DNA from: Candidatus Nomurabacteria bacterium
GTDB taxonomy: Bacteria; Patescibacteriota; Patescibacteriia; HK-STAS-PATE-3
DNA length: 64,000 nucleotides
Reading direction: 5' to 3'
NCBI GenBank assembly: GCA_023898465.1
Contig: CP060223.1
Location: 896,001 to 960,000 of the forward strand
Part shown: one piece after another, positions 1-64,000 of the stretch
How the letters are laid out: the number at the start of each line of letters is the position of its first letter
Position numbering within the stretch: the first letter of the stretch is position 1
Translations under genes and position numbers: made by a program
Notes under the pieces: model-generated
What the model was told of the DNA's origin: nothing
The model's input: the letters and a program-made list of their open reading frames with translations, nothing else
Database searches by the model: none

Positions 1-389
1 CCTCCTCGCTTCATTAATGCCGCGTTGATACCGGCGACTGCTTCAATCGAGGGAGCAAAAACCGTGTGATGTACACGGCGCACCTTACCGCCGTGCGAGT
101 AAATACACGACAACTCTGTGGCGCAAATAAAGTGTACTTCCTCATCGCTCTTTTCGGTGAAGCGCGCATCTTTGACTCGATACTCTGGCTTCAAACGGTA
201 GAGACCATCCAGGCTGGGTTCTAGCTTCTCTTGTAACTCTGGAAACCACTTGGGATGCGTAAAATCGCCGGTCGCCATTAAATGCAAACCTTTAATGCGT
301 GCCCATAAATCGATATTCTCTAAAGTAAGCTGAGGGGAACAAGCTCGAGCGTATTTGGAATGAATATGGAGGTCAGCAATGATTTGCAT
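1..389 (-). CDS. PHP-domain endonuclease Q-like protein, N-terminal part (continues beyond window start)
   Basis: Own minus-strand translation from ATG at 389: MQIIADLHIHSKYARACSPQLTLENIDLWARIKGLHLMATGDFTHPKWF... It has the DLHIHS and TGDFTHP PHP-type metal-binding motifs. It is absent from the ORF track because no stop lies inside the window. Confidence 0.55.
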   Translation of the reverse strand, partial: MQIIADLHIHSKYARACSPQLTLENIDLWARIKGLHLMATGDFTHPKWFPELQEKLEPSLDGLYRLKPEYRVKDARFTEKSDEEVHFICATELSCIYSHGGKVRRVHHTVFAPSIEAVAGINAALMKRG

Positions 390-466
390 ACTTGGGTATG
401 GTAGCGCATACCAAGGCGTCTGGAAAGAAAACAGCGCACTCATGGAAAAGTACGCTGTAGAACAAG

Positions 467-796
467 CTAGTGAATGTCATCAACCAGACTCCAAGGACTC
501 GCTCGATCAAGGCAAGTCTGTGGCGCGCCACCAACATTCCTTATGCGAATCCAGACCATTCGCTGCCACAGTCCCTTGGCACCAGTCCGCTGACTGCGCT
601 TTCGACGAACAGCCACACAGGCATCTCCATCTTCCAGCACTATGAGTATATGGTCATCGTCTGGAGTTGCCTCCTGGCCGGCTCGTAAAATCTGATAGGA
701 GACCTTGCCTTGCAGCACACCGATGCAGCCCTCTGACACCAGGATTCGTGAGTCATCCGGGACAAGCACCACTTTCGTTACATCCCCTTTACTCAT
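467..796 (-). CDS. hypothetical protein (109 aa), GC-rich
   Basis: Internal ATG (MSKGDVTKVV...) is preceded by GAGGTGGGAGC, a strong SD. No recognisable motif. It lies 62 nt downstream of the YvcK-like gene on the same strand. Confidence 0.4.
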   Translation of the reverse strand: MSKGDVTKVVLVPDDSRILVSEGCIGVLQGKVSYQILRAGQEATPDDDHILIVLEDGDACVAVRRKRSQRTGAKGLWQRMVWIRIRNVGGAPQTCLDRASPWSLVDDIH

Positions 797-858
797 GCTC
801 CCACCTCTAAAGTAAGAGAGAGCAGCGTACCCTCGAAAGAATACGCTGCCTATCAATG

Positions 859-1860
859 TCAGGCGTCAACAGCTGCCTCGATAGCAGCCAACAAACGACC
901 TGAACTGTGAGTGAGCAAATGCGTCCACTTGGCAAAGTTGCCAGCTCGATCGCCATTCCCTGAGAACTGCGAAGGAACCAAGTCAAGCTCCACGAAGCGA
1001 ACTTGCGGGAAATGCTGACGGGCACCGTTGAAGATCACTGGCCGAGAGCCGAGTGCTCCATAGTGCTGCAACACTTCCTCGGGAATAGAACCCGAATTGA
1101 CAATGACCACATCCGGCTCGCGTCCGCAATACGGATGAAGCTGTCGAACGTGCTGCTCCGCATCCCAGTCATCGGTCAATCCCGGCTGTGTCATCAAGTT
1201 AATGACCTGAATCACTTGCGCTTGTGAAGCATGAAATGCTTCGCGCATCCCAGCTGGCAGCAAGGCGCTCACCAAACCGGTATGAAATGATCCAGGGGCA
1301 ATAATGATGACATCAGCTTGTCGAATCGCTTCCAGACTACCAGAGTAGGCCGGCGCATCAACAGACAAGCTCATCTGCTTGATTGGAATGCGAGGATCAC
1401 GCTTGATGATCTCCCACTCTCCAGTCACGATGCTTCCGTCCTCCAGGCTTGCCCGGATGTGCACATTCGATTCGGTCGCAGGCAACACCTGACCCTGACA
1501 ACCCAGATCAACCCTGAAGATGTCAAAGGCTCGGGCGATCCCGTGCTGATTAGTGAGTCGTGCCAAACGTGTGTTGGCTGGCGATGTGCCATCAGAATTG
1601 CGCGTTGCGAGACGATCTCGCTCAGCACTCTCTGGAGCCAAGGCCAACAAACACTGCTTCCCGTCACCTACCTGTGGGATATGGAACTCAGTACGAAGCA
1701 CTCCACTATGCCCACCATTGTCAGTGACTGATACGATGCCAATGAGGCCCTCCAGCTGCTTTCCGCCGCTGGCGAGCGCTCTCAAGATGTTCGCCTGTCC
1801 GGTTCCTGCACCGATGCAGACGACGCGCTTGCCGCTCAAGGCGGAAACTTGCTGAATCAT
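859..1860 (-). CDS. YvcK/CofD-family protein (UPF0052, gluconeogenesis-factor-like)
   Basis: VVCIGAGTGQANILRAL...VSVTDNGGHSGVLR...PQVGDGKQCLLAL matches the family pattern GGGTG...V(A/T)DDGGSSG.LR...GD.R.C. ATG at 1860 has AAGGAG 8 nt upstream; the track ORF extends to a GTG at 1869. The gene is visibly GC-rich. Confidence 0.75.
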   Translation of the reverse strand: MIQQVSALSGKRVVCIGAGTGQANILRALASGGKQLEGLIGIVSVTDNGGHSGVLRTEFHIPQVGDGKQCLLALAPESAERDRLATRNSDGTSPANTRLARLTNQHGIARAFDIFRVDLGCQGQVLPATESNVHIRASLEDGSIVTGEWEIIKRDPRIPIKQMSLSVDAPAYSGSLEAIRQADVIIIAPGSFHTGLVSALLPAGMREAFHASQAQVIQVINLMTQPGLTDDWDAEQHVRQLHPYCGREPDVVIVNSGSIPEEVLQHYGALGSRPVIFNGARQHFPQVRFVELDLVPSQFSGNGDRAGNFAKWTHLLTHSSGRLLAAIEAAVDA

Positions 1861-1948
1861 GAACCTCACTCCTTCTTGGTGATCTCGTCCCTAAAAAGAA
1901 CATCTGCACTGTACCAATGGTCACAGTCCAGATGACTGCTTACGGATG

Positions 1949-2692
1949 CTACTGCAATGTTTTCCATAATGCAGAAAAGATATTCTGCTGAGTTGAAGTA
2001 ATGGCCTGATCTTCAATAATTATCCCGCGTGGCTCTTTATTCTCCCCCACGGTAATCATGGCAATCTTTGCACCATAGAGTATGGTATAGGTTGGCGCTC
2101 CTTCCTCTTTGCGTAACCAACGACGCTGATCAAGTCCGTGCAGCTCGCCACCTTCACCAATAGCAATGACCTTCACTCGAATACCAGCGGCGATACGCTG
2201 TTTGGTAAAATCAGGCCATGCTCGGTGAAGATAAGGACGGATGGTGGAAGAGGAATACACCGCGTACTCTTTCACATCCTGCTGAGCAACCACAGCAATA
2301 AGATCTTCGAGCACCGTTTTCACCCCTCGATAAGCTTCATAGTAGCGAACTACCGGCTTCTCATCACCCCGAGCATACATTGAACGCAGCTCCGGCAACG
2401 CTTCAGCTAGTTCTTCACTTGTGGTAATGAGCGACTGACGTTGTTCAGCGAGCACTTTTTCTAATACTATCGGATCCTCGCAGACAAAATGCTTATGCTG
2501 ATCCTGATGGAAGTAGCTCACCACACCCAACTGAAGCAAGCCCTTCAGGATGTCATAGGTTGTACCACGATTAATTTTTGCGTCAAGAGCAATCTTTCGG
2601 ACAGGTGCTGGCCCTGACTTCAATAAGGCAAGGTAGATGGCAATTTCCTTTTCATCCAGGCCGATTTTTTCTAATAATGTTCCGATTTGCAT
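1949..2692 (-). CDS. TrmB-family sugar-responsive transcriptional regulator
   Basis: MQIGTLLEKIGLDEKEIAIYLALLKSGPAPVRKIALDAKINRGTTYDILKGLLQLGVV is a winged-HTH typical of TrmB, followed by a C-terminal effector-type domain. The start is taken at the internal ATG. Confidence 0.75.
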   Translation of the reverse strand: MQIGTLLEKIGLDEKEIAIYLALLKSGPAPVRKIALDAKINRGTTYDILKGLLQLGVVSYFHQDQHKHFVCEDPIVLEKVLAEQRQSLITTSEELAEALPELRSMYARGDEKPVVRYYEAYRGVKTVLEDLIAVVAQQDVKEYAVYSSSTIRPYLHRAWPDFTKQRIAAGIRVKVIAIGEGGELHGLDQRRWLRKEEGAPTYTILYGAKIAMITVGENKEPRGIIIEDQAITSTQQNIFSALWKTLQ

Positions 2693-2891
2693 AATACAGA
2701 GATTGATTGAGTAGCGGGGACATTGTGGCTGAATCAATATATTTGTCAAGCAAAAAAATACTGACAAGTGTTTTGCTAAATATTTAGCCCTGTTTTTCAA
2801 TATTATCCTGTGTTTCTTTTGTCAATTTTTTGCCAACAGCTACTTTATTACGATTGACGACCAGGATAAATTGCGCGATACTTCGCATATT

Positions 2892-4052
2892 ATGACGCAT
2901 AAAAAAACAATTCTCGTTCTTACTGGTGGAGGCATTACTCCAGCCCTCAACGCCACCTTGTACGGAGTTATCACTAGTGCCCAAAAAAGTGGGCATACTA
3001 TACTCGGAGGTATCTCAGGATGGAAATCTGTGCTTCAAGGTGGAAAACACATTGATCTCAGCACAGTAGACGTATCATCAATCCAAAAAATCGGTGGTAC
3101 TATTCTACGCTCAAGTCGCACAAATCTTTTTGCTATTGAGAATGGTGTTGCGCAAGTGAAGCAAACGATTGCCAACAATAACATTGATGTCATCATTGCG
3201 ATCGGTGGAGATGATACGCTTGGCGCCTGCGAACGTTTAGTGCGCGAGCATAATATTCAAGCTATCGGCATCCCAAAAACAATTGATAACGATCTCTACG
3301 GCACTTATTGGTCGCCGGGTTATCCTAGCGCCGCTTCGCATGTTGCCCATATTGCTGAACACATTCGCCGTGACGCTGCCTATGCGCTTCGTCGTGCCTT
3401 TGTTATCGAAACCTATGGCATGAAATCCGGCTGGCTCACTGCCGCGGCTGGACTAGGAAAGGCTGATGTAATTCTTACACCTGAAAGGGAAGTTAACACT
3501 GAGCATGTGTTAAATACTATTTACGAGCGCTACGAAGCAAACGGTAGCTACGCCGTAATCGCGGTTGCTGAAAACACCCAATTCTCTGACTCAGTGGAAG
3601 GCGAGGAATATGATGCGGCTGACACCTTTGGACATAAACGACAAAACCATATTTCTATTGCGCTGCGCCGTATTATTAAGAAGCAGCTTAACATCGACTC
3701 TCGCGTCATTATGCCAGGCAACATCGTACAGTCTGGTGAACCTACTCCGATTGATGGAGAAACTGCTACCGCACTTGGACGACAGGCGATCGCTATGATT
3801 GAAAATGAAGACTACGGGCATATCCCGAGCATTGAAGTTGATCAGAAAAACCTTGCGGTCACCATTGGGAAACGACCACTTTCCGAAGTAGTCAGTCATG
3901 AGGGCCCGAGAAAAATAGACGATGAAATGTTTGACTTTGCAAACTATCAAGTGAAGCCTGCCTTCCTCGAATACCTTAAGCCAATGCAAATTCATCCTCA
4001 TACACCAGAGGAATACATTGCCTTGCAAGAAAAGATTCGGGCGATTGAATAA
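2892..4052 (+). CDS. pfk: 6-phosphofructokinase (PfkA family; ATP or PPi dependence not decidable)
   Basis: ILVLTGGGITPALNA, IIAIGGDDTLG and IGIPKTIDNDL motifs. Confidence 0.85.
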   Translation: MTHKKTILVLTGGGITPALNATLYGVITSAQKSGHTILGGISGWKSVLQGGKHIDLSTVDVSSIQKIGGTILRSSRTNLFAIENGVAQVKQTIANNNIDVIIAIGGDDTLGACERLVREHNIQAIGIPKTIDNDLYGTYWSPGYPSAASHVAHIAEHIRRDAAYALRRAFVIETYGMKSGWLTAAAGLGKADVILTPEREVNTEHVLNTIYERYEANGSYAVIAVAENTQFSDSVEGEEYDAADTFGHKRQNHISIALRRIIKKQLNIDSRVIMPGNIVQSGEPTPIDGETATALGRQAIAMIENEDYGHIPSIEVDQKNLAVTIGKRPLSEVVSHEGPRKIDDEMFDFANYQVKPAFLEYLKPMQIHPHTPEEYIALQEKIRAIE

Positions 4053-4083
4053 AAAAACGGTGGCCAGAGAGTTCTGACCACCG
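4051..4083 (-). terminator. rho-independent terminator of the PfkB gene (hairpin shared with convergent pfk)
   Basis: cggtggccag/ctgaccaccg stem (9 of 10 bp, 6-nt loop) followed on the minus strand by a 7-T run. Confidence 0.55.
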
Positions 4084-4100
4084 GTGAAGGTGCGAATTGA

Positions 4101-5090
4101 CTAGGCAACGGTTTCCCGCTGCGCAAGGAACTGCGTGATTTCGTCACGCGAAGGGACCGAGGATCCCCCGAGACGACTGATCGTAATAGCTGCTCCAGCC
4201 GCGGCCCAACGCAGGGCTTCTGACTTGGACTTGCCATCGAGCAGTGCCCCGATGTAACAGGACAGGAAGGTGTCACCGGCGCCGGTCAAATCCTTGATCG
4301 GCGTATCAGCAAACACTTCGCCGTTGATGCTCTGTTCTCCACCGTTGTACAGAGTGGCACCTTTGGGGCCTCGAGTAACCAAGACCTCCATATGCCGGCC
4401 CTGCCCAATGGCTTGGAGCTCGCTCACCGTACTGAAGCCGAAGCCTCGGAGCAAATGCGCTTCTTCTTCCTCGTTCACGGCCAAGAGGTCGGTGCAAGAG
4501 AGAAGCTGACGCAGGGCTGTGTGGCGACGACGTTCTTCGAGCTCATTACTGAGCTCATACACCAGACTGATCCCGGGATTCAGAATGTTCATCGACGGAG
4601 CAGCTTGACGACCACCCGCTTCAAACATCGCCAGCACCAGAGGCGCATCTGCGATCTGGACACCCGTACCCACAGTCATGTGAGGACGAACTTGATCCAC
4701 CTGTCGGCGAATCAACTCCGCACCACGCTCCATCGCGTCCGGAAGATAGTTGCCCTTTCCAGCGATGATGCGTTGTGCACCGTCCTTGGCTGAGAGACTG
4801 ACCGTGATGTTCGTCCTTTCCCGCAAAGGGAGAGGAAAAGCATCCAACTCCAGCCTACGCAGCTCGGCTTCGAGGTAGCCGGCGTAGCGATCATCACCGA
4901 CCGTACACAGCAGCTTGACCAACTGCCCGCTACGAAGCAGTGCGCGCGCGACGTTGAACGAAGAACCTGCTGCAATCAAGTCAAAGTCACTTGCTGCAAC
5001 CTGTTGCTTCACCACGTCGCTTGTCCCATCAAAACCAGAGACCGCCATTTCCATGTTGGCACTAAAGCCAACCAAAACAGTTCGAGACAT
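4101..5090 (-). CDS. PfkB-family carbohydrate kinase (ribokinase fold)
   Basis: C-terminal DLTGAGDTFLSCYIGALLDG signature. ATG at 5090 is preceded by GGGGGAA. GC-rich compared with flanking genes. Confidence 0.8.
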   Translation of the reverse strand: MSRTVLVGFSANMEMAVSGFDGTSDVVKQQVAASDFDLIAAGSSFNVARALLRSGQLVKLLCTVGDDRYAGYLEAELRRLELDAFPLPLRERTNITVSLSAKDGAQRIIAGKGNYLPDAMERGAELIRRQVDQVRPHMTVGTGVQIADAPLVLAMFEAGGRQAAPSMNILNPGISLVYELSNELEERRRHTALRQLLSCTDLLAVNEEEEAHLLRGFGFSTVSELQAIGQGRHMEVLVTRGPKGATLYNGGEQSINGEVFADTPIKDLTGAGDTFLSCYIGALLDGKSKSEALRWAAAGAAITISRLGGSSVPSRDEITQFLAQRETVA

Positions 5091-5219
5091 GCTGTTCCCC
5101 CAGCGTTTCGTAAGCGCTCCCTGTGCTCCCGTGAACACGTTGTAAAGATCATTCAGCGTATGAGCTGATCAGGCATCGCTCGCCTTAACCTGTTGCGATG
5201 ACTGATGACTCAGTCTGAA

Positions 5220-6095
5220 TTACTTTTTCACTGGCCACTCTTTTAGGGCTTGCTCGTACACCTCTGGGGTTCCAATATCGAACCACTGTCCTTCAAATAA
5301 ATATCCGACGAGTTTCTTTTCCTTGGCGAGCTGCGGAAACACGTCCGCCTCTAGCATACTTGACCCGCTGGCCGGTACATAGTCAAGCACTTTTGGCTGC
5401 ATGACTGACACACCGGTAAAAATGAGGTGTGACAAGCGACTTGATCGTTCTGGCTTCTGCAGGAATTCGACAATCTTGCTTCCGTGCATCTTTACCACAC
5501 CATACTCTGATGGCTGACTCACGCTAGTAATTGCCAATGTGGCTAATGCCTTACTCTCCAGGTGGTAATCAACAAACTCGTTAAAGTCGACATCAATGAG
5601 CACGTCACCATAGAGCATAAGGAAGGGACTATCTTTCAGAAGGTGTGCGGCTGCACGCAATGGTGTCGCAGTACCCTCGGACTTACCTTCTTCCACATAC
5701 TGAATGGAAACGCCAAAGCCAGATCCGTCACCAAAATGTTCTTTGATGCGTTCGCCTAAGTGTCCAATGTAAATGATCAGGTTGCGGATGCCACTATCAC
5801 GCAGCGACGTCACGGTGTGTTCCAAGATCGGCTTGCCATGCACTGGAATCATCGCCTTTGGCATCTCATACGTGAATGGACGCATATTCACGCCTCGTCC
5901 ACCAGCCAAGATCAATGCCTTCTGAATACGTGAGCCGAGGACCTTGCCCAGGTGATATTCAATCGCATGGGAACGGTTTCGGATACGCGCACCATCAATG
6001 GTGGCATCGAGCTTATCGAGAATGTCTTGTTTTAAGGTGATAGTGAGGCGTTGTCGTTCCATAAGACTGGGCTTCCGCCTTTCATATACCATCAT
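5220..6095 (-). CDS. sugar-phosphate nucleotidyltransferase with N-terminal ribbon-helix-helix domain
   Basis: The N-terminus MERQRLTITLKQDILDKLDATIDGARIRNRSHAIEYHL has a CopG/RHH-like strand-helix-helix pattern. It is followed by ALILAGGRGVNMRPFTYEMPKAMIPVHGKPIL, an NTP_transferase G-loop. The start may be the ATG at 6062. Confidence 0.7.
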   Translation of the reverse strand: MMVYERRKPSLMERQRLTITLKQDILDKLDATIDGARIRNRSHAIEYHLGKVLGSRIQKALILAGGRGVNMRPFTYEMPKAMIPVHGKPILEHTVTSLRDSGIRNLIIYIGHLGERIKEHFGDGSGFGVSIQYVEEGKSEGTATPLRAAAHLLKDSPFLMLYGDVLIDVDFNEFVDYHLESKALATLAITSVSQPSEYGVVKMHGSKIVEFLQKPERSSRLSHLIFTGVSVMQPKVLDYVPASGSSMLEADVFPQLAKEKKLVGYLFEGQWFDIGTPEVYEQALKEWPVKK

Positions 6096-6151
6096 ACTCT
6101 AGTGGTATTTGAAAGAAATGTCAATAATATAGGGACTAAATTATGCTAATA

Positions 6152-6910
6152 TTAGCCTTTTTTCTCTTTTTTCTGAGCAAAAAATACTAGCCTTTCTAGA
6201 TCTTCTGGGGTGTTATACCCCATAGCTGATAAGGCGTCTTGTGTTTTGAGGACTTTATAAGGCAACTTATCTTCTGCAGCTATTTTCAGCACATCAGGCA
6301 GGAAATACTCTCCATTTGGATGTTTCGGGATTCGAGCTAACGCGTTCCACACCCATGGGGCATTCATTAAGTAGAGCGCGGGATTCACTTCCCGTATTCG
6401 GAGCTGGGCTGGGCTACACTCATGCGCCTCTCGTATCTCAAGAACACGATTCCGCTTATCTCGAATGATGCGGCCGAATGACTTACACCCTTCATATATT
6501 CCTCGATAGCTTGGCACTTCAACTGTCATCATGGTAAGCACTTCGCCATGATTACGATGAAAGCGAATAAGCTGTTTCAAAGTATTTGCCTGAATAAAAG
6601 GATGATCGCCGTACAAGGGAAGAATATGTTTTGCCTTGGCAGCAGTTTTTTGAGCTGCGCGTACTGCGTATCCCGTGCCCTTGGCTGAAGCGGTAATAAT
6701 CTTTGCCCGCTTGCTAAATTTTTCTTGATATATTTTTTTTGTATCAGGACGGACGACAAGTATAGGCGTAAGAATATCTGACCCGAGCTTATCCAGAGTA
6801 TCTAAAATCCGCTCAAGGGTTGTTTTCCCATTAATCTCATAGAGAGGTTTCAAAGATTTTGTCCCCATTCGCCTATTGCGTCCGGCAGCCAGAACTACGG
6901 GTTGGATCAT
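6152..6910 (-). CDS. nucleotidyltransferase (GlmU N-terminal-domain-like)
   Basis: VVLAAGRNRRMGTKSLKPLYEINGKT G-loop and a later YGDHPFI motif. Confidence 0.65.
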   Translation of the reverse strand: MIQPVVLAAGRNRRMGTKSLKPLYEINGKTTLERILDTLDKLGSDILTPILVVRPDTKKIYQEKFSKRAKIITASAKGTGYAVRAAQKTAAKAKHILPLYGDHPFIQANTLKQLIRFHRNHGEVLTMMTVEVPSYRGIYEGCKSFGRIIRDKRNRVLEIREAHECSPAQLRIREVNPALYLMNAPWVWNALARIPKHPNGEYFLPDVLKIAAEDKLPYKVLKTQDALSAMGYNTPEDLERLVFFAQKKEKKG

Positions 6911-6996
6911 AAAAAACCGCTAAGCGAAGTTAAGGGAAAACCTGATAAGGTGTACACATATGCTACTGAAAAATACCCTCTCTGGCAAGGCTAGTT

Positions 6997-8157
6997 TTAC
7001 CCAGCCCACTGCCAGTGGGTAAAAGCAAATGTGGTCAGCCCACCGAAGAAAAGCAGAAGAAATAAAAGTAGTGAGCGGATCCAAGCGCTCTGAATCTTCA
7101 ACGCAGCGAAGTAAGCAAGGGGGAATGCTAGCAGGATGTATCGAGTGAATGAATAAAGATGTCCTCCAAGCATTGGTAAGAGCACAACAAAAAAACTATA
7201 AAGTGTAAGTGCAAAGGGTATGCGCTTTTCTCTCAACCCCCACAGGGCAAAAAGAAGTGTAGGTATACTCAGGAGAGTAGCGATAAGCAATTCTCCGCGG
7301 CCGAAAATATCTGCTTGGGTAATGAGTGCATATGCACTTCTCAGCATGCTAGTAATCGGATCGCTTAGTCGATGTCCCCACCACCCCTGACTATGAAGAA
7401 AAGCAAATCCATCACCGCTCACTATATAGTAAAACAGAATTAATAAAGTGCTAGCGATAAAAACACTAGCAATCCAAAGCACATCGCCTAAAGTGATTCG
7501 TCTGCGCTTCACCCACGCTACAATTTCAATAATACAAAGAGTGGCAACTAAGCCTACCCCTACCGGCCGAGCAAAAAGCGCGAGCACAGCAAAAAAAATA
7601 GCTAGCCATCGGTGATGACGCAAGTGAGCAAGGAGGGCGGCGGCGGATACGCAAAAGAAGAGCGACTCGGTGTACCAAGCTGAATAGAAAAAAGCAGCTG
7701 GAAAAAAACTAATCAGTACAAGTGCAAATAGCGCATCTCTTTTTTGTAAGAAGTTACGGGCAATCAAATAACTCAATACTCCTCCAATGAAAAATGAGAG
7801 GTAGGAGACGAGTAAGCCGGCCACCCAAACATTTTGCCATGCATTTCCTATTACGCGAGATAAGACAGGATAGAGGGGAAAGAAGGCTGTCCGATAAAGC
7901 GCATCGCTCTGATACCCACGCACTGCAACATCATAGAGATGATAGCTATCCCATCGAATAAAACTGCTCCACACCTGGCTCTGTGAAAACGCGTCCGGGT
8001 GCGGTTTCACCGATTGCTCAGTATTCACTTGCAAACCAAGCCATGCAACACCAAAGAAAAAAACCCGCGATAAAAAAAGAACCAGCAAAACTATGCCGAT
8101 CTCTCTCTGAAAAAGAAAATGTGTACTTGGGGCTATAGCCCTCGGAGCAATTGCCAC
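6997..8157 (-). CDS. polytopic membrane mannosyltransferase, PIG-V/GT76-like
   Basis: WDSYHLYDVAVRGY...AFFPLYPVL loop motif plus about 9 hydrophobic segments. Confidence 0.55.
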   Translation of the reverse strand: MAIAPRAIAPSTHFLFQREIGIVLLVLFLSRVFFFGVAWLGLQVNTEQSVKPHPDAFSQSQVWSSFIRWDSYHLYDVAVRGYQSDALYRTAFFPLYPVLSRVIGNAWQNVWVAGLLVSYLSFFIGGVLSYLIARNFLQKRDALFALVLISFFPAAFFYSAWYTESLFFCVSAAALLAHLRHHRWLAIFFAVLALFARPVGVGLVATLCIIEIVAWVKRRRITLGDVLWIASVFIASTLLILFYYIVSGDGFAFLHSQGWWGHRLSDPITSMLRSAYALITQADIFGRGELLIATLLSIPTLLFALWGLREKRIPFALTLYSFFVVLLPMLGGHLYSFTRYILLAFPLAYFAALKIQSAWIRSLLLFLLLFFGGLTTFAFTHWQWAG

Positions 8158-8639
8158 AAAAACAATCCAATCATGGCCACACCAACGGCAAACTTAATAA
8201 TCATGCCGCCCATGTAGCCGATAATAATGTAATGCTTCGTTTCCACGGCAAAGACTCGATCACGACCAACTACCAACTGACTAACCACTGCTCCAAAAAA
8301 AGGCCCAACTACAAAAGCAAAAAGTAAACCAAAGAAGGAACCAATTATTCCTCCAATAACCGCGCCCAAAACGCCCCACAAACTTGCGCGAAATTGTTTA
8401 CCGCCCCAAAGGTAGGCTACGAAGTCTAGCAGCACTACTACTAATCCTAGTACGGAAATAATAAGCAGGAAGGACGGAGTAACTAGTGAAAAGTCTGTAG
8501 CGATCCCATACAATAAAATACCAAACCAAATAAGTGGAATGCTCGGCACTATAGGGAAAGCGATACCAACGAAACCAACGAGTACGATAATGAAGCAGAG
8601 TGTCAGAATGATGAGATGTCCAGCCCCCGTGCTAAACAT
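8133..8639 (-). CDS. DUF456-family membrane protein
   Basis: Four glycine-rich TM segments (GIAFPIVPSIPLIWFGILLYG...). The internal ATG at 8639 lies directly after the rnc stop. Confidence 0.55.
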   Translation of the reverse strand: MFSTGAGHLIILTLCFIIVLVGFVGIAFPIVPSIPLIWFGILLYGIATDFSLVTPSFLLIISVLGLVVVLLDFVAYLWGGKQFRASLWGVLGAVIGGIIGSFFGLLFAFVVGPFFGAVVSQLVVGRDRVFAVETKHYIIIGYMGGMIIKFAVGVAMIGLFLWQLLRGL

Positions 8640-8640
8640 A

Positions 8641-9330
8641 TTACCATCCCCGGGCGAGTATCCCGGCCTCCGCTGCGCTGACCTGCGCCTCTTGTTTAGA
8701 TGCACCCTCGCCGGTAGCCACCTCTTCATCACCAAAGTAGACTGCTACGCGGAAGTGTTTATTGTGATCTGGACCCCACTCCTCAAGTACTTTGTAGGCA
8801 GGGGTAACGCCTAGCTTTTCCTGACTCGCTTCTTGCAAACGACTCTTTGGGTCGAGATAAAGTTTGTGCTCGATAATGTAGGGGAGTTTAGGAAGCACGG
8901 TTCGCCCAATAAAATCCTTTGCTACTTCAAAACCCTGGTCGAGATAAATTGCTCCGACAATTGCTTCAAAGGCATTTGCTAAAATTGAATGACGTGCTTT
9001 GGCATTTGCGTCTTTTGCTTCACCCCGGCTTAAGAAGATAAACTGATGCACTTCTAATTCTTCCGCGATACTGCCCAGACTTTTTGCGTTCACAAGAGCC
9101 GCTCGCCAGTTTGTCAGATCTCCTTCTGGATTTTCATATTTAGTATAGAGATGTTCAGTGACAGCTAATTCCAAAACAGCGTCGCCGAGAAACTCCAGAC
9201 GTTCGTTATGACCTAAGCGAAAACTAGGGTGTTCGTTCACATATGAACGATGCACTAGTGCTTGATGAAGGTATTCAGTTTTAGTGAAGTGAACGCCGAG
9301 ACGTTCTTCGAGTGCGGTGAATTCAGACAT
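8641..9330 (-). CDS. rnc: ribonuclease III
   Basis: NERLEFLGDAVLELAVTEHLY signature plus a C-terminal dsRBD. Confidence 0.9.
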   Translation of the reverse strand: MSEFTALEERLGVHFTKTEYLHQALVHRSYVNEHPSFRLGHNERLEFLGDAVLELAVTEHLYTKYENPEGDLTNWRAALVNAKSLGSIAEELEVHQFIFLSRGEAKDANAKARHSILANAFEAIVGAIYLDQGFEVAKDFIGRTVLPKLPYIIEHKLYLDPKSRLQEASQEKLGVTPAYKVLEEWGPDHNKHFRVAVYFGDEEVATGEGASKQEAQVSAAEAGILARGW

Positions 9331-9392
9331 ATGATGAGAGCAACTCGCTTCTCATGGCGACATCGCACCACGACAAGCCAATCGCAAATTAA

Positions 9393-9860
9393 TTATGAAC
9401 TTGCTTGAGGAGGAGTTTCTGTTTTTGTGCTCGGGGCGGTTTCTTGTACATCCATATCTTTAAAGATCGCTCCAAGCACCCCGTTTACGAAGCGGCCAGA
9501 TGATTCTCCACCAAAGCTCTTGGCTAATTCAATTGCTTCATTAATCGCCACCTTTGGAGGAATGTCAGGAGCAAACTTCAGCTCATAGATGCCAATGCGA
9601 AGAATGTTGCGATCAACAATAGTGATTTGATCGAGCGGCCACTCAGGTGCATATTTCACGATCAAGGCATCAATATCTTTTTGATTCTTCTCAATGCCAT
9701 GCACGATGCTGCGTGAAAAATCAGCGTCGCTAAAGTCAGGAGCAAACTCCTTCAGATTCGTTTCGACCATCTCAGAGAGTTCCGTGTTTGATTTGCCGGT
9801 AAAATCCCACTCGTAGAGTGTTTGCATTGCAATCGTTCTGGCAAGGTGGCGATTCGACAT
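9393..9860 (-). CDS. nusB: transcription antitermination factor NusB
   Basis: [17 protein letters not shown]...[24 protein letters not shown]. Confidence 0.85.
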
Positions 9861-9900
9861 AGTGGGAAATCAGTGAAACCTTGAGATGGACAAATGAACT

Positions 9901-10140
9901 TTATTCTTTACTTGCTTCGGCCGGCTCTTGTTTCTGTCGCTTTTTCGCTCGCTTATCGAGCTTTGTTTCCATCTTGAGCACGTCCCGACCGCGGTAATAT
10001 CCGCAATTCGTACAGGCCCGATGGGGCATAATAGCCGACTGACAGCGCGGGCAGGTCGTTAATGACCGACCCTGCAGCGCAAAGTGTGACGCGCGGCGCA
10101 AGCGTGACCCCTTTGATCTTCGTTGTGCGGGAAGTCCCAT
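9901..10140 (-). CDS. rpmF: 50S ribosomal protein L32 with Lys-rich C-terminal tail
   Basis: PAQRRSKGSRLRRASHFAL...CPRCQSAIMPHRACTNCGYYRGR zinc-ribbon pattern. Confidence 0.85.
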   Translation of the reverse strand: MGLPAQRRSKGSRLRRASHFALQGRSLTTCPRCQSAIMPHRACTNCGYYRGRDVLKMETKLDKRAKKRQKQEPAEASKE

Positions 10141-10225
10141 ATCCGTTTCAGATAACAGTAAAACAGTTGCACGATACCAAAAGAAGCCGGAATAAGCAAG
10201 CGCGGCTTAGAAAGGAAATAGTAGA

Positions 10226-12700
10226 CTAGACAAAGGCTACTGTAGCGACCTTATCTCCGCCGTCGGCTAATCGCATAATACGGACACCCTGCGTGTCACG
10301 ACCTAAGACCGATACTGACTTCAAAGGTAGGCGAATAACCTGACCTTTTTGAGACATACAGATGAGGTCGTTTTGCTCTAGTTTCGCATTTACGATAAAG
10401 GCTGACACGATTTGACCGGTCTTTGGGGTGATCTTGGCAGTACGAATGCCGCTACCGCCGCGACCCTGCACCTTGTAATTCCCTAGCTGGGTGCGTTTGC
10501 CATAACCGTTATCCATGACCACTAAGACCTGCTCATTACTCGACGCCTTGCCATCGTGAATGACATCCATGCCAGCTACTTCATCACCTGACTTCAATCG
10601 CATACCGCGAACACCAGCGGCAGTGCGTCCCATTGGCCGAACTCCAGCTTCTTTGAAGCGAATCGCCTGGCCCTTCGCCGTCACGATAAGAATATCATCA
10701 CTACCGGTTGAAGGTTTGGTCCATTGCAAGCGATCGTCATCTTTCACCGTGATGGCAATTAAACCGGATCGACGTACTTTCAGGAATTGCTCAATCGCCA
10801 CTTTCTTAATCAGGCCCTTCTTAGTAACCATGATAAGGTATTTGCAACCTTCGAAATTCGGCGTTGCCAGCACATCAGAAATTCGCTCTTCGCCACGCAG
10901 CTGCAGGAAGTTTACAATCGCCTGGCCCTTGGCAGTACGAGAGGCAACCGGGATATCATAGGCCTTTAATTGGAAAACGCGACCAGTCGTAGTGAAGAAG
11001 AGAATGTCGGCATGCGTCATGGTAGAGAAGAATTCCTGCACCAGGTCTTCTTCTTTGGTGGTTAATCCAATCACGCCTTTGCCGCCGCGGCTCTGTGTCT
11101 TGAAGGTGTCAGGAGCAAGTCGCTTAATATAACCATCGCGCGTCATCATCACAATGGTCGCTTCGTTCGGGATGAGATCCTCTTGACTGAAGCTACCAAC
11201 AGCCTGCGGCACAATTTGTGTGCGTCGCTCGTCGCCAAACTTTTCTCGCAGGGCAAGTAATTCATCCTTAATAATGCCAAGCATTTTCTGCTTTGATTTC
11301 AGGATAGATTCAAACTCTTTAATAAGCTTCTGCTTTTCCTTATACTCGTCTTCAATCTTTTGTCGCTCCAGGTTGGCTAACTGCTGCAACTTCATTTCCA
11401 AAATTGCGACAGCTTGAATTTCTGTCAGCTTGAATTTCTTAATTAAATTAATCTTCGCCTCATCCTTATCTTTTGATTTCTTGATCGTCGCAATAACTGG
11501 ATCAAGTTTGGCGAGAGCGATGCGTAAACCTTCTAAAATGTGAGCGCGCTTCTTTGCCACATCGAGATCAAATGCAGTACGACGTCGCACAACTTCCTGA
11601 CGATGCTTCAGATACTCTTCCAGGATCATCTTTAAGGTCAGCACGCGTGGCTGAATACCATCGACCAAAGCAAGCATATTGAAGTGGAAGGAGCTCTGCA
11701 GGCCGCTAAGCTGGAAAAGGCGATTCAACACCTTCTTTGGATACGCGTCGCGCTTCAACTCAATCACAACGCGAATGCCATCCTTATCTGACTCATCACG
11801 CAAATCGCGAATACCCTCAATACGCTTGTTTGTAACTAACTCGGCAATATCTTTGAGAAGTTGCGCTTTGTTCAGCTGATAAGGAAGCTCAGTCACAATG
11901 ATCTTAAACTGACCGCCATTATCTTCTACAATCTCCGTCTTGGCGCGCACCACAATCGAACCTTTACCTGTAGCGTAGGCTTGCTTCAGCGATTCAATGT
12001 CATACAGGATACCGCCGGTTGGGAAGTCAGGGCCTTTCACAAATTCCATGAGGTCTTCGATCGTGGCGTCTGGATTGGCAATCAGGTGAATAACCGCATC
12101 GATCAATTCGGTCAAATTATGCGGGGGCACGCTGGTTGCCATACCCACCGCAATTCCAACTGCACCATTTAAAAGCAAGTTAGGCAGTTTTGCTGGGAGC
12201 ACCCTTGGCTCTTGCTGTGATCCATCGTAGTTTGGCAGGAAATCAACCGTCTTCTTTTCAATGTCCAGCATCATTTCTTCAGCAATGCGGTCGAGCTTGG
12301 CCTCGGTATAACGCATAGCAGCCGGAGCATCACCATCAACAGATCCAAAGTTACCTTGGCCATCGACCAAGGTATATCGCATAGAGAAATCCTGAGCCAA
12401 GCGTACCATTGCTTCATATACTGGCGCATCACCATGCGGGTGATATTTACCAAGCACCTCACCAACCACCGTAGCTGATTTGCGATACTTCGCCCCAGGG
12501 CGCAAGCCAATATCCCACATAGCGTAGAGAATACGGCGGTGCACTGGCTTCATGCCATCACGTACATCAGGCAAGGCACGCGAAACAATAACCGACATAG
12601 CATAGTCGAGGTAGGAGGTTTCCATTTCCTCGACAATTGGTCGCGGTTGAATTGATCCGATAGAAAAGGTTGGAGTAATTTTTTGCTTCTTGCTTGCCAT
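10226..12700 (-). CDS. gyrA: DNA gyrase subunit A
   Basis: [21 protein letters not shown] active-site Tyr region and C-terminal beta-pinwheel repeats. Confidence 0.97.
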
Positions 12701-12702
12701 AC

Positions 12703-13107
12703 TTATTCAGGAAGGGTACGGAAACTGCCGGAGTCTTGAGCATCACTCGGGAATACCCGCTGCTCTAAATCTTGCAGCTCTTCATCACTTAAATTTGCAT
12801 TATTCGTATTAGCCGCTTGTGAGTTTGTGCCAAAGACGCGACTTACTTCGGACTTAATCCGATCATAGAGAGATTCATCACCGCCGCCGGTTCGACTTAA
12901 GTTCAATCCAATCAAAGCGACCCAGAGTACGGCGATAACGAGCGTGGCACCTGCTACAGAGACCCAAAGCTTTTTACTTGCATTCACTGTTGGAGCACTA
13001 GCCTGTAATGGCGCCTTTACTTCTGCTACTGAGCTAGGTGAGGTCTTCGCCTTGCTTGTTCGGGCACTTACTCGCTTACGGGTTGGAACAGTGCGTCGCG
13101 TTGGCAT
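12703..13107 (-). CDS. hypothetical single-pass membrane protein
   Basis: Basic N-terminus, one TM ([22 protein letters not shown]). Packed between the MBL hydrolase gene and gyrA with 1-2 nt junctions. Confidence 0.4.
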
Positions 13108-13733
13108 TATGATTGCACGATTACGACGCGAGTAGCATCTTGAGGAAGTTCCTTTGGCGTGATTTTCAATTTATCTACCTTCTCCGCATCTTGCGCACCG
13201 TATTCTTTCAAGAATGCATCAACCGGGTCCAGCTTCATTTTCACGCCTGGGGTTTTATACATCATTGGAATAATGATGCGTGGCTCGATTTCGCTGACCA
13301 AAGCGCTTGCCTTCTTTGCATCCAAGACATCATTTCCACCAACCGGCAAACAGAGGATGTCGACACCCTCTAAACGGTCAAGTTGATTTTCAGTCAAAAC
13401 TGTTGAGAGATCACCGAGGTGAGCAATAGTTAACCCCTCTGCCTCAATAACATAAAGCGTGGTGCGTCGTTTCTTGTCACCGTTGTGTTGCACGCCATGG
13501 CCCCACACAAAAACATTCTTCACCTCGTACTCACCTGGACCAGTAATGCGGAAAGGATCGCCACCGCCAGCAGTAATATTCCCGTGCTCTGGTCGATCGC
13601 TCGTAGCTAATACTAAATCCGATGCAAAGCGGGGCGGTTTCAAACCGACCGAGGCATCATAGGGATCAATTAATATGCTCAGATCGCGGAGCACCAAGCG
13701 GAAGCAGGCGAGACCGTGCCAATAAATATGCAT
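13107..13733 (-). CDS. MBL-fold metal-dependent hydrolase (UPF0173-like)
   Basis: MHIYWHGLACFRL..., DPYDA, and HLGDL motifs typical of the small MBL hydrolases. Confidence 0.7.
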   Translation of the reverse strand: MHIYWHGLACFRLVLRDLSILIDPYDASVGLKPPRFASDLVLATSDRPEHGNITAGGGDPFRITGPGEYEVKNVFVWGHGVQHNGDKKRRTTLYVIEAEGLTIAHLGDLSTVLTENQLDRLEGVDILCLPVGGNDVLDAKKASALVSEIEPRIIIPMMYKTPGVKMKLDPVDAFLKEYGAQDAEKVDKLKITPKELPQDATRVVIVQS

Positions 13734-13811
13734 AGCAAAAGTTTCAGCTGAAAGACAAAATTACCCTACCACATTTAGTGCTAAAGGTAAAGCAATACTT
13801 TGCCTAAAAAT

Positions 13812-14591
13812 TTAGTCGATCGGCAAGTCTGGTAAGGACTCCTCATCCCCTGAGGAGACCGGACTTACCAAGCTATCCCGGTGTAAGGGATCTGGAGCAT
13901 CTTCCTCACCATCTTCAGGGTCCGTACTTGGCGCCTCGGTAGTACCTAGTCTCCCTGAGTCACCGAAATGCATGCGAGTATCTTGCTGAGGTACTGAGGG
14001 GGCGACGGTTTTTGGGGTCTCAGTTTTTGATGTGTCTTTATCAAAATCAACCAATATCTTGCGACGGCCAAGCATAGCCTCCTCTCGCTTCTCATCAAGC
14101 TGATCAAGAGTACTTTTGCCAATTTTTTCATCAATGCGTTGGGTTGGGCCGAGATTATTTTTCACACGGGTAATATATTTTTTCCGACGTGCCAGTCGAT
14201 CTAGCCACGACTCTTCAGCCTTCTTTTCAGTCGGAGCTGTAGTAGAGCTAGCTTTTTCAATAAAAGCCTTTGGATATTCTCGAGCAGCCGAAGCGCTTAA
14301 TCGCAGACTTTGGCCGGTTTTGTCTAATTTTAGCGTACGTCGAGGGCCAAAAGTTTGCTTCAGTGCTTTTACAAATTTTTCCCCTCGTTCAGCACTTATG
14401 GCGCCTTTACCACTGGCAACCGCCCGAAGTATTGCTCTAGGTCGGGCAATACCCTGCTTACGCAAAGCACTCTCCAACTCTGGATGCTGGAGGGCTTTTT
14501 GCAGGGTTTCCTTTGGTAAGCGTCCGCCACCTTGGCTCAATATCGAGCGTCCAAGGGCTTTTTGCAGATCTGCTCCTTGTATTTTTGCCAT
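13812..14591 (-). CDS. hypothetical charged low-complexity protein
   Basis: Long ORF. The antisense ORF 14116..14628 is R/S/F-rich junk. No family recognised. Confidence 0.4.
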   Translation of the reverse strand: MAKIQGADLQKALGRSILSQGGGRLPKETLQKALQHPELESALRKQGIARPRAILRAVASGKGAISAERGEKFVKALKQTFGPRRTLKLDKTGQSLRLSASAAREYPKAFIEKASSTTAPTEKKAEESWLDRLARRKKYITRVKNNLGPTQRIDEKIGKSTLDQLDEKREEAMLGRRKILVDFDKDTSKTETPKTVAPSVPQQDTRMHFGDSGRLGTTEAPSTDPEDGEEDAPDPLHRDSLVSPVSSGDEESLPDLPID

Positions 14592-14668
14592 ATTTTTTAC
14601 CTACAATTACTATTATACACTTTTTTAATGTTTTTGTCAATATATATCCCTTTTTATACCTTTGAGAC

Positions 14669-14697
14669 TTGCCAAAACAGAGGAGTCAGCGTACAAT
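14669..14697 (+). promoter_or_regulatory. candidate sigma70-type promoter of rpsA
   Basis: TTGCCA-17 nt-TACAAT. It lies about 105 nt upstream of the rpsA ATG. Confidence 0.45.
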
Positions 14698-14802
14698 TGC
14701 GGGCACTGCCGAATTACTCTCCCCCGGTTTCGTAGAGGGCTACGATACGGCAGCCGGGACTTTCCGCCCTAGGCGTAAGGTTAAACAATATATGTAGTAA
14801 AG

Positions 14803-16035
14803 ATGAACACGGTTACCAAATCTCCCGTGGATCTTCAATCGTCAGCAATGGCAAAATTGCTAGCTGAAGAAGACCAACAACCTCGATTACCAAAGGTTGG
14901 TGATTTAGTTGAAGGGAAAGTATTAAGCGTTTCCAAGAGCGAAGTACACTTGGATATTGATGGCATTACCACGGGCGTTGTCCGAGGTCGCGAATTATTC
15001 GACGAATCAGGTGATTCAGCGGATTTGAAAATTAGCGATCTTGCCCAAGCTACTATTCTCGAGCTTGAAAATGAAAACGGTGAAATGGAATTATCCTTCC
15101 GACACGCCGGACACCAAAAAGCCTGGAATGAATTAGAGGATCTCCAATCAAATGCGAAACCAATTGACGTACCAATCATTGAAGCCAATCGTGGTGGACT
15201 CATGGTCCGCGTCGGTCGCGTAGAAGGATTCTTGCCTGTCTCTCAACTTACTACCGAGCACTATCCTCGCGTAGAAGGTGGCGACAAAAATAAGATTCTT
15301 GAAAAACTACAAAGCTATGTCGGTAGCAGCTTCAAGGTAAAAGTAATTGACGTTGATGAAACTGACAGCAAGCTGATTGTTTCAGAAAAAGCAGCTTGGG
15401 AAGAGCAACATCAAGAAAAGCTTTCTCAGTACGAAGTTGGTCAAAGCGTCAAAGGTAAAGTTACCGGCGTAGTTGACTTCGGTGCTTTTGTAGAATTTGA
15501 TTCTGGGCTCGAGGGTCTAGTCCACATTTCTGAAATGGCATGGCAGCGAGTTGACGACCCACACGACCTCGTCAAGGTTGGCGATGAAATTGAAGTGAAG
15601 ATTATCGGCATTGAGGGAAATAAAATTTCTCTCTCCATGAAGCAACTCACTGAAGATCCTTGGATGCAGGCGGTTGAGAAATATAAGGTTGGCGATGTCG
15701 TGAAAGGAAAAGTAACAAAGCTCAATCCATTTGGCGCCTTTGTAGAACTGGATGAAGAGATTCATGGCTTAGCCCACATCTCTGAACTCTCTGAGAAAAA
15801 TATCAGCCATCCGGGTGAAGTGTTGAAAGTTGACGAAAGCTACGACTTCAAAATTCTCTCCATCGAACCAAAGAGTCACCGCCTCGGTCTCTCCATTAAG
15901 GCTATTAATCAGCCGGATGAGCCAGCAGCAGAAGAGACAAAAGATGAAGAGGAAAAGAGCGTACCAAGTGACGAAAGCTCAGAAGAAAATACAGAGGAAG
16001 AAGTAGATAACGATTCATCAAAGGAACAATCCTAA
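14803..16035 (+). CDS. rpsA: 30S ribosomal protein S1 (four S1 domains, acidic tail)
   Basis: Repeated G..V.G.V......GA.V S1/OB motifs, e.g. GQSVKGKVTGVVDFGAFVEF and GDVVKGKVTKLNPFGAFVEL. Confidence 0.9.
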   Translation: MNTVTKSPVDLQSSAMAKLLAEEDQQPRLPKVGDLVEGKVLSVSKSEVHLDIDGITTGVVRGRELFDESGDSADLKISDLAQATILELENENGEMELSFRHAGHQKAWNELEDLQSNAKPIDVPIIEANRGGLMVRVGRVEGFLPVSQLTTEHYPRVEGGDKNKILEKLQSYVGSSFKVKVIDVDETDSKLIVSEKAAWEEQHQEKLSQYEVGQSVKGKVTGVVDFGAFVEFDSGLEGLVHISEMAWQRVDDPHDLVKVGDEIEVKIIGIEGNKISLSMKQLTEDPWMQAVEKYKVGDVVKGKVTKLNPFGAFVELDEEIHGLAHISELSEKNISHPGEVLKVDESYDFKILSIEPKSHRLGLSIKAINQPDEPAAEETKDEEEKSVPSDESSEENTEEEVDNDSSKEQS

Positions 16036-16039
16036 GCCT

Positions 16040-17908
16040 ATGCGTTCACTCTTCAAAAACTTCATCATCTTCGCGTTTATTTTCCTGGTTATTGCCGGGG
16101 TATTAAGCGTACTTAATAGTCCTCTTGGCTCTAGTCAAGAAGTGCCACTCAGTGATGCGCTGGCAAAAGTAAAAGCAGGTGAAGTAAAGGAAGTGGTGGT
16201 TGATGGAGCAAAACTGTCTCTGACACTGCAGGACGATCAGACCATTACCACGAAGAAAGAGGAAAGTGAATCATTCACCGAGCTCGCCCAGAACTATGGC
16301 ATCACCACTGAGCAATTAGATGCAGTGAAACTCAGCGTGAAGGTTGATTCAACTTCCGTTTGGCTCACCCCACTTCTCACTTTCCTGGTTCCATTCCTAC
16401 TCATTGGTGGATTCATTTGGTTCACCTTCCGACAAGTGCAAGGACAAAATAGTCGAGCGCTTTCTTTCGGACGGAGCAACCCTCGCCAGCAAGAACCACA
16501 AAAGCAAAGAAAGCGTGTGCTATTCAAGGACGTGGCTGGTGCCCAAGAATCCAAAGAAGAACTGAAAGAGGTGGTTGAATTCCTTAAGAGTCCGAAGAAG
16601 TTCCTGAGCCTAGGCGCGCGCATACCGCGTGGCGTCCTCCTCGTTGGCTCACCAGGAACAGGTAAGACACTACTCGCTAAAGCTATTGCTGGCGAGGCAG
16701 ACGTACCCTTCTTCAACATCTCTGGATCGGAATTCGTTGAAATGTTTGTTGGTGTGGGAGCTTCTCGCGTACGTGATCTTTTCCGCCGAGCGAAGAAAAG
16801 CGCTCCTTGCATTATCTTCATTGATGAAATTGACGCAGTCGGACGCCAACGCGGTGCCGGCATTGGCGGCAGCCATGATGAGCGTGAACAGACCCTGAAC
16901 CAAATCCTGGTGGAGATGGACGGCTTTGACACTGACACAAACGTGATTGTTATTGCCGCAACCAACCGACCTGACATTCTCGATCCAGCCTTGCTGCGCC
17001 CTGGTCGTTTTGACCGACGTGTTGTCATTGACCTGCCGGATCTGAACGATCGTGAGGCTATCTTAAAGGTACACGCGGATAAAAAGCCATTAGCTCCATC
17101 AGTAAACCTTCGCACCGTTGCTGAGCGCACCCCTGGTTTCTCTGGTGCTGATCTCGCAAACCTGTTGAATGAAGCGGCTATCCTGGCTGCGCGCGCCAAT
17201 CGCAAAAGCGTAGAAATGGATGACTGTCTGCAGGCAATCGAAAAAGTTATCCTGGGACCCGAGCGACGAAGCCGTGTTATCTCAGACAAGGAAAAGAAGA
17301 TTACCGCCTATCACGAAGGCGGACACGCTTTAGTCGGTCACGTGCTTCCAAATGTAGACCCAGTGCGCAAAATCTCAATCATTTCCCGAGGCATGGCTGG
17401 AGGCTACACATTAAAACTACCTTCTGAAGATAAACATTATCGCAGCAAGTCGGAATTCCTCGACGAGCTAGCTATGATGCTCGGTGGCTGGACAGCAGAA
17501 CGACTGATCTTCCATGACATTACGACCGGCGCTTCTAATGACTTAAAGGAAGCGACCGCCCTAGCTCGTCGGATTGTGACGCAATACGGTATGAGTGACG
17601 CATTAGGACCACGCACCTTTGGTCAAAAAGAAGAAATGGTCTTCTTGGGCCGTGAAATCCACGAACGTCGTGATTACTCAGAAAAAATTGCCCAGCAAAT
17701 CGACGAGGAAGTAAGCACAATCATCAAAGACGCGCAGCATCGAGCTGAAAAGATTCTCAATGAGCAGCGCGATATGCTCGAAAACATTGCTGCGTATCTC
17801 ATCGCTCACGAGACTATTGAACAAGAAGAGTTTGAAAAGCTCGTTGGCGCAAAAGAAGCAGCTACCCCAACTGAACACAAGACTGCTGAAGAAACAGTAC
17901 AGACATAG
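16040..17908 (+). CDS. ftsH: ATP-dependent zinc metalloprotease FtsH
   Basis: GSPGTGKT Walker A, IIFIDEID Walker B, and HEGGHAL zinc site. Confidence 0.97.
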
Positions 17909-17961
17909 TTGCGACGCTTGGGGTAAAAGTGGTATACTCTCGATAGGGGAAAACAGAATTC

Positions 17962-18888
17962 ATGCATTTCTATCGAGATATTCTCAAGCGCGCCTGGCAA
18001 GTAACCTACCGAAATCCATTCTTATGGTTCTTCGGGGTTTTTGCCGCACTCGCGGGTAACGGAGAGCAATACGACAGCTTCTTTGACAACGTGAGCTTTG
18101 TAGGAAACCTGCAGTTCAACATGGATCAACTGCGCGAAGCTCACATGGATGGTAAGCTAAATGAATTCTGGTCCAACTTTACCGTTTCCTTCGGTGATAA
18201 TGTTGGCTCCATGCTTCTACTGCTTTTTGTAGCTCTGGTGATCCTCTTCCTTTTCTTCTGGCTCGTCACTATTAGCCAGGCTGCGCTTATTCGCAGTGCC
18301 CAAAACTCATCTGAGAATAAACCGATTGCCTTTCTCGATATTTTTGGAGCTGCTATTCACCGATTCTGGCCACTCTTCCGCCTCAACCTCATTGTCGTAC
18401 TCTTTATCTACGGTCCGCTTGTGCTGCTTGGCTTACCAGCCCTGATTATTTATCTTGATTCTGGTAGCTTAGTTTGGTCAGTGGGACTTAGCCTGCTTGC
18501 CTTCCTTTTCCTTATTCCGATCGGCATCGTCCTCGCCTTCTTAACTAAGTTTGCCAGCGCCTACATAGTGCTTGAAGGACAATCCGCCCTCCAGGGTATT
18601 CGAAGTGCTCTTCAGCTCTTCCGAAAGAACTGGTTAGTGGCTGTTGAAACTGGTCTCCTCCTCCTCATCATCAACTTCATCTACGCTTTTGTTGCGGTGA
18701 GCATTATGACTATGCTGGGCTTCCCTCTCACCCAGGCTGGCGTGGTTGCCTTCACCGTAGTAATGATAATTCTGGGCTCAATCTACGCGGTATTCCGTTA
18801 TACGACCTGGACTATGCTTTGGCGAGAACTAGTGAATGACAAAGGCACTGCTAAGCTTGTTCGCCTCTTTCAAAACAAGGAACAATAA
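17962..18888 (+). CDS. hypothetical polytopic membrane protein
   Basis: Five to six hydrophobic segments. No motif recognised. Confidence 0.5.
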   Translation: MHFYRDILKRAWQVTYRNPFLWFFGVFAALAGNGEQYDSFFDNVSFVGNLQFNMDQLREAHMDGKLNEFWSNFTVSFGDNVGSMLLLLFVALVILFLFFWLVTISQAALIRSAQNSSENKPIAFLDIFGAAIHRFWPLFRLNLIVVLFIYGPLVLLGLPALIIYLDSGSLVWSVGLSLLAFLFLIPIGIVLAFLTKFASAYIVLEGQSALQGIRSALQLFRKNWLVAVETGLLLLIINFIYAFVAVSIMTMLGFPLTQAGVVAFTVVMIILGSIYAVFRYTTWTMLWRELVNDKGTAKLVRLFQNKEQ

Positions 18889-18913
18889 GAAGGACTACGG
18901 AGCATACAGGCAC

Positions 18914-18936
18914 AACGGGCTTCTTGCCCGTTTTTT
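18914..18936 (+). terminator. rho-independent terminator
   Basis: aacgggc-ttctt-gcccgtt hairpin followed by tttt. Confidence 0.6.
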
Positions 18937-18940
18937 AGAC

Positions 18941-18969
18941 TTGGCGAAAGAGGTATTGCCTGCTAGAAT
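18941..18969 (+). promoter_or_regulatory. candidate promoter of tRNA-Ile(UAU)
   Basis: TTGGCG-17 nt-TAGAAT, 24 nt upstream of the tRNA 5' end. Confidence 0.45.
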
Positions 18970-18992
18970 CGAAACCGCTTTACTACATACAT

Positions 18993-19068
18993 GCGCGCCT
19001 AGCTCAATGGTTAGAGCAGTCGGCTTATATCCGACCGGTTCCAGGTTCGAGCCCTGGGGCGCGCACCA
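18993..19068 (+). tRNA. tRNA-Ile (anticodon UAU), CCA encoded
   Basis: Hand-folded cloverleaf. Acceptor gcgcgcc/ggcgcgc. Anticodon arm gtcgg-cuUAUau-ccgac. T arm ccagg-ttcgagc-cctgg. Confidence 0.85.
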
Positions 19069-19117
19069 GGCTTAAAATGAAAACGACCGTAGCGAATTGC
19101 TGCGGCCGTCTTAGTGT

Positions 19118-19513
19118 TCATTCCTCCTGCCTTGGTGGAGCAACGGGCTCATCTTCAAGGAAACGAGCTTCCGGAAAAGCCACCTCCAGGACACCTAAGA
19201 GATCCTTTGTAGACTGTCCTCTCTTAGGTCCAACATAGAACGCCTGCTCGGCAGTTTCACCATCAGACTCCACCCTCACTACCAAGCGAGGTTGAGTGCC
19301 CTTATGCACGCGCACACCAGCTGGATCCGACCCATTTACCCGATGTAAACCTCCCTCCCGACGTACAGCGAGATCAAGTCGACCAAGTTGAACACGAAAG
19401 TCATGGGCTTTCCTGCGGAGCTCCGGATGCGTACAAGTAGACGTAAGCGGCGCTTCATTTGGCCTGGGTAGATGCCCAAAGTCCACGTGCATGCTTCCTC
19501 TTCTACTTCCCAT
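19118..19513 (-). CDS. hypothetical protein (131 aa), GC-rich orphan between two tRNA genes
   Basis: ATG at 19513 is preceded by GGAGGT with 6-nt spacing. A hairpin lies downstream at about 19083-19110. No motif recognised. Confidence 0.4.
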   Translation of the reverse strand: MGSRRGSMHVDFGHLPRPNEAPLTSTCTHPELRRKAHDFRVQLGRLDLAVRREGGLHRVNGSDPAGVRVHKGTQPRLVVRVESDGETAEQAFYVGPKRGQSTKDLLGVLEVAFPEARFLEDEPVAPPRQEE

Positions 19514-19636
19514 GGAATACCTCCATAACAAAAACTCAAAGAGCCGCCCTCAAAGTACCCTAGGAACATGTCATCGTCAAATGTGGCGTCCGCTTGACCA
19601 GAAGCCCTGTTCTCGCTACACTCTACGGCGTTATAT

Positions 19637-19713
19637 GGGCGGTTAGCTCAGTTGGTTAGAGCGCTACCTCGACACGGTAGAGGTCAGAGGTTCGACTCCT
19701 CTACCGCCCACCA
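19637..19713 (+). tRNA. tRNA-Val (anticodon GAC), CCA encoded, C at position 33
   Basis: Acceptor gggcggt/accgccc. Anticodon arm ctacc-ucGACac-ggtag. T arm agagg-ttcgact-cctct. Confidence 0.85.
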
Positions 19714-19734
19714 CCATTAATGAGACCTGTCAGT

Positions 19735-20478
19735 CTACATAAAAGTAAACTGGCGGCCTTTTGCTTTTTTCACTAAGCGCAATACCTCATCCATGTCATC
19801 AGTGATGGTATATAACTGTGCGTCTTTTTTGCTAATTGCACCATCTTGCAACATTCGCTTGCGAATAAATGCATCAAGATCACACCAATACTCGCACCCA
19901 AAAAGAATGAGTGGGCGTTTATCAATCTTCCCATTCTGAATAAGAGTAGCAATGGTAAAAAACTCATCGAGTGTTCCAAAACCTCCTGGAAAAAATACAT
20001 AGGCGCGCGATGAGGTAGACATCATAGTCTTACGCGAGAAGAAATAGTAAAACCCAATGCCCCGCTGCACCCACTTATTCATGCGTTGCTCGTACGGTAA
20101 TTGAATGTTAAGACCAATCGATTCAGCCTTTACCTCGACAGCGCCCCGATTTGCAGCCTCCATAATACCTGGCCCGCCGCCGGTCACAATAGTATACCCA
20201 GCCTTACCTAACTTCTTAGCAAGCAAGCGTGCCTGCTTATATTCTTTTTCATTTTCTCCAGTTCGAGCTGAGCCAAAAATAGTCACGGGATGCTTCAACT
20301 CCGAGATAAATTCAAAGCCATCAATAAACTCGGACAGAATGCGAAAAATCCGCCAAGAAATATTATTTTTAAAATCAAAAGGTTGCACATGTCGCTCTGG
20401 CTTCGCCTTTGGACTGAGCTGGGAGGGATGAGTAATGTGCTCCTCTACTGTATTCATGTCTGTTTTTTTGCTTGGCAT
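19735..20478 (-). CDS. LOG-family / TIGR00730 Rossmann-fold nucleotide-binding protein
   Basis: TGGGPGIMEAANRGA and PGGFGTLDEFFT signatures. Confidence 0.8.
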   Translation of the reverse strand: MPSKKTDMNTVEEHITHPSQLSPKAKPERHVQPFDFKNNISWRIFRILSEFIDGFEFISELKHPVTIFGSARTGENEKEYKQARLLAKKLGKAGYTIVTGGGPGIMEAANRGAVEVKAESIGLNIQLPYEQRMNKWVQRGIGFYYFFSRKTMMSTSSRAYVFFPGGFGTLDEFFTIATLIQNGKIDKRPLILFGCEYWCDLDAFIRKRMLQDGAISKKDAQLYTITDDMDEVLRLVKKAKGRQFTFM

Positions 20479-20585
20479 GGGTACTCAATGAAAAGATAAA
20501 CTCCTTACAGCATAGCAGAGCCTGGCCTGAGCGTCACTGCCATAAGCATTGCTGTCTCGACGCTCATTTGCTAGGCTATAGCTAT

Positions 20586-21137
20586 ATGGCACCAATCGAA
20601 TCAACCCAAGCAAAACTAGGCAGCGAATTACCCGATTTCAATCTCATCGGTACAGGCGGAGGTATGAATGCGCCTCGTGATTTCGCAGATTATAAAGTGT
20701 TGGTGGTTGCCTTTATTTGTAATCACTGTCCATACGCCAAGGCAGCTATTCCGCGCCTTATTAAGCTGCAAGAGGAATATCTAGAGAAGAGCGTCATGTT
20801 TGTCGGTATCAATGCCAATGATCCAAAGGAATACCCTGAGGATGACATGGAACACATGACAAAGTACGCCCAAGAATGGGGCATGAACTTCCCTTACCTG
20901 GTAGACGATACCCAGGAAGTTGCCAAGGCTTTTGGCGCGGTTTGCACTCCGGATATCTTCGTCTATGACCGTGACCGTAAGCTTGCCTACCATGGACGAA
21001 TTGATGATAACTGGCAGGATGAGGAACAGGTAAGCACCTATGATCTCAAGGAAGCGTTGGAAGCACTGATTATTGGTGCGGATGTGAATCCAGAACAGCA
21101 TCCATCCATGGGCTGCTCGATTAAGTGGAAGCAGTAG
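20586..21137 (+). CDS. thioredoxin-fold thiol-disulfide oxidoreductase (AhpC/TSA-like)
   Basis: LPDFNL..., VVAFICNHCPYAKAA (CxxC), YPEDDMEHM, and CTPDIFVYD. Confidence 0.7.
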   Translation: MAPIESTQAKLGSELPDFNLIGTGGGMNAPRDFADYKVLVVAFICNHCPYAKAAIPRLIKLQEEYLEKSVMFVGINANDPKEYPEDDMEHMTKYAQEWGMNFPYLVDDTQEVAKAFGAVCTPDIFVYDRDRKLAYHGRIDDNWQDEEQVSTYDLKEALEALIIGADVNPEQHPSMGCSIKWKQ

Positions 21138-21235
21138 ATAGGATTTCGCTAAGCTTACCAAGATAGTAAAGATGCAATCGAATATGAGTTTATTCGATAT
21201 TTTGGAATTGGCATTCGTGCTACAATAGTGTGGCT

Positions 21236-22714
21236 ATGACGCATTCAGTACTTAGCTCTCGACTTACTCAAGTTCCCATTCTTCCAGCACTTCGAAACCT
21301 GCAGAAGGCCTATGCATCTGCCGAGGTATATGTTGTTGGTGGAGCAATACGCGATGCCCTACTCAAACGAAAGGGTGGAGATATTGACTATCTTATTCGA
21401 AATGTTTCTTATGCAAATCTCGCGCGCCATTTGCAAAAGAGTGGCAGCGCTCAACTTGTTGGCAAACATTTTGGTGTTATCAAATATTCTCCACGTGGAA
21501 CAAAAGAGATATACGATATTGCCCTGCCTCGCTTAGAGCACTCTTTGCACATGAGTGGGGCCTATCATGACTTTGCGGTGCAGTCAGATCCTAAACTCCC
21601 AGTTGCTGAGGATCTCAAGCGACGCGACTTCACTATTAACGCCATGGCCTGGAATATTCATAGCGGCGAATTTGTAGATCCAAGCAATGGTCTGGCTGAC
21701 CTCGTCGCAAAAAAAATCCGGACTGTAGGTAACCCGAAGCAACGCTTCCAAGAAGACTACACTCGTCTACTTCGCGCTCTACGTTTTGCAGTTGAGCTAG
21801 ATTTTCAAATTGAGGATTCTAGCTGGCGCATTTTGAAACAACTGATTGGTAACCTTAGTAACCGCGTACTCCCACGTGAAGCAATTGCGGCTGAGCTAGT
21901 AAAAATGTTTGCTCGAGCGCCCCTGGCTACGGTTGACGCACTAGAAAATTCGGGTGCGCTACGCGTGCTCATGCCTGAAGCGCATGAAATGAAACGAGTT
22001 GTCCAGCCCGTGCTTCATCATCGCGAAGGATCAGTCTGGCAGCATGCCCACCTCAGCTTAGAAGCGTACACACACCCTGAATTCCGTCGGCGTTTCCCTA
22101 AATTCAAACCTGATGCTGAGCTCTACTTCGCAACCTGGATGCACGACATTGCCAAATCCGTCACTATGAAGCATGTCGGTTCGCACAGCACAAAGCCGCA
22201 CTACAAAAATCATGCTTCTGTAGGCGCGCATATGGCCGTCCGTATTGCTGAACGATTAAAGCTATCTTCAGCCGGTGGTCAAATTCTTCCACGCCGACTC
22301 GATTGGCTGTTGAGAAACCACCTTGTCCGCCTCAAAGTACATGAGCTAGATTTAGATGAAGTAGAACATCTTTTTTGCAACCCCAATCTACCAGGCGAAA
22401 AATTACTCGCTTTAAATTTTGCAGATGCCTGGGCATCAATTCCAGAAGAGGGCGGGCATGACCTCCGTGACCTTGATGCACTAATGAAAAAAATTGCTCT
22501 AGTAAAAAAACGTGGATTCAAAAAAGGTAAGCCGTATCACCTACTAAGCGGAAAAGACGTCATGAAAGGCATGCAAGTTTCTGCTGGACCTCAGGTCGGT
22601 AGTTTCCTCAGCCTGGTTCGCTATCAGCAACTAGAGGGCAAGTTGCTAAGTAAAGCGGCCGCGCTAAAATATCTTGCGCAATATTACCAATCAAAGCTAA
22701 AGAAATCCTCATGA
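21236..22714 (+). CDS. cca: CCA-adding enzyme / poly(A) polymerase-family tRNA nucleotidyltransferase with HD domain
   Basis: VYVVGGAIRDALLKRKGGDIDYL, RRDFTINAMA, and a later HD-type region WMHDIAK. Confidence 0.8.
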   Translation: MTHSVLSSRLTQVPILPALRNLQKAYASAEVYVVGGAIRDALLKRKGGDIDYLIRNVSYANLARHLQKSGSAQLVGKHFGVIKYSPRGTKEIYDIALPRLEHSLHMSGAYHDFAVQSDPKLPVAEDLKRRDFTINAMAWNIHSGEFVDPSNGLADLVAKKIRTVGNPKQRFQEDYTRLLRALRFAVELDFQIEDSSWRILKQLIGNLSNRVLPREAIAAELVKMFARAPLATVDALENSGALRVLMPEAHEMKRVVQPVLHHREGSVWQHAHLSLEAYTHPEFRRRFPKFKPDAELYFATWMHDIAKSVTMKHVGSHSTKPHYKNHASVGAHMAVRIAERLKLSSAGGQILPRRLDWLLRNHLVRLKVHELDLDEVEHLFCNPNLPGEKLLALNFADAWASIPEEGGHDLRDLDALMKKIALVKKRGFKKGKPYHLLSGKDVMKGMQVSAGPQVGSFLSLVRYQQLEGKLLSKAAALKYLAQYYQSKLKKSS

Positions 22715-23649
22715 ACATTGCCGCTATAGAAAAAGATATCGAAGTAGACGCCGCACATGACGGGGCGCGTTTAGATCGCTTCCTGGTTGATCATATTGAG
22801 GGCATTTCACGCGCTGAGCTGCAACGTTGGATTAAGCAAGGTGAGGTTCGAGTGAATGGGAAAAATGCTATTCCTCATCAAGCGCTGAAAGTTTGCGATC
22901 GCATTCACATCGAGCACCAAGCATCCGAACAACACACGCCGGATGCTCTAGCTGCTATTCAAGTGCTAGCCGAAGAAAAAGATTTCCTCATCATCTCAAA
23001 ACCTTCTGGCGTCCTCATGCACGCCACACCAAATTCGCACGAACAAACTTTAGCTGACTGGCTACTCGCGCACTACCCCGAGTTGCATGGTGTCGGCGAA
23101 GATCCTACACGACCTGGCATTGTGCATCGCCTTGATCGTGACGTATCCGGCCTCCTGCTCGTTGCCCGCACTCCAGACGCATTCATCTATTATAAAAATC
23201 TTTTTCAGGAACGGGCAATGGAAAAAGTATATATTGCCTTAGCTCACGGGAGCGTTGAAGAAGATGGAATGATTGAACTGCCCATCTCCCGTTCTCAATC
23301 AAACCGCCGGAGGATGGCAGCCCGAGCTGATGGTATAGGACGTCCGGCAATTACCGCCTATCATATTTTGAAGCGCTATCCTCATCTGACCTTACTTGAG
23401 GTGAAGCCAAAGACTGGACGCATGCATCAAATCCGCGTCCATCTCAATGCCATTGGCCACCCGATTGTGGGCGACCGTCTCTATGTAAAAAAGGCCAGCA
23501 AGGCCACCCAACTGCGACGACCCTTCCTCCATGCCCATAAACTAGCCTTTGTCGACCAAGAGGGCAAAGAAAGGGCCTATACTCTAGCAATACCCCAGGA
23601 ATTACAGGAGTATCTGGATACGCTTGACGAGAAACACGAAAATAGCTAG
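22711..23649 (+). CDS. RluA-family 23S rRNA pseudouridine synthase (RluD-like, S4 domain)
   Basis: [14 protein letters not shown] catalytic motif. ATGA overlap with the cca stop. Confidence 0.85.
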
Positions 23650-23689
23650 ACTGAGGGCCGATTTACATTTTCATTACTTTAGAAAAAAC

Positions 23690-24025
23690 ATGTCAGAAAC
23701 ACTAGCTCCGCTGCATGACAGCCTTCCTGAAGTGAAGTCAGGTCAGCAGGTCCGAGTCCATCAAAAAATCAGCGAGGGGGACAAGGAACGCAATCAGGTT
23801 TTTGAAGGCGTTGTCTTAAAGCGCAGTGGCGGCAAAGGCCCATCAGCCAGTATTACTGTTCGCAAAATTGGTGCTGGTGGCATTGGTGTAGAACGCATCT
23901 TCCCTCTTCATTCACCTGTCATCACCAAGGTTGAAGTAGTGGGTGAAGCAAAGACACGACGAGCAAATCTCAGCTATCTCCGTAAGCCTCGCGCCAAGCA
24001 GCTGAAGATGAAGTCAGTCAAATAA
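23690..24025 (+). CDS. rplS: 50S ribosomal protein L19
   Basis: [16 protein letters not shown]...[24 protein letters not shown]...RRANLSYLR. Confidence 0.9.
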
Positions 24026-24029
24026 GTTC

Positions 24030-24046
24030 CTGCGCGGGTGGCGGAA
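24030..24046 (+). repeat. 17-nt direct repeat, copy 1 (ctgcgcgggtggcggaa; equals 2 nt plus the first 15 nt of tRNA-Leu-GAG)
   Basis: Exact match to 24377-24393. It is followed by two perfect 8-bp hairpins at 24048-24069 and 24073-24094. Confidence 0.8.
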
Positions 24047-24122
24047 CCCCGAACCACGCAGGGTTCGGGAGTCCTGCACCTCACAAGGTGCAGGGTGGGA
24101 GTAAACATTATGTACTCTTACT

Positions 24123-24371
24123 ATGTCATTCGTTTATATCCTGCTACTTAATAATCAAGAGCTCTACGTCGGATTTACTGCCGACCTTAATCGACGACTT
24201 GAAGAGCATCAACTAGGTAGGAGTGGTTACACAAGTAAGTACCTACCAGTAAAACTACTTTTTTATGAAGCCTTTACCAGCGAAGTGGATGCGCGGCGAA
24301 GAGAGAAATATTTAAAAACGAGTAAAGGTAAATCAACGATACGGATGATGCTCCGTACTACACTGCAGTAA
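24123..24371 (+). CDS. GIY-YIG nuclease-domain protein (82 aa, stand-alone)
   Basis: FVYILLLNNQELYVGFTADLNRRLEEHQ...REKYLK has the GIY-YIG core motifs. Confidence 0.8.
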   Translation: MSFVYILLLNNQELYVGFTADLNRRLEEHQLGRSGYTSKYLPVKLLFYEAFTSEVDARRREKYLKTSKGKSTIRMMLRTTLQ

Positions 24372-24378
24372 TATATCT

Positions 24379-24464
24379 GCGCGGGTGGCGGAATGGTATA
24401 CGCGCTAGCTTGAGGTGCTAGTGGCCGCAAGGCCTTGGAGGTTCAAGTCCTCTCCCGCGCACCA
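24379..24464 (+). tRNA. tRNA-Leu (anticodon GAG), type II, CCA encoded
   Basis: Acceptor gcgcggg/cccgcgc. Anticodon arm ctagc-uuGAGgu-gctag. Long variable arm ggcc-gcaa-ggcc. T arm ggagg-ttcaagt-cctct. Confidence 0.85.
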
Positions 24465-24575
24465 CGTGAAGCGTGGTGCTAAATAGCTGAGCAAAATTAG
24501 ACATACCACCGTAGCAAAAGCTGCGTTGCTTTTAAATTGGATAGACTCTTCACTGCTTAAACTCAAATGGTCTTC

Positions 24576-24797
24576 TCAGATGAGTATTAGCAAAACACAC
24601 ACAAGAATTTGCCCTAGGAGAAGTCCTGCACCAACCTGACGACGACCATCAATAATCCGTGCAAATCCAAGTGCAAAGAAAACTATAAAACCGCCTGATA
24701 CAAAAACTAAACTAGCAGGCGCTTGCATGAGCGCTATGTTCCATGCAAAAAACTGATAGAGAAAACTGAGAACGCAAAAAATTATTACTTTTTTCAT
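24576..24797 (-). CDS. hypothetical small membrane protein (73 aa)
   Basis: Three hydrophobic segments. No SD checked. Weak call. Confidence 0.3.
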   Translation of the reverse strand: MKKVIIFCVLSFLYQFFAWNIALMQAPASLVFVSGGFIVFFALGFARIIDGRRQVGAGLLLGQILVCVLLILI

Positions 24798-24923
24798 AAA
24801 AGGAAATGGACATCGTATTTGTATATATTTAATCGCACGCCTAGCTCTTTTGTTTCATGAAAGCTCGCTGTATTAATTCCAAAATCATGCTACTATGCTA
24901 GCAAGTAATTTTACTCTACCTCT

Positions 24924-25163
24924 ATGAAAAAAATTCTCGCTACCTTTTCATTCATACTTTTAGCCAGTCCATCCATTGCCTCAGCCCACACTGGCGTAGA
25001 ACACACAGGGACTTTTTGGCATATTTTTCTCCACCTGCTTAGCGAACCAGATCACATCTTCATAATAGGATCTATCGTTATCCTGGGTTATGGCGTACTG
25101 CTTCATACGAAACCACAGAGGAGTTTATCTCGTGTTCCACGTGGAAGCATTGCTAAGTATTGA
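24924..25163 (+). CDS. small secreted/membrane protein with HupE/UreJ-like N-terminal His motif (possibly a truncated remnant)
   Basis: The signal peptide ends in SIASA. The mature end is HTGVEHTG...FLHLLSEPDHIFII, which compares with the HupE/UreJ pattern AH.G...F.HP..G.DH. It has only one TM after the motif, whereas full-length family members have about 6. Confidence 0.3.
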   Translation: MKKILATFSFILLASPSIASAHTGVEHTGTFWHIFLHLLSEPDHIFIIGSIVILGYGVLLHTKPQRSLSRVPRGSIAKY

Positions 25164-25203
25164 CTTCCCTAGGCTAATCGCGTAATAATCAGGCCTGTCC
25201 CAT

Positions 25204-25280
25204 GGGCGGTTAGCTCAGTTGGTTAGAGCGCCTCGTTTACACCGAGGAGGTCGGGGGTTCGACTCCCTCACCGCCCACCA
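25204..25280 (+). tRNA. tRNA-Val (anticodon UAC), CCA encoded
   Basis: Acceptor gggcggt/accgccc. Anticodon arm cctcg-uuUACac-cgagg. Confidence 0.9.
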
Positions 25281-25395
25281 CACTTAGCGTGGCCGACCAT
25301 ACAAACCATGGCTAGTAATTGAGGACGCGCTCTATAGATGTAAGTAGTGACTTTTTGCTATACTCATCAGGTACTAACTCCTAACTTTTTATTTC

Positions 25396-26682
25396 ATGAA
25401 AATATCTGTAATTGGCGCCACCGGCTACGTCGGTCTCGTCTCAGCAACCTGCCTTGCCGAAATTGGCCATACGGTAACTTGTTTTGGTAGAAACGCAGAA
25501 GCGATAAATAAATTACAGCGTGGCAATATTCCTATTTATGAACCCGGCTTGAACGAACTAGTCAAAAAGAATATAAAGGCAAAGCGTCTTCGCTTCACCA
25601 CGAATTTTGATCTAGCAGTAAAAGAAAGTCTCGCAATCTTTATTGCCGTAGGAACACCTCCGCTACCAAACGGTAAAGCAGACCTACGCGCCGTATTTGA
25701 AGTTGCACAACGTATCGGGCAAAGCATGACCGACTATAAGGTTATTGTTGATAAAAGCACTGTGCCAGTTGGAACGGGCCAAGAGGTGAAGCACATTATT
25801 GCAAAGGAATACTCAGGAAGATTTGATGTTGCTTCATGTCCAGAATTTTTGCGCGAGGGTTCAGCTATTGAAGACTTCATGCATCCAGATCGAGTGGTTA
25901 TTGGTACTGATTCTGAAAAAGCAAAAAGGGTTATGCTTGATATTTTCAAACCCCAGAAGACTACTAAGCTCACTACAAATATTGAAAGTGCCGAACTTAT
26001 TAAGTATGCTTCCAATGCTTTCTTGGCCACCAAAATTTCATTTATCAATGAGATATCCAACCTTTGCGATTTAGTCCGGGCTGATGTTGAGGAAGTCGCT
26101 CGAGGTATGGGCCTAGATAAGCGTATTGGACAAAGTTTCTTAAAGGCTGGAGTGGGATACGGCGGCAGCTGTTTCCCTAAGGATGTGAGTGCCTTAAAAG
26201 AACTTGCGGGATCTAGTGGCTATGACTTTCAGTTACTTAAGGCTGTCATTGAGGTAAACAATACACAACGATCAGTCGTCATTGCAAAAGCAAAACAACT
26301 ACTTGGTTCCTTGCGGAACAAACACATCGGCGTACTTGGACTGGCTTTTAAGCAAAATACTGATGATGTACGGGAGTCTGCTGCCATAGACATTATTAAA
26401 CTGCTGCAAAAGGCTGGTGCAAAAATTACTGCTTTTGACCCAGTGGCTACAGAAAAAGCAAAAAGTAAGCTTACTCGCGTAAAGTATGCCAAGTCAGCCA
26501 AGGAAGCATGTAAGCAGACTGATCTCCTTGTCATTGTGACTGAGTGGCCTGAATTCGCTCAGCTTGATTGGAAAAAAATCCGTCCAACTATGAGACAAGC
26601 AAAAATTGTTGATGGACGTAACCTGCTTGATCCAATAAAGATGCGAGAGTTGGGGTATCAATATCTCAGCGTAGGTCGATAG
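25396..26682 (+). CDS. ugd: UDP-glucose 6-dehydrogenase
   Basis: MKISVIGATGYVGLVSATCLAEIGH Rossmann N-terminus and the GYGGSCFPKD catalytic Cys motif. Confidence 0.9.
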   Translation: MKISVIGATGYVGLVSATCLAEIGHTVTCFGRNAEAINKLQRGNIPIYEPGLNELVKKNIKAKRLRFTTNFDLAVKESLAIFIAVGTPPLPNGKADLRAVFEVAQRIGQSMTDYKVIVDKSTVPVGTGQEVKHIIAKEYSGRFDVASCPEFLREGSAIEDFMHPDRVVIGTDSEKAKRVMLDIFKPQKTTKLTTNIESAELIKYASNAFLATKISFINEISNLCDLVRADVEEVARGMGLDKRIGQSFLKAGVGYGGSCFPKDVSALKELAGSSGYDFQLLKAVIEVNNTQRSVVIAKAKQLLGSLRNKHIGVLGLAFKQNTDDVRESAAIDIIKLLQKAGAKITAFDPVATEKAKSKLTRVKYAKSAKEACKQTDLLVIVTEWPEFAQLDWKKIRPTMRQAKIVDGRNLLDPIKMRELGYQYLSVGR

Positions 26683-26744
26683 TAAAAACCCTGCCACTTC
26701 ACTCAAAGAGATAAAGAGACAGGGTTTCAACAGATCACAACTGC

Positions 26745-26960
26745 CTACGCAGTTGATTTGTCGTCGGCGACTTCGTCGCCACTGCTCACGATCTTAGGCT
26801 CATCCATCTTCTGCACCAGCTTTGGCCTGGGCTTTGGCACATACGCCGGAAACTCCCTCTTGCCACGACGATTGGCTATCAGCATAGCGCCGAGCACAAT
26901 CGCTCCTGCCCCCAGGATCGCCAAGAAGAAAAGTACCGGGTTCTGAAGTAGAGACGACAT
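26745..26960 (-). CDS. hypothetical small single-pass membrane protein (71 aa), GC-rich
   Basis: Strong SD GAGGAGGAATC directly before the ATG. N-terminal TM followed by a charged tail. Confidence 0.45.
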   Translation of the reverse strand: MSSLLQNPVLFFLAILGAGAIVLGAMLIANRRGKREFPAYVPKPRPKLVQKMDEPKIVSSGDEVADDKSTA

Positions 26961-27073
26961 GATTCCTCCTCACCTCGATTGTTAACCCCCGCATTTACTC
27001 TAGCCTAAAACGACTTTGCTCCTACGTCAAATACCCGCTGCCGACGGGCTATGAAAAATGCAGCAAAGCAATT

Positions 27074-27241
27074 TTAGCGTTTATCTTTTAAGCGCCCTCG
27101 TTTCTTCAACGCTTCACGGAGCACCCACTCGATTTGACCATTCAGGCTGCGCAATTCATCACTAGCCCACCTTTCGAGTGCCTCTAGGGTTGTGCTATCA
27201 ACACGGAGCAAAAATGGCTTTGTCCTCCTTTGTACCGCCAT
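27074..27241 (-). CDS. Arc/MetJ-type ribbon-helix-helix DNA-binding protein (55 aa; not in ORF track)
   Basis: Own translation: MAVQRRTKPFLLRVDSTTLEALERWASDELRSLNGQIEWVLREALKKRGRLKDKR. It has the F.LR...L...L...A....RS.N..I pattern of Arc-family repressors. The ATG lies 2 nt after the SPFH stop. Confidence 0.6.
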   Translation of the reverse strand: MAVQRRTKPFLLRVDSTTLEALERWASDELRSLNGQIEWVLREALKKRGRLKDKR

Positions 27242-27243
27242 GC

Positions 27244-28113
27244 TTATTGGTACAAGCTTCCGGTATTCACCACCGGTTGCGCATGACGATCACTGCAAAG
27301 CACAACCAAGAGATTGCTCACCATGGCAGCCTTTCGCTCCTCATCTAATTTTACAACGTCTTTTTTTGAAAGCTCTTCAAGCGCCATCTCTACCATGCCC
27401 ACCGCACCTTCAACTATTCTCGTTCGGGCGGCTACCACCGCACTTGCCTGCTGGCGCTGGAGCATTGCACTGGCAATCTCTGGTGCATAAGCTAAGTGAC
27501 TAATTCGCGCTTCAATAACCTCAACACCTGCTTTTGCCAAACGGTCCTGCACTTCAGCTTTTAGTTTTTCAGCTACGTCATTTGTGTTCCCACGCAATGA
27601 GACCACACCTTCTTGATGAGCGTCATAGGGATATGAGGTAGCCATGTTACGGAGAGCAGCTTCGCTCTGTACATGGACAAAATTTTCATAGTCATCAACA
27701 TTGAACATTGCCTCAGCAGTATCGACAACCTTCCAAACTATGACTGCAGCAATCTCGATGGGGTTACCATCAGAATCATTTACTTTTAACTTTCCGCTTT
27801 CAAAGTTTCGTATGCGAAGAGAAATTCTTCGTCGACTTGTAAAAGGATTCATCCAACGAAAGCCTGACTGTTTTTCTGAACCTATATACTTACCAAACAA
27901 CTGCGCAACTGCAGCCTCATTTGGATTTACAATAAAAAAACCACTTGTACAAAAAAGAACAGCTATCCCTAGGAGTATGGAAACAATTACTAGCCAGATG
28001 GTATTCGCAGTTGCGGCATAAATAAAACCAAACGCCGCCAGACACAAGAGCACAAATAAGGAAGGAGCAGCAACAAAGCCATTAGTCGAACGAACAGCTT
28101 TTTCTTTAATCAT
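27244..28113 (-). CDS. SPFH/band-7 domain membrane protein
   Basis: N-terminal TM pair followed by an SPFH core ([19 protein letters not shown]...[26 protein letters not shown]). Confidence 0.85.
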
Positions 28114-28127
28114 AGTAAAAAGGTAAA

Positions 28128-28146
28128 TGATATCAAACTGATATCA
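28128..28146. promoter_or_regulatory. double palindrome TGATATCA-aac-TGATATCA upstream of the SPFH-Arc operon (candidate operator)
   Basis: Two exact 8-bp palindromes, 11 bp centre to centre, 15 nt upstream of the SPFH ATG. Confidence 0.3.
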
Positions 28147-28213
28147 GTGAACCTCTTATCTGTACATTTGTCAAGTTAAAAAAAACTACTACGCAGATGT
28201 AGTATGTTTTCTC

Positions 28214-28227
28214 TGGTGGACCCTACC
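28214..28227 (-). repeat. duplicate of the last 14 nt of tRNA-Ala (ggtagggtccacca) preceded by a GC hairpin
   Basis: Exact copy of the 3' acceptor strand plus CCA of the tRNAs at 28263 and 29946. The adjacent ccccgc-cca-gcgggg hairpin replaces the T arm. Confidence 0.7.
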
Positions 28228-28262
28228 CCGCTGGGCGGGGTCAGCTCTGTATGTTGAGATCT

Positions 28263-28338
28263 TGGTGGACCCTACCGGGCTCGAACCGGTCACCTCCGCG
28301 TTGCAAACGCGGCGCTCTACCAAATGAGCTAAGGGCCC
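28263..28338 (-). tRNA. tRNA-Ala (anticodon UGC), CCA encoded
   Basis: Reverse complement gggccct...; G3:U70 present. Anticodon arm ccgcg-uuUGCaa-cgcgg. Confidence 0.9.
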
Positions 28339-28626
28339 TTAATTCAGACTATTCGAAACAGGTGAAAAAATATCCCGTAGAAGAGATGGAACAAATCCAG
28401 TCAGTGTAAGAAAAACAATGAAAATCATGAGGATACCGAGAAGCTTTAAAAAAATTCTCGTACCACCCTCGGTACCGAGATGCTGCTCAGCCCATTCGAT
28501 CCGACCAAACCAGTTCATGAAAAAATCAGTCTTGATCACAAGTAGCGCACCTATCAGTATAACGATTCCACCAATTAAATATCGCATAACTCTTCTCGTA
28601 TTATTAACGCCCCCCCCTAGCACCAT
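28339..28626 (-). CDS. hypothetical small membrane protein
   Basis: Two TM segments. The stop abuts the tRNA-Ala 5' end. The start may be the internal MRYLIGG. Confidence 0.4.
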   Translation of the reverse strand: MVLGGGVNNTRRVMRYLIGGIVILIGALLVIKTDFFMNWFGRIEWAEQHLGTEGGTRIFLKLLGILMIFIVFLTLTGFVPSLLRDIFSPVSNSLN

Positions 28627-28730
28627 CGAGTACTTGAGCTTGAAAAGCTAAGTACGAGATGAAAAGCGGCACGTTTGCAAAGGGCGCAGTCCGGCTTGGC
28701 CGGGCAAAGCCTGGAGCAAACGATGACGTG

Positions 28731-28807
28731 TGGTGGGCGATCCAGGAATCGAACCTGGGACCTCGTCATTATCAGTGACGCGCTCTAACCAACTGAGCTA
28801 ATCGCCC
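28731..28807 (-). tRNA. tRNA-Ile (anticodon GAU), CCA encoded
   Basis: Reverse complement gggcgat...; anticodon arm cgtca-cuGAUaa-tgacg. Confidence 0.9.
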
Positions 28808-28854
28808 ATGTTTGTTCCCCGTGGAACATGATGTAAAACTACATAACAACGCGG

Positions 28855-28940
28855 TGGTGCCGCCGGTCGGACTTGAACCGACATGAGGTTACCCTCAAGG
28901 GATTTTAAGTCCCTCGTGTCTACCATTCCACCACGGCGGC
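28855..28940 (-). tRNA. tRNA-Leu (anticodon UAA), type II, CCA encoded
   Basis: Reverse complement gccgccg...; anticodon arm aggga-cuUAAaa-tccct; long variable arm. Confidence 0.9.
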
Positions 28941-29043
28941 AAGCATTCAAAGCGAATACATGCCATATTTCAACACAAGAATGTCATTCATGCAAGACCA
29001 GCAGGAACCACATGCTAACACGAGTATTTCGGAAAAACAAGAC

Positions 29044-29721
29044 TTACTCGGGTTTATTAAACTCAATCTGCGAAGTAGACTCTTTGCTTCTGCGACTTTT
29101 AATAAACTCCCAGAGGGCGGGCAATAATGAAATAGCAATGATAGCAACTACGACAAAACTAAAATTCTCCTGGATAAAAGGAAGCCTGCCAAAAAAATAT
29201 CCTCCGAACAAGAAAATGCTGACCCAGAGGAATGCTCCAAGCACATTATAAGTGAAAAAGTGACGATATCGCATTAAGCCAACACCTGCAACAAAGGGAG
29301 CTATGGTACGAACAATTGGAACAAATCTCGCAATGACAATTGTCTTTGCTCCATACCTTTCATAAAAACGATGGGTACGGTCAAGATGCTCCTTCCTTAG
29401 CCAACGAGAATTTCTCAACTCATATACTCTTCGACCAAGGTGCTTCCCTATCCAATAGTTTAATCCATCGCCTAACACAGCCGCAGTAAACAGCAAGGCA
29501 AAGAGAAGTATAATATTTAGTGACCCTGCATCAGACAGCGCTCCAGCGGCAAAAAGAAGCGAATCCCCTGGCAAGAAGGGCATAATCACAATGCCCGTCT
29601 CAAGGAAGACAATACCAAAAAGAAGCGCATAGACCCAGGTGCCGTATGTGCTTATAGCTATTCCAAGGCTTTCATCTAAGTGGAGAAAGTATTGAGAAAT
29701 AGTGTGTAATAGCTCGTTCAA
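29044..29721 (-). CDS. DedA-family (VTT domain) membrane protein
   Basis: FLETGIVIMPFLPGDSLLFAAGAL signature. Confidence 0.85.
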   Translation of the reverse strand: MNELLHTISQYFLHLDESLGIAISTYGTWVYALLFGIVFLETGIVIMPFLPGDSLLFAAGALSDAGSLNIILLFALLFTAAVLGDGLNYWIGKHLGRRVYELRNSRWLRKEHLDRTHRFYERYGAKTIVIARFVPIVRTIAPFVAGVGLMRYRHFFTYNVLGAFLWVSIFLFGGYFFGRLPFIQENFSFVVVAIIAISLLPALWEFIKSRRSKESTSQIEFNKPE

Positions 29722-29820
29722 CTTGAATTAGATAATTGTTTCAGTATTTAGTCAAAATGTTATTTTATTTTTTTTGGCTAACTTTAGTGAGGCGATGTTC
29801 CTCGAGGAACTTTTTAATTG

Positions 29821-29895
29821 TGGTGGACCAGAGGGGAGTTGAACCCCTGACCCCTGCAATGCGAATGCAGTGCTCTACCACTGAGCTACTGGCCC
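29821..29895 (-). tRNA. tRNA-Ala (anticodon CGC), CCA encoded
   Basis: Reverse complement gggccag...; G3:U70 present. Anticodon arm ctgca-uuCGCau-tgcag. Confidence 0.9.
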
Positions 29896-29945
29896 TAGTG
29901 TGTTCCTCGTGGAACAAACGGATGGGAGGCCTAAATTATCTAACG

Positions 29946-30021
29946 TGGTGGACCCTACCGGGCTCGAACCGGTCACCTCTTCCATGCCATGGAAGCGCTC
30001 TACCAAATGAGCTAAGGGCCC
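29946..30021 (-). tRNA. tRNA-Ala (anticodon GGC), CCA encoded
   Basis: Reverse complement gggccct...; G3:U70 present. Anticodon arm cttcc-auGGCau-ggaag. Confidence 0.9.
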
Positions 30022-30073
30022 ATGTGAACTACGGATATTTTAAGCTTCTTTTCTCCGTACCTGCCTCAGCCTT

Positions 30074-30145
30074 TGCCCCCACCATGAATCGAACATGGAT
30101 CCAGGGCTTAGGAGTCCCTTGTTCTATCCTTTGAACTATGGGGGC
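30074..30145 (-). tRNA. tRNA-Arg (anticodon CCU), CCA not encoded
   Basis: Reverse complement gccccca...tgggggca. Anticodon loop cuCCUaa with an A31-G39 mismatch at the stem end. T arm ccatg-ttcgatt-catgg. Confidence 0.7.
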
Positions 30146-30325
30146 AGGGGCGGCGGCAGGCAATTTTCTTTTACCCGAGATTTTGTAACTTTTGTAAAAA
30201 GTTATTTTTTTGCTAGCCTTTGCAAAAAATAAGCGTCGTAGAATATTATGTTAAAAATGCATCTAAGTTACGAGCCATTATTACACCAAGTGGCCATTTT
30301 CGCAATGCCTAAAGAGCCAGATCGA

Positions 30326-30354
30326 TTGACACAGTAGCATCAACAACTTATTGT
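30326..30354 (+). promoter_or_regulatory. candidate promoter of the bactofilin gene
   Basis: TTGACA-17 nt-TATTGT, 26 nt upstream of the ATG. Confidence 0.4.
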
Positions 30355-30379
30355 TACCACGTTTACCACTCATATACAT

Positions 30380-30784
30380 ATGGCACTACTTAATAGAGAA
30401 GAAAAACAATCACAACACATCGATACCGTTATTGGCCGAAACGTTCAGGTTGAGGGCAATTTTAATGGTGAAGGCAATGTAACCGTAGAGGGTACGGTTT
30501 CAGGTACCTTAAAGACAGCTAAAGATCTCATCGTTGGATCAGCCGCAAAGATTAAAGCTGATGTTGAAGCTGAAAACATAAGCGTTGCGGGTGAAATTCA
30601 AGGAAACGTTATCGCACGCGGTAAACTTGAGCTAAGTTCAAGCGCAAAAATAATTGGCAATGTAAAAACCTCAACTTTGTCGGTAGAGTCAGGCGCAGTT
30701 TTGCACGGCAAATGCACTATGAACGAAACGAAAGACAAGCTTGCAACTGATGAAGCGATTGAAATGCCCGCTAAGCTAAAATAA
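30380..30784 (+). CDS. bactofilin-family cytoskeletal protein
   Basis: Repetitive beta-helix pattern: VEGNFNGEGNVTVEGTVSGTL...VAGEIQGNVIARGKLELSSSAKIIGNV. Confidence 0.85.
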   Translation: MALLNREEKQSQHIDTVIGRNVQVEGNFNGEGNVTVEGTVSGTLKTAKDLIVGSAAKIKADVEAENISVAGEIQGNVIARGKLELSSSAKIIGNVKTSTLSVESGAVLHGKCTMNETKDKLATDEAIEMPAKLK

Positions 30785-30796
30785 GCAGGGCATTGT

Positions 30797-31567
30797 ATGT
30801 ATTGTTACCTGTTTGACACCTTTCTCCGTGAAAGGCAGTACGAAAAAAGCGTACATCGCGTTGAAGCGCGAATCGCTGAGCTTGGCTTACAAGGAAAAAC
30901 TGAGCGGCTCAGCATTCTAAAAAACGCAGGTGAAATAGTTCGCGATGCAGTTAAAAAAGGTGTACAAACTTTTGTTATTGTTGGCGACGATAGCACGATT
31001 CAGAAAGTATTAACCTATGTAGCCGAAGAAAAGGTTACCTTGGGAATTATTCCTCTCGGTACAAAATTAGAAATAGCTGACATGCTTGGTATTCCGCACG
31101 GAGAGGCTGCTTGCGATACACTTTCGAAACGAGTTATTCAATCACTCGATCTCGGCCGAATAAACTCTCAATACTTTTTACGCTCACTCGATATTCAGAG
31201 CAATGCGGTGCAACTTGAAAGTGATCAAGGGTACACAATCTCTCTTCAAGACCCGGAAGCTAAAATTCAAATTGCTAACTTTCTTCCTATGCAAGATGAA
31301 AGGGGAAAAGCAGGCGACCCATCAGATGGAACGCTTGAGGCAATTGTTTCAGCCTCGCCGAAAAAAGGTTTCTTTACCTCGCTTCGTGGACAGTCTGATC
31401 ACCCTAGCATTTTCCCATTCCGCAAAGTAAAAGTGACGTGTCGCGATGCCAGCGTCCCTCTGGTAGTGGACGGGGAAGGGATAGTAAAAACTCCAGCCCA
31501 AATAGAAGTAGTACCACATTGTTTGCGGGTGATCGTCGGAAGAGCGCGGCATTTTGCTCAGGCATAA
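30797..31567 (+). CDS. diacylglycerol-kinase-catalytic-domain lipid kinase (YegS/BmrU-like)
   Basis: FVIVGDDSTIQKVL...LGIIPLGTKLEIADMLGIP. Confidence 0.7.
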   Translation: MYCYLFDTFLRERQYEKSVHRVEARIAELGLQGKTERLSILKNAGEIVRDAVKKGVQTFVIVGDDSTIQKVLTYVAEEKVTLGIIPLGTKLEIADMLGIPHGEAACDTLSKRVIQSLDLGRINSQYFLRSLDIQSNAVQLESDQGYTISLQDPEAKIQIANFLPMQDERGKAGDPSDGTLEAIVSASPKKGFFTSLRGQSDHPSIFPFRKVKVTCRDASVPLVVDGEGIVKTPAQIEVVPHCLRVIVGRARHFAQA

Positions 31568-31655
31568 GCTCTAGGAAAAAAAACTTTCGCCTAGCCCGTG
31601 TGAACATGGCATTCACATTGTCTTTTCTTAAAATATCTTGTATAATATTCGCGTA

Positions 31656-32537
31656 ATGAAAGCAAACGGAACAAAAAAACTTGTACGAAAAGCAGTGATT
31701 CTGGTGGCCGGGTATGGTACCCGATTTTTGCCTGCCACCAAAGCACAGCCAAAAGAAATGCTTCCAGTTATTGACACGCCAGCTGTTCAGCTAAGTGTTG
31801 AGGAAGCCATTAATGCCGGTATTGAAGATATTGTGCTCATTACGGGATCCAGCAAAAGAGCAATTGAGGATCACTTTGATGCAAATACTGACCTGGAAAA
31901 TCGATTACGCCAGCAAAAGAAACATGCGCAACTAGAGAGCATTACACGGATTCAACGTCTGGCAAATTTTATTTACGTTCGACAACCTCAGCCGCTCGGA
32001 AATGGTCATGCCACCTTAATGGCTGAAGCAGCGATTGGAAACGAACCTTTTGTTTTACTCTACCCGGATGACTTAATTGTTTCCAAAAAAAATTCTATCA
32101 AGGAAATGATTCAGGTCTACGAGGAATTTCAAGCGCCAGTTATGGGCCTCTTACACGTAGAGAAAAAAGATGTAACAAAGTACGGCATTGCCAAAGTCAA
32201 CCACATCCGTGAACATATCTACGAAGTCTCTCAGGTTATTGAGAAGCCAACTCTCGCACAAGCACCTTCTCAGCTCGCCTCATTAAAAGGCTTTGTTTTC
32301 CCTCCGATAATTTTTGAATACTTACGCAAAGTACGACGCGGCAAAGATGGAGAAATATGGCTGCCAGATGCCGTAGACCTTTATAACAAAAAACATGCCG
32401 TCTTTGGTTGTGAGCTTAATGGTGAAGTATTTGATCTTGGTTCTAAGCTAGGCTGGTTAAAAGCAAATGTTTCTTTTGCGCTTAAGCGACCAGAGCTGCG
32501 TAAAGAATTCCGCGCCTATCTCAAAAAATTAGTCTAA
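31656..32537 (+). CDS. galU: UTP--glucose-1-phosphate uridylyltransferase
   Basis: KAVILVAGYGTRFLPATKAQPKEMLPVIDTP. Confidence 0.9.
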   Translation: MKANGTKKLVRKAVILVAGYGTRFLPATKAQPKEMLPVIDTPAVQLSVEEAINAGIEDIVLITGSSKRAIEDHFDANTDLENRLRQQKKHAQLESITRIQRLANFIYVRQPQPLGNGHATLMAEAAIGNEPFVLLYPDDLIVSKKNSIKEMIQVYEEFQAPVMGLLHVEKKDVTKYGIAKVNHIREHIYEVSQVIEKPTLAQAPSQLASLKGFVFPPIIFEYLRKVRRGKDGEIWLPDAVDLYNKKHAVFGCELNGEVFDLGSKLGWLKANVSFALKRPELRKEFRAYLKKLV

Positions 32538-32545
32538 GGGGGAAC

Positions 32546-33937
32546 ATGCGACGTTACGTCATTCTCATAGGTATCGTACTCATACCGGTTCTGGCCGTAT
32601 TTATTATCGTGTCCGGGGTTATTAATAAACCACAGCCAAATGTACAGGACGTACCATTAACCTTTTGGACAGTACAAGATGACACAAGCGCCTTTACTGA
32701 CGTGATCGCAGCATATCAGCAAGCCCACCCCTACATTACCATCGAGGTCGTACAAAAGCGTGCTCAAGATTATGGTGAGGCACTTATTCAAGCATGGGCA
32801 CGTGGGGACGGGCCTGATATTTTTTCTCTCCCTAATGCAGAGGTTGGAGAATATGCTGACTTTATTGCCCCATTACCTGAGGCAACACAGGTCTATCAAT
32901 ATCAGAACAAACGCGTGCTTCTCAGTAGGCAGCTTGTGATTACACCGGTCACTTCAAGCTCTATCACCCCGGCCCGCCTCAGTAATGACTATGTAGATGT
33001 TATTGCCAGCGATGTTATCCGAGATGGACAAATATATGCACTCCCATTAAGCGTAGACACCTTAGCAGTCTACGTTAATCGCAACCTTCTAAACACTGCT
33101 AATATTGTTTCACCGGCAACAACCTGGCAAGAGCTTATTTCCCAAGTACCTGATCTCACTATTTTTGATGCGCAAAATAATATTATTCAATCTGGGATCG
33201 CACTTGGAACGGCTGAAAATGTTTCCTACTCAGCTGAAATACTCTCACTGCTCATGATGCAAAACGGTACACAAATGACTGACCCAACTGGAACACGTGT
33301 GCAATTTGATCAGGGAACAAAAGAATATAACGCGGGTGAACGAGCTGTTGATTTCTACACCGACTTCTCTGACGAAACAAAAGCAGTCTACAGCTGGTCA
33401 GGGGATAGCTCACACTCAATTGATAGTTTTATCGAAGGTAAGACTGCCTACTTAATTGGCACCTTAGCTGACCAGGCAACAATTCAGGAGCAAAACCCGG
33501 CACTCCGCTATGACATCGTGCCAATGTTCCACATCAATACCGATGGAACCGACACCAGCGGCAGCACGGGAACGCGTACAAAAATTAACTACGCAAAATA
33601 CTGGGTGCAGACAGTGGCAAAAAATTCCGCTCATAGCAATGAGGCTTGGAATTTTGTGCAATACATGAGTCAGTCAGGCGTCGTCGAGGCATATCTCAAC
33701 GCCAGCGGACGTATTTCTCCTCTCCGAAAAATATTAGCACAACAAGTGAATGTGCCGGCCTTACAAGTCTTTGCCAATCAAGCGCTCACTGCGCAAAATT
33801 GGTATCATGGAAACAGCTGGACACAAACTGAAGGCTATCTCAAGCAACTCATCACCGTTGTTGCTGAAAAAACAAAGTTGCCGTTGGAGGCTTTAAGCCA
33901 AGCTGCTAAACAAGTGCAGCTCACCTTTACTGAATAA
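32546..33937 (+). CDS. extracellular solute-binding protein (sugar-type ABC SBP fold), N-terminal TM anchor, no cognate permease or ATPase nearby
   Basis: LTFWTVQDDTSAFTDVIAAYQQAHPYITIEVVQK...GDGPDIFSL pattern of family-1 SBPs. Confidence 0.7.
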   Translation: MRRYVILIGIVLIPVLAVFIIVSGVINKPQPNVQDVPLTFWTVQDDTSAFTDVIAAYQQAHPYITIEVVQKRAQDYGEALIQAWARGDGPDIFSLPNAEVGEYADFIAPLPEATQVYQYQNKRVLLSRQLVITPVTSSSITPARLSNDYVDVIASDVIRDGQIYALPLSVDTLAVYVNRNLLNTANIVSPATTWQELISQVPDLTIFDAQNNIIQSGIALGTAENVSYSAEILSLLMMQNGTQMTDPTGTRVQFDQGTKEYNAGERAVDFYTDFSDETKAVYSWSGDSSHSIDSFIEGKTAYLIGTLADQATIQEQNPALRYDIVPMFHINTDGTDTSGSTGTRTKINYAKYWVQTVAKNSAHSNEAWNFVQYMSQSGVVEAYLNASGRISPLRKILAQQVNVPALQVFANQALTAQNWYHGNSWTQTEGYLKQLITVVAEKTKLPLEALSQAAKQVQLTFTE

Positions 33938-33940
33938 CGC

Positions 33941-34924
33941 ATGTTACGTTTACCCTCAACTCGATTCTGGATCATCTCGGGTTTAAGCATGCTTATTGTA
34001 CTTGGCGCAGTAATACCTGCCCGAGCGGAGATCTTACCAAACTGCGAAAAAACACTTTACAAAGTTGAGCTCAATGGAGATCTCGATTGCCCAGATGGAA
34101 CAAACAATTGTATTGATCCAAATGATTACATACAAACTGTACACGGTGATATCGAACAGGTAATGGTCAACCGGAGCTGTGGTTTCAATGACTTCATTCA
34201 GCTCTTTGTGAATCTCGCAAACTGGGGCTTGGCTATTATGGGTGCCCTGGCTGTTTTCTTCTACATGTACGCGGGCTTCCAATTCTTAACTGCCGGCGGT
34301 CGGAGCGAGAATGTCGAGCAGGGTAAAAAAATTCTCTGGGGCACCACTATGGGAGTGATTATCATGCTGACTGCGTGGGCCGTTATTGGTTTCTATATTG
34401 TTGCTACAACTGGCAGTAACCAAGGCTTTGTTTTTCCTAATGATCCTAACTTCCTAGCCCCTTGGTTTGGTCAGACCGAAACTTGTCGACAGACCTATAT
34501 AAAAAATTACGACCAATCTCAGTGTGGACAAAACAATCTTCATATAAACTGTTCAGACCCGATTGATGGAAGCGATGGACCTGTTACTCGTTTGCAAAGC
34601 ATACTTACTCAGCGAGCTTGTAACCCTGGAGGAATAGACGGCTGTTTTGGTTCAAACACTGAAAGTGGGCTCCGACAATTCCAGAGAGTGAATTGGCGCA
34701 GTGGAATTATTGAAGACGGGGTAGTGAATGCCGATGATTGGAGCACCCTACTCAACACTTCTACTGCGTATGATTGTTCAGTCCCGCTAGGTTGCTGCAT
34801 CAATCCTGATGAACCGAGTCTTTGTTATGATCAAATTCCAGAGGCCTACTGTAACCAGAATGGTTGGACCTTCCTACCAGATAGCTGTGCGAGTTACGAC
34901 TTTGACTGTGAAGGACCAAGTTAA
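33941..34924 (+). CDS. T4SS-pilin-like (TrbC/VirB2-type hairpin) membrane protein fused to a Cys-rich domain and a peptidoglycan-binding-like domain
   Basis: Signal peptide (...IPARA/E). Hairpin motif YAGFQFLTAGGRSENVEQGKKILWGTTMGVIIMLTAW. C-terminal GCFGSNTESGLRQFQRVNWRSGIIEDGVVNADDWSTL resembles the PG_binding_1 pattern. Contains 20 Cys residues. Confidence 0.6.
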   Translation: MLRLPSTRFWIISGLSMLIVLGAVIPARAEILPNCEKTLYKVELNGDLDCPDGTNNCIDPNDYIQTVHGDIEQVMVNRSCGFNDFIQLFVNLANWGLAIMGALAVFFYMYAGFQFLTAGGRSENVEQGKKILWGTTMGVIIMLTAWAVIGFYIVATTGSNQGFVFPNDPNFLAPWFGQTETCRQTYIKNYDQSQCGQNNLHINCSDPIDGSDGPVTRLQSILTQRACNPGGIDGCFGSNTESGLRQFQRVNWRSGIIEDGVVNADDWSTLLNTSTAYDCSVPLGCCINPDEPSLCYDQIPEAYCNQNGWTFLPDSCASYDFDCEGPS

Positions 34925-34937
34925 TTTTCTATTGCAT

Positions 34938-35300
34938 ATGAATACACTACGAAAAAAACGCTTACCACTTATTCTCATGATCGCCGGACTCGTCCTCATG
35001 CCGCTGAGCGCCTTTGCGCAAAGCGGCTCGGCTGTAGCCATACCTAACCCGATTTCGTGTGGTAACTTAATTTGTCTCTTTGTAAACCTCATGCGCCTTA
35101 TTCTGGCCGGCTTAGGTGTCTTTGGCATGGTGATGTTTATTTGGGGAGGCTTTCTCATGCTTACTTCTGCGGGTAATGCTGATCGAATTCAAAAAGGAAA
35201 AGAAACCTTAGTGTGGTCAATTCTTGGTATTTTAGTAATTCTCGGCAGTTGGATACTCCTCAAATCAGTGATTGATGCAATTAACGGGGTTACTAACTAG
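34938..35300 (+). CDS. T4SS-pilin-like small membrane protein (120 aa)
   Basis: Signal peptide ...SAFAQS. Hairpin IWGGFLMLTSAGNADRIQKGKETLVWSILGILVILGSW. Confidence 0.6.
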   Translation: MNTLRKKRLPLILMIAGLVLMPLSAFAQSGSAVAIPNPISCGNLICLFVNLMRLILAGLGVFGMVMFIWGGFLMLTSAGNADRIQKGKETLVWSILGILVILGSWILLKSVIDAINGVTN

Positions 35301-35385
35301 GTTTGACGAAGTAGGAAGAGAGAGGTACGCTATATTCGACATAAGGTGAAGGAACACTTCACAATTGAAAGGGGGTGAGAAACAC

Positions 35386-35751
35386 ATGAAACAACGTACA
35401 CGACTGCTCGGCACACTAGCAGCATTTGCTATACTAGCACTTCCGTTGCTTGTTTCCGCCCAATCTGCTTTCACCGTAGAAAACATCGGTGGATCAGTTG
35501 GTCTCGGTACTGCTGACCTCAAAGATACCGTCATCAACATCATTCAATGGGTGCTTGGTATCCTCGCACTCGTTGCTGTCGTTATGATCATCATTGGTGG
35601 TTTCCAGTGGATGACTGCTGGTGGAAACGACGAAAAGGTGGAAAAGGCCAAGAAGATTATCTCAGCCGCGGTAATTGGTCTTATTATCATCTTGTTGGCT
35701 TGGGCTATTGTCATCTTCGTCGCAAATACAACGGCGAATGTCACTACCTAA
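35386..35751 (+). CDS. T4SS-pilin-like small membrane protein, paralog P1 (121 aa)
   Basis: SD GGGGGTGA. Signal peptide ...VSAQS. Hairpin IIGGFQWMTAGGNDEKVEKAKKIISAAVIGLIIILLAW. Tail ANTTANVTT. Confidence 0.7.
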   Translation: MKQRTRLLGTLAAFAILALPLLVSAQSAFTVENIGGSVGLGTADLKDTVINIIQWVLGILALVAVVMIIIGGFQWMTAGGNDEKVEKAKKIISAAVIGLIIILLAWAIVIFVANTTANVTT

Positions 35752-35777
35752 TCCAATCACGTATTTGGACTTTTAGA

Positions 35778-35808
35778 ACATACCCAGCTCACTGCTGGGT
35801 ATGTTTTT
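35778..35808 (+). terminator. rho-independent terminator of P1
   Basis: 11-bp stem acatacccagc/gctgggtatgt, 5-nt loop, then tttt. Confidence 0.8.
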
Positions 35809-35873
35809 ATTCAAAAAAGCCTTACTATGCTATAGTAGTATATATCTTTGAGAAGAAGAGGGGGTGAATATAC

Positions 35874-36230
35874 ATGAAGAAAGCTTTAATCGCAGTCGGT
35901 ACTTTGGCGCTCGTTGCTATGCCAATGCTTGCATCAGCCCAATCTGCTTTCACCGTTGAAAACGTTGGAGGATCCGTCGGTCTCGGTACCGCTGATTTGA
36001 AGGACACCGTCATCAACATCATTCAATGGGTGCTTGGTATTGTCGCCTTAATCGCTGTCGTTATGATCATCATTGGCGGTTTCCAGTGGATGACTGCTGG
36101 TGGAAACGACGAAAAGGTGGAAAAGGCCAAGAAGATTATATCTTCAGCCGTAGTCGGTTTGATTATTGTGTTACTCGCCTGGGCAATTGTTGTATTCGTT
36201 GCAAACACAACCTCAAACGTTACCGCCTAG
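35874..36230 (+). CDS. T4SS-pilin-like small membrane protein, paralog P2 (118 aa)
   Basis: SD GAGGGGGTGA. Near-identical to P1 and P3. Tail ANTTSNVTA. Confidence 0.7.
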   Translation: MKKALIAVGTLALVAMPMLASAQSAFTVENVGGSVGLGTADLKDTVINIIQWVLGIVALIAVVMIIIGGFQWMTAGGNDEKVEKAKKIISSAVVGLIIVLLAWAIVVFVANTTSNVTA

Positions 36231-36249
36231 CGTACACTTCGCAAATTCT

Positions 36250-36286
36250 GCAAAAGCCCTACCTTATACGAGGGCTTTTGCTTTTT
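36250..36286 (+). terminator. rho-independent terminator of P2
   Basis: 11-bp stem gcaaaagccct/agggcttttgc, then ttttt. Confidence 0.8.
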
Positions 36287-36356
36287 CTGCGCAACTTTTA
36301 TTTTTCATGGTATACTGAATGCATTACATCTTTAGGTAAAGGAGGTGAATGTCAGA

Positions 36357-36725
36357 ATGACCATAAAACGATTTCTTCCCTTAGCGCTACTCGGACTTAC
36401 CTTGGTATTACTGCCTTCTACTGTAGCAGCTCAATCAACCGCCTTTACGATCGAAAATATTGGTGGATCAATCGGTCTCGGTACCGCTGATTTGAAGGAC
36501 ACCGTCATCAACATCATTCAATGGGTGCTTGGTATCCTTTCATTAGTAGCCGTTGTTATGATTATTTTTGGTGGCTTTACCTGGATGACTGCCGGAGGTG
36601 CTGAAGATAAAGTTGATCAAGCCAAGCGTATTATCACCGCTGCAGTAATTGGTCTTATCATCATCTTGTTGGCTTGGGCTATTGTCATCTTCGTCGCAAA
36701 TACAACGGCGAACGTTACCACTTAG
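36357..36725 (+). CDS. T4SS-pilin-like small membrane protein, paralog P3 (122 aa)
   Basis: SD AAAGGAGGTGA. The ATG at 36357 is preferred over the GTG at 36345. Tail ANTTANVTT. Confidence 0.7.
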   Translation: MTIKRFLPLALLGLTLVLLPSTVAAQSTAFTIENIGGSIGLGTADLKDTVINIIQWVLGILSLVAVVMIIFGGFTWMTAGGAEDKVDQAKRIITAAVIGLIIILLAWAIVIFVANTTANVTT

Positions 36726-36743
36726 GCTACACTAGAATCAAAA

Positions 36744-36780
36744 CACAGACCTCTCCATATTTGGGGAGGTTTTGTGCTTT
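36744..36780 (+). terminator. rho-independent terminator of P3
   Basis: Stem core cctctcc/ggggagg with flanking extension, followed by a T-rich run. Confidence 0.65.
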
Positions 36781-36809
36781 TGGCTGACTCCGCTACACTA
36801 TGAACGCAT

Positions 36810-38816
36810 ATGTCTAAAATACCGGATAGAACACAGGCCTGGCTGCTAGGAATGATGATCTGTATGATTGTTATCTCTTTTGCAGGTCAATACGTAAAAT
36901 GGCAAAGTCTGGCCTATAACGGACTCGATTTGGGTATTTACACTCAAGTAGTATCAGAAACCAGCCAAGGGAATTTCTTTGGCTTCACCATTCACCCGCA
37001 CTCCTACTTGGGTGACCATGTTGAATTTTTACTATTACTCCTTGTGCCTCTTTTTTGGATTGTGGCTCATCCACTCTGGCTCTTGGCCGCACAAAGCCTT
37101 GTGTTGGCTTTAGGCGCTATCCCTATATTTCGCCTTGCACGCAAAAAACTAAATGGTAACTGGGCTCTAGGTTTAAGTGCAGCCTACCTTTTTTCGCCTT
37201 TCCTCTGGAATGCAAACATGTATGAATTTCACATGTTAGCTTTTGCAATTCCAATCTTACTTGCGGCACTACAAACCTACATCACTAAATCACTCAAGTG
37301 GCATTGGCTTTGGCTGGCTTTGGCCTTGCTCGTACGAGAAGATGTTGCCTTTGTAGTATTTGGCATTGGTATTGTGGCTGCAATTGAGCGGAGGAATTGG
37401 AAATGGTGGCTACCCACCTTTTTGGTTAGCGCTGCCTGGTTTGGATGTAGTATTTATCTCGCTGGATCCTTGGGCACTTTGGGTGAATATAAATTTCTCA
37501 AATACTATGGATGGCTCGGCCCCGATCTTGTTTCTATTATCGGAAACTTTTTTGGACATCCCTGGCTCGTACTCCAACGCGTGCTTCATCCGCAAGCGCT
37601 TGCTTTCTTGCTAGGCCTAGGACTCCCTTTTGCCTATTTGCCAATCTTCCGACTTCGTTGGCTTATCCCGATCTTACCTATCTACTTACAACTTTCTCTC
37701 TCAGGAGTTGCGCGAGAAATCTCACTAGAAATGCACTACGTGAGTTTGTTCTTACCATTTCTCTGGATTGGCTCTATTGAGGCAATACACAAACTTCGTA
37801 GTGAAATGGGAAAAACTCGACGAGGAAAATTTATCCAAGAATACGCCGGGGTTATTGTTAGCGTACTCGCTGTTGTGGCAATATATTGCTTCATCGTAAT
37901 CGGTCCGATTCGCGGCCTGGCACAAACCTGGTATCGACCAGATACGCAACGTGAACATGAACAGTTAGCCAGAGATGTGCTCAACATTGTACCCGATACC
38001 ACACCTCTCGCAACTGGATATCGCTTTATTTCATGGACAGCCACTCGACCCGTGTTGTACTCCTTGCACTATCTTTTTATTGGCCGGCAACAATATAGCG
38101 ATGAAAGTTTCCCACTTGACCCTAGCATCCAAACGCTGCTCATAGACCAAAGTGATTTTGTTACCTATCAATCAGTCTATCCGGAAGATAATACCGACTA
38201 CAAAGGTGGTGCCCAGCGCTTCCGCGATCTCATTGAAGAAAGAAAGCTTCAGCTCAATCTCATGGTTGACGATCTCTTGCTCTATACAAACACCCATACT
38301 ACATCCCAAAAAGAATTAGTGCGTATTGGAAATGAAGATCAACTAAGACAAAGCCTCTTTCAGACAAGCAACGGACTCATCTTGCACTCCTGGGAGAATA
38401 ATGAAGGAATCAACAAACTTCAAAGTGAATATGTGCATATTAACACGCACAACTACCTCACCCTCCCGCTCTCGTTTATCTGGTCTCAGCATGAAATAAC
38501 AACGCGTCATAATACCGTACTACTCACACTGACTCGGGGAGACGGCGCAGTGTATCAAAAAGAATATCCCATCGCCCCGCTCTGGCCGCAATCAGAGTGG
38601 CCATTAGATACTCCAATGATTACGCAACACCAATTTCTCATCCCGACCGACTTCGCCCAAAGTGATACCCAGATAGCAATGGATGTGATGTCGATTCGGG
38701 GTCGATTAAGTTTGGATACCCAACGCTCTATCGTGCCTCGCTACGATGAACACGACTCCTTGGGCCACCTTAATCTCGGAAATCTTATTCTACCGGACGC
38801 AAGCGATACAGAGTAA
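36810..38816 (+). CDS. DUF2079-family polytopic membrane protein (putative glycosyltransferase)
   Basis: N-terminal YNGLDLGIYTQVVSETSQGNFF...HPHSYLGDHVEF pattern, about 12 TM segments, and a large C-terminal extracytoplasmic domain. Confidence 0.65.
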   Translation: MSKIPDRTQAWLLGMMICMIVISFAGQYVKWQSLAYNGLDLGIYTQVVSETSQGNFFGFTIHPHSYLGDHVEFLLLLLVPLFWIVAHPLWLLAAQSLVLALGAIPIFRLARKKLNGNWALGLSAAYLFSPFLWNANMYEFHMLAFAIPILLAALQTYITKSLKWHWLWLALALLVREDVAFVVFGIGIVAAIERRNWKWWLPTFLVSAAWFGCSIYLAGSLGTLGEYKFLKYYGWLGPDLVSIIGNFFGHPWLVLQRVLHPQALAFLLGLGLPFAYLPIFRLRWLIPILPIYLQLSLSGVAREISLEMHYVSLFLPFLWIGSIEAIHKLRSEMGKTRRGKFIQEYAGVIVSVLAVVAIYCFIVIGPIRGLAQTWYRPDTQREHEQLARDVLNIVPDTTPLATGYRFISWTATRPVLYSLHYLFIGRQQYSDESFPLDPSIQTLLIDQSDFVTYQSVYPEDNTDYKGGAQRFRDLIEERKLQLNLMVDDLLLYTNTHTTSQKELVRIGNEDQLRQSLFQTSNGLILHSWENNEGINKLQSEYVHINTHNYLTLPLSFIWSQHEITTRHNTVLLTLTRGDGAVYQKEYPIAPLWPQSEWPLDTPMITQHQFLIPTDFAQSDTQIAMDVMSIRGRLSLDTQRSIVPRYDEHDSLGHLNLGNLILPDASDTE

Positions 38817-40422
38817 GCTCGCCTGATTGGTATACTGTCTGAAGTGCAGAAATCGCGCTTGGATCAGCCACACTATTCCGCGTATCAAATTCACCCCATA
38901 GTAAATAATCCACACTCTGCTCTCGCAACCATCTTTCAAGGGCAGTATTTCCACTTTGGCGCGCTACAATAAAACCATCTGATTTGTCATTGTAATGCAA
39001 GGTTTCAATCGGGTGTCCAAATACCACTGCCCGACCCGCCCAAGCTGGTATATAGAGATTGCCAATTTTCCCAGCTGCAAAAACTGCACGAGTATCGGTG
39101 TGTGTTTTCATCCAGTCACTCATATCTTGATAAGATTGATCGACGTAGAGGTGGTATGGCGGCTGACGAAAAGTATCATTCGTCCAAAGATGTACATCCA
39201 TGCCCACTAAAGCAATCGGCGAAAGACTAAACACTACTACGGCCAGCATTGGAGTGGCTACATAGCGAGACCAGCTTACTAATGGAAATCGCTTGAATAC
39301 TATACGAAGACCAATAAAAGCAAATAAAGCTAGGGGGAGCATCCAACCTTCAGTTAGGCGGCGACTAAAACTAATCGGCAAAAAGAAAATACATGCTTGC
39401 CCAAACAACCACGCAAGCGGCATTGCGTAGGTGCTTCGATCACGACCTAGTTGAAACAAAGCAAGAAGGGCCAGCGGAATAAGAGCGCCATAGCTAATAA
39501 GTGTGGTAAAAAAGAATGGCATAGTATTCACATTCTGAGCCGCTCGGCTATTCGCAATTGGGTCAAAAAGTATTATCCCAACTTGGTAGAAAATCATTGG
39601 CAGCGCTAGTCCTCCTACAAGAAGCGCCCCCCACAAAGCCCGTGCCGTTTTATCCCGCTGCCATAAAAAAGTGAAGAGTATAAAAAGCACAAAAACCCCT
39701 ATCACTGTTGGTAAGTGAAAGGGGTGAAAGCTCATAAGTAAAAAAAGCGACAGGCCGCTTTGCAAAAAATACTGTATTTGCTTTTGCTGCACCCCGAGGT
39801 AATACCAATGAAAAATGAGAATAAGTAATGAGGTGGCTAAAATAAAATGCGGGCTCTGATACATCGTTAAAAATGTATACGCTTCACTTACCCAGAGATC
39901 CATCGGCCAAATCGCCCACTCAATAAATCCAAAAATGTATTTAATAAAAGGATATGCAATTGCTCCAAATCCTGCAGCAAAAAGAAAAAGCAAAATAGCA
40001 AATTTACGCTCACGCCATGCCGGAAGAAAATTGCGTAAGAAAATTTCGCTCGACCATAGGAGTAAGGGGATGAGGAGGATTCGGGCTAAATGAAAACTTA
40101 CTAATGCGGAAAGGTGCAGCCACTTTGCCATATATCCAACAACAATCCAGATTGGACTGAAAATAAAAGCGTCATGCGGCTCAGCAGTAAACAAATCCCT
40201 AAGCATCACCTGTCCCTGTTTTACCTGTTCTATGTAGGAAAAATAGACCGGCAAATCACCTGGAGCCAGTGTATGTCCTCCGGTAAAAATCATCCCATCT
40301 GCCTGCATCATCCACGCGTAGAGGTAAGGGAACGTTGTGAGAATAACTAAAGCGAGGGCTATCCACCAAAACCAACGACGTGGCATTTTTTCAGCATCTG
40401 GGTGAAGAGAAAAAAACTGCAT
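38785..40422 (-). CDS. polytopic membrane protein, GT-C-fold glycosyltransferase-like
   Basis: More than 10 TM segments plus a C-terminal soluble domain. Last gene of the coupled operon. Its 3' end overlaps the convergent DUF2079 gene by 32 nt. Confidence 0.45.
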   Translation of the reverse strand: MQFFSLHPDAEKMPRRWFWWIALALVILTTFPYLYAWMMQADGMIFTGGHTLAPGDLPVYFSYIEQVKQGQVMLRDLFTAEPHDAFIFSPIWIVVGYMAKWLHLSALVSFHLARILLIPLLLWSSEIFLRNFLPAWRERKFAILLFLFAAGFGAIAYPFIKYIFGFIEWAIWPMDLWVSEAYTFLTMYQSPHFILATSLLILIFHWYYLGVQQKQIQYFLQSGLSLFLLMSFHPFHLPTVIGVFVLFILFTFLWQRDKTARALWGALLVGGLALPMIFYQVGIILFDPIANSRAAQNVNTMPFFFTTLISYGALIPLALLALFQLGRDRSTYAMPLAWLFGQACIFFLPISFSRRLTEGWMLPLALFAFIGLRIVFKRFPLVSWSRYVATPMLAVVVFSLSPIALVGMDVHLWTNDTFRQPPYHLYVDQSYQDMSDWMKTHTDTRAVFAAGKIGNLYIPAWAGRAVVFGHPIETLHYNDKSDGFIVARQSGNTALERWLREQSVDYLLWGEFDTRNSVADPSAISALQTVYQSGELTLYRLRPVE

Positions 40423-41120
40423 TACTTCTGAGAGCGAAACAATAATGCAAGAATCATTTGAGCGTATTCACGAGCAATCGTGAATGAAATTTTACTCTTG
40501 CCATATTGGCGATCCTGAAAAACATAGCCGATTTCTGTGGTCTGAAGTGGACGCGCTCGAACCAAAATCTCTACTAAAAGTTTATACCCGCGCGGACGTA
40601 AAGTATGTGCAATGCGTGTATACACATCTCGTCGTACGGCAAAATATCCGCTCATAGGATCACGCTCTCGAATACCGAGCATCACCTGAGCAATCCTAGT
40701 AGCAAACCAACTCATGGCTTGGCGTCGCAGAGGCCAACCTAACATACCGCCGCCACTAACAAAGCGTGAACCGATAGCCACGTCATTACCTAACTGCACC
40801 GCCCTAATCATCTGCGGAATAATTGCCGTATCATGCGAAAGATCGGCATCCATGCAAATAAAAATTTCTGATCTGGCCTCTTCCATACCAGCCATCAGTG
40901 CAGAAGCAAGGCCTAACTTACCTGTTCGCTCAATAACCCTGACTGGATAGTGAGCAGCCAGCGAACGAACAAGCTGAGCGGTCCCATCTGGCGAAGCATC
41001 GTCAACCACAATTATCTCGACAACCAGCTGCAAGCGGGCAATCTGTCGAAGGCACGCCTCAATGTTCTCCTTTTCATTATAGGTTGGCAGGATAATGCTA
41101 GCTTTTGGCAAGGCGCTCAT
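40422..41120 (-). CDS. polyprenol-monophosphate mannose synthase (GT2, Dpm1/Ppm1-like)
   Basis: SIILPTYNEKENI...VVDDASPDGTAQLV...CMDADLSHD. Confidence 0.85.
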   Translation of the reverse strand: MSALPKASIILPTYNEKENIEACLRQIARLQLVVEIIVVDDASPDGTAQLVRSLAAHYPVRVIERTGKLGLASALMAGMEEARSEIFICMDADLSHDTAIIPQMIRAVQLGNDVAIGSRFVSGGGMLGWPLRRQAMSWFATRIAQVMLGIRERDPMSGYFAVRRDVYTRIAHTLRPRGYKLLVEILVRARPLQTTEIGYVFQDRQYGKSKISFTIAREYAQMILALLFRSQK

Positions 41121-42406
41121 GAAGATACGGATTTGGACTGATCGCTCGACCCTGATGAAGTATAAGGCAGGGCTGCTAATAGGAAAACAAGCGCGAGGTA
41201 ACCCAGGTGTGTGTCATTAAAATACCGGGCAAAAAACCAAAAAACAAGCAGGGTAAATCCATAGTACCAGAAGATATTTTGCAGGGAAATGTCTAGTCGA
41301 CTCTTCCTCAATAAAAGGAGAAAACTCGGGATTCCAATGCAGAGAGAAAAAACCCAAAATGGGAAATGTCCGTAGGGATCAATAACATGAAAAGTTGCCA
41401 TCCACTGGGCAATACCTAAACCTGATGCTGGATAACTCAACTCAGCGCTGCCGTTTGCATACTTCCAAACGTCATCATAAAAAGCTCCTGGCGACCAGAG
41501 AAAGAAAAAACCCATAACCACAATAAGGAGAAGTAGCGAAGGAAATAATGGACGATATACTTGCCGCCAAGGACCTGGTTTCCGGCGCTGCCATACTGCT
41601 ACGAGGTAAAATGGCACAAAGAGCCAGGCGGACTGCTTCATCAGTAAAGCAAAAACCAGAGCAAATCCCGAGCTCGTGTATCTGCCTCGATAAAGCGCTA
41701 GGGCTGCGAGGAAGAGGAAAAGCAATACGGTGATGTCATTCAACCCAGCCACAATAAACTTCAACATAAATGGATTCAACGCAGTAAGGATAATTGCTAG
41801 ATCTCTCCAAGGAGCTTGCACGGTTTTTGCTAAGAGTAAGAGGAAGGCAATCCAAAAAAGTAAGTACAGCGCACGTACATCAAACCAACCAGTAAATCGC
41901 TCTAGGCTCCATTGCCACGGCGCCACGATAAGGAAAGAGCCTGGTAAATACACATAGTGCTCCCAGGCTGGATTGGGTCGCGTGCTATCAGAAAAACGAT
42001 CAGGGAACACACCAAAAGCTGTACCACGATAATCACTCGCATAAGGATTTTTACCCTGTAGGAGAAAATGACTCGCTTCCTCAGTCTGGATTGCACCATC
42101 GTGCACATATGCTTCTAGTGGACGATAAGGTCGTACCAGCATCTGCAAGGTACAGACGGTCACTAGGATGCCTATGCTTAAGATAAGGACGATCCTTGTT
42201 CGCATCTCATCTGCTGATGGGGCAAAGATAAGACTTAATCCATACGCAAACACCAGCAACAAAGGCAGGATGCCAAACCAGAAAAGTGGTGTGGGGGAAA
42301 AGAAATAACTAAAGGCCTGCTGACCTGAAAAAACCTCGGCCATCACATAAAGCACGAGGAGAAGAATGAGAACAAAAGTAAAACGTCGAATCGTGATTCC
42401 GTTCAT
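41117..42406 (-). CDS. polytopic membrane glycosyltransferase, GT87/DUF2029-like
   Basis: Loop motif HDGAIQTEEASHFLLQGKNPYASDY, many TM segments, and an ATGA overlap with the next gene. Confidence 0.55.
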   Translation of the reverse strand: MNGITIRRFTFVLILLLVLYVMAEVFSGQQAFSYFFSPTPLFWFGILPLLLVFAYGLSLIFAPSADEMRTRIVLILSIGILVTVCTLQMLVRPYRPLEAYVHDGAIQTEEASHFLLQGKNPYASDYRGTAFGVFPDRFSDSTRPNPAWEHYVYLPGSFLIVAPWQWSLERFTGWFDVRALYLLFWIAFLLLLAKTVQAPWRDLAIILTALNPFMLKFIVAGLNDITVLLFLFLAALALYRGRYTSSGFALVFALLMKQSAWLFVPFYLVAVWQRRKPGPWRQVYRPLFPSLLLLIVVMGFFFLWSPGAFYDDVWKYANGSAELSYPASGLGIAQWMATFHVIDPYGHFPFWVFSLCIGIPSFLLLLRKSRLDISLQNIFWYYGFTLLVFWFFARYFNDTHLGYLALVFLLAALPYTSSGSSDQSKSVSS

Positions 42407-44041
42407 TTACGGAGCAACTGCATAAATCTTAGCCTCCTTGTCTTCGTAGACCAGTGAGACCCCCTCTGTACCATCTACTAAACGATCCATAGCTACATGA
42501 TCTTTAGTAACAACTACGTACGATGCATGAAAAGTATCACGTAGAGTGGTACTCACCGTGCTCGGATCTGACTTCCCGGTGGTTAAATCAACCCAAGCCC
42601 AATAGCGATCTTCATCGTGGGCATACAAAAAGGTTGGATCTAAACCAGCAATATAGCGATGTGATGGATCATAGTAAAAAAGGAGTGGAAACTCATCCCA
42701 GTCACTATGTACGACAATCTCGTCTGATGGGGCATTTGCTTTTAACCAAGTGCCAACACCAGACAGGGTTGAGGCATCTTGCCCACCCGCTAGGTCGCGT
42801 CGCACATTTCGCAAGTCACGTACACCCACGCCAACCACTCCTATAACAACATAGGCGAGGATTATCACTGCGACCGTTTTTGAAAGGACGCTATGACGCC
42901 ACCCGGCCACAACATCTCGCAAAAGCGCTTTACCTGCCTTACCAGAGAGTGCGTCGCTGATGGAAAAAGCTCCAAACAACATACCAATCGGCACATAGTA
43001 TTCAACGTAGCGCTTGGACTTCAGGGTAAGCAGGAAAAAGAAAATGGTTAGCAAGAAGAGGGTCCAGGAGCGGACAGACTGCTTTCGTAATTGCAGAGCC
43101 ATACCGAATATCCCTAACACCACCACAATAGAAACAAAGATGGTGGTAGGAATAAGCTCACCGATGTGATACGGATACCACTCTCCGCCTACGCCAATGC
43201 TATGTTGCGCATTAATAATGCCAATCTTAAAAAGCTGGTATTCGTAAAATCGAATGTTGTGCGGGAAGCTAGGATTAAGCAATAGACCTGCCAGCATCCC
43301 ACCCCCAACCGCCAAACCTATGGTGATGTAAAGACGCCAAGAAGCTTCATGGTGTCGCCAACGATCATACTGCTCATGCAGACGAGTAAGGAGAGAACGA
43401 GAATCACTCTGATGGAGTATCCAATAACGGACTAAGCCCACCAGGCAAAACACCGCTGTACAAACAAGCAGCAGGGAAAATCCGCCGTATACCCAAACAA
43501 AAATCCATGAGTACACAAAAGCCCACTTTGCTCGGAAGTGAAACACCAACCATAAACCAGCCAAAAGAAGTGTCACTCCCAGAACAGGCGCTTTTGGTAA
43601 ACCCATCCGAAACATGAATGGATTCACAAACAAAAGCAACAAGGTAAATACAAATGCCCATCGCACTTGGAAGGAACGAAGGAGGCCATAGAACATGCCA
43701 GCCATCACTGCAGTGAGTAAAATAGTGGCGACTTTTATCCCGACCAGTGGATCAGCTATAGAAACAAACGGGATGAGAATAACGTGATAAAGAAAATGCT
43801 GATTAATGTAATTCTCACTCAGGGATGTAAAAGGCAGCCAGGGAAACTGCGTAAAAAAACCTTTGTCAGCTACCAGGGTTGCCATCCGAGCATGATAAAA
43901 AGAATCAGGATCAGCAAAAGCATCATGCAATTGCAAATACGATGCAATGACCAGGGCAATCATCATGATAAGCAGACCGGTCAGAAAGGGCGTCCGGCAA
44001 AAGATACGATAGATTTTATACCACCAAGCCTCCTTTTCCAT
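42407..44041 (-). CDS. polytopic GT-C membrane glycosyltransferase (PMT/ArnT-like or STT3/AglB-like)
   Basis: First-loop motif ADPDSFYHARMATLVADKG. Later motifs GGEWYPYHIGEL and VVHSDWDEFPLLFYYDPSHRYIAGLDP. About 13 TM segments and a short C-terminal soluble domain. Confidence 0.5.
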   Translation of the reverse strand: MEKEAWWYKIYRIFCRTPFLTGLLIMMIALVIASYLQLHDAFADPDSFYHARMATLVADKGFFTQFPWLPFTSLSENYINQHFLYHVILIPFVSIADPLVGIKVATILLTAVMAGMFYGLLRSFQVRWAFVFTLLLLFVNPFMFRMGLPKAPVLGVTLLLAGLWLVFHFRAKWAFVYSWIFVWVYGGFSLLLVCTAVFCLVGLVRYWILHQSDSRSLLTRLHEQYDRWRHHEASWRLYITIGLAVGGGMLAGLLLNPSFPHNIRFYEYQLFKIGIINAQHSIGVGGEWYPYHIGELIPTTIFVSIVVVLGIFGMALQLRKQSVRSWTLFLLTIFFFLLTLKSKRYVEYYVPIGMLFGAFSISDALSGKAGKALLRDVVAGWRHSVLSKTVAVIILAYVVIGVVGVGVRDLRNVRRDLAGGQDASTLSGVGTWLKANAPSDEIVVHSDWDEFPLLFYYDPSHRYIAGLDPTFLYAHDEDRYWAWVDLTTGKSDPSTVSTTLRDTFHASYVVVTKDHVAMDRLVDGTEGVSLVYEDKEAKIYAVAP

Positions 44042-44094
44042 ACGCTAAAGTATAGCATTCTCATGCCTACACGGCGAACTGCTGATTAGCGAAT

Positions 44095-45147
44095 TTACTT
44101 CAGCTGCGCTTTGAAATAATCCACCCAAGGAATCGGCGATGGATCTATGTCATGCTCCATAGCGAGCCAGAAGCTGAGATAGCCACTAAAGGTGAGGTGT
44201 AAAACTATCTCTTCTAAGCGCGACTGAGCAGAAACCTTCACATCATCAACGCTAAAGTGCTGTCGTTGAAAAACCTTTTTACTAATACCGTAACGTTTTT
44301 CATTTCGAGCATGTAAAAACTTTGAACGAAGCATGAGTACATGCAGGGCTACTTTAGGATGCGCTAAGCCCTCCATGAGGTGGTGATTTAATCCTGGGAT
44401 AGGGAAATGTAGCGCAAAATGCTTACTGTTTTCATGGAAGCGATTTCGATAGGCCAGGGCTACATTTTCTAAGTGCTCGCTCCCCACAATAAGCGGGATG
44501 CGAGTGCACAACTTCTTGGCTAACTGCAGAGTAGTATTTCGTTGTTGAGGCGCCTGCACTGACCATTGTTTACCAGCTCGTCGAGCCTTCTCTATTGCGC
44601 GATGTAATTCTGGAGTAGATACACGTAGCTGCCCAGCAGCCGCAAGTAGCCCCATAATACCAAAAAGCATGTATCCAGTACCCATGCGAGGTTGCTGGGA
44701 TGGATTATACCGTGCATCAAAAATATAGGCGGGAATTTTCCATTGCGTAGCCAACTTGGCCAATGTCCCACCCGAGGAAATAACCATGAGTTTGGCGCCA
44801 CGTTGTCGAGCCTGACGAAGCGCGCTCACACTTTCTTCCGTACCGCCTGAATAACTTGAGGCGATTACGAGAGTATCAGGACCAACATAGGCTGGAATAT
44901 CGTACTGCTCTATTACCTCAAAAGTCGCTTTTGATGAGGGACGCAAAAAATCCGCTGCGATCCGAGCTGGAAATGCAGAGCCACCCATACCAGCCACCAC
45001 AATTTTTTTCACTGCACGATAACTAGCAGGCACAGCTATGCGTGAGGATTCGTCCCAGGCTTGTGCAATCTGATCAGGAAAAGCATCGAGCGAACTTAAC
45101 ATTTGTTGCTTATCAAGTCTTTGGACTTTTTGTTGTAGTGTCATCAT
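44095..45147 (-). CDS. bifunctional phosphoglucose/phosphomannose isomerase (SIS domain)
   Basis: KKIVVAGMGGSAFPARIAADFL, SYSGGTEE, and a C-terminal region typical of the bifunctional PGI/PMI family. Confidence 0.8.
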   Translation of the reverse strand: MMTLQQKVQRLDKQQMLSSLDAFPDQIAQAWDESSRIAVPASYRAVKKIVVAGMGGSAFPARIAADFLRPSSKATFEVIEQYDIPAYVGPDTLVIASSYSGGTEESVSALRQARQRGAKLMVISSGGTLAKLATQWKIPAYIFDARYNPSQQPRMGTGYMLFGIMGLLAAAGQLRVSTPELHRAIEKARRAGKQWSVQAPQQRNTTLQLAKKLCTRIPLIVGSEHLENVALAYRNRFHENSKHFALHFPIPGLNHHLMEGLAHPKVALHVLMLRSKFLHARNEKRYGISKKVFQRQHFSVDDVKVSAQSRLEEIVLHLTFSGYLSFWLAMEHDIDPSPIPWVDYFKAQLK

Positions 45148-45193
45148 GCATTAAATAGTATCAGTCTTTATGGGCAAAGAAAAGGAAAGTATA

Positions 45194-45222
45194 TTGACCG
45201 TTCGGCTTTTTTTTGGTATAGT
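45194..45222 (+). promoter_or_regulatory. candidate promoter of yebC-ruvC and downstream genes
   Basis: TTGACC-17 nt-TATAGT. Confidence 0.55.
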
Positions 45223-45283
45223 AATAGCAAGGAACTCACGGGGAGATGGCGCTTTTAGTGATGAAGTCTCCGCTCATCAAGCT

Positions 45284-46006
45284 ATGTCCGGACATTCCAA
45301 GTGGTCACAAATTAAACGACAAAAAGGTGCGGCGGATGTAAAACGCAGCAGTCTTTTTACTAAACTCGCTAATAATATTGCGGTAGCTGCCAGAGATGGA
45401 AAAGATCCTGACATGAATTTTCGTCTCCGTTTAGCTATAGATCGTGCTCGAGCCGCCAATATGCCCAATGACAATATTGACCGAGCAGTGAAACGGGGTG
45501 CTGGTGAACTTGAAGGACAGATTATTGAGGAGATCACCTACGAAGCCTATGGCCCGGGTGGCGCTGCACTCGTTATACGCGTGCTCAGTGATAATAAGAA
45601 TCGAAGCGCAAGCGAGGTACGGACGACGCTCAATAAATACAATGGCAATTTGGGAGCAGCAGGAAGTGTGGTATGGAACTTCACGCTCAAAGGCGTCATC
45701 CGCGTCGAACAAGAGCATGTGCAGGAAAAAGATATCGACACCTTAAGCCTAGAACTCGTTGATGCAGGAGCGGAGGATATAGCTCAATCTGAAGAGGGAC
45801 TAACAATCTTCACCGCCGTGTCAGGTCTGGCTGAAGTACAAAGTGCACTTCACAAACAAAATATCGCAATTGCCGAAGCTGGACTCGAATATGTGCCAAA
45901 CACTACTGTAGCGCTAGATGAAAAAGCTTCTGGACAAATGCACACCTTAATTGACGCTCTTGAAGAGCTTGATGACGTTGACGCCGTCTTCACCAATGCC
46001 CAATAA
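45284..46006 (+). CDS. yebC: YebC/PmpR-family DNA-binding regulator
   Basis: MSGHSKWSQIKRQKGAADVKRSSLFTKL N-terminus. Confidence 0.9.
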   Translation: MSGHSKWSQIKRQKGAADVKRSSLFTKLANNIAVAARDGKDPDMNFRLRLAIDRARAANMPNDNIDRAVKRGAGELEGQIIEEITYEAYGPGGAALVIRVLSDNKNRSASEVRTTLNKYNGNLGAAGSVVWNFTLKGVIRVEQEHVQEKDIDTLSLELVDAGAEDIAQSEEGLTIFTAVSGLAEVQSALHKQNIAIAEAGLEYVPNTTVALDEKASGQMHTLIDALEELDDVDAVFTNAQ

Positions 46007-46487
46007 GTCACGTCGCATTCTCGGAATTGACCCTGGCTATGGACGACTCGGTTACGGAGTGCTGGAGGAAAAAGATCGGACGCTCCACTGTGAAAGCTAC
46101 GGCTGCATCGAAACACCGGCGAAAGAAGAAGCACCAGTCCGGCTAGCTAAGATTGCCCAAGAGCTACGCAGCATTTTACAACGCTATCAACCTGACCTCA
46201 TCGCAGTAGAAAAACTTTTCTTTGCAAAAAACACCAAGACAGCCCTCGGGGTAAGTGAAGCACGGGGAGTAGTACTCCTGATTGCACAAGAATACGGTGC
46301 AGAAATACAAGAATTTACACCAGTAGAAGTAAAACTAGCCTTAACCGGCTACGGACAAGCAAATAAAGATCAAGTACAGCAGATGGTAGAACGCCTCCTC
46401 AAAGTAGAGGAAAAAATCGCCAGCGATGATGCGGCAGACGCACTGGCAATCGCCATCTGTGCCGCCCACACAAAAATACCTACATGA
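45996..46487 (+). CDS. ruvC: crossover junction endodeoxyribonuclease RuvC
   Basis: RILGIDPGYGRLGYGVLE...AVEKLFFAKN...DAADALAIAICA. Confidence 0.9.
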   Translation: MPNKSRRILGIDPGYGRLGYGVLEEKDRTLHCESYGCIETPAKEEAPVRLAKIAQELRSILQRYQPDLIAVEKLFFAKNTKTALGVSEARGVVLLIAQEYGAEIQEFTPVEVKLALTGYGQANKDQVQQMVERLLKVEEKIASDDAADALAIAICAAHTKIPT

Positions 46488-47539
46488 GTTCGATGAAACA
46501 ACAAAGTGAACAGCTCATTCATGCCACCGAGCGAATCTTTCGTGAATGTGTGCAGACAAATGGGGCTATCACTATCTCTCCTGATAGTAAACTGGTAATA
46601 CCTCATCACGCTGCTTTTGTTACTGTGGCAGCACCTTTTGTTGGTTTAGAGCTTGCTCCAGAATTTTTTGCTTGGGTTAAAAAAACTCTAGAGAATGAGG
46701 AGAATAACGGAGCCTTAAGTAATGCCTATGATTGGGAGGGAAAAGCAACCCATTCGCCAGCCCGATTTGCACCCGAACAAAACGGCGCCATGCTCTGGAG
46801 TATTGATGCCTATATTGAACGACATCCAGAGGAGCTGGCTCATATGAAGGAATTAGTAAGCCTGCTCGTGCAAGGAATTACTCAGCACTGGAAAAAAAAT
46901 GGATTTTCGCGTACTACTAATGAGGTATGGGGGGAACATCATCACATAGGAGCGCCTGAGATGAATCAGCGCTTTACATATGCCCTAGCCGCCTGTGCAC
47001 ATGGGCTTGAACGTGCGGCCGCTCGCTATAAGCAACGGCGATGGAAAGCTATTGCCGGGCAAATGCGTGAGCATATAAATAATGCCTGGGATGAAAACAA
47101 AAAGACTTTTCATCGCGCGCTTGGTAAACATAATGATACAAGCATTGATAGTCTAACTCTCGGACTTTGCTGGCCTTATCATATTTACGAGGCAAAAGAG
47201 AAACGCATGCAGGCAGCTGTCGAACGCATTGAAGAGGTGCTTATTGATGGTGGTGGAGTGCACCGCTTCCAATATGATTACCACGACAGCGAAGGGGATG
47301 CAGAAGATGGTGGTGGTATTTGGCCAGCTCTTAATTTTTGGATGAGCATCTATTTTGTTGAACAAGGCGATGAGGCAAAGGCGCGGGCTTACTTCCAATG
47401 GGTATTAGAACGCGTGCATGAAGAACTCCCAGAACAAATGTTTAAAGATTTTCGTATCGGCATTACTCCTTTTGCCTGGAGTCACGCACTCTTTCTCTTG
47501 GCTGCTCATAGTTTAAAACTTCTCCCAAATGAAGCGTAA
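46484..47539 (+). CDS. glycoside hydrolase family 15-like (short alpha/alpha-barrel, glucoamylase-related)
   Basis: FTYALAACAHGLERAA..., GGIWPALNFWMSIYFVEQGDEAKARAYFQWVLE, and FAWSHALFL. Confidence 0.55.
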   Translation: MSSMKQQSEQLIHATERIFRECVQTNGAITISPDSKLVIPHHAAFVTVAAPFVGLELAPEFFAWVKKTLENEENNGALSNAYDWEGKATHSPARFAPEQNGAMLWSIDAYIERHPEELAHMKELVSLLVQGITQHWKKNGFSRTTNEVWGEHHHIGAPEMNQRFTYALAACAHGLERAAARYKQRRWKAIAGQMREHINNAWDENKKTFHRALGKHNDTSIDSLTLGLCWPYHIYEAKEKRMQAAVERIEEVLIDGGGVHRFQYDYHDSEGDAEDGGGIWPALNFWMSIYFVEQGDEAKARAYFQWVLERVHEELPEQMFKDFRIGITPFAWSHALFLLAAHSLKLLPNEA

Positions 47540-49004
47540 ACTTCGCATCATGAACGTAGCTGCAGAAGTGGCTCCCTATGCCAAAACCGGGGGCCTGGCT
47601 GACGTAGTACATGCGCTACCAAAAGAATTAGTACACCAGGGCCATAGCGTCAGTATTATCATGCCCTGCTACGGCTTCATGAAAAAGCAAAATATTCCCA
47701 TGACTGAGGTGGATCGCTTCCGCATTAGTGTGGGGAGTAAAAACTTTGGAGCGACTATCTATCAAACTGAATTTTCACCAGGCTTAACAATCTACTTTGT
47801 TGCCAATCACGAACTCTTTGGTCGTTCGCGACTCTATGGCTACCCAAACGACAACACTCGCTTCATGTTCTTTTGTAAGGCCGTTGTACGCTTTATTAAA
47901 GAAATGAATAACCGGCCTCATGTCGTTCACTGCCATGATTGGCACACCGGGTTAATACCAAACTACCTCAAGCAAAAATTTAATCACGACCCATCTCTCC
48001 GCTCAATCGCAACACTCTACACGATTCACAACCTACCTTTCCAATTCGGATCAGACTGGTGGAAGGTGCCGCCAAAGCAGCAAGATGACGGACGCGGCGT
48101 ACCCCCTGAAACACCGACGAAGAAGTTGAATCGAGTAAACTTTGCCAAACGCGCCTTACTCAACGCCGACATCATCAACACGGTAAGTGAGCGCTATGCT
48201 GAAGAAATCCTCACCCCAGAATTTGGCCAAGACCTTGATGGAATACTCCGACGTCGAGAAGAAGATGTCTACGGCATTGTAAATGGCATTGACTACACCG
48301 TATATAATCCGGTGTATGATAAAAACATCCCGGTAAACTACGACTGGAACCAGCTCGATAAAAAACAGCTCAACAAAAACGCCTTGCAGCGTAAGGTTGG
48401 CCTAGAGCAAAAAGCTGATATCCCGCTCATCGGGGTAGTGAATCGCTTAAGTGAGCAAAAGGGATTTAACCTGCTACGTGAAATTGCCTACGTGCTCGTG
48501 AAGCTGCCTCTGCAGCTCGTTATTGTGGGAAGTGGACATCCGGATTATGTGCGCTTCTTTAAGCGCTTAGCAAAAAAATATCCTAAGCGGATTGGCTTTT
48601 ACTCTCCTTTTACCGAGGAGCTCGCTTCGCTTACCTATGCTGGCTCTGACATGTTCCTCATGCCCTCGCGCTATGAGCCATGTGGAATTTCCCAAATGAT
48701 CAGTTTACGATACGGCTCTATTCCGATTGTCCGAGAAACAGGCGGGCTCTCTGACACTATTACCAATTTCAATCCAAAGACGCAAAAAGGTATTGGCTTT
48801 GTATTTTCTGGATATACCAAGGAAGATTTTCTCATCGCTATTGTCCGAGCCCTCGAAACCTATCGCTATGCACAGGTCTGGGAACACCTCACCTGGCGAG
48901 CTATGAAAACGTCATACTCATGGGAGGTGCCAGCAAAAAAATATGCGCAGTTATATCGCTTAGCTTATCGACATAAACGGGCACGAAAGAAGGGGACAAC
49001 ATAA
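47529..49004 (+). CDS. glgA: glycogen/starch synthase (GT5), copy 1
   Basis: MNVAAEVAPYAKTGGLADVVHALPKEL, HCHDWHTGL, and PSRYEPCGISQM. Confidence 0.9.
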   Translation: MKRKLRIMNVAAEVAPYAKTGGLADVVHALPKELVHQGHSVSIIMPCYGFMKKQNIPMTEVDRFRISVGSKNFGATIYQTEFSPGLTIYFVANHELFGRSRLYGYPNDNTRFMFFCKAVVRFIKEMNNRPHVVHCHDWHTGLIPNYLKQKFNHDPSLRSIATLYTIHNLPFQFGSDWWKVPPKQQDDGRGVPPETPTKKLNRVNFAKRALLNADIINTVSERYAEEILTPEFGQDLDGILRRREEDVYGIVNGIDYTVYNPVYDKNIPVNYDWNQLDKKQLNKNALQRKVGLEQKADIPLIGVVNRLSEQKGFNLLREIAYVLVKLPLQLVIVGSGHPDYVRFFKRLAKKYPKRIGFYSPFTEELASLTYAGSDMFLMPSRYEPCGISQMISLRYGSIPIVRETGGLSDTITNFNPKTQKGIGFVFSGYTKEDFLIAIVRALETYRYAQVWEHLTWRAMKTSYSWEVPAKKYAQLYRLAYRHKRARKKGTT

Positions 49005-50248
49005 TGCGCTGGGCCGCCCTCCTACATATTTATCAACCTCCGCACTGGGATGCTCGCGTCATTGCTAAAGTAGTGAGTGAAAGCTATCGACCTTTAGTGG
49101 ATATTTTAACGCGAAATCCCAAGATTAAGATTACGCTAAACATCAACGCCTCGTTGACTGAGCAACTTGCTCGACATGGCTACCTCGATGTTATTGATGG
49201 ATTACGCAGCTTGGCTGAACGAGGACAAATTGAATTTACTGGCAGCGCAAAATACCACCCGATTTTACCCCTCCTGCCAGCTGATGAGGTACGTCGTCAA
49301 ATCCGCCTCAACACTGAAACAAACCGAGCTCTCTTTGGTGATATTTATCGCCCACGAGGATTTTTCCCGCCTGAGATGGCAGTCGATCTCGACCTCATCC
49401 GCATCTTAGTGGAAATGGGATTTGAATGGGTAGCAGTTGACGAATTAGCCGGTGAGAAAAAACTTGGCGATCTTCCTTTAAATAAAAAATATTTAGTTGA
49501 GCCTTTTGATATCTCTCTGGTTCTACGCAATCGTTTCATGAGCGACTATCTGGCCTTTGCGGCTCCAATTGATAAGCCAGGTGAATTTTTTGCTGAGGTA
49601 GAAAAAGAAAAACGCTCAAAGGAAATTCTCATCACTGCAATGGATGGAGAAAACCTTGGCCACCACCGTCCAGGCACTGAACGACTATGGGAGGAGTTAG
49701 TAACAAATCCTTCAGTCGAAATGGTCACCTTCACTGAAGCGCTGGAAGGTTTTAGCACGCAGGAAAAACTCATGGTGCAGGAAAGCAGTTGGTCGACTCG
49801 AGCAATTGATCGAGTCCGCAATGCACCTTATCCGCTTTGGCAGCATCCGGAAAATCAACTTCATCAACTACAGTGGTCGCTCACCACGCTCATCATCGAA
49901 GCGATTAACCAAGCAGAGAAGCGAAGTGACCACACCATTGAACAAGCTCGGATTGCTTTAGACGAGGCGCTGTCTTCTGATCAATACTGGTGGGCCTCAG
50001 CCACGCCCTGGTGGAGTGTGGAGATTATTAATGAAGGAGCCGAGCGACTTGGTAAAGTGTTAGAAGCGCTCAGTGAAGTGCCGCCCGCTACGCAGAAAGA
50101 AGCGCGACAGCTCATTCGCTCAATTCGAGAAACTTCACGTCGCTGGCAGGACAAAGGAGTTGCTTCTCAGCGTATGGCTGAATACAACAAAGAAACAAAG
50201 CAAGTACATTACATGGCTGGACAACGCATTGACGGTTCTGCCAAGTGA
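49004..50248 (+). CDS. glycoside hydrolase family 57 protein, copy 1
   Basis: LHIYQPP, GQIEFTGS, FFPPEMAV, AMDGENLGHHRPG, and SSDQYWWAS correspond to the five GH57 conserved regions. Confidence 0.8.
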   Translation: MRWAALLHIYQPPHWDARVIAKVVSESYRPLVDILTRNPKIKITLNINASLTEQLARHGYLDVIDGLRSLAERGQIEFTGSAKYHPILPLLPADEVRRQIRLNTETNRALFGDIYRPRGFFPPEMAVDLDLIRILVEMGFEWVAVDELAGEKKLGDLPLNKKYLVEPFDISLVLRNRFMSDYLAFAAPIDKPGEFFAEVEKEKRSKEILITAMDGENLGHHRPGTERLWEELVTNPSVEMVTFTEALEGFSTQEKLMVQESSWSTRAIDRVRNAPYPLWQHPENQLHQLQWSLTTLIIEAINQAEKRSDHTIEQARIALDEALSSDQYWWASATPWWSVEIINEGAERLGKVLEALSEVPPATQKEARQLIRSIRETSRRWQDKGVASQRMAEYNKETKQVHYMAGQRIDGSAK

Positions 50249-50304
50249 TTGTACGGTAGGTGCGCATAGAACTTTCATTAGACAATTAATTCCTTAGAAA
50301 AAAC

Positions 50305-51675
50305 ATGTATTGGGCAAATTTCCTGCATATTTATCAACCACCAACCCAAAAACCATATTGGGTGAAGCGAGTCACTGAAGAGTCGTATCGAAAAATCGTT
50401 GCTGAATTAAAGCGCGCTCCGGGTGCTAAACTCACTCTGAACATTAGCGCGGTGCTTGTTGAATTGCTGGATAAGAATGGATGTGGAGATGTTATTGATG
50501 ACATTCGTCTCTTGCTCGAGCGTGGACAAATTGAATTAACCAGCTCAGCAAAGTTTCATCCATTACTACCAAAGATTCCCAAGGATGAAGTTATTCGACA
50601 AATCCAACTGAACGACGAAACGCATCGTAAATATTTTGGTGAACTCTACAAGCCGAAGGGATTTTTCCCACCTGAGATGGCCTTCTCTACCGATGTGGCA
50701 AAGATCGTAAAAGAGCTGGGCTATGAATGGATCATTGTTGATGAATTATCCTTCTCTCGCGAAATCGGCAATATTGATTACAGCAAGCGCTACACGGTTG
50801 AGGGTCTGGATGATTTTTCCATCTACTTCCGTGAACGGCGCATGAGCTACAAAATCCTTTCCGGACAATTAGGATCCGGCTCGCTTCTTATTCAGAGCCT
50901 GGGTGATCGATTAAAGAAAAATGAATACCTCCTAACTGCAATGGATGGAGAAACTTTCGGCCACCACCGTCCAGGTATGGAGCACCTCCTTTTTGAGATT
51001 TACGAATCAAAGGAACTCGAAACTATCCTTATCTCGGATATCCCAAAACACTTCCCAGAGTCCACGCCGATTGATCCTTTGCCATCCACTTGGGCGCTGA
51101 TGGAAAAAGACCTTGAAAAGAATGCGCCGTTTTCTCGCTGGCTTGATCCAGGTAACACAATTCATGAACGACAATGGGAATTAACCAACCTGGCGATTAA
51201 GGCGGTACATGCAAGCGATCAAAGCGATCCAAAATTTCCTGAGGTGCGGACAGCGCTTGATCGAGCAATTCACTCAGATCAATACTGGTGGGCCTCGGCA
51301 AAACCATGGTGGAGTATGGAAATGATTGAGGCAGGCGCTAAGGAGCTGTCTGATGTGGTATTAAACGCGCCAGGCTCAAGTGAAGAGGAGAAGGAACGAG
51401 CGAAACAGCTCTACCAAGAAATTATCTATACCGGCTTTGACTGGCAGCGATCTGGTTTAGTGGAAAAGCTTTCCCAGCAAGAGGATGAGGAAATACGACA
51501 GCGAACTGATGAAGCTATTCCTGAATTACCTGCTGAAGAAATTGATAAAATTATTGCGAACTTGCGCAAAGATATCGATGATGTGGTGAAGCGAGAAGAA
51601 TACGAGCGAGCAGCTCAATTGCGCAATCGCATTAAAGAACTCGAGCAATATCGAGACAAAAAAAGTAAAGAATAA
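50305..51675 (+). CDS. glycoside hydrolase family 57 protein, copy 2, with C-terminal UVR motif
   Basis: LHIYQPP, GQIELTSS, FFPPEMAF, AMDGETFGHHRPG, and HSDQYWWAS. The tail is IDKIIANLRKDIDDVVKREEYERAAQLRNRIKELE. Confidence 0.8.
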   Translation: MYWANFLHIYQPPTQKPYWVKRVTEESYRKIVAELKRAPGAKLTLNISAVLVELLDKNGCGDVIDDIRLLLERGQIELTSSAKFHPLLPKIPKDEVIRQIQLNDETHRKYFGELYKPKGFFPPEMAFSTDVAKIVKELGYEWIIVDELSFSREIGNIDYSKRYTVEGLDDFSIYFRERRMSYKILSGQLGSGSLLIQSLGDRLKKNEYLLTAMDGETFGHHRPGMEHLLFEIYESKELETILISDIPKHFPESTPIDPLPSTWALMEKDLEKNAPFSRWLDPGNTIHERQWELTNLAIKAVHASDQSDPKFPEVRTALDRAIHSDQYWWASAKPWWSMEMIEAGAKELSDVVLNAPGSSEEEKERAKQLYQEIIYTGFDWQRSGLVEKLSQQEDEEIRQRTDEAIPELPAEEIDKIIANLRKDIDDVVKREEYERAAQLRNRIKELEQYRDKKSKE

Positions 51676-51699
51676 GCAGGTTCTTATATAGAATACGTG

Positions 51700-51727
51700 C
51701 AGCGCGTCCAAATGGGCGCGCTGTTTG
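51700..51727 (+). terminator. rho-independent terminator
   Basis: 10-bp stem cagcgcgtcc/gggcgcgctg, 4-nt loop, then tttg. Confidence 0.6.
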
Positions 51728-51753
51728 TAAAAAAATGCTACAATAAGTGAAGC

Positions 51754-52677
51754 ATGTCACGACTTTCCGCTGAAAAAGTACACTCACTACTCAAACAAAA
51801 AGCTGTTTTTAAGGCTGAGATTACCCATGTGGTACTTGAGAAACACAAAGCCTTTTCTCATTCCAGTCGACTTGCTCGCTATATCGTGTCTCTGGCAAAT
51901 GGGCAAACAAAATATATCCGAGCAAATGTTTGGCCAATCTCAGCTTTTCGTATTGCAGAAGCGCTCAGCGCACAGCAAAGCTTAAAAGCGCCTCAACCGA
52001 TATACTACGACAAGAGTAGTCACACTATTCTTTACGAGGAACTAAATGGTGACACCCTGCGCAGCGTGCCGCTCACCGCAAAAGCATGGAAGCCCATTAT
52101 TCCTAAGGTTGCTCAACTCCTAGCCGCTTTTCATCAAACGCCACTACCTAAGGGCTTAGCACCTGAGACGCAAAGCGCCGCAAAGAAGCGAAGAAAAAAC
52201 CTTGTCCAAGGAATACAAAAGGCTGATAAGGGATATGGCGCACTAGCGAAAGTTGCGTGTAGCCAGCTCGAGTCACAGATTGCTCGCCAGGCCGGAAAAG
52301 TAAAGGCACTCACCCATGGCGATTTCCAGGCAAGTAATATACTCATCGCAAAAAAGAATCTCTCGCTTATTGACTTCACGCTGAGTCGACCAAATCATCC
52401 AGCCAGCGACCTTGGTCTCTGGTTAGTACATTGGCAGGCTATGACGCGCGATCACCTTAGTCACACACAAAGGGAAGAGTTGGGCTATCTCTTTTTACAG
52501 TACTACTTCTCAGCCGTGCCAAAGGCCTGGCACGCACCTATCCGAGCAATGCTTCCAGTCTATGTGAGCGAGGCCACGCTCGAGGTCGCCGCTACCACCT
52601 TGCTTATGTACGGCGCCCACGATACCAATGTTCGCGCATTACTTGATGAATTATTTTCTAGTTTGCACTATGTCTGA
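51754..52677 (+). CDS. aminoglycoside-phosphotransferase-fold kinase (substrate unknown; maltokinase-like role possible)
   Basis: HGDFQASNILI catalytic loop and LIDFT (DFG-equivalent). Confidence 0.6.
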   Translation: MSRLSAEKVHSLLKQKAVFKAEITHVVLEKHKAFSHSSRLARYIVSLANGQTKYIRANVWPISAFRIAEALSAQQSLKAPQPIYYDKSSHTILYEELNGDTLRSVPLTAKAWKPIIPKVAQLLAAFHQTPLPKGLAPETQSAAKKRRKNLVQGIQKADKGYGALAKVACSQLESQIARQAGKVKALTHGDFQASNILIAKKNLSLIDFTLSRPNHPASDLGLWLVHWQAMTRDHLSHTQREELGYLFLQYYFSAVPKAWHAPIRAMLPVYVSEATLEVAATTLLMYGAHDTNVRALLDELFSSLHYV

Positions 52678-54130
52678 ACGCATCCTCTTTATCTCAGCCG
52701 AAGTAACACCGCTCGCAAAAGTCGGGGGACTGGCCGATGTGGTTGGCGCCCTACCTCCAGCTCTACGAAAACTGGGAGCTGACGCTCGTATCCTCATGCC
52801 AAAGTATGGCGTGATTGATGAAGAAAAATATCCCATGGAAATACGTGGGCAAGGCATCCCAGTCCAGATTGGACAAGGTACGGTGTATGTCGATCTATGG
52901 GAAACAAAATTACCTAATACTGACACTCCGGTCTATCTCATTGGTAATGACAAATTTTTCGGAGGAAGCCGTATCTATTTTGATGCTTCAGCTTTTGCCA
53001 GCCAGTTTGTGGAATTCGAGCGATTCCTTTTCTTTGCCATGTCGAGCGTGGCCGTGCTTGATGCACTCGAATGGAAGCCTACGATTATTCACTGCCATGA
53101 TTGGCACACCGGATTAATTCCCGCTTTACTCAAGCAGGAGAAGCCTCGCATCGCGACAGTCTTCACCATTCATAACCTAGGCAACCAAGGTAAATGGAAC
53201 ACGCCAGATATTTTCCGCTTCCTAGGTTTGCAAGCGCAGGATCGCGCATCATTTAGCCTGACCGACTCCCAGGGTAATTTTAATTGTTTGCTCCAAGGTG
53301 TAGTGAATGCAGATGCGGTAAATACGGTTAGTCCGAGCTATGCCAAAGAGATTCTCACTGCCGAGTATGGAGAGGGTCTCGAAAAAACACTTCAGCAACA
53401 AGGTGACCGCCTAATGGGAATACTGAATGGGATTGATGTTGAACGCTTTGACCCGAGTCGTAATCCTGACCTACCTGAACATTTCAGTGCGGAGAAGCTT
53501 GAGGGAAAAATACGAGCTAAGGAAGCGCTTCAAAAAGAATGCAATCTCGAAGTAAATAAAGAGGTCCCTCTTTTCAGCTTCATCGGTCGACTCACTGATC
53601 AAAAAGGTATGGACCTGATCGGACAATCAGTTGAACATATTTTGAAGCTTGGTGGTCAGCTGGTTCTACTCGGCAGTGGAATGGATGAATTTGAAAAAAT
53701 TGCCCAGGAAGCGGCGGCAAAATATCCCGGGAAGGTGTACACAAAAATTGGCTTTGACGCAGCACTGGCCCAACGGATATACGCCGGAAGTGACTTTTTC
53801 CTCATGCCCTCAAAATATGAGCCATGCGGACTGGGGCAAATAATTGCCATGCGCTATGGCACTATCCCAGTAGTCCGAGCAACTGGAGGCTTGAAAGATA
53901 CCGTGCCAGACTATACCATGAATAGTGCAGAGGGTAGGGGGTTTGCTTTTACGCCATATGCGGCCAGCGATCTCCAAGATGCTATTACCCGAGCGCATCA
54001 GCTTTATCAAAACCAAACCGAGTTTATTCAACTGCAAAAACGCATCATGGGTATTGACCTCTCCTGGAAGCAATCAGCTCGCCAATACCTTGATCTCTAT
54101 ACCCGCGCCCGACAAGAACAACGACCATGA
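52670..54130 (+). CDS. glgA: glycogen/starch synthase (GT5), copy 2
   Basis: ILFISAEVTPLAKVGGLADVVGALPPAL, HCHDWHTGL, and PSKYEPCGLGQI. Confidence 0.9.
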   Translation: MSERILFISAEVTPLAKVGGLADVVGALPPALRKLGADARILMPKYGVIDEEKYPMEIRGQGIPVQIGQGTVYVDLWETKLPNTDTPVYLIGNDKFFGGSRIYFDASAFASQFVEFERFLFFAMSSVAVLDALEWKPTIIHCHDWHTGLIPALLKQEKPRIATVFTIHNLGNQGKWNTPDIFRFLGLQAQDRASFSLTDSQGNFNCLLQGVVNADAVNTVSPSYAKEILTAEYGEGLEKTLQQQGDRLMGILNGIDVERFDPSRNPDLPEHFSAEKLEGKIRAKEALQKECNLEVNKEVPLFSFIGRLTDQKGMDLIGQSVEHILKLGGQLVLLGSGMDEFEKIAQEAAAKYPGKVYTKIGFDAALAQRIYAGSDFFLMPSKYEPCGLGQIIAMRYGTIPVVRATGGLKDTVPDYTMNSAEGRGFAFTPYAASDLQDAITRAHQLYQNQTEFIQLQKRIMGIDLSWKQSARQYLDLYTRARQEQRP

Positions 54131-55128
54131 AACAAAGTGAAATCCGCCAAGATTACGTTCATAACCGAGTAGTCATTATCTCGCCAGGTCGCTCAAAGCG
54201 CCCGCATGATTTTCATCCTACTGGCACGCCGCACCAGGTTCATCGAGCTGAGTGTCCGTTTTGTCCTGAGCAAGTAGATAAGGTGAAGGCGGTAGCGAGC
54301 TACAAAGGTCAAAAGCCTTGGAGTATTAAGGTTATCAAAAACATCTTCCCGGCGGTTCGGAAAGATAATCCTAAGGCCTACGGTGATCAAGAGGTTGTTA
54401 TTGAAACGCCTGAACATGATTTAGAGCTATCAGAACTTTCTGTCGAGCATATTGAGCAACTTTTGAAAGTATATGCTGACCGTACTTGGGCGCAATCAAA
54501 AGACAAGAAGATTCAATACATCATGATCTTCAAAAACAACGGGGGTCGAGCTGGCGCTTCTATTGACCATGCTCACTCTCAAGTGTTTGCCACAAACTTC
54601 CTCCCACCGCACATTGTCGATAAGCTTCGCCGCGCTGAGGAATATCTTATCCGCTATGGAACTTGTTACTACTGTGACTTGATTGCGAAAGAGGGTAAGG
54701 GACCGCGCATGATCGAGAATAATGAATTTGTTTTTGTGGAAGCTCCCTATGCTTCATCGTATAATTACGAAGCTTGGATCTTGCCAAAGCGCCACCTCGA
54801 TAATATTACGAATCTCAATAAGGCGGAACGTCTGGCTTTTGCAAGGGCGCTAAAAAATATACTTGGCAAGTTAAATAGCATTGGCCTCCCATATAATTAC
54901 TACCTGCACCAGGTGGTTCGCTATGGAAATGAACACCTTTACTTCCGTGTAGCACCGCGTCGTGATGTATGGGCAGGAGTGGAATTAGGATCGCGACTTA
55001 TTGTGAATACCGTACCACCGGAAGACGCCGCCGCCTTTTACCGCGGTGACGATGAGAAAAAGAAAGGTAAGAAAAAGTCCGCAACGAAAAAGCTTTCTAA
55101 TAAACGAAAGTCCGCCAAGCGCAAATAG
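54127..55128 (+). CDS. GalT-family (HIT superfamily) hexose-1-phosphate nucleotidyltransferase / NDP-glucose phosphorylase-like, Lys-rich tail
   Basis: PGRSKRPHDF, the CPFCPEQ zinc motif, and SIDHAHSQVFA (HxHxQ). ATGA overlap with the glgA copy 2 stop. Confidence 0.75.
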   Translation: MKQSEIRQDYVHNRVVIISPGRSKRPHDFHPTGTPHQVHRAECPFCPEQVDKVKAVASYKGQKPWSIKVIKNIFPAVRKDNPKAYGDQEVVIETPEHDLELSELSVEHIEQLLKVYADRTWAQSKDKKIQYIMIFKNNGGRAGASIDHAHSQVFATNFLPPHIVDKLRRAEEYLIRYGTCYYCDLIAKEGKGPRMIENNEFVFVEAPYASSYNYEAWILPKRHLDNITNLNKAERLAFARALKNILGKLNSIGLPYNYYLHQVVRYGNEHLYFRVAPRRDVWAGVELGSRLIVNTVPPEDAAAFYRGDDEKKKGKKKSATKKLSNKRKSAKRK

Positions 55129-55195
55129 CTCGTACTTGCCAAATCCCATGTCGTAGCCGAAGCATTGAGCTTCGGCGGCTTCAATTGATAAAAGA

Positions 55196-55254
55196 AAACC
55201 CCGACCACAGCGCTAGTCCTCGTGCATAGACACGTGGATAGATGTGATCGGGGA
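55196..55254 (-). terminator. hairpin terminator, homologous copy 1 (shares the 19-mer aaaccccgaccacagcgct with 55901-55919)
   Basis: On the minus strand, ccccgatcaca...tgtggtcgggg is followed by a T-run. Confidence 0.55.
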
Positions 55255-55264
55255 AAGTACGGAG

Positions 55265-55843
55265 CTACTGGTAGATTGACTTCACCTGACCCCAACTCCT
55301 GCTGAGGGTTGGCACCGGCCCGATTGTACCATAGGTCCGGAAGAGCCAATCATACGGCTTTTCTTCGCCTGCACTGTAGGCGGTGCCGCCAGGGTATTCG
55401 CATCCACCTTCTACCCGTCGTTCGGTGGCCCAACCGTTGTTTGAATGCGAAACAGGATGAAGGTAGTAGGTGGCGCCAGGCTGAATGGTCACACCACCGA
55501 AGTCGAAACTGATCCAGTTGTCCCCGCCCGACTCAACGTCTTGCGTCGCAACAGCCAGAACACTCTCGCCAGGCACCACTGAGTTCTGGAGAAAGAGCGT
55601 CACCGTACCCGCGGCTGGGTAAAAGAACAGCTCAACACCGCACAAGTAGTCCATCGTCGGCGTGAAAGACTGCAACAAACAACTTGAAAGTTCTTCCTCT
55701 GGAGTGCAGTACATACTGTGTCCAAAAGTCGGACCGATGATTGGTTCACAGCTCTGGTCGAGGTCACCGCAGGGTGCTTGCGCATTCGCGCTGCTTGCAC
55801 ACAGCACCACCAAAGCAAAAACGAGGCCACTGAAACGCGACAT
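55265..55843 (-). CDS. hypothetical secreted Cys-containing protein (192 aa), GC-rich
   Basis: SD GGGAGGTG. Signal peptide MSRFSGLVFALVVLCASSANA/QA. No family recognised. Confidence 0.45.
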   Translation of the reverse strand: MSRFSGLVFALVVLCASSANAQAPCGDLDQSCEPIIGPTFGHSMYCTPEEELSSCLLQSFTPTMDYLCGVELFFYPAAGTVTLFLQNSVVPGESVLAVATQDVESGGDNWISFDFGGVTIQPGATYYLHPVSHSNNGWATERRVEGGCEYPGGTAYSAGEEKPYDWLFRTYGTIGPVPTLSRSWGQVKSIYQ

Positions 55844-55900
55844 GAGACACCTCCCACTTTGTTTGTAAGGAGCCTTGATTAGCTTTACTGCTTCAATAAT

Positions 55901-55943
55901 AAACCCCGACCACAGCGCTGCGCAAGCACAGCCGTGGCCGGGG
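55901..55943 (-). terminator. hairpin terminator, homologous copy 2
   Basis: On the minus strand, ccccggccac...tgtggtcgggg is followed by ttt. Confidence 0.55.
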
Positions 55944-55951
55944 AAGTACTG

Positions 55952-56470
55952 TCACCAGCCATCCATAGTGGTTGACTGGTAATGGAAGTTGCGCTCCTCG
56001 ATCATGCCGGGATCAACGAGACGATCTCCATAGTAACGCCAGTAGTAAGCCCAGCGTCTCATATCGTCGAAGCTCAGACGCCTCCCAGTACAAGAGAGAC
56101 ATAGGTCACCGGCCTCCAAGGTGCGGCAACGCAAATCCCAGTAGAGAGAACCCTCCGTATCGAGTGGGTATTGACGCCACTGACCCCTGCACCAAGCAAG
56201 AGCGTCGCGCAGATCACGGTCATTGCGCTGATGCCACTCCTGCACCAACTCAGCTTGGAACTCGGGCTCGAGGGTCACTCCCTGGGAAAGAGTGATGAGA
56301 AGATTCTGGGCGCTCCGATCTCCGCCGGCCTGACCCTGAATCGTTCTCCAGGGCTTGGCCTTCATAAACGCGAGGTCCCAGACCTTCTCTCGGTCGCTCC
56401 GAGCATCAGCCTGAGCTAATGTGGCGAAACCGAACAGCATCAACACTAGGACGGTAACCCGAATACGCAT
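55952..56470 (-). CDS. hypothetical secreted Trp/Arg-rich protein (172 aa), GC-rich
   Basis: SD AAGGAGGAG. Signal peptide MRIRVTVLVLMLFGFATLAQA/DA. Confidence 0.45.
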   Translation of the reverse strand: MRIRVTVLVLMLFGFATLAQADARSDREKVWDLAFMKAKPWRTIQGQAGGDRSAQNLLITLSQGVTLEPEFQAELVQEWHQRNDRDLRDALAWCRGQWRQYPLDTEGSLYWDLRCRTLEAGDLCLSCTGRRLSFDDMRRWAYYWRYYGDRLVDPGMIEERNFHYQSTTMDGW

Positions 56471-56518
56471 GCATCTCCTCCTTGTTTCATGTGCGGTTGT
56501 CGATGTACAGCTGCGTAC

Positions 56519-56547
56519 CGTATACTACGGGTAAGCAACCTTGTCAA
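56519..56547 (-). promoter_or_regulatory. candidate promoter of the 55952..56470 gene
   Basis: Minus strand TTGACA-17 nt-TATACG. Confidence 0.5.
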
Positions 56548-56586
56548 TCCTTATCCTTCGGAATTCAAGTTTATAACATTAGCATT

Positions 56587-56961
56587 ATGGGTAGTTTCAT
56601 CGAAATCAACGACACGCTCCAACTTACTACTGAGCAAGGCTTTCCCTCGGAGCTTACTTTAGAGAAACACTTGAAAAAGGCGTTCACTGTTGAGGATTTT
56701 AAAGACCAAGTCTTTGAATTTCACCACAAGCCGGACCTGCGGATCTACCACCTTAAACCTACTCGAGTATTTCTCGTTCATAACATTGATGGTAAGTGGT
56801 TGTATTGGGGCCACGCCATGATACTTGAAGAAACGCTCCACGCAGAAACGAAAACAACTTCCGGGAAATTTATCATCACAAAAATTTATTCACCCGAGCA
56901 CCAAAGAACAATGAGCACTATCGAAGTAAGCGAAGGCAAGGAGTATCCTTTTGATGAGTAA
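56587..56961 (+). CDS. hypothetical protein (124 aa)
   Basis: ATG at 56587 (MGSFIEINDT...). Overlaps the xth start by 8 nt. No motif recognised. Confidence 0.5.
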   Translation: MGSFIEINDTLQLTTEQGFPSELTLEKHLKKAFTVEDFKDQVFEFHHKPDLRIYHLKPTRVFLVHNIDGKWLYWGHAMILEETLHAETKTTSGKFIITKIYSPEHQRTMSTIEVSEGKEYPFDE

Positions 56962-57724
56962 ATCTCTAGTGCTGCAATCGTGGAACATTAACGGTATTCG
57001 GGCTGCAGTGCGTAAGGGCTTTACCGATTATCTCAAAAAAGAAAAACCTGATGTAATTGGTCTGCAGGAAATAAAAATAAGCGAAGAAGCGCGCTTGGCT
57101 ACTGAGTTTGATTTTGGAGGATATGTGGAGCATTGGCACTCAGCAAAAAAACCTGGATATTCCGGCACTGCGGTGTTGGTAAAAAACGGTATCGCACATA
57201 CAGCTCTGCCGAAACTAGCCTGGGACGACGAAGGACGAATTCAAGCCATCGATATGGGGAAGTATATTTTCCTTAATATCTACTTTCCTAATGCCAGTAA
57301 TGACGGCTTGAAGCGCCTAGCCTTTAAGATGCAGTGGAATGAAAAGCTGCTTAACTACCTCAAGCAACTTGAAAAGAAAAAACCACTTGTCATCACGGGT
57401 GACTATAATGTGGCACATGAAGAAATTGACCTAGCTCGACCGAAAGAAAATACCCAGAGCCCGGGCTTCACTCCTGAGGAGCGTACCTGGATGACGAAGT
57501 TTCTCAAAACAGGTTACGTTGATACTTGGCGTGAAGCCAATCCGAAGAAAGTACAATACACCTGGTGGAGTCAGCGCGGTGGCGCTCGCAGCCGAAATGT
57601 AGGCTGGAGGATTGACTACTTTTGTGTGAGTCAAAAATTCCTCAAACAAACAACTAAACCGGCTATCCTCGACCAAGTGATGGGCTCAGATCACTGTCCG
57701 GTTAGTTTAATAGTATCCTCATAG
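56954..57724 (+). CDS. xth: exodeoxyribonuclease III
   Basis: LQSWNINGIRA, GLQEIK, and a C-terminal GSDHCPV. Confidence 0.9.
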   Translation: MSKSLVLQSWNINGIRAAVRKGFTDYLKKEKPDVIGLQEIKISEEARLATEFDFGGYVEHWHSAKKPGYSGTAVLVKNGIAHTALPKLAWDDEGRIQAIDMGKYIFLNIYFPNASNDGLKRLAFKMQWNEKLLNYLKQLEKKKPLVITGDYNVAHEEIDLARPKENTQSPGFTPEERTWMTKFLKTGYVDTWREANPKKVQYTWWSQRGGARSRNVGWRIDYFCVSQKFLKQTTKPAILDQVMGSDHCPVSLIVSS

Positions 57725-57937
57725 CCGCTGCCTCCGGGCTTTGGCGATGATGAAGTAACGTTTATTCATCTCATATTCCATTGACATCTGCTTTGACTCA
57801 AGGTAATTCAGCTAACCATAGAAATACTGTGGTTAGCTCCTTGAAACAAGTCGAATTTGGAGTACTGCAACGCCTGCAGACAGCCAAAATCGACGCTTCC
57901 ATTAGCGTGACACTGAGCACGTTAAGTGGAGGTTATC

Positions 57938-58894
57938 ATGTCACGGCAAGAAACCTGTCCTCGATGTGTAAAGAAAAACGTTTACGGCGCTCCTCGCCTG
58001 AGAATCACCACTGGAATCACTTGGCTTTGTTACATTGCCTTGTTTACGGCGCTCCTCTGTCTCGCCATTTTCCTGGGAGAGCCAAGCTCTTTCAAGAAGA
58101 GCATTGTGCTCATGTTCATCATCGTTAACGCGGCAACTCTGCTAGGCGCCGCTCACGACCTCCTGATACCCAAGCGGGTTTGGATATGGCGCGATAGAGG
58201 AGACAGTGTACATATTCACAAGGAAGCTCCAACGCTTCCCGACTTCGACTTCTGTGGATTCAAACATCCACTCGTTATGGCCTGGATCAACCGGCCGTGG
58301 CGTCGAGCTGACCTAAGTTGGGGTGCTGACACCTCGGGCATGTGTCTTCCTGAAGTCACTATGTCTTGGACACGCAAACGTCCATACTTCATCGTCACCT
58401 ACCACCAGCTTGGGACGATAACGCAGACTATCCGGATTCGGATAACTGAACCATCCACCATGCTCGACACCCTGAACTGGATTCGCTTCGCACCCAACCC
58501 TTTCAACTTTCAGGCGCACCTCGAGTCGCTAGATAATGAGAGGAGAGTCTCCCATACACTACACGAGCAAACAGAGTGGCTTACCTGGCTCAATGAACTC
58601 GTGTGCGCGCTGTACGTGGCTACCGAGCGACGGCGTACCTCGCTTGGCCAATCTCCTCATGGTCAGTTTGTTCACGCTTATCTCGGCCACCTGCTTGGCT
58701 TCATGCGAGTCCACAACATAACAGGAAGGGAAAGCCCAAACCATGCGGTCCGGGTAGAGGATGAGGCAACACAGATCGCCGACACCATCGCGTCAGCTAA
58801 GCAGGAGGGGGGTAAACACTGGGCAGAACGAGCTGCGGACAAGGTTTGGGAAAACCGAAATCGAGCAGCGCTTGAACCCGTCACTGAGTCGTGA
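57938..58894 (+). CDS. hypothetical 2-TM protein with large cytoplasmic domain (318 aa), GC-rich
   Basis: SD GTGGAGGT. N-terminal CPRC, then two TM helices, then KRVWIWRDRGDSVHI. Confidence 0.5.
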   Translation: MSRQETCPRCVKKNVYGAPRLRITTGITWLCYIALFTALLCLAIFLGEPSSFKKSIVLMFIIVNAATLLGAAHDLLIPKRVWIWRDRGDSVHIHKEAPTLPDFDFCGFKHPLVMAWINRPWRRADLSWGADTSGMCLPEVTMSWTRKRPYFIVTYHQLGTITQTIRIRITEPSTMLDTLNWIRFAPNPFNFQAHLESLDNERRVSHTLHEQTEWLTWLNELVCALYVATERRRTSLGQSPHGQFVHAYLGHLLGFMRVHNITGRESPNHAVRVEDEATQIADTIASAKQEGGKHWAERAADKVWENRNRAALEPVTES

Positions 58895-58935
58895 CAATTC
58901 TACGCGCCCTGATCTCTAGGAGATTGGGGCGCTTT
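58891..58935 (+). terminator. 45-nt repeat/terminator, copy 1
   Basis: 13-bp hairpin gcgccctgatctc-tag-gagattggggcgc followed by ttttt. 44 of 45 nt identical to 59944-59988. Confidence 0.8.
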
Positions 58936-59100
58936 TTACATTGACGAAATTTTCTGCGCTTGCTAGCGTGAGTCCGCATGAGGAAATGCCTCACGTAAGC
59001 TCTTTACAATAGAGCAATCCTGTAACAAGCCGACGCAAGTAAGGCAATTTGCATCCGCTTGTTTCCCGCCTTGAAAAATCAGGGCCGGTAAGGAGTAAAA

Positions 59101-59931
59101 ATGACCTGCGCGAAAGAATCTACCAAAGAGTTGGATCTCACCAACTACCTACCTCTTCCCAGGGGCGGCTTGCGATGGACGGTCTCCACGCTATGCTTTT
59201 CCCTTGCTGCTTTTCTGGGACTCTTCTTGCTCTTCAAAATGGCCGTCAATAGTGAGGGGCTATGGTGGTCACGCCTGTTCTACGGCTGCCTGATTATCGC
59301 CATCTTAGTCTCACTACTTGGATTTTTTGGCTTGAAGCTACTCCGATTCAACTATGCGTATTGGAGAAGAAATGTGAGGGGTTACTACATCTCCTATCCG
59401 CAAATGGATCGAGTGTACTATCGTGGCGAGCGGGCCAAGGAAAGCTTGGCACTCGTAGAGATGCACCTAGCTCTGGGCGGTTGGCGCCATCAACTTGGGA
59501 GCTTTCATCGAGGCTTTGTGGTTACCTCGCGAGACACTTCCGCGGACTCCATCTTTTGGTATGGAGTAAAAATCGTTCAACAATCACCACAACCTTCAGG
59601 GCTTCGCGTGATCGTCTACAGTCACCGGAAAAAGGAACAAACACCACCAATGAGCCTACGGCATGCCAGCGTGCTTATCGGTAAGTTATGCCGCAACCAG
59701 AGCTCCTTGGAACTTGAGTTTGCAACCTTTCTCACCAGTGAAGATGGGCTCGTTAACGCCTGTATTCGCTTGCTTGAACGGATAAAGACAACCTCGCGCT
59801 TATCCTCTACACAAGAAGGTAGGGCCTTTGCTCGAGATCTTGCAACTGCGGCACTCAGTCACTCCATTCGTGGAACTCGGGAACACCGAGAACTTGTGGA
59901 TCTGCAAGAATACTGGGGTCGAACCAGGTAG
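59101..59931 (+). CDS. hypothetical 2-TM protein, divergent paralog of 57938..58894 (276 aa), GC-rich
   Basis: SD TAAGGAGT. Two TM helices, then FNYAYWRRNVRGYYI. The C-terminal stretch GLVNACIRLLERIKTTSRLS compares with ELVCALYVATERRRTSLGQS in the upstream gene. Confidence 0.5.
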   Translation: MTCAKESTKELDLTNYLPLPRGGLRWTVSTLCFSLAAFLGLFLLFKMAVNSEGLWWSRLFYGCLIIAILVSLLGFFGLKLLRFNYAYWRRNVRGYYISYPQMDRVYYRGERAKESLALVEMHLALGGWRHQLGSFHRGFVVTSRDTSADSIFWYGVKIVQQSPQPSGLRVIVYSHRKKEQTPPMSLRHASVLIGKLCRNQSSLELEFATFLTSEDGLVNACIRLLERIKTTSRLSSTQEGRAFARDLATAALSHSIRGTREHRELVDLQEYWGRTR

Positions 59932-59943
59932 ACTCACTTCTCA

Positions 59944-59988
59944 GTGACAATCCTACGCGCCCTGATCTCTAGGAGATTGGGGCGCTTT
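59944..59988 (+). terminator. 45-nt repeat/terminator, copy 2 (abuts the convergent tyrS stop)
   Basis: Same 13-bp hairpin followed by ttt. Confidence 0.75.
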
Positions 59989-61180
59989 ACTTTATCTGCA
60001 CAAACCGTCGCTTCCCAACCTGAAGCAAGGGTGCCTTTTTTGCATCCAATTCCTTTGCGCCATCTTTCTCTACCTTGCCATCAATACGGACCGCTCCTTG
60101 CTCAAGCATGCGACGTCCTTCTGACTTTGATGGCACCAACTTTGCGCTGACTAAAATTTCTAACAGCGTGCTTTTTTGCTTCAGGCTGAACTCTGGCACC
60201 TCGTCTGGAGTGGCACCTTTTTGAAATACATTTTGAAATTCAGTTGCCGCCTTATCCGCATCGTTTAAGGAATGATATTGTGCAACCAGAGTATGGGCCA
60301 GCTTTGCTTTGACGTCGCGGGGATTATGGCCTGACTTCAAGCCTTGCGCCATTTCCTCGATCTCGGATAATGGTAAACGACTTAGTAAGGTAAAAAACGT
60401 AACAATCTGCTCGTCAGGAATACGCATGAGCTTGCCATACATATCTTTAGGCGTGTCAGAGAGCAATATTGCGTTGCCATAACTCTGACTCATCTTGCGC
60501 TTCCCGTCAGTACCGACGAGCAAGGGCATAATTACTAAATCTTGCGGAGACTGTTTTGCAGCCTCTTGAAGTGGGCGCGCCTGCAGCTCGTTAAATGTTT
60601 GATCACGACCAATCACTGTCACGTCAGCTTTCAACATTACCGAATCATAACCCTGCAAAAGGGGGTAGGTAATTTCGTGCAATCCAATCTCTTTGCCCTC
60701 TTTCATGCGTTGCTGAAACATGTCCCGCTCAAGCATGCGCTGGACGCTCACCTGAGAGAGTAAGTGAAGAAAATCCTCGGCTGACATTTTATCGTACCAC
60801 TCAGCATTTGAACGTACTTCAACCTTCTTAATATCAAGTATTTTACCTAACTGTGTAACATATTTCTTGGCCAGGCGATGTACTTCTGCGGCCGAACGAA
60901 GCGCTCGACGCTCAGCTCGATCAGTTGGATCACCGAAACGGGCCGTAAAACCACCGATTAGGAACTGGATAGTGTGACCTGCTTCTTGAAATTGGCGCAA
61001 CTTTTCATAAATAACTGCGTGACCCAAATGGAGGTCGGCAGTGGTCGGATCAACTCCGTGCTTAATCTTTAGCTTCTTGCCTGAGGCTAGCTTCTTCTCT
61101 AAGGATGCTCGAACTACGACCTCCGCAACGCCTCGGTCAAGTAAATCGCTTCTCATTGATTGGGCCTGTTTTTTCGCCAT
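59987..61180 (-). CDS. tyrS: tyrosine--tRNA ligase
   Basis: DPTTADLHLGHAV (HIGH), KMSQS (KMSKS), and a C-terminal S4 domain. Confidence 0.95.
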   Translation of the reverse strand: MAKKQAQSMRSDLLDRGVAEVVVRASLEKKLASGKKLKIKHGVDPTTADLHLGHAVIYEKLRQFQEAGHTIQFLIGGFTARFGDPTDRAERRALRSAAEVHRLAKKYVTQLGKILDIKKVEVRSNAEWYDKMSAEDFLHLLSQVSVQRMLERDMFQQRMKEGKEIGLHEITYPLLQGYDSVMLKADVTVIGRDQTFNELQARPLQEAAKQSPQDLVIMPLLVGTDGKRKMSQSYGNAILLSDTPKDMYGKLMRIPDEQIVTFFTLLSRLPLSEIEEMAQGLKSGHNPRDVKAKLAHTLVAQYHSLNDADKAATEFQNVFQKGATPDEVPEFSLKQKSTLLEILVSAKLVPSKSEGRRMLEQGAVRIDGKVEKDGAKELDAKKAPLLQVGKRRFVQIK

Positions 61181-61263
61181 AAGAACAGTTGAAAGTATAG
61201 CAAAAAAATGCTAAGATAAGAACTGCTTCGGGGCGCATACTCGGCCCCGCTTCTCTACAACGA

Positions 61264-64000
61264 ATGCCTATCCCTACTCTCACCCCACGCTCTCGTAATA
61301 GTGCGGCTACCTGGCGCAGTGCTAAAAATATGCCGGGATCTGAGCGACCTCGCAAATCTCGCCCCATATGGAAACGGCGGGAATTTTGGGTGCGTCGCGC
61401 GCTTCCTGTTGCTGCCGGACTTTTTCTGATTGGCGTGCTAGGAGTGGTGGGATTATTTGCCTGGTACTCACGCGACCTGCCTGACCCAAACGGTATAGTC
61501 GATCGTTCAGTTGCGCAAAGCACTAAAATATATGCTCGCGACGGGGAAACTCTACTCTACGAGGTGCACGGCGAAGAACGTCGCACTGTTGTTGAGTTAG
61601 AAAAAATTCCATTTAACTTACAAAAAGCCACCATTGCCATTGAGGATAAAGATTTTTACAAGCACGGCGGCATTGATTTTCGTGGACTCTTCCGGGCTGT
61701 CTTTACAAACATTATTAATCTCGACGTAACGGGTCAGGGCGGTTCAACTATCACCCAGCAGTTTGTAAAAAACGCCATCCTTACTACTGAGAAGAGCTAC
61801 GTTCGAAAAATTAAAGAGGCGGTGCTGGCCTATCAAATTGAGAAACGCTTTACAAAAGATCAGATATTAAAGCTGTACTTCAATGAAATTCCCTATGGTC
61901 GTAATGCTTATGGCGCCGAAGCTGCCGCGCAGGTATATTTTGGCAAATCAGTCAGCGAGGTGAGTCTAGATGAAGCAGCGCTCTTAGCCGCCCTCCCTCA
62001 GGCTCCGTCCTACTACTCGCCTGATGGTAATCATGTTGATCTACTTGAAGGTCGGCAAGGTCGCGTCCTGCAAAACATGGCTGACCAGGGCTACATTACT
62101 CAAGAAGAAGCTGACGCAGCAAAAGAAGAGGACACGGTGGCGAAAATAATTCCACGCCGAGAAGTGATTAAAGCGCCGCACTTTGTTATCTATGTAAAAG
62201 AGCTACTCACTGAAAAATACGGCGAGAAGCAGATAGAGCAAGGGGGATTGCGAGTCATCACCACACTCGAGCCAAATCTGCAGCAAATGGCTGAGGATGC
62301 GGTGAGTAATGGTATGGCAAAAGTGGAGCGCTACGGTGGATCAAATGCGGCCCTGGTATCCCTAAACCCACAAACCGGCCAAATACTCGCTATGGTTGGC
62401 TCGCGCGACTACTTTGATGCCGAACATGATGGGAACGTAAACGTGGCCCTTAGACCACGTCAGCCTGGTTCCTCTTTTAAACCCATAGTCTATGCTCAGG
62501 CTTTTCGGGAGGGCTACACTCCGGAAACTATTTTATTTGACCTGATTACTAACTTTGGTGGCACACCAAACTATATTCCACAAAACTACAACGGCCGAGA
62601 AAATGGTCCAGTCACTATGCGTAAGGCTTTAGCTGGTTCTCTTAATGTCCCAGCAGTAAAAACACTTTATTTGGTTGGCGTAAATGATGCAGTGAATTTA
62701 GCAAAGAGCCTCGGCTACACCACACTGAATGATCCTGACCGCTATGGACTCTCGCTCACCTTAGGGGGCGGAGAAGTGAAGCTCTTAGAGCACACGGCTG
62801 CCTTTGGTGTTTTTGCAAATGAGGGCGTACGACAATCTACTGTTGCCATACTCCGAGTCGAAGATCGAAATGGAAAGATCTTAGAAGAAACAAACGAGGG
62901 TGAAGGAGAGCGCGTCTTGGATCAAAATGTTGCTCGCGAAATTTCCAGCGTACTCTCTGATAATGGAGCCCGGGCATATATTTTTGGCACGCAAAACTCC
63001 CTTATTCTGTCTGGTCGACCAGTTGCCGCAAAAACTGGTACTACAAATGATTTCCGAGATGCCTGGACCATGGGCTACACTCCTAACCTGGTTACCGGGG
63101 TATGGACAGGGAACAATGATAACTCTGAAATGAGCACCGGCGCTGATGGGTCAGTTATTGCGGCTCCGATTTGGAAAAGCTTTATGCAAGCAGCCACGGC
63201 CGGCGCTCCAGTGGTAAATTTCACCGCACCAAAGCCCAATGATGCAGAAAAACCAATACTCCAAGGTCGTTTAAGCTCTGGGGAAACCTTAACAGTAGAT
63301 ACGATCACTGGTAAGGAAATCCCAAGTGAGTGTGTAGATGAATGGCCCGAGGAGTTTAAGAAGCAGAAAGAATTAGAGCAGGTGCACACTATCCTTTATT
63401 TTGTGAATAAAGATAATCCCCGTGGACCAGTTCCTGATAACCCAGCCAGCGACCCTCAATTCACTCGTTGGGAAGAACCGGTCCGACGCTGGGCCGAAGA
63501 AAACGACAAGTTGGTCGATCGTCCAGCCAAGGAGGATTGTGATCTTCGAACAATAGCAAACACTCCAAAGGTAACAATTACTTCACCTGCGTCTGGAAGT
63601 ACTATTACGGGGAACAGTGTCTCGGTAAGCGCTACGGTGGACGCGACGCGCGCTATTACACTTACAAAATTCGTTATTGACGGGGTGGAAATAACCGAAG
63701 ACACAACCGCGCCTTTCCAAGCCTCGCTCGATGTGAGTGATCTTGAAAATGGTTATCATAAGTTAAAGGTTATTGCCTACGATACTGTTGAACAAGCAGG
63801 GTCTCAAACAATTGACGTAATTATTCAACACGAAAGCTCTGGCACAAGCATTTACTTCACTGCCCCAGTACCCGGCAGTCGTCATGCAATAAGCGATGGG
63901 GCGATATCAATTAGCGTTGTAGCCCAAAGCGCGATTGGTATTGATTCAGTAAAAGTAAATATCACCGACGCGAATGGTGTAGTCACAAAACTTTCCACTT
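61264..64000 (+). CDS. class A penicillin-binding protein (GT51 transglycosylase plus transpeptidase) with C-terminal Ig-like repeats; continues past window end
   Basis: Own translation from ATG 61264. TM anchor, then IAIEDKDFYKHGGID and GGSTITQQ (GT51). Then QPGSSFKP, SLN, and KTGTTND (transpeptidase). Absent from the ORF track because no stop occurs before 64000. Confidence 0.9.
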   Translation, partial: MPIPTLTPRSRNSAATWRSAKNMPGSERPRKSRPIWKRREFWVRRALPVAAGLFLIGVLGVVGLFAWYSRDLPDPNGIVDRSVAQSTKIYARDGETLLYEVHGEERRTVVELEKIPFNLQKATIAIEDKDFYKHGGIDFRGLFRAVFTNIINLDVTGQGGSTITQQFVKNAILTTEKSYVRKIKEAVLAYQIEKRFTKDQILKLYFNEIPYGRNAYGAEAAAQVYFGKSVSEVSLDEAALLAALPQAPSYYSPDGNHVDLLEGRQGRVLQNMADQGYITQEEADAAKEEDTVAKIIPRREVIKAPHFVIYVKELLTEKYGEKQIEQGGLRVITTLEPNLQQMAEDAVSNGMAKVERYGGSNAALVSLNPQTGQILAMVGSRDYFDAEHDGNVNVALRPRQPGSSFKPIVYAQAFREGYTPETILFDLITNFGGTPNYIPQNYNGRENGPVTMRKALAGSLNVPAVKTLYLVGVNDAVNLAKSLGYTTLNDPDRYGLSLTLGGGEVKLLEHTAAFGVFANEGVRQSTVAILRVEDRNGKILEETNEGEGERVLDQNVAREISSVLSDNGARAYIFGTQNSLILSGRPVAAKTGTTNDFRDAWTMGYTPNLVTGVWTGNNDNSEMSTGADGSVIAAPIWKSFMQAATAGAPVVNFTAPKPNDAEKPILQGRLSSGETLTVDTITGKEIPSECVDEWPEEFKKQKELEQVHTILYFVNKDNPRGPVPDNPASDPQFTRWEEPVRRWAEENDKLVDRPAKEDCDLRTIANTPKVTITSPASGSTITGNSVSVSATVDATRAITLTKFVIDGVEITEDTTAPFQASLDVSDLENGYHKLKVIAYDTVEQAGSQTIDVIIQHESSGTSIYFTAPVPGSRHAISDGAISISVVAQSAIGIDSVKVNITDANGVVTKLST

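Follow-up and report, generated by a model that had tools for sequence, protein, structure and literature searches.

The window analysed here is a stretch of 64,000 nucleotides from Candidatus Nomurabacteria bacterium (contig CP060223.1, positions 896,001 to 960,000 of the forward strand). In this window, an insert block of about 347 bp (24030-24376) separates rplS, which encodes ribosomal protein L19, from tRNA-Leu(GAG). Read from 5' to 3', the order is a dead copy of the tRNA 5' end (the first 15 nt), two hairpins, a GIY-YIG gene and the intact tRNA. The features of the locus, in coordinates of the window, are as follows.

23624..23652, + strand: promoter-like site 5' of rplS (consensus match only)
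23690..24025, + strand: rplS, ribosomal protein L19 (Pfam PF01245, E = 4.6e-33)
24030..24046, + strand: upstream repeat copy; 2 flanking nt, then a dead copy of tRNA-Leu positions 1-15 that ends in the D-loop at 15/16
24048..24069, + strand: hairpin 1; CCCGAACC, loop ACGCAG, GGTTCGGG
24073..24094, + strand: hairpin 2; CCTGCACC, loop TCACAA, GGTGCAGG
24095..24122, + strand: leader of the nuclease ORF; it starts with TGG (24096-24098), the tRNA sequence past the break
24123..24371, + strand: stand-alone GIY-YIG nuclease gene, 82 aa, UPF0213 / prokaryotic Slx1-like
24377..24393, + strand: downstream repeat copy; positions 1-15 of the live tRNA, preceded by 2 flanking nt
24379..24464, + strand: intact tRNA-Leu(GAG) (ARAGORN; Rfam tRNA at 55 bits), 7 nt past the nuclease stop
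24510..24535, + strand: terminator-like hairpin with a T-rich tail, 3' of the tRNA (consensus match only)

The 64-kb window contains exactly two copies of CTGCGCGGGTGGCGGAA, at 24030-24046 and 24377-24393, just where an earlier note on this DNA had placed them; in shuffled sequence, with up to three mismatches allowed, the mean number of matches is 0.15. That note took the second copy for the genuine start of tRNA-Leu(GAG). ARAGORN and Rfam both agree, and they start the tRNA at 24379; the second repeat therefore consists of two flanking nucleotides followed by tRNA positions 1-15. The two perfect 8-bp hairpins that the note described (cccgaacc/ggttcggg and cctgcacc/ggtgcagg) are borne out, as is the 82-aa stand-alone ORF between the repeats, the translation of which matches the Pfam GIY-YIG model PF01541 (E = 3.6e-14). 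The region 24026-24130 has a fold energy of -48.7 kcal/mol (z = -4.8 against shuffles), and a third stem-loop is predicted within the leader.

An Rfam scan of 23000-25500 with E up to 10 returns two tRNAs and sub-threshold matches, none of these in the insert; the scan finds no intron, ribozyme or known cis-element there. The 64-kb window contains no second copy of either hairpin motif and no second GIY gene. There is no promoter-like site between rplS and the tRNA, and the sole plus-strand site before the cassette is the one at 23624..23652. A terminator-like hairpin is present only 3' of the tRNA, at 24510..24535; it is likely to mark the end of a single transcription unit comprising rplS, the cassette and the tRNA. 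The same arrangement is found in two independent assemblies (loci L116 and L001); it is therefore not an assembly artefact.

The nuclease has the motifs, the catalytic Arg and Glu and the alpha/beta fold of the GIY-YIG superfamily. Residues Y5, Y15, G17, R25, H29, E61 and K65 are invariant among 34 homologues; a conserved C-terminal Asn is absent among them. The AlphaFold2 model (pLDDT 93.7) contains three strands plus helices. Its best Foldseek matches are 1zg2 (UPF0213 protein BH0048) and the Slx1 nuclease domain, with TM scores of 0.60-0.67, and I-TevI is a weaker match. When a profile of the homologues is compared with the PDB, the UPF0213 structures 1zg2 (3.7e-13) and 1ywl (3.2e-12) are found, with Slx1 weaker. 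As a minimal domain closest to BH0048, EF2693 and Slx1, the protein falls within the UPF0213 / prokaryotic Slx1-like cluster; the tail RREKYLKT-KGK is particular to the present nuclease clade. Assignment to the SegB / I-TevI sequence family was rejected: the score for NCBIfam TIGR01453 is 22.3 bits, where the cut-off is 56, and the 82 aa correspond to the catalytic domain alone. Judged by its sequence and its predicted fold, the protein belongs to the Slx1/UPF0213 branch and is a minimal GIY-YIG domain, apparently intact in its catalytic site and lacking a DNA-binding module.

The earlier note proposed a small nuclease cassette, either inserted at the tRNA 5' end or duplicated from it. This is supported both by empty sites and by further copies. 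Filled sites are present in L116, where rplS is 99% identical to that of the window, and in L001, where it is 88% identical (82% in DNA). In L117 and L118 the site is empty: the rplS stop lies 8 nt and 18 nt, respectively, before tRNA-Leu(GAG), rplS is 65% identical in both, and L118 has the same acceptor stem as the window, with a D-loop that differs at the junction site. A metagenome scan with a 37-mer of tRNA-Leu(GAG) yielded 26 loci; a GIY gene is present in 0/26, and rplS is immediately 5' of the tRNA in 11/26. Together with L117 and L118, these 11 more distant loci give 13 cassette-free relatives, all fairly distant (rplS identity 65% or less), in which rplS is the conserved 5' neighbour of tRNA-Leu(GAG). 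It follows that this order is ancestral and that the cassette was inserted in one lineage. As for a free-standing homing endonuclease with SegB-like function, the gene lies in or next to its presumed target, and the corresponding sites of relatives are without the nuclease.

Further copies were sought by a scan with one genome per species, which returned at least 582 relatives. The best 80 loci were analysed; these were picked by similarity to the window protein, so that the frequencies given here hold for its own clade and not for all UPF0213 proteins. A tRNA on the same strand starts within -50 to +20 nt of the ORF stop at 26/80 loci, and a same-strand tRNA ends 0-320 nt upstream of the ORF at 38/80; only 3 adjacent tRNAs at the 80 loci are on the opposite strand. 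The density of tRNAs is 4.6 per kb beside the ORF end, against 0.10 per kb in the remaining flanks. Many other genomes have the layout of the window at genes for tRNA-Gln, Ser, Leu, Trp or Arg.

Two tRNA configurations can be distinguished, and they correspond to separate clades in the nuclease tree. Where the tRNA follows the ORF, as in the window, a partial 5' copy is usually present upstream of the ORF. In the second configuration an intact tRNA is followed by hairpins and then by the ORF. At L060, L065 and L077 a copy of the tRNA 3' part (T-loop to end) lies downstream. A third nuclease clade has no tRNA, and inverted repeats of about 20 nt bracket the ORF. GIY genes also adjoin tRNA-Tyr and tRNA-Glu, and no partial tRNA copy was detected at these loci. 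At L023 the homologue and its hairpins sit just after a 5S rRNA gene. Partial tRNA duplications also occur without a GIY gene, at tRNA-Ala(UGC) elsewhere in the window and at L105.

The hosts of the homologues are mostly CPR bacteria; others are labelled Lentisphaerae, Kiritimatiellae, Zixibacteria, Nitrospirae and Auribacterota, and some of these bin labels may be wrong. The family is broad, with 6122 clusters at 50% identity (E up to 1e-3). It is essentially absent from viral contigs: the 2.9 million contigs of IMG/VR contain one weak relative only, and there is no meaningful match in PHROGs.

The junctions between tRNA and hairpins follow a common plan. In the configuration of the window, the tRNA 5' part is followed by the hairpin pair, 3-19 nt of tRNA continuation, the leader, the ORF, a gap or overlap and the intact tRNA; the distance from the ORF end to the intact tRNA is 0-15 nt, or the two overlap. 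Hairpin junctions are found at tRNA positions 7/8, 12-13/14, 15/16, 21-22/23, 32/33 and 35-36/37, and in the T-loop at TTCG^AATC. Of the 27 junctions, 26 are flanked on one side or both by a nucleotide that ARAGORN leaves unpaired in its cloverleaf. In the largest clade the motif is TCG^AA, which is used in the T-loop (GGTTCG^AATCC) and likewise in the tRNA-Ser(CGA) anticodon loop; the hairpins of this clade have 4-nt loops with GTC/GAC-type apices. The clade of the window uses tRNA-Leu D-loops, with hairpins of the form CC-N4-ACC / GGT-N4-GG and 6-nt loops. Hairpin type thus co-varies with nuclease clade. These data refine the earlier reading on two points: the junction is placed in the D-loop, at 15/16 of the tRNA, with the duplication extending from there back to about the tRNA start; and the hairpins, far from incidental, belong to the element as a conserved and clade-specific part.

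Hairpin-only insertions also occur in dead tRNA copies. L024 has a decayed hairpin module without a GIY gene at exactly the site used in the window, GGCGGAA^TGG, in a different tRNA-Leu. Dead copies often contain more than one hairpin insertion, examples being L003 (D and anticodon loops) and L036 (four sites), as would be expected if recurring insertions survive only in a non-essential copy.

Across loci, repeat length tracks the position of the break and ranges from 17 to about 63 nt. The duplication starts 0-7 nt before the tRNA at most loci, independent of break position. An origin from a decayed array was considered: a decayed GIY 3' end upstream of the dead copy is present in L028 only (34 nt), and not in the window, in L001 or in 11 other loci. 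Outside L028, this origin therefore does not account for the left boundary at 0-7 nt. Two other candidate signs were rejected. L030, in which a D-loop junction is followed by T-loop-type AATCC, was considered as evidence of a site switch; a deletion between two hairpin sets fits equally well. The offset from junction to leader is not fixed; it varies from 3 to 19 nt and is therefore not the signature of a staggered cut.

Some loci bear signs of amplification and movement. L011 contains three identical 394-bp units in tandem, and L037, L070, L016 and L049 contain two ORFs each. Between different CPR lineages (L013 and L021; L047 and L072), the cassette alone aligns, with 81-85% identity, and the flanks are unalignable. 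For L028 and L038, the cassette is 87% identical and the flank 74%. In L070, L026 and L030 the dead copies differ from the live tRNA, which fits import along with the cassette.

The cassette is under constraint in the lineage of the window. Between the window and L001, the ORF has a dS of about 0.99 and a dN of about 0.10, giving a dN/dS of 0.10; the nuclease ORF is under purifying selection. The 17-nt pseudo-copy is 100% conserved in L001 and L116, while neutral sites have diverged. All hairpin stem positions are identical between the window and L001; the loops differ, and conservation is poor in the leader, from hairpin 2 to the ATG. If identity at neutral sites is assumed to be roughly 55%, the chance of 51 unchanged sites is near 1e-13. 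At ten related loci (the window and nine others), both hairpins stay paired via compensatory changes, and three types of Watson-Crick pair are present at two depths of the stem; in the Leu clade the apical ACC...GGT and the basal CC...GG are invariant. The unchanged stems and dead fragment, together with the compensatory changes, indicate that these are functional parts of the unit and not debris. With a dS of about 1 between two carriers, the cassette is old and stable in its own lineage, and mobility is seen on evolutionary timescales only; in this respect also the earlier reading is refined.

Among systems studied by experiment, the closest is SegB of phages T4 and T6, a free-standing GIY-YIG homing endonuclease encoded in a tRNA cluster, which recognises the T-arm sequence GGTTCRANTCC (PMC2330249). 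SegB homes into phages that have no segB, and its own genome is not immune (PMC2330249). A 2026 study found that it cuts inside tRNA genes at RAWTSGAAC (PMC13096335), which we read as the reverse complement of GTTCGAATC. [quoted passage not shown] The T-loop clade described here places its hairpins at GGTTCG^AATCC, which matches the SegB target, and the tandem arrays and the junctions of ORF end to tRNA start match SegB amplification products. In contrast to the window protein, an 82-aa nuclease of the Slx1/UPF0213 type in a cellular genome, SegB is phage-borne, comprises 221 aa including a DNA-binding part, and falls in the I-TevI/UvrC branch. Neither hairpin modules nor stable dead tRNA fragments have been described for SegB, and its site is in the T-arm/T-loop whereas that of the window is in the D-loop.

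By sequence and fold, the best matches are the UPF0213 / Slx1-like proteins BH0048, EF2693 and YhbQ, which likewise have no auxiliary domains and no conserved C-terminal Asn. In a 2006 survey of GIY-YIG proteins, the prokaryotic Slx1-like group is classed as repair nucleases that are inherited vertically, and no link to tRNA genes is stated (PMC1564403). Unlike the BH0048/EF2693/YhbQ group, the present clade has its own tail and the genomic context of a selfish element. In CPR rRNA genes, non-intron insertions encode GIY-YIG ORFs and are mostly located at the tops or bases of stem-loops; the paper does not mention tRNA genes and reports no restoring duplication (PMC11270868). By their description, these insertions resemble the cassette in having CPR hosts and a GIY-YIG ORF in a structural RNA gene, with L023 following a 5S rRNA gene; they differ in that they sit within the rRNA genes. 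SegB, the 2006 survey and the CPR rRNA insertions are what a full-text literature search found, and none of the three describes the present tRNA architecture.

The block 24030-24376 is probably a selfish, homing-type cassette nested in tRNA-Leu(GAG), with the tRNA restored by partial duplication and with cleavage and transfer as presumed steps. The unit comprises the hairpin pair, the leader, the GIY-YIG ORF and a fresh copy of tRNA positions -2 to 15. In the proposed mechanism, the nuclease would cut a cassette-free tRNA gene at a loop-coding position; this would be D-loop 15/16 here and the T-loop (GGTTCG^AATCC) in the largest sister clade. A copy that bears the cassette would then serve as the template for repair of the break, homology being confined to the two tRNA portions. 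The tRNA would stay functional because the cassette brings its own tRNA 5' part; partial duplication would in this way replace the splicing used by intron-borne endonucleases. The ORF lacks its own promoter-like site; transcription probably reaches it by read-through from the rplS promoter, and an RNase P cut at the tRNA 5' end would separate tRNA from mRNA. If the live copy is cleaved, out-of-register recombination would then give rise to the tandem arrays seen at other loci. Candidate roles for the hairpins are a binding site for the nuclease, disruption of the target and protection of the mRNA 5' end.

A number of observations count against homing. An 82-aa catalytic domain with no DNA-binding domain is not expected to be sequence-specific alone. 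The live tRNA of the filled allele keeps the presumed target; SegB has the same problem. The cassette has been inherited stably over a dS of about 1, is single-copy in the 64-kb window and gives no indication of having moved recently. A fixed homing gene would not be expected to stay under strong purifying selection unless homing recurs or the host also benefits from the gene. Finally, a duplication start 0-7 nt before the tRNA does not follow from simple homing, and the relatives with an empty site are fairly distant, with a D-loop in L118 that differs at the junction.

In a rival reading the hairpin pairs would be the primary mobile unit, a REP/MITE-like element entering single-stranded tRNA and rRNA loops, with the GIY-YIG protein as a structure-specific mobiliser acting in trans. 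The tRNA duplications would then be survivable by-products, insertions into live copies being lethal. We regard this as rather unlikely. In its favour are insertions of hairpins only in the dead copies of L003, L036 and L024; tandem arrays of hairpins 3' of tRNAs in L014, L027 and L077, with a short repeat of the tRNA 3' end after each; junctions at unpaired cloverleaf positions; the branched-DNA nucleases of the Slx1 type as closest structural relatives; and the co-variation of nuclease clade and hairpin type. REP/RAYT and IS200/IS605 elements are similar in combining short conserved hairpins with one small nuclease gene, and hairpin-only copies exist here also. However, these elements use HUH Y1 transposases and disperse genome-wide, whereas the enzyme of the cassette is a GIY-YIG protein and its hairpins are seen only beside tRNA and 5S rRNA genes and next to GIY genes, with none dispersed and no second copy in the 64-kb window. 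In addition, we know of no strand transfer by a GIY-YIG enzyme. This explanation overlaps with the homing-type cassette rather than excluding it. A domesticated host factor, co-transcribed with tRNAs and leaving the duplications as collateral scars, is unlikely, and a little more so. Such a protein might resolve hairpins or R-loops at heavily transcribed tRNA genes, or act on RNA. The dN/dS of 0.10, the stable inheritance at one locus and the strictly same-strand placement directly before or after tRNAs would suit it; so would the classification of the UPF0213/Slx1-like clade as vertical repair nucleases and a TrmH fusion that hints at RNA metabolism (PMC1564403). It is difficult to reconcile with a sporadic distribution in which the tRNA differs from genome to genome, 13 relatives that are empty at this locus, several copies and tandem arrays per genome, cassette-only similarity amid unrelated flanks, and the conservation of hairpins and pseudo-copy along with the ORF.

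The two remaining alternatives are far weaker. A fixed relic, in which an old tandem duplication of tRNA-Leu has decayed with an unrelated ORF between the copies by chance, would account for an arrangement that is kept in the two closest relatives, and GIY-less duplications such as those at L105 and tRNA-Ala(UGC) provide a precedent. It is nevertheless very improbable: the composite architecture occurs at more than 25 loci, at no fewer than five tRNA identities and in several phyla, and the pseudo-copy and stems are perfectly conserved at a dS of about 1. Recurrence and constraint effectively refute this reading. Still less credible are an island of the integrase type flanked by att repeats and a tRNA-Leu group I intron that encodes its homing endonuclease. 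In their favour, the tRNA-associated insert does have direct repeats on both sides, and group I introns commonly contain GIY-YIG genes. Integrative elements that target tRNA genes rely on tyrosine or serine recombinases, and the part of the tRNA that they duplicate is the 3' one; the cassette is like them in that the insert carries part of the tRNA, the gene is restored and direct repeats flank the insert. Unlike them, it has no recombinase or integrase, only one 82-aa GIY-YIG ORF in about 330 bp between the repeats; in its own clade the 5' part is duplicated (positions 1-15 in the window), not the 3' end; and repeat length varies. As for an intron, there is no Rfam intron or ribozyme at E up to 10, the live tRNA is uninterrupted, and the NCBIfam group I intron endonuclease model reaches 22 bits against a cut-off of 56. 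An IS element or MITE was also rejected, as there are no terminal inverted repeats at the cassette ends and the repeat length is not fixed.

The homing-type cassette therefore remains our preferred reading. A recurrent GIY-YIG cassette nested in tRNA genes is apparently undescribed, and no account of the architecture was found in the searchable literature. Tentatively, the cassettes may represent a new class of mobile element, in which a minimal Slx1-type GIY-YIG nuclease with clade-specific hairpins invades positions of tRNA genes that code for single-stranded loops (perhaps also 5S or other rRNA genes) and preserves the essential gene by duplicating the part from the break to the gene end; this is possible, though somewhat less likely than not. 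SegB biology, with its T-arm cleavage and nuclease-driven tRNA amplification, would thereby be extended from phages to cells. If the hairpins or the structure of the tRNA gene are what is recognised, the enzymes could serve as very small structure-guided nuclease tools.

If this is true, a large part of the 'UPF0213 repair nuclease' family would move into selfish DNA, and a widespread small nuclease family, with two structural-genomics structures and no assigned function, would gain a biological role. Introns and inteins let homing elements inhabit essential genes, and the cassette would add a third way. It would also account for the dead tRNA fragments and the tandem tRNA-plus-ORF arrays in CPR and other small genomes, in which most tRNAs are expected to be single-copy and essential.

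The intact tRNA-Leu(GAG) gene of the window is followed immediately, on its 3' side, by a hairpin at 24458-24478 (GCACCACG-TGAAG-CGTGGTGC), the stem of which includes the tRNA's own ACCA. This hairpin is also present, in altered form, in L001 and L116, two relatives with the same order of rplS, cassette and tRNA. Between the end of rplS and the dead tRNA fragment, there is an indel of about 76 nt (window 24016-24029 versus L001 355-430); this explains the different C-termini of the L19 proteins in the window and L001.

Many of the stand-alone GIY-YIG ORFs extend up to 49 nt into the downstream tRNA gene (P0006, P0029 and several loci from other genomes: L020, L024 and L081); consequently, their C-terminal residues are translated tRNA sequence (e.g. 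...VAEWYTR). N-terminal extensions are found in many database entries for these ORFs, and probably result from start codons called within the hairpin region.

Two other tRNA genes of the window are as follows.

18993-19068: tRNA-Ile, anticodon UAU (ARAGORN)
28263-28338, minus strand: tRNA-Ala(UGC), with a partial 3' duplication (region 28176-28338)

The UAU anticodon is an uncommon means of reading AUA in bacteria. The duplication at tRNA-Ala(UGC) is not accompanied by a GIY-YIG gene. A small T-arm-like hairpin (CCCCG-CCCAG-CGGGG) is located 24 nt past the CCA; beyond it lies a 14-nt exact copy of the tRNA 3' end, GGTAGGGTCCACCA, which precedes a terminator-like hairpin and its T run. This duplication could be the scar of a downstream-type cassette, in which the hairpins and ORF follow the intact tRNA.

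Repeats next to tRNAs are also found in other genomes. In L105 (~690-815), the 5' part of tRNA-Leu(GAG) and its upstream flank occur as two degenerate copies in tandem; both precede the intact tRNA, and the GIY-YIG gene and hairpins are absent. Tandem arrays of hairpin units are located immediately 3' of tRNAs in L014 (2323-2490), L027 (2380-2470) and L077 (2347-2430); in these arrays, the final 4-9 nt of the tRNA (AGCC, CTCCGCC) recur as a short repeat after every unit.

A third clade of the nuclease tree has no nearby tRNA (L047, L072, L084-L086, L062, L067, L022, L053 and others). Inverted repeats, each about 20 nt long (CCCGGTAGTGAAA...TTTCACTACCGGG), flank its ORF on both sides; L085 has an additional 14-nt direct repeat. 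A 329-bp unit of this clade is 85% identical in two bins, one of Saccharibacteria and one of Nomurabacteria, the flanks of which are unrelated.

In L023 (2214-2761), a GIY-YIG homologue is located 3' of a 5S rRNA gene (Rfam match length 149 nt). Two ACC...GGT hairpins lie between the two genes; the association of nuclease gene and hairpins may therefore extend to rRNA genes.

Follow-up and report, generated by a model that had tools for sequence, protein, structure and literature searches.

Five consecutive genes on the + strand, here called g1 to g5 (locus tags H6760_04650-04670), lie on the 1,082,586-bp contig of the NCBI MAG 'Candidatus Nomurabacteria bacterium', within a 64-kb window (the whole stretch of DNA that was analysed); their coordinates, with starts identical to the NCBI calls, bear out the five consecutive same-strand genes of the initial annotation. 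The first, g1 (33941..34924, 327 aa), is deposited as USN53415.1 under the name 'peptidoglycan-binding protein'. It is followed by a divergent 'minor-type' pilin, g2 (34938..35300, 120 aa), and by three copies of a 'major-type' pilin, g3 (35386..35751, 121 aa), g4 (35874..36230, 118 aa) and g5 (36357..36725, 122 aa, with the NCBI start at the ATG at 36357). In a Pfam profile search all five exceed the gathering cut-off of PF18895 (T4SS_pilin, 26.6 bits), with 29.7, 32.1, 55.8, 58.1 and 47.5 bits for g1 to g5, respectively. In this Patescibacteria genome the locus is a genuine array of five VirB2-like (conjugation-type) pilin genes with two unusual traits: a peptidoglycan-binding domain is fused to the first pilin, and the array belongs to a conserved sugar-gene operon far from any secretion motor.

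Against PF04956 (TrbC/VirB2, cut-off 27.9 bits), g3 gives a sub-threshold but full-length match (24.0 bits, E 4.5e-5, profile positions 10-95 of 98) and g2 a sub-threshold one (17.7 bits), with no match for g1, g4 and g5. The cut-off of NF045849 (Mbov_0395 family, 40 bits) is passed by g4 (41.5 bits), while g3 (39.5), g2 (32.2), g5 (30.1) and g1 (14.8) stay below it. Hydropathy and motif scans identify in each protein an N-terminal Sec-type signal and a pair of long hydrophobic helices with a short, charged T(A/S)(G/A)G...K loop between them, and AF2 models of g1 and g4 display a signal helix plus a two-helix hairpin (helices 42-73 and 79-114 in g4). The shared signal peptide and TrbC/VirB2-type hairpin first read from the sequence are thereby backed by profile searches, PF18895 matching all five genes; in structure comparison, the hairpin resembles ATP-synthase c subunits as much as pilins. 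The proteins differ from sortase-dependent pilins in the lack of LPxTG in g1-g5, and from Type IV (T4P/T2SS) pilins in the absence from g1-g5 of the class III prepilin motif (G then F/M-T-L-I-E) and of any N_methyl-type Pfam match.

The g1 protein comprises a signal peptide (33941..34027, + strand, aa 1-29; hydrophobic segment 6-30, AxA motif at residue 27, A-R-A then E), a transmembrane helical hairpin forming the pilin core (34184..34411, + strand, aa 82-157; PF18895 match at aa 91-151, helices 82-117 and 122-157 in the AF2 model, pLDDT 85.5) and a PG_binding_1 domain (34580..34753, + strand, aa 214-271; PF01471 27.1 bits, above the cut-off) with the three-helix fold, so that profile and structure both support the PG_binding_1-like part proposed earlier. 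All 16 cysteines lie outside the hairpin, in keeping with its initial placement between a Cys-containing and a Cys-rich domain; these cysteines and the position of PG_binding_1 after TM2 fit an extracytoplasmic location. Unlike a VirB1-type or other peptidoglycan hydrolase, g1 shows no catalytic lytic transglycosylase, amidase or peptidase domain; neither g1 nor the 93 representatives of its family matched a hydrolase family, and the NCBIfam SleB and PG hydrolase matches to g1 span the binding domain only. Pilin::PG_binding_1 fusions form at least 62 clusters at 50% identity, and g1 orthologs range from 256 to 661 aa, with fast-diverging ectodomains of variable length. PKD domains, too, occur elsewhere attached to PF18895 hairpins, which fits a general theme of a pilin carrying a binding domain.

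Major pilin copies and expression signals

The last three genes were initially taken for near-identical paralogs, which is wrong: g3/g4, g3/g5 and g4/g5 are 84%, 80% and 72% identical over the whole protein (78-90% in the mature part), synonymous sites are saturated (dS 1.0-1.8), and dN/dS is 0.11-0.20. Because the paralogs are held similar by purifying selection, the 'antigenic variation' reading of patescibacterial pilin arrays misfits this lineage. Identity is 26-32% between g2, which has two Cys immediately ahead of helix 1, and g3-g5, and 26-41% between g1 and g2 and the rest. Among 532 homologs of g4, the best 120 are mostly 60-85% identical, and 113 of these 120 keep an N-x-S/T sequon at the C-terminal tail, the TTxNVT tail of the pilin being conserved and Ser/Thr-rich. 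Polyproteins with 6-8 covalently linked hairpins occur, and solitary major-type pilins are found in unrelated contexts without glycan genes. Across the lineage g1 identity drops to about 34%; a surface pilin that stays 60-85% conserved in such a lineage is unusual, which runs against the explanation preferred below.

A strong Shine-Dalgarno sequence precedes each of g3, g4 and g5 (GGGGGTGA, 7 nt upstream of g3; AGGAGGTGA, 8 nt upstream of g5), and each is followed by an intrinsic terminator on the + strand: at 35775..35812 after g3 (14-bp stem, dG -22.3 kcal/mol, z -6.96, then a U-tract), at 36250..36288 after g4 (11-bp stem, dG -17.6 kcal/mol, z -4.97, then a U-tract) and at 36744..36785 after g5 (dG -20.2 kcal/mol, z -5.03, also recovered in the terminator scan). 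The g2-g3 interval contains no terminator. A strong Shine-Dalgarno sequence and a terminator per copy are usual for major subunit genes. The initial description of g3-g5 stands as regards these two elements, whereas monocistronic genes with individual promoters were not confirmed, the only match of a promoter scan being 9/12 before g3, with nothing before g4 or g5; the associated idea that near-identical paralogs are tuned independently in their expression depends on an identity that was overstated.

A conserved sugar-gene module

The first gene of the module, galU (UTP-glucose-1-phosphate uridylyltransferase; 31638..32537, + strand), matches Pfam NTP_transferase and TIGR01099 (E 8.5e-95), in the latter case at 317.2 bits, slightly below the 326.8-bit cut-off. 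It is followed by a membrane-anchored, sugar-type solute-binding protein, or SBP (SBP_bac_1; 32546..33937, + strand; PF01547 E 1.6e-17), with weak PDB matches to sugar-binding proteins and an N-terminal TM helix without lipobox; an ABC permease or ATPase partner is absent nearby. The galU-SBP junction measures 8 nt and the distance from the SBP stop to the g1 start 3 nt, exactly the 3-8 nt junctions of a co-oriented array noted at first. Directly 3' of the array, always in that place, lies a DUF2079 polytopic membrane protein (36810..38816, + strand; PF09852 E 1.3e-58). On the - strand there follow a conserved 545-aa polytopic membrane protein without Pfam match (38785..40422), with orthologs at the same position in relatives, a GT2 polyprenyl-phosphate-mannose-synthase-like glycosyltransferase (40422..41120; PF00535 E 1e-34; E 2.2e-50 to PDB 5mlz, dolichol monophosphate mannose synthase) and a GT-C-type membrane glycosyltransferase (GT87 / MptA-B-like; 41117..42406), assigned via homology to relatives (BLASTP E 1e-30 to 1e-54 to genes of loci L008 and L009 with GT87, MptA_B, PMT_2 or ALG3 Pfam matches). 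The last gene of the conserved block, also on the - strand, encodes a 544-aa polytopic membrane protein (42407..44041), whose L008 and L009 orthologs are 43-45% identical and in the same position.

The complete module order is galU, SBP, fusion pilin, minor pilin, 1-3 major pilins, DUF2079, then the GT-C-type and polyprenyl-phosphate-mannose-synthase-like genes. The succession of fusion, minor pilin and 1-3 major pilins is found in 24/24 complete arrays, each with a g2 ortholog. In 20/20 metagenome loci the gene immediately 5' of the fusion pilin is SBP, the two frequently overlapping by 4 nt, and SBP is likewise directly upstream in L002-L006, L008-L010, L012 and L017; galU is upstream in 19/19 metagenome loci with the region visible, and DUF2079 orthologs occupy the same place in L002, L005, L008, L009 and 24 metagenome loci. 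All loci inspected retain the galU-SBP-fusion-pilins-DUF2079-GT-C order, with variable flanks upstream of galU. Conservation of the array in relatives, which the initial annotation had proposed to check, thus extends to the module at every related locus inspected, and the suspected link to galU, SBP and membrane glycosyltransferases holds across them.

Secretion machinery and possible roles

Among about 60 ORFs scanned in the window (part with Pfam only, part with NCBIfam only, several without any match), none matches VirB4, VirD4 or VirB6, as had been stated from the outset, and the array is not encoded with T4SS machinery (VirB4, VirB6, VirB3, VirD4) within these 64 kb. At roughly 45 long related loci, the subset of ORFs covered in the 10 kb or so around the major pilin showed no VirB4 or other T4SS gene. 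Of the nine Kerfeldbacteria genomes listed in Table S1 of PMC12102498, seven contain VirB4, which speaks indirectly for a VirB4 in the present genome.

The explanation we prefer, at about even probability, is that a T4SS encoded elsewhere uses the array's products as pilus subunits, g1 serving as a wall-binding anchor or adhesin. The structural subunits encoded here would be those of a VirB2-like pilus, or of a pilus-like polymer of the envelope, such as is typical of Patescibacteria. According to sequence and models, g1-g5 are inserted by Sec, cleaved after an A-x-A-type site and left as membrane hairpins with both ends outside; g3-g5 would be isoforms of one major pilin that is highly conserved and strongly expressed, and g2 a minor pilin. 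The g1 hairpin would co-assemble with the major pilin, its disulfide-rich outer domains with PG_binding_1 gripping peptidoglycan, and polymerisation is assumed to proceed via a VirB4-type T4SS elsewhere in the 1.08-Mb genome. It is plausible that g1 is a wall-anchored base subunit, which may fix the polymer in the cell's own wall like sortase-pilus basal pilins; a role as an adhesin that may bind the wall of a host bacterium fits the data equally well. The products of galU and of the SBP, DUF2079, GT-C and GT2 genes probably act in building or decorating the glycan of the surrounding envelope and, more speculatively, may glycosylate the pilins at the invariant TTxNVT tail. Peptidoglycan binding, pilus assembly and pilin glycosylation are functions that we infer. 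Against this explanation weigh the lack of T4SS genes among the ORFs covered in the window and at the related loci and the fact that, to our knowledge, a pilus has never been seen on any patescibacterium of this lineage.

It is rather unlikely that the hairpins are instead abundant membrane components of a T4SS-independent envelope module, not extruded as pilus subunits, in the form of a membrane-to-wall tether, ring or scaffold, with g1 linking membrane to peptidoglycan and SBP, DUF2079, GT-C and the polyprenyl-phosphate-sugar synthase as partners. Such a module would be consistent with the constant gene order next to differing flanks upstream of galU, with SBP and fusion genes translationally coupled or overlapping at 20/20 loci, with VirB4 unseen near related loci in the ORF subset, with the very strong conservation of the major type and with the likeness of the hairpin to ATP-synthase c subunits, and polyproteins of 6-8 hairpins are more readily imagined as a bundle within the membrane. 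However, the proteins belong by profile to a VirB2/TrbC-related family whose members elsewhere in Patescibacteria sit inside T4SS clusters (PMC12102498, PMC10633639, PMC12857230), the pilin array being essential in Southlakia epibionticum (PMC10633639, PMC12857230); solitary major-type pilins lack glycan genes, and gene neighbourhood alone is no demonstration of shared function. We consider it improbable that the galU-to-GT-C block is a self-contained, T4SS-independent envelope system of a Kerfeldbacteria-like lineage, in which hairpins of the VirB2 type would have been recruited to form a polymer or conduit that is glycosylated and tethered to peptidoglycan, the sugar-binding protein being a stoichiometric partner.

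Retaining the preferred roles of g2-g5, g1 could be a tip or lateral adhesin for host peptidoglycan that replaces a VirB5/PrgB-type adhesin, and not an own-wall anchor, an alternative that we regard as unlikely. Patescibacteria are mostly epibionts, with no PrgB-like adhesin found and VirB5 outside their T4SS (PMC12102498, PMC12857230), and the position of g1 as first gene, its fast-diverging ectodomains in proteins of 256-661 aa, as expected for host-contact proteins, and the sister fusions with PKD adhesin-type domains all fit this role, but known PG_binding_1 domains usually target the producer's own wall or a wall under lysis, and the peptidoglycan of diderm hosts is covered by an outer membrane. 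Very improbable, and effectively refuted, is the reading that the genes were left behind by an integrated conjugative element or are its cargo, i.e., ordinary conjugative pilins without chromosomal role: although NF045849, the nearest of the named NCBIfam families, describes a Mycoplasma ICE protein and the Pfam name points to conjugation, the surrounding genes are of the housekeeping kind (gyrA, ftsH, rnc, tRNAs, glycogen genes), no integrase, relaxase or coupling protein is present, GC is flat across the locus (about 0.44-0.45), a tblastn search of 72,556 plasmids gave zero matches, and the chromosomal module is retained in dozens of relatives under purifying selection.

Reviews ask whether the essential, Gram-positive-like T4SS of Patescibacteria builds a pilus, and how the wall is crossed or held (PMC12857230, PMC11665869). 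The locus supplies testable candidates: a major pilin that is strongly conserved and present in several copies, a minor pilin and a pilin carrying PG_binding_1 that could serve as the anchor or adhesin so far missing. The constant association of the array with a sugar-binding protein and a polyprenyl-phosphate-sugar/GT-C set suggests that pilus biogenesis is coupled to envelope glycan synthesis, and may also mean that the pilins are glycosylated. If the block were indeed a self-contained, T4SS-independent envelope system, the conjugative-pilin fold would have acquired a new use, and there would be a structural answer to the question of how a cell wall is spanned or gripped by an ultrasmall monoderm epibiont.

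Comparison with described systems

That the array belongs to no described system, as was initially concluded, is outdated, since VirB2-like arrays of Patescibacteria were reported in 2023-2025. A survey defining an array as at least two PF18895/PF04956 genes, in tandem or with one non-pilin gene between, counted 441 PF18895 arrays of 2-11 genes each in 383 assemblies, the pilin not being near virB4 in 813/1,948 assemblies (PMC12102498); five PF18895 genes in tandem fall within this definition. With the S. epibionticum T4SS cluster SEML1_0006-0019, the TM7x 'Sec-secreted array' and the 441 arrays of Quinonero-Coronel et al. 2025, the present locus shares the PF18895 family, tandem same-strand small genes for hairpins with Sec signals, a chromosomal location and a pilin often not adjoining virB4. 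It differs in that one member carries PG_binding_1, in the 72-84% identity of g3-g5 (versus a within-array mean of 25% and maximum of 54% in the survey; PMC12102498), in its embedding in the conserved galU-SBP...DUF2079/GT-C module and in the absence of any T4SS gene for >27 kb on either side.

TrbC/VirB2 pilins (PF04956; T-pilus, RP4, F-like) have in common with the array pilins a long signal peptide, two hydrophobic helices, a short basic loop and a size of about 70-95 mature residues, whereas the array falls below the PF04956 cut-off, has no adjacent virB3-virB11 and, unlike Gram-negative systems, belongs to an organism assumed from the literature to be monoderm; there is likewise no sign of cyclisation or other known TrbC/VirB2 maturation steps. 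The Mbov_0395 family of Mycoplasma ICEs (NF045849) likewise consists of hairpin proteins from wall-less or monoderm lineages related to the MPF-FATA class, but the present context is chromosomal and housekeeping, not an ICE, and only one of the five genes reaches the family cut-off.

In sortase-assembled Gram-positive pili, a basal pilin fixes the polymer to the wall, and g1 shares with it, as a functional analogy, the idea of one specialised subunit beside a major pilin tying the polymer to peptidoglycan; in contrast, g1 has no LPxTG, no sortase and an unrelated fold, and its attachment is predicted to be non-covalent via PG_binding_1. Wall enzymes with PG_binding_1 (SleB, phiKZ gp144, CtpB, L,D-transpeptidases) differ from g1, where the domain is partnered by a pilin hairpin and no catalytic domain. 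Pseudomonas type IV pilin genes adjoin glycosylation genes, such as those for TfpW (a GT-C enzyme) and PilO/TfpO; the likeness to TfpW lies in GT-C-type membrane glycosyltransferases beside the major pilin gene and in a Ser/Thr-rich exposed tail, although the pilin superfamily is different and glycosylation here wholly hypothetical. None of the pilin::PG_binding_1 fusion, the galU-to-glycosyltransferase pilin module or a major pilin 60-85% identical across a lineage, with no VirB4 seen nearby among the ORFs covered, was found in the literature.

Five VirB2-related hairpin proteins and the fusion family

The pilin array (33941-36725) consists of five consecutive genes, all on the + strand, encoding proteins of 327 aa (g1, 33941-34924), 120 aa (g2, 34938-35300), 121 aa (g3, 35386-35751), 118 aa (g4, 35874-36230) and 122 aa (g5, 36357-36725). 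The starts are those of NCBI, where the proteins are deposited as USN53415.1 to USN53419.1 (locus tags H6760_04650 to 04670, on a 1,082,586-bp contig) and named 'peptidoglycan-binding protein' (g1) or 'hypothetical' (g2-g5). Each carries a Sec-type signal sequence followed by two long hydrophobic helices with a short charged loop, T(A/S)(G/A)G...K, between them. The pilin-like assignment proposed in the initial annotation is borne out by profile search, as g1 to g5 score 29.7, 32.1, 55.8, 58.1 and 47.5 bits against Pfam PF18895 (T4SS_pilin), all above the gathering score of 26.6. Moreover, g3 has a full-length, sub-threshold match to TrbC/VirB2 (PF04956; 24.0 bits, E 4.5e-5), and g4 falls just above the cut-off of the NCBIfam Mycoplasma-ICE family 'Mbov_0395 pilin-like conjugal transfer protein' (41.5 vs 40).

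The peptidoglycan-binding domain suggested for g1 is likewise supported, both by a PG_binding_1 match above cut-off at residues 214-265 (27.1 vs 23 bits) and by a three-helix module in an AlphaFold2 model (mean pLDDT 85.5, built on 34 homologs). From N- to C-terminus, this model displays the signal helix, a small beta-rich N-domain, the hairpin (helices 82-117 and 122-157) and a C-terminal region combining the three-helix module with Cys-rich strands; of the 16 cysteines, the N-domain holds four and the C-domain the other 12. If the hairpin adopts the topology of VirB2, both domains would face the outer side of the membrane. The five products are shown to be Sec-signal hairpin proteins of a VirB2-related family, and g1 among them has a genuine PG_binding_1 fold.

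With g1 as query, HMMER run in full against 1.84 billion representatives gave 8,470 matches at E <=1e-3, 25 of them below 1e-30. T4SS_pilin was identified in 89 of 93 selected representatives, PG_binding_1 also in 62 and PG_binding_3 in 4; with both domains in 62 of 93, the fusion constitutes a sizeable family and is not a one-off. None of the 93 has a hydrolase domain, and a catalytic, VirB1-like role for g1 was rejected on this ground.

An HMM built from the pilins of the window also detected poly-pilins, single polypeptides of 501-820 aa with 6-8 tandem PF18895 hairpins (P0046, P0076, P0077, P0110 and P0145), of which P0046 occurs on three independent contigs. One lies at 9925-12387 of contig L018, in housekeeping surroundings where VirB4 was not found within 10 kb among the ORFs tested. 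Beside it (12675-16481, and likewise in L019) are a 155-aa pilin, a 383-aa pilin-PKD fusion and a 718-aa PKD-repeat protein, the 383-aa protein indicating that PG_binding_1 is not the only binding domain to which pilin hairpins are fused.

Divergence, conserved termini and expression signals of the array

The copies g3, g4 and g5, initially described as near-identical, are only 72-84% identical overall (78-90% in the mature part), with saturated synonymous sites (dS 1.0-1.8) and dN/dS of 0.11-0.20. They are old copies held similar by purifying selection, and recent duplication or gene conversion was rejected on account of the saturated dS. In a neighbour-joining tree the major-type copies mostly cluster by genome, which implies either concerted evolution or duplications that recurred within individual lineages. 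Conservation of the g3-type is remarkable, the best 120 of 532 homologs being mostly 60-85% identical; g1 orthologs fall to ~34% identity, and g2 orthologs are ~26-33% identical to g4.

This conservation includes both ends of the g3-type protein. At the C-terminus, the extracytoplasmic tail A(N/G/R)TTxNVTx (35725-35748, 36204-36227 and 36699-36722, +) is almost invariant, with an N-x-S/T sequon there in 113/120 homologs (P0165-P0281 set); the N-terminus of the mature protein, ...F(T/S)(V/I)E(N/D)xGxxxGLGTADLK, is likewise conserved. These termini could represent a signal for processing, cyclisation or glycosylation.

Each of g3, g4 and g5 has a strong Shine-Dalgarno sequence ahead of it and, after it, a stable hairpin with a U-tract (dG -22.3, -17.6 and -20.2 kcal/mol; z -7.0, -5.0 and -5.0, respectively, with 0/200 shuffles folding as stably in each case). 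The earlier view of these genes as monocistronic, each with its own promoter, is nonetheless not established, because the g2-g3 interval has no terminator and a promoter scan of the array found only a 9/12 match, ahead of g3. Two alternative-frame ORFs on the + strand, 35547-35867 (106 aa) and 36026-36490 (154 aa), overlap g3 and g4-g5; such ORFs recur because the pilin genes repeat, and they are almost certainly not genes.

A conserved module in ordinary chromosomal settings

Upstream, the array is closely packed behind galU and a gene for a membrane-anchored sugar-type solute-binding protein (SBP), with gaps of 8 nt (galU-SBP), 3 nt (SBP-g1) and 13 nt (g1-g2). Downstream, it is followed by a DUF2079 membrane protein, a pair of polytopic membrane proteins that are likewise conserved (each ~545 aa), a GT2 matching dolichol-phosphate-mannose synthase 5mlz (E 2e-50), and a 429-aa protein whose homologs in relatives carry GT87, MptA_B, PMT_2 or ALG3 (GT-C) matches. 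The link of the array to these genes, already noted in the initial annotation, is strengthened by the recurrence of the module order in contigs from Logan, NCBI and ENA reached through g1 and g4 homologs (L002-L006, L008-L010, L012 and L017) and in 26/80 JGI metagenome loci. In the metagenome loci, the SBP lies immediately 5' of the fusion pilin wherever the region is visible (20/20), frequently with a 4-nt overlap, galU is present in 19/19 and a g2-type gene in all 24 complete arrays, while the g3-type occurs as one (16 loci), two (4) or three copies (4). What lies 5' of galU varies from genome to genome and includes bactofilin with DAGK, alanine racemase, poly(A) polymerase and a divergently oriented protein mannosyltransferase (PMT); hence the module is conserved beyond background synteny. 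The genes g1-g5 are under purifying selection within a conserved operon-like block. The PMT just upstream of galU in L010 (807-2189, -) and L012 (4482-5663, -) is a bona fide, divergently oriented protein O-mannosyltransferase (GT39). In this organism and in relatives, short-read assemblies break where the major-pilin genes repeat (L001 ends inside g3, and L012-L014 after the first g3-type copy), so draft MAGs probably give too low a copy number for the array.

The gene content of the window is that of ordinary chromosome (gyrA, ftsH, S1, rnc, nusB, tyrS, ten tRNAs, glycogen synthases, GH57 enzymes and a DedA/UptA-like gene). An origin of the array from an ICE or plasmid was rejected, given flat GC content across the locus and the lack of any tblastn match in 72,556 plasmids. 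As the initial annotation had stated for VirB4, VirD4 and VirB6, no match to these, nor to a relaxase or integrase, was found among the ~60 window ORFs scanned with profiles. The surroundings are strongly sugar-centred, with galU, a UDP-glucose dehydrogenase (25396-26682), other NDP-sugar genes and a dense glycogen/alpha-glucan cluster at 46484-55128 (amylase-like, two GT5 starch synthases, two GH57, kinase, GalT-like). Some 2 kb ahead of the module, a six-tRNA cluster (28263-30146) encloses a DedA-family gene (29044-29721, -; NCBIfam 262.6 bits vs cut-off 236) that also resembles, less strongly, the undecaprenyl-phosphate transporter UptA. At 18993-19068, ARAGORN calls a tRNA-Ile whose anticodon is TAT (UAU), an uncommon bacterial way of reading AUA. 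The source MAG is 'Candidatus Nomurabacteria' in NCBI, and the MAGs that hold its close pilin and fusion homologs are all labelled either Kerfeldbacteria (placed in class ABY1 by Table S1 of a recent survey, PMC12102498) or 'Patescibacteria group'; the NCBI label may be imprecise.

Across twelve contigs and 80 metagenome loci, related pilins occur in the galU-SBP module, in a housekeeping setting (solitary major-type) or in a PKD-protein cluster (one poly-pilin), and VirB4 was not met beside them in the subset of ORFs tested. A solitary g3-type pilin was also found in 16 further long loci, in other housekeeping settings with DnaB, Band 7, P-type ATPase or AsnRS adjoining and VirB4 absent among the large ORFs tested. 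ORFs of 895-903 aa beside solitary pilins were considered as VirB4 and rejected, their representative in L078 being a P-type ATPase. Six metagenome contigs (L041, L052, L078, L082, L083 and L087) share a conserved gene stretch that includes, at about position 10000, one g3-type pilin with 52-64% identity to g4; by Pfam, the order in L078 is DnaB, Band 7, pilin, P-type cation ATPase and AsnRS/AspRS-type synthetases, with fusion pilin, SBP and T4SS genes all absent.

Possible assembly and relation to known pilin arrays

We infer that g3-g5 provide an abundant major subunit and g2 a minor one, and that the g1 hairpin would co-assemble with them while its outer domains bind peptidoglycan, either that of the producing cell, as a base anchor, or that of a host, as an adhesin. 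Assembly would rely on a VirB4-type T4SS encoded elsewhere; VirB4 is recorded for 7/9 Kerfeldbacteria genomes in Table S1 of the survey (PMC12102498). More speculatively, GalU, the polyprenyl-phosphate-mannose synthase and the GT-C protein might attach glycans to the TTxNVT tail of the pilins or else build a glycan layer crossed by the polymer, and the SBP might partner g1 in a structural or sensing role. The main alternative is an envelope complex independent of any T4SS. In its favour, the array is invariably linked to glycan genes, VirB4 was consistently not seen nearby, the major type is unusually conserved and covalent poly-hairpin proteins exist.

The possible pilus of these monoderm T4SSs was listed by a 2025 review among the most exciting open points (PMC12857230). 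The initial annotation could not assign the array to a described system, a statement that is outdated, as VirB2-like pilin arrays have already been described in Patescibacteria. A predicted pilin series in the T4SS cluster of Southlakia epibionticum is essential (PMC10633639). Surveying this group with PF18895 and PF04956, Quinonero-Coronel et al. 2025 (PMC12102498) found such pilins in 1,948 VirB4-positive assemblies, near virB4 in only 1,135, and 441 arrays of 2-11 genes with a within-array identity of 25% on average and 54% at most. The array reported here is real and of this kind. Three of its features nevertheless appear undescribed: the pilin::PG-binding fusion, of which no mention was found in the literature, the conserved coupling of the array to an SBP and glycosylation genes, and a major pilin that is strongly conserved, present in several copies and encoded far from any T4SS gene.

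Follow-up and report, generated by a model that had tools for sequence, protein, structure and literature searches.

A 64-kb stretch of DNA from Candidatus Nomurabacteria bacterium, referred to here as the window, was found to contain three tandem pilin genes, P1, P2 and P3, in which the closest partner of each gene changes from one segment to the next. The question raised by this locus is whether the segments were exchanged between the copies, and whether such exchange diversifies a surface protein, as the initial annotation supposed in likening it to the shuffling of surface-protein cassettes, or keeps the copies alike.

The pilin array and its neighbours

The array (locus tags H6760_04660, H6760_04665 and H6760_04670) was found to contain three T4SS_pilin genes, each followed by a hairpin and a U-run, and to be preceded by two further proteins of the same domain family. 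The features are listed in order of position.

33941-34924, plus strand: 327-aa protein upstream of the array, with T4SS_pilin and PG_binding_1 domains; part of the conserved locus, outside the exchanges
34941-35300, plus strand: divergent T4SS_pilin of 119 aa, about 30% identical to P1-P3; part of the conserved locus, outside the exchanges
35386-35751, plus strand: P1, T4SS_pilin gene, 121 aa; PF18895 E = 4.9e-15, 55.8 bits
35775-35812, plus strand: hairpin and U-run 3′ of P1, intrinsic terminator; fold -27 kcal/mol, z = -7.0
35874-36230, plus strand: P2, T4SS_pilin gene, 118 aa; PF18895 E = 9.4e-16, 58.1 bits
36250-36287, plus strand: hairpin and U-run 3′ of P2, intrinsic terminator; fold -22 kcal/mol, z = -5.0
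36357-36725, plus strand: P3, T4SS_pilin gene, 122 aa; PF18895 E = 1.8e-12, 47.6 bits
36747-36782, plus strand: hairpin and U-run 3′ of P3, intrinsic terminator; RNA fold z = -4.1

All three pilins were found to lie above the gathering cutoff of the PF18895 T4SS_pilin profile (26.6 bits), which covers VirB2-like pilins mainly from CPR bacteria. The PF04956 TrbC/VirB2 profile gave 24.0 bits for P1, under its cutoff of 27.9, and P2 and P3 were not reported by it. The amino-acid identity to P1 was 80% for P2 and 74% for P3. The start of P3 is most likely the ATG at 36357, as against the GTG at 36345 in the ORF list. The AlphaFold2 model of P1 (mean pLDDT 80.6) contained helices at 3-25, 42-77 and 82-119, and the predicted shape, in which the signal-peptide helix precedes two long helices that form a hairpin, is that expected of a VirB2-like pilin. 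A Foldseek search of the pilin model against the PDB gave no match at E <= 0.001 and returned generic helical hairpins only, and a phmmer search against PDB sequences returned nothing; a simple helical hairpin makes such searches uninformative.

Each of P1, P2 and P3 was found to contain a Shine-Dalgarno-like ribosome-binding site and a start codon, followed by the presence of a signal peptide. The homology between the three genes ends at the borders of the coding sequence, and the non-coding flanks do not align. Since each gene has its own ribosome-binding site, its own terminator and unalignable flanks, P1, P2 and P3 were taken to be separate transcription units. Judged from these signals, all three copies look expressible, and the array does not appear to consist of an expression locus with silent cassettes. 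A promoter scan upstream of P1-P3 found no more sites than were found in shuffled sequence. The -10-like boxes TATATT, TATAGT and TATACT were spotted upstream of the three genes by eye only.

Conservation of the locus was found to extend to at least 40 genomes of Patescibacteria, of which many carry the label Kerfeldbacteria. The locus contained, in order, a solute-binding protein, a large pilin-domain protein, a small divergent pilin and 1-3 major pilins, followed by the presence of DUF2079, a 545-aa membrane protein encoded on the opposite strand and a GT2 glycosyltransferase. The neighbours of the array in the window were the solute-binding protein, DUF2079, the GT2 glycosyltransferase and housekeeping genes, and no T4SS component (VirB4 or others) was found among the 28 window ORFs scanned.

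Shared blocks and their age

Three blocks of near identity, A, B and C, had been drawn in the initial annotation, and their coordinates, match counts and synonymous changes were all reproduced on recomputation. Each block is shared by a different pair of genes.

35575-35660, plus strand: block B in P1, 85 of 86 nt identical to P2 36054-36139
35671-35738, plus strand: block C in P1, 67 of 68 nt identical to P3 36645-36712
35977-36040, plus strand: block A in P2, 64 of 64 nt identical to P3 36472-36535
36054-36139, plus strand: block B in P2, 85 of 86 nt identical to P1 35575-35660
36472-36535, plus strand: block A in P3, 64 of 64 nt identical to P2 35977-36040
36645-36712, plus strand: block C in P3, 67 of 68 nt identical to P1 35671-35738

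The translation of block A, GLGTADLKDTVINIIQWVLGI, was found to be the same in P1, P2 and P3, and the counterpart in P1 (35498-35561) contained 7 differing sites, all of them synonymous. The sole difference between P1 and P2 in block B lies at 35598/36077, and P3 differs from the pair at 26 of the 86 sites, amino-acid changes among them. P2 was found to differ in block C at 20 of 68 sites. None of the blocks is extendable, a mismatch being present at both ends of each, and in P2 the blocks A and B are separated by a P2-specific link of 13 nt. In block B, P1 belongs to the GGFQW type, and its block C is P3-like; P3 is of the GGFTW / AEDKVDQAKR type, and P2 contains block A in common with P3 and block B in common with P1, followed by the presence of its own block C. 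In the codon and flank alignments the blocks were found to be internal patches with diverged sequence on either side, which argues for short-tract non-reciprocal conversion and against single or head-to-tail crossovers.

When the odd copy was recorded at each variable site of the codon alignment, like-patterned sites formed runs of 7, 21 and 16 in the resulting string. Shuffling of the 133 variable sites gave p <= 4e-5 for each run, and the three runs together were found in 0 of 100,000 shuffles. A longest-run test of the Sawyer/GENECONV type was applied to a family codon alignment in which 93 'major pilin' genes, drawn from 68 loci in genomes and metagenomes, were included; it gave p = 2e-4 for each window pair, which is the floor of its 5,000 permutations. 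A rate-aware null, with per-site difference probabilities taken from between-genome pairs and covering conserved codon positions, gave p = 2e-4 for block A, p = 4e-4 for block B and p = 2e-4 for block C. The exact runs of the window pairs in the same test were 62, 53 and 64 nt; the 150 between-genome control pairs contained exact runs of at most 32 nt, and p < 0.01 was reached by 4% of them. The Nei-Gojobori pS was 0.8-0.9 outside the blocks, which is saturated, and 0-0.2 inside them, whereas pN was low throughout the mature part (0.02-0.2) and far below pS. The mature proteins were found to contain 9, 12 and 21 differences in 94 residues, largely conservative. The switch of partner, A joining P2 with P3, B joining P1 with P2 and C joining P1 with P3, with segmental recombination as its source, had been proposed at the outset and is statistically robust, with near-zero synonymous divergence within the blocks.

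The signal was found in other arrays as well. Within-array pairs of other genomes reached p < 0.01 in 38% of cases, as against 4% of the controls, and the longest exact runs were 236 nt in the locus L004, 104 nt in L008 (across the signal peptide), 95 nt in L007 and 90 nt in L016. The identity tracts of these other multi-copy arrays sit at different positions. With tracts present in many other arrays, conversion is recurrent in this pilin family and not peculiar to one genome.

The age of the exchanges was calibrated on a related species, represented in Logan by SRR32105341 and SRR32105342, which was recovered through the protein P0021 (referred to as S3) on the Logan contigs L111 and L112. 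The local order on these contigs, the tail of S2 followed by S3 and DUF2079, was the same as in the window. P3 was found to match its orthologue S3 at 70 of 86 sites in block B and at 55 of 68 in block C, and P2 matched the S2 tail at 56 of 68 sites in block C, the block C of P2 being orthologous to that tail. In the core of block A, P3 was identical to P2 at 62 of 62 sites and to S3 at only 50 of 62. The nucleotide identity of orthologues was about 81-82%, that of unconverted paralogues about 70% and that of the converted blocks 98.5-100%. Since the blocks are far closer than the orthologues, the exchanges are younger than the species split and took place within this genome; since the orthologues are closer than the unconverted paralogues, the paralogues predate that split.

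S2 and S3 were found to share an identical patch of their own elsewhere in the gene, which is an independent event in the other lineage. The P1 orthologue was not recovered from the contigs of the related species, and parsimony against S3 without it hints at a transfer from P2 to P3 in block A and from P3 to P1 in block C. That block A of P1 was converted earlier and has since decayed was considered and is not claimed, the match of P1 to S3 (54/62) being about that of P1 to P2 and P3 (56/62).

Assembly, hybrid genes and rival explanations

The P1-P3 mosaic is very probably the result of recent short-tract conversion among old tandem VirB2-like (PF18895) paralogues in the chromosome of an ultra-small Patescibacteria bacterium, and represents concerted evolution rather than programmed diversification. 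Strong purifying selection keeps the coding regions of P1-P3 alike, and this similarity would supply enough matching sequence for homologous recombination when the copies are misaligned. A minimum of three separate, recent and non-reciprocal exchanges, between P2 and P3, P1 and P2, and P1 and P3, would have followed, with minimum tracts of 64 nt in block A, 86 nt in block B and 68 nt in block C, and the outcome would be concerted evolution, in which the copies are kept alike. The identical patches would in turn become substrates for unequal crossover, which would account for the range of 1-3 copies among related genomes and possibly for the two hybrid genes described below. The mosaic itself, its significance, its recent date against orthologue divergence, its recurrence in related arrays and the purifying selection are shown directly, whereas we infer RecA-type recombination as the enzymology, and in the same way the direction of each transfer and the lack of an adaptive role; according to a preprint, RecA occurs almost universally in CPR bacteria (bioRxiv 10.1101/2024.06.21.600076). 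The donor may also have been external to the array, namely a further pilin copy in the 1.08-Mb genome outside the 64-kb window.

Collapse of repeats during assembly had been named at the outset as a finding that would undo the pattern, and it is now largely excluded for P1 and P3, whereas the full-length P2 was found in the source genome only. The ENA short-read contig L001 (megahit k141) is identical to window 35331-35904 at 100% and contains the whole of P1 with unique flanks; the ENA short-read contig L002, from a different sample and with a different assembly naming scheme, is identical to window 36293-36919 at 100% and contains the whole of P3 with unique flanks. The reproduction of both genes with their unique flanks speaks against an assembly artefact. 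No second genome with the full-length P2, including the 13-nt link between blocks A and B, was found in the protein collection, the search with a P2 query included. Other contigs were found to contain the two halves of P2 separately, its head together with block A and its tail together with block B. An artefact of assembly or polishing, in which collapsed repeats or mis-mapped short reads created the identical blocks, would be in keeping with the repeat nature of P1-P3, with the breaks and hybrids of short-read assemblies at the array and with the restriction of the intact P2 to the window genome. It is nevertheless highly improbable, given the two contigs at 100%, the occurrence of both P2 halves with their blocks elsewhere, a longest exact repeat of 64 nt, which is below common read lengths, and a comparable signal in many unrelated assemblies.

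Two hybrid genes were found in other assemblies. The hybrid P0121 contains P1 from its head through block B, followed by the tail of P2, and lies on the contig L108, which is 565 nt long and ends 3 nt past the P2 stop codon. The hybrid P0004 contains P2 from its head up to and including block A and is P3 from there on; it lies on the contigs L109 (megahit k141) and L110, which come from two samples and both run on into DUF2079. The junctions fall exactly within blocks A and B, and, two SNPs in the P2 portion of L109 apart, the pieces match the window throughout. Eight further conceivable hybrids, reciprocal ones included, were found to be absent from a collection of 15 billion proteins, which is weak evidence, exact look-up being a method that misses partial ORFs.

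The hybrids could be real, having arisen by deletion when adjacent copies crossed over unequally, a reading to which we give somewhat less than even chances; alternatively, the assembler hopped across the 62-64-nt repeats in low-coverage data. Contigs L108 and L110 were assembled from one sample and are incompatible with a single genome, so that mis-joins are favoured there. Five mismatches of L109/L110 had been considered as the mark of a different strain; they are actually P2-type sites before block A, beyond which the identity to the window is 100%, and that argument for real recombinants was therefore dropped. No conspecific variant was found among 33 loci of a JGI metagenome scan (best amino-acid identity 83%), the best of 72 loci in a genome scan reached 87%, exact look-up of the flanking 119-aa pilin gave no match, nor did that of DUF2079, and a second protein search with P2 as the query added no more conspecific variants. 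The conversion had been called ongoing in the initial annotation, and this is shown in the evolutionary sense only; the candidate population variants, namely the hybrid contigs L108, L109 and L110, may be mis-joins. That the hybrids are real and the array recombines in natural populations on ecological time scales, altering the copy number and the subunit composition of a surface filament with the tracts as built-in crossover sites, is unlikely.

Two further sources of the mosaic were rejected. A single unequal crossover or a chimeric duplication does not fit blocks that are internal, with heads, extreme 3′ ends and flanks that are saturated or unrelated, and a diversity-generating retroelement was dropped, the blocks being identical rather than mutated.

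Among the explanations that dispense with exchange between the three copies, selection that acts on the DNA or RNA of a highly expressed gene, by way of codon bias, of RNA structure or of a regulatory site, could be proposed from the extreme conservation of the pilin family as protein and from block A, which is somewhat conserved in nucleotides across species (P1 and S3 match at 54 of 62 sites). However, each block has a third copy that departs from the pair in its synonymous codons, and this is a different copy each time, so that selection at the nucleotide level cannot account for the pattern; the null with site-specific rates still gave p <= 4e-4, and orthologues are only about 81% identical over the same stretches. 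Such selection without recombination is exceedingly improbable. Import of the blocks from other strains or species by allelic recombination would draw on the exchange of DNA reported for Patescibacteria (PMC12455944) and on the many related pilin genes that circulate in the same habitats. It is scarcely credible for these blocks, since the nearest neighbour of each among the 93 family sequences was found to be the neighbouring paralogue by a wide margin: the match to the paralogue over slightly wider blocks was 88-94%, and none of the roughly 90 sequences of other genomes exceeded 83%.

Programmed variation, in which tandem pilin cassettes would be shuffled often and the surface filament varied for host range or for evasion of predators or phages, as with pilE/pilS of Neisseria or the antigenic variation of Anaplasma, finds some encouragement in the hybrid junctions inside blocks A and B, in a record of hybrids that are 'forward' only and in the proposal of host adaptation by pilin arrays made by the authors of a Patescibacteria T4SS survey (PMC12102498). 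The 64 kb, however, were found to contain three full and two divergent full pilin genes and no fragments, with no truncated or promoterless copy that could act as a silent cassette, and the G3+N1-7 x4 motif was absent from both strands of the window. A ribosome-binding site, a signal peptide and a terminator are present in all three genes, no diversifying selection on P1-P3 was found by pN against pS, with pN far lower and the few mature differences largely conservative, the exchanges raise the likeness of the copies and not their difference, and the hybrids are explicable as assembler hops. Programmed variation is very unlikely on this evidence, and the likeness to surface-protein cassette shuffling drawn at the outset was not borne out: silent cassettes and G4 motifs are lacking in the window, selection is purifying and the effect is homogenising.

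Known systems and significance

The resemblance to pilE/pilS of Neisseria gonorrhoeae lies in the non-reciprocal copying of pilin segments between paralogues, which gives mosaic genes. The Neisseria gonorrhoeae pilin belongs to the type IV pilus class, unlike PF18895. The Neisseria transfer is one-way, from silent promoterless pilS copies to one expression locus, with diversity as its product, and it requires a G4-forming sequence and an sRNA (PMC3547852, PMC13463697). P1-P3 fail each defining feature examined (silent cassettes, G4 and diversifying selection), and the pilE/pilS analogy is not supported.

The closest precedent for the conversion of P1-P3 was found in trwL of Bartonella. Concerted evolution of the tandem trwL genes, which are VirB2 homologues of the Trw T4SS, was reported by Nystedt et al. 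(2008, Mol Biol Evol 25:287; cited in PMC2883598). trwL is a chromosomal tandem array of VirB2-type pilins with a copy number that varies between species, recombination between copies blurs orthology and all copies are thought to be expressed (PMC2883598), in all of which it resembles P1-P3. The trwL copies are reported as strongly diversified and tied to host-specific adhesion, whereas the mature P1-P3 proteins are nearly identical. The trwL genes also lie inside a complete trw T4SS operon, in contrast to the array studied here with no T4SS gene among the 28 ORFs scanned, and P1-P3 differ from them in family (PF18895) and in host (Patescibacteria).

Arrays of VirB2-like pilins count as a hallmark of Patescibacteria. 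The 2025 survey of Patescibacteria T4SS (PMC12102498) contained 441 VirB2-like arrays of 2-11 genes, with a mean within-array amino-acid identity of 25% and a maximum of 54%, and recombination was not reported in it; such pilin arrays were essential in the one species tested. P1-P3 are like the surveyed arrays in family (matches to PF18895/PF04956), phylum and tandem layout. They are unlike them in the identity of P2 (80%) and P3 (74%) to P1, which falls outside the range of at most 54%, and in the presence of conversion tracts. No earlier description of gene conversion in CPR pilin arrays was found in a literature search.

The exchanges among P1-P3 are real but ordinary gene conversion, homogenising rather than diversifying. 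In tufA/tufB and in rRNA operons, RecA-type recombination between conserved duplicates yields short identical tracts and homogenises the copies. Compared with conversion of the tufA/tufB type, P1-P3 contain three tandem partners with three pairings within one 360-nt gene, and the saturated synonymous divergence elsewhere makes the mosaic unusually clean. The locus is a clean and well-documented example of a process that is already known, in a pilin family for which it had not been recorded, and no new mechanism is involved.

The interest of the locus is modest unless the hybrids prove real at the read level; if they are real, the array would give a Patescibacteria bacterium of the epibiotic type a simple switch, worked by recombination, for its interactions with hosts or phages. 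Short-read assemblies are expected to contain breaks or hybrids at such pilin arrays, and calls of orthology and copy number for these pilins will be unreliable. For the family, P1-P3 show a second regime of the VirB2-like arrays of Patescibacteria, in which near-identical copies are maintained by recurrent short-tract conversion, found here in a widely conserved gene cluster apart from any T4SS genes in the window. For the organism, the exchanges indicate that homologous recombination is active in the reduced genomes of Patescibacteria.

Pilin gene cluster and order of the pilin types

The gene cluster around the pilins (window 32546-41120) was found to be shared by at least 40 Patescibacteria genomes at a protein identity of 25-60% (loci L004-L045), in the following order, with the coordinates of the window:

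SBP_bac_1 gene
33941-34924, plus strand, gene of a 327-aa T4SS_pilin and PG_binding_1 protein
34941-35300, plus strand, small divergent pilin
1-3 major pilins (in the window P1, 35386-35751, P2, 35874-36230, and P3, 36357-36725, all plus strand)
DUF2079 gene
gene of a 545-aa membrane protein, minus strand
GT2 gene

The small divergent pilin appears in the ORF list as a 163-aa ORF starting from 34809 (window 34809-35300) and overlapping the end of the 327-aa gene. Comparison with homologues and the placement of its signal peptide favour the ATG at 34941 as its start, which gives 119 aa. The exact protein look-up of this pilin returned no match, perhaps because of the doubtful start codon.

The GGFQW-type copy was found to be the last before DUF2079 in all other multi-copy arrays (20 compared with window 35386-36725). 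The window and its relative (contigs L111 and L112) differ from these arrays in ending with a copy of the GGF(T/V)W, AEDKVDQAKR type, preceded in the window by GGFQW-type copies. On L112, the tail alone of the gene before the last copy was recovered, and this tail was P2-like.

Hybrid pilin genes and conversion in the related species

Hybrid pilin genes were found on contigs L108, L109 and L110 (ENA assemblies ERZ28655665 and ERZ27309337) in two forms, one containing the head of P1 followed by the tail of P2 and the other the head of P2 followed by the rest of P3. The junctions fall exactly within the identical blocks, block B for the former and block A for the latter, and no intact P2 was found in any short-read assembly searched. 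Two origins are considered for the hybrid genes: true variants formed by deletion, or mis-joins made by the assembler.

The paralogues S2 and S3 of the related species (orthologues of P2 and P3) were found to contain an identical patch of their own, GGTCTGATTATCGTGCTGCTCGC, as well as identical last codons (L112 1-145 versus 269-643). Since the patch is positioned elsewhere than the blocks of the window, it is, as read from the sequences, an independent conversion event.

tRNA genes

A tRNA-Ile with the anticodon TAT was found by ARAGORN at window 18993-19068, as one of 10 loosely grouped tRNA genes (window 18.9-30.1 kb). The reading of AUA by such a tRNA is uncommon in bacteria.

Pilin C-terminus and gene neighbourhood

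Among 29 pilin homologues, the C-terminal N-V-T was nearly invariant (residues 118-120 of P1, window 35737-35745, and the equivalent positions of P2 and P3) and T115 and T116 were likewise conserved. The N-V-T is a putative N-x-T sequon or processing site, and the pilin genes carrying it were found to be neighboured by genes of predicted membrane proteins and glycosyltransferases. The window ORFs scanned included no T4SS ATPase. The home of the pilins may be an envelope or glycosylation-linked structure rather than a classical T4SS operon.

Follow-up and report, generated by a model that had tools for sequence, protein, structure and literature searches.

VirB2-like pilins with a conserved Asn-x-Thr tail beside a mannose-activating glycosyltransferase cluster in Candidatus Nomurabacteria: a plausible but tentative case for pilin glycosylation

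Where genes for small pilins lie beside a cluster of membrane glycosyltransferases, the question arises of whether the pilins are modified by their neighbors. Such an arrangement occurs in a genome of Candidatus Nomurabacteria (CPR/Patescibacteria), an ultra-small bacterium, in a 64-kb stretch of DNA that is referred to here as the window. Pilin glycosylation by the neighboring enzymes, judged from sequence comparison, is plausible and partly supported, because a conserved Asn-x-Thr tail is found together with an adjoining mannose-activating cluster that includes an oligosaccharyltransferase (OST)-like enzyme; we would nevertheless place it a little short of an even chance. The features of the locus are as follows.

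31638..32537, + strand: GalU/YngB-like UTP-glucose-1-phosphate uridylyltransferase (Pfam NTP_transferase; best PDB match YngB 7o2n, E 6e-80)
32546..33937, + strand: membrane-anchored extracellular solute-binding-protein (SBP)-like gene (Pfam SBP_bac_1, E 1.6e-17)
33941..34924, + strand: 327-aa pilin-like protein (Pfam PF18895, 29.7 bits; PF01471, 27.1 bits)
34938..35300, + strand: fourth small pilin paralog, 120 aa (PF18895, 32.2 bits; alignment)
35386..35751, + strand: pilin paralog A, 121 aa (tail ANTTANVTT encoded at 35722-35748)
35775..35812, + strand: terminator-like hairpin and U-run 3' of pilin A (ViennaRNA, intergenic region -36.5 kcal/mol)
35874..36230, + strand: pilin paralog B, 118 aa (tail ANTTSNVTA encoded at 36201-36227)
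36250..36290, + strand: terminator-like hairpin and U-run 3' of pilin B (region -28.1 kcal/mol)
36357..36725, + strand: pilin paralog C, 122 aa from ATG (tail ANTTANVTT encoded at 36696-36722); its ORF opens at GTG 36345, and database entry P0029 has 122 aa
36747..36782, + strand: strong intrinsic-terminator-like hairpin, 11 pairs and a U-run, in the gap between pilin C and DUF2079 (fold)
36810..38816, + strand: DUF2079 GT-C membrane protein (Pfam, E 1e-58)
38785..40422, - strand: 545-aa GT-C (hhalign match to the GTC544 family; Pfam and PDB sequence searches empty)
40422..41120, - strand: GT2, polyprenol-phosphate-mannose synthase-like, 232 aa (Pfam Glycos_transf_2, E 1e-34)
41117..42406, - strand: 429-aa GT-C, GT87-like (Pfam GT87 matches of orthologs)
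42407..44041, - strand: 544-aa OST-like GT-C (fold and conserved motifs)
44095..45147, - strand: bifunctional phosphoglucose/phosphomannose isomerase (PGI/PMI)-type SIS protein (Pfam bact-PGI_C, E 3.7e-29, and SIS)

The three tandem paralogs A, B, and C score 55.8, 58.1, and 47.5 bits against T4SS_pilin (PF18895), all above the gathering score of 26.6. The major pilin is predicted to have a cleaved signal peptide, two transmembrane (TM) helices with a Lys-rich cytoplasmic loop between them, and a short external C-terminal tail. As an earlier, sequence-only reading of this DNA had described, two N-x-T sequons stand directly after the second hydrophobic helix in all three (C termini FVANTTANVTT, FVANTTSNVTA, and FVANTTANVTT; consensus ANTT[A/S]NVT[T/A]). 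The tail codons differ mostly synonymously among the paralogs (aat/aac, acg/acc, gtc/gtt, act/acc), which argues that the protein sequence of the tail is under purifying selection and does not simply reflect recent copying. The fourth paralog, encoded at 34938-35300, ends in ...VIDAINGVTN and has no sequon there.

The same reading had proposed conservation of the tail sequons in orthologs as a check, and this holds for the second of the pair, not the first. Among 120 close homologs (63-100% identity), the Asn of the second sequon is kept in every one and the Ser/Thr at Asn+2 in 114, whereas the first sequon survives in just 26. The second is also fixed in position, its Asn lying 12 residues past the Trp of TM2 (in pilin A, Asn118-Val-Thr120, at +12 and +14 from Trp106), and 40 of 46 tail sequons begin at +12. 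Across 75 distinct ortholog tails, Asn+12 is present in 41 and Thr+14 in 65, with Ser in five more. Thr+14 persists in the roughly 45% of tails in which Asn+12 is replaced by T, D, S, K, or Q, and in the close clade the Asn is retained even in the 6 of 120 homologs that have lost the Thr; each residue therefore seems to be constrained separately. General sequon enrichment in pilin tails vanishes after clustering at 70% identity and is thus clade-driven. One clade without a tail sequon has an N-terminal external sequon instead, LGN[AE][ST]PE, possibly in compensation. The 327-aa protein combines a T4SS_pilin hairpin with PG_binding_1 and Cys-rich external regions; the NRS, NCS, and NTS sequons previously pointed out in it are indeed present but are conserved in none of 15 orthologs. 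Sequons of the SBP-like protein are likewise poorly conserved.

The earlier assignments of the downstream genes (DUF2079, a polyprenol-P-mannose synthase, three GT-C proteins, and PGI/PMI) proved essentially right by Pfam, PDB, and fold comparison, the three minus-strand membrane proteins without Pfam matches being GT-C proteins. The GT2 consists of the catalytic domain only; its best solved relative is the Pyrococcus dolichol-P-mannose synthase (DPMS) 5mlz (E 2.2e-50), and it also resembles PgfS, at an NCBIfam E of 4e-18 that is below the cut-off. The 429-aa GT-C of the window has no Pfam match itself, but four of five orthologs exceed the gathering score of GT87 (27-39 bits), a family of polyprenol-P-mannose-dependent mannosyltransferases, and GT87/MptA_B marks also occur in related clusters. 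The 545-aa GT-C lacks an xWD motif; it shares a paralogous C-terminal half with the OST-like protein (hhalign probability 96%, residues 353-542 against 342-543 of the GTC544 family), and its hhalign probability against DUF2079 is 58%. The DUF2079 protein carries a C-terminal beta-sandwich domain at about residues 480-660. The minus-strand glycosyltransferase unit begins with PGI/PMI, which is also the most constant neighbor of the OST-like gene. Neither an initiating phosphoglycosyltransferase nor a flippase was recognized within the window.

In the 544-aa protein, a GT-C membrane core is followed by a C-terminal alpha/beta domain, and its nearest folds are STT3B, AglB, and PglB; the N-linked option thereby gains a candidate enzyme. 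Its conserved motifs are D44-P-D46-SFYH, GGE287W, LKSxR344YVEY, SDW448D449EFP, and GLD468PTF. By the OST motif definitions of PMC7226087, the family-wide D44-P-D46, E287, R344, and W448(-D449) could correspond to D56, E319, R375, and WWD of PglB, and E and R stand 57 residues apart, compared with 56 in PglB. At the level of sequence, even a 141-sequence profile revealed no relation to STT3, AglB, or PglB, nor was there any Pfam STT3 match; the family has no conserved acidic pair at the place of the canonical OST D-x-D/E motif, and Asp449 of the xWD motif is less than 90% conserved across the wider family.

A pathway that would unite these components can be proposed. PGI/PMI and the nucleotidyltransferases would provide activated mannose, which the DPMS-like GT2 would place on polyprenol phosphate; after flipping, the GT87-like and other GT-Cs would consume this donor or elongate it on the external side of the membrane, and the OST-like GT-C would move the sugar or glycan onto the membrane-embedded pilin. 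The favored acceptor would be Asn+12 in the positionally fixed Asn(+12)-hydrophobic-Thr(+14) motif of the external tail, with the xWD motif reading Thr+14; O-linkage to tail threonines would be the alternative chemistry. The comparisons show the protein families, the fold, the conservation of the motifs, and the gene linkage; that the pilin accepts the sugar, at which residue, through which type of bond, and from which donor is what we infer here. The donor-supply genes (DPMS-like GT2, PGI/PMI, and GT87-like GT-C) count for glycosylation. Against it counts the position of Asn118, just five residues from the hydrophobic helix: the eukaryotic OST requires a minimum acceptor-membrane distance of about 12-14 residues, a limit of uncertain relevance to this enzyme. 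N-linkage by the OST-like protein, taken on its own, we regard as doubtful.

Conservation of the linkage of pilin and glycosyltransferase genes, a check that had also been proposed, is borne out across many Patescibacteria. Pilin and OST-like homologs lie on the same contigs of other MAGs, 5-11 locus tags apart, and the block recurs syntenically in many of 80 GTDB loci. It opens with the GalU/YngB-like gene, syntenic in most of the 80, and the SBP-like gene, always directly 5' of the pilin module, is found in 53, which is most of those reaching far enough upstream. The conserved envelope module comprises, in order, GalU-like, SBP-like, large pilin-like, minor pilin, and major VirB2-like pilins, which are highly expressed and number from one to several.

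This linkage is open to a quite different explanation, which we consider a real possibility, below an even chance but only slightly less likely than pilin glycosylation, since the cluster looks just as much like a surface-mannan pathway: that the GT-C proteins, DPMS, and PGI/PMI make a mannan or lipoglycan of the cell surface, or glycosylate envelope proteins other than the pilin, which would not be a substrate. On this view the N-phi-T tail would serve pilin structure or assembly, packing, for instance, on the equally conserved N-terminal GLGTADLK or on lipid head groups, and the adjacency of pilin and glycosyltransferase genes would be conserved envelope-gene synteny. The pairing of a DPMS-like GT2 with a GT87-like GT-C follows the logic of actinobacterial lipomannan synthesis, and versions of the cluster in other genomes are enlarged by further GT-Cs of the GT87/MptA_B type, by a second GT2, and by a methyltransferase, as is typical of variable polysaccharide loci. 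Synteny is just as well conserved for unrelated neighbors (YebC, RuvC, and glycogen genes); the separate constraint on Asn+12 and Thr+14 points the same way, as does a clade without an external sequon (L012, L015, L018, L021, and L024) in which the OST-like gene is intact. Nor do the pilins and glycosyltransferase genes share an operon: the small pilin genes are monocistronic, each with a Shine-Dalgarno sequence of its own and a strong terminator hairpin, and the glycosyltransferase genes (38785-45147) converge on the pilins from the opposite strand.

Other observations favor glycosylation of the pilin over mannan synthesis. The minimal conserved set from the pilins to YebC (L038, L045, and L049) is the OST-like gene and PGI/PMI, and the nearest folds are those of protein-modifying OSTs rather than polymerizing GT-Cs. 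Distant members of the OST-like family, which keep the DPD, EW[IL]P, and KS[RK]R motifs and, in three of five, [DN]WG[GS], still adjoin the main pilin but in a second arrangement, inside the pilin module, where they lie 5-111 bp divergently upstream and next to a GT2. An external sequon is present in 15 of 16 main pilins that have a family member directly beside them, at no more than 600 bp, as against 10 of 19 with none within 8 kb (Fisher p 0.0098, phylogeny not corrected for). At the wider range of 10 kb, sequon presence shows no association with an OST-like gene (14 versus 14; 12 versus 12).

O-mannosylation or other O-glycosylation of the tail threonines (+9, +10, +14, and +15) from polyprenol-P-mannose, the Asn being incidental, appears unlikely. 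The transferase would be a GT-C such as DUF2079, which is directly 3' of the pilins on the same strand, in a system that might resemble actinobacterial Ppm1/Pmt or PgfS/PgfM of Streptococcus mutans, and the likeness of the GT2 to PgfS, below cut-off as it is, agrees with this. The tail is Thr-rich, with Thr+14 its best-kept residue, and the donor pathway yields monophosphate-linked mannose, which PMT-type enzymes use and classical OSTs do not. Set against this are the invariance of Asn+12 in the close clade and the absence of DUF2079 from distant loci where the OST-like gene alone remains; moreover, no protein here matches the Pfam PMT/PMT_2 models, save one GTC429 ortholog below the cut-off, and no MIR domain is present.

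A role of the tail in recognition or processing instead of glycosylation, as a signal for C-terminal trimming, head-to-tail cyclization (TrbC/TrhA-type), or assembly-factor docking, is very improbable: the motif lies 1-3 residues from the C terminus in most proteins and, as in VirB2 (PMC9905601), cleavage at an A-x-A site is predicted to leave Gln as the mature N terminus, but many orthologs tolerate extensions of 2-15 residues past Thr+14, and no TraF-like peptidase, VirB4, VirB6, or VirD4 is present within the window. VirB2/TrbC-family pilins are known to undergo processing, and some are cyclized (PMC12037004 and PMC13434634); cyclization of VirB2 itself is disputed (PMC9905601).

PF18895/PF04956 matches, a signal peptide, and a two-helix hairpin ally these pilins with VirB2/TrbC pilins and with the arrays of Patescibacteria, in which VirB2-like pilins form tandem sets of 2-11 paralogs (bioRxiv 10.1101/2025.01.22.634366). 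Unlike the described arrays, this one has no virB4 or other T4SS gene within 64 kb, and its paralogs are 75-83% identical to one another, compared with a mean of 25% in that study, which mentions neither a conserved tail motif nor a glycosyltransferase linkage. No glycosylation of bacterial conjugative pili has been reported (PMC9905601).

With the actinobacterial Ppm1-Pmt pathway of protein O-mannosylation and the Ppm1-PimE/MptA/MptB pathway, the cluster shares a DPMS/Ppm1-type GT2, a GT87-like GT-C, and a mannose-6-phosphate supply gene, and its expanded versions share MptA_B-type GT-Cs with the lipomannan/LAM pathway. It differs in having no GT39/PMT signature and no visible PIM/phosphatidylinositol anchor genes, and its constant member, the OST-like GT-C, is not known from those pathways.

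In Pseudomonas aeruginosa, TfpO/PilO, of the Wzy_C/O-antigen-ligase family, modifies the C-terminal Ser of pilin, and the GT-C TfpW adds arabinofuranose; both modifications are O-linked, and the enzymes are encoded beside pilA. They affect a surface-exposed C-terminal region, with a polyprenol-linked donor at the outer face of the membrane, as is proposed here. The major pilin gene likewise adjoins a membrane glycosyltransferase gene, although the P. aeruginosa substrates are type IV pilins, unrelated in fold and assembly to the VirB2-like pilin of this locus. The P. aeruginosa pilin-glycosylation papers are references 103 and 104 of PMC11623550.

Archaeal N-glycosylation of pilins, archaellins, and S-layer by AglB (STT3/AglB/PglB, GT66) differs in its host, here a bacterium of the CPR, and in its pilin substrate, here VirB2-like and not a type IV pilin. 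The 544-aa protein is also shorter than STT3, AglB, and PglB (about 700-970 aa), shares no detectable sequence homology with them, lacks D-x-D/E, and has WWD reduced to xWD. It nonetheless has the same GT-C core and C-terminal alpha/beta domain. The glycan carrier in Euryarchaeota is dolichol monophosphate. As in the AglB system, the cluster pairs a Dpm1/AglJ/AglD-type GT2 with further GT-Cs, and the sequon proposed as acceptor is a simple N-x-T, free of the bacterial D/E at -2.

The pilin-like genes of the window and the glycosyltransferase genes beside them form a block that uses both strands.

Features of the block, with minus-strand genes in transcription order
31638-32537, plus strand: GalU/YngB-like UGPase (PDB 7o2n, E 6e-80)
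32546-33937, plus strand: membrane-anchored SBP_bac_1 protein, SBP (Pfam)
33941-34924, plus strand: 327-aa protein, T4SS_pilin hairpin and PG_binding_1 (29.7 bits, PF18895)
34938-35300, plus strand: 120-aa pilin paralog (32.2 bits, PF18895)
35386-35751, plus strand: pilin A (55.8 bits, PF18895)
35874-36230, plus strand: pilin B (58.1 bits, PF18895)
36357-36725, plus strand: pilin C (47.5 bits, PF18895)
36810-38816, plus strand: DUF2079 membrane protein (PF09852 profile)
44095-45147, minus strand: PGI/PMI, transcribed first
42407-44041, minus strand: 544-aa membrane protein, second
41117-42406, minus strand: 429-aa membrane protein, third
40422-41120, minus strand: GT2, fourth
38785-40422, minus strand: 545-aa membrane protein, last

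The minus-strand unit is convergent with the pilin and DUF2079 genes, and the genes for DUF2079 and the 545-aa GT-C protein share 32 bp at their 3' ends (38785-38816), leaving no space for a terminator between them. Pilins A, B and C each have a strong Shine-Dalgarno sequence of their own and are each followed by a stable hairpin and U-run; they are therefore predicted to be highly expressed monocistronic units, outside any glycosyltransferase operon. A terminator with an 11-bp stem (36747-36772) also lies between pilin C and DUF2079. A single operon of pilins and glycosyltransferases was rejected on strand orientation and terminators.

Several other groups of genes in the window deserve mention. 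Just 5' of the block is a bactofilin gene (30380-30784), with a DAGK/YegS-like lipid kinase gene (30797-31567) as its neighbour. Ten tRNA genes occupy ~11 kb (18993-30146), with a tight cluster at 28263-30146, where a 132-aa ORF (29736-30134) overlapping three tRNA genes is probably spurious. An alpha-glucan metabolism cluster (47529-55128), the synteny of which is kept in other CPR genomes, contains starch/glycogen-synthase genes (47529-49004 and 52628-54130) and two GH57 genes (49004-51675), the second with a C-terminal UVR motif; an APH-like kinase and a GalT-like gene come after these. A second glycan-related group (5220-8157) consists of sugar-nucleotidyltransferases (5220-6095 and 6152-6910) and a 386-aa membrane protein (6997-8157) that may be another GT-C, having a weak, below cut-off match to PIG-V mannosyltransferase (E 3e-4).

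All five pilin-like proteins surpass the PF18895 gathering score of 26.6 bits; TrbC (PF04956) reaches only 24 bits, under its cut-off. Pilins A, B and C are mutually 75-83% identical, and the pilin is on record, as an exact sequence match, as H6760_04660 of a Candidatus Nomurabacteria MAG (CPR/Patescibacteria). The sequence and alignments contain a signal peptide with an A-x-A cleavage site followed by Gln, and two hydrophobic stretches (~52-73 and ~94-113) separated by a short, positively charged loop, GGNDEKVEKAKKII. From these features we infer two TM helices joined by a cytoplasmic loop, with both termini predicted to be external. Pfam scans of the larger ORFs found no T4SS machinery (VirB4, VirB6 or coupling protein) in the 64-kb window, from which a T4SS gene context for the pilin array is thus absent. 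In two other Patescibacteria genomes (L032:9995-19504 and L035:9971-20329), a pilin-like hairpin begins giant ORFs of ~3,170 and 3,450 aa, fusions of a pilin domain to very large, presumably surface, proteins, with a GT2 gene ~4 kb upstream.

The translated C-termini of pilins A, B and C (FVANTTANVTT, FVANTTSNVTA and FVANTTANVTT, respectively) are exactly as the sequence-only reading gave them, and the pilin C-terminal peptide ends in VIFVANTTANVTT. Codon differences between the paralogs in the tail are mainly synonymous, which argues that the tail peptide is under selection. Of the two sequons, the second (Asn118-Val-Thr120 in pilin A) is kept in orthologs and the first is not. In the nearest 120 database homologs (63-100% identity), the second Asn is present in all 120 and Ser/Thr follows two residues on in 114; the first sequon occurs in only 26, its position being mostly Gly or Arg. 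The wider set comprised 80 loci from species-representative genomes, in which the best-matching (main) pilin ranges from 85% down to 41% identity. With the conserved TM2 Trp/Tyr (Trp106) as anchor, 41 of 75 distinct main-pilin tails have Asn at +12, and +14 is Thr in 65 and Ser in 5 more; 40 of the 46 tail sequons start exactly at +12. Asn+12 is exchanged for T, D, S, K or Q in ~45% of lineages, and Thr+14 is better kept. The residues round the motif vary strongly by clade (GTTANVT, VLSNAT, IYNATSG, LLNITN, IINGTT), which argues for an old, positionally fixed N-hydrophobic-T.

One clade, with tails SQTxK/DVTT, is devoid of external sequons. Another without a tail sequon carries an N-terminal external one, LGN[AE][ST]PE, a motif frequent in main pilins of this kind (L046, L050, L064, L075 and others) and replaced by QVNTS in L048, L055 and L062; this may represent compensatory relocation of a putative glycosylation site. 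A family-wide bias was considered and rejected: a sequon occurs in 64 of 234 unique tails, where shuffles give 36.5 ± 4.8, and the reverse motif is depleted, but the excess is lost on single-linkage clustering at 70% identity (0.14 vs 0.12). The tail sequon is a clade-specific, position-specific motif. Sequons had also been pointed out in the 327-aa large pilin-like protein; they are indeed there, but are conserved in 0 of 15 orthologs, and those of SBP are only poorly conserved, so that both were discarded as evidence.

The most informative of the neighbouring enzymes is the 544-aa protein. In Foldseek its top matches are twelve OST catalytic subunits (E 3e-9 to 4e-7), with PMT appearing only at E 1e-2, and it has the OST architecture of a multi-pass GT-C membrane domain followed by a C-terminal mixed alpha/beta domain. 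Searches of all PDB chains with phmmer and with 48- and 141-sequence profiles returned nothing relevant, and STT3 (PF02516) gave zero Pfam matches across 48 family members at E <= 10; these searches give no sequence link to known OSTs. The family, a large one with 3,405 clusters (50% identity, E <= 1e-3), conserves D44-P-D46-x-F-Y-H after TM1, E287-W288, K341/R344, W448(-D449) and G-L-D468. The first of these, as D44-P-D46-S-F-Y-H just past TM1, does not vary among 48 sequences, and its conservation across 141 is at least 90%. The segment S-D-W448-D449-E-F lies at a helix start ~30 residues past the last TM, where the C-terminal domain begins; W448 is at least 90% conserved, and D449 is invariant in the close set and falls below 90% in the wide set.

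OSTs are marked by a catalytic Asp in external loop 1 (PglB D56, Stt3 D47), a D-x-D/E metal-binding motif in external loop 2 (PglB D154/D156) and a WWD motif to which the Ser/Thr at sequon position +2 binds (PMC7226087). It is plausible that D46, E287, R344 and W448-D449 are the counterparts of PglB D56, E319, R375 and WWD, the spacing from E to R being 57 residues in the 544-aa protein and 56 in PglB. Family alignments contain no invariant or near-invariant acidic residue at ~90-280 that could form D-x-D/E, the conserved residues there being R145 and K150; D80/H82 in the first loop might be a substitute. With an OST fold, no sequence match and no counterpart of D-x-D/E, the protein is described as OST-like in fold and is not assigned to the STT3 family.

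The nearest solved relative of the GT2 is Pyrococcus dolichol-P-mannose synthase (5mlz_A, E 2.2e-50 over residues 6-226), 38 orders of magnitude ahead of the next-best GT2, ArnC (5e-12). On sequence grounds its catalytic domain is homologous to DPMS; at 232 aa it is shorter than the Pyrococcus enzyme (374 aa), whose C-terminal membrane domain it does not have. The DUF2079 protein matches the PF09852 profile and has the features of a GT-C fold; both of these enzyme calls by the sequence-only reading essentially stand. The window copy of the 429-aa protein has no PF09594 (GT87) match itself, and four of five orthologs pass the 25-bit cut-off (37.6, 27.4, 38.7 and 29.2 bits). The 545-aa and 544-aa proteins have their C-terminal halves in common (hhalign 96%), but the 545-aa protein lacks the Trp-Asp motif; single-sequence PDB searches with the 545-aa and 429-aa proteins gave no matches. 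Membership of the protein O-mannosyltransferase family PMT (GT39) was rejected: no window protein matches PMT or PMT_2 profiles, Pfam finds no MIR domain, and the Foldseek value is that cited for the 544-aa protein.

The expectation that the pilin-glycosyltransferase linkage would persist in other genomes was borne out. In other MAGs, a pilin homolog and a homolog of the 544-aa protein occur on one contig, 5-11 locus tags apart (e.g. ABIH38_05720/05750, WC528_03330/03305, HY567_01015/00960). In the 80-locus survey, Kerfeldbacteria and groups related to them carry the full block, which runs GalU, SBP, large pilin, minor pilin, major pilin(s), DUF2079, then the convergent 545-aa gene, (GT2, GT87-like), the 544-aa gene and PGI/PMI, followed by YebC and RuvC. 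The inner glycosyltransferase content varies, up to long versions rich in GT87/MptA_B, around a constant pair of 544-aa gene and PGI/PMI, which at three loci (L038, L045, L049) stand alone between pilins and YebC. At L081-L083 (contigs with P0184 and P0211), an expanded cluster with hypervariable inner content, like an O-antigen or capsule locus, runs from PGI/PMI through the OST-like gene, a SAM-methyltransferase, a GT87-like gene and GT2 to three unannotated membrane proteins (426-567 aa), a second GT2 and an MptA_B-family GT-C.

A broader profile found five distant members of the OST-like family (L054:2864-4477, L060:896-2518, L069:8266-9951, L079:8287-9906, L080:8287-9945). They retain the DPD, EW[IL]P and KS[RK]R motifs and match no other GT-C profile, with [DN]WG[GS][FY] replacing SDWDEF in three (L054, L079, L080). 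All are found upstream of the main pilin, in divergent orientation and at a distance of 5-111 bp, with a GT2 gene as neighbour and within the pilin module, which indicates that the adjacency outlived both rearrangement and deep divergence. An external sequon is present in 15 of 16 main pilins within 600 bp of a family member and in 10 of 19 with no member within 8 kb (Fisher p 0.0098), and the +12 sequon in 11/16 and 7/19, respectively (p 0.09); as the loci represent only ~four independent clades, these p-values overstate the evidence. There is no association between a sequon and an OST-like gene within 10 kb (14:14 against 12:12), the signal emerging only under the stricter test of direct adjacency and any external sequon. 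Synteny alone is weak evidence, since unrelated neighbours (YebC, RuvC, glycogen genes) show it to the same degree.

The enzyme logic is that of a mannose-based glycosylation system on the outer face of the membrane. GDP-Man would come by way of PGI/PMI, the DPMS-like GT2 would form polyprenol-P-Man from it, and the GT-C transferases would act thereafter on the outer face. That the major pilins are its substrates, whether by N- or O-linkage, is a reading to which we give somewhat less than an even chance; the OST-like fold, a sequon at a fixed position and an adjacency that persists speak for it. Of the chemistries, an N-link formed at Asn+12 by the OST-like enzyme is favoured, though rather unlikely in itself. 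The proposal in full, in which a sequence-orphan family of compact OST-like GT-C proteins (~3,400 clusters) N-glycosylates VirB2-like pilins at a fixed membrane-proximal tail Asn, probably from a polyprenol-monophosphate mannose donor, is likewise rather unlikely as a whole. Closeness of the acceptor site to the membrane is a concern for eukaryotic OST, and by analogy Asn118, five residues from the membrane, may be poorly placed; this is not decisive, because the catalytic site of OST sits at the membrane surface.

A substantial, if minority, chance attaches to the system building a mannan or lipoglycan, or modifying other proteins, with the tail motif being structural. The Asn and Thr of the tail are conserved independently, the sequon-free clade still has the OST-like enzyme, pilins and glycosyltransferases are separate transcription units, and the cluster varies in the manner of a polysaccharide locus. 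O-Mannosylation of the tail threonines would suit both Thr+14, the best-conserved tail residue, and a monophosphate-linked mannose donor, and is improbable. That the tail is a processing signal is very improbable.

The hypothesis of pilin N-glycosylation is open to direct test, as it names a candidate enzyme, a donor pathway, an acceptor residue and point mutants. If true, it would constitute a new bacterial N-glycosylation system, a third lineage besides PglB and the cytoplasmic NGT enzymes, and provide the first glycosylated conjugative-type pilin; it would also give a function to a family whose thousands of membrane proteins lack annotation, and change our view of the surface chemistry met by hosts and phages. 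Should the pilin prove not to be their target, the OST-like family and the DPMS/GT87 cluster would still be signs of an unrecognised mannose-based envelope glycoconjugate in CPR, episymbionts in which surface appendages make host contact.

VirB2-like pilin arrays have already been described in Patescibacteria, with the tail motif and glycosyltransferase link unmentioned (bioRxiv 10.1101/2025.01.22.634366); as cited in that preprint, they are essential in the one system tested. Glycosylation in CPR/Patescibacteria has been called unexplored (PMC11623550). For bacterial conjugative pili no glycosylation has been described, and diffuse extra density is reported for two archaeal ones only (PMC9905601). 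The literature searched on DUF2079, CPR OSTs, PF18895 and Patescibacteria pilin glycosylation contained no earlier account of a pilin-glycosyltransferase link, no paper connecting OST-like enzymes with CPR and no mention of DUF2079. On circumstantial evidence, the finding is possibly a new variant of pilin glycosylation. Archaeal pilins are N-glycosylated by AglB, and it is well established that type IV pilins can be glycosylated by a membrane transferase encoded next to them (P. aeruginosa TfpO/TfpW).
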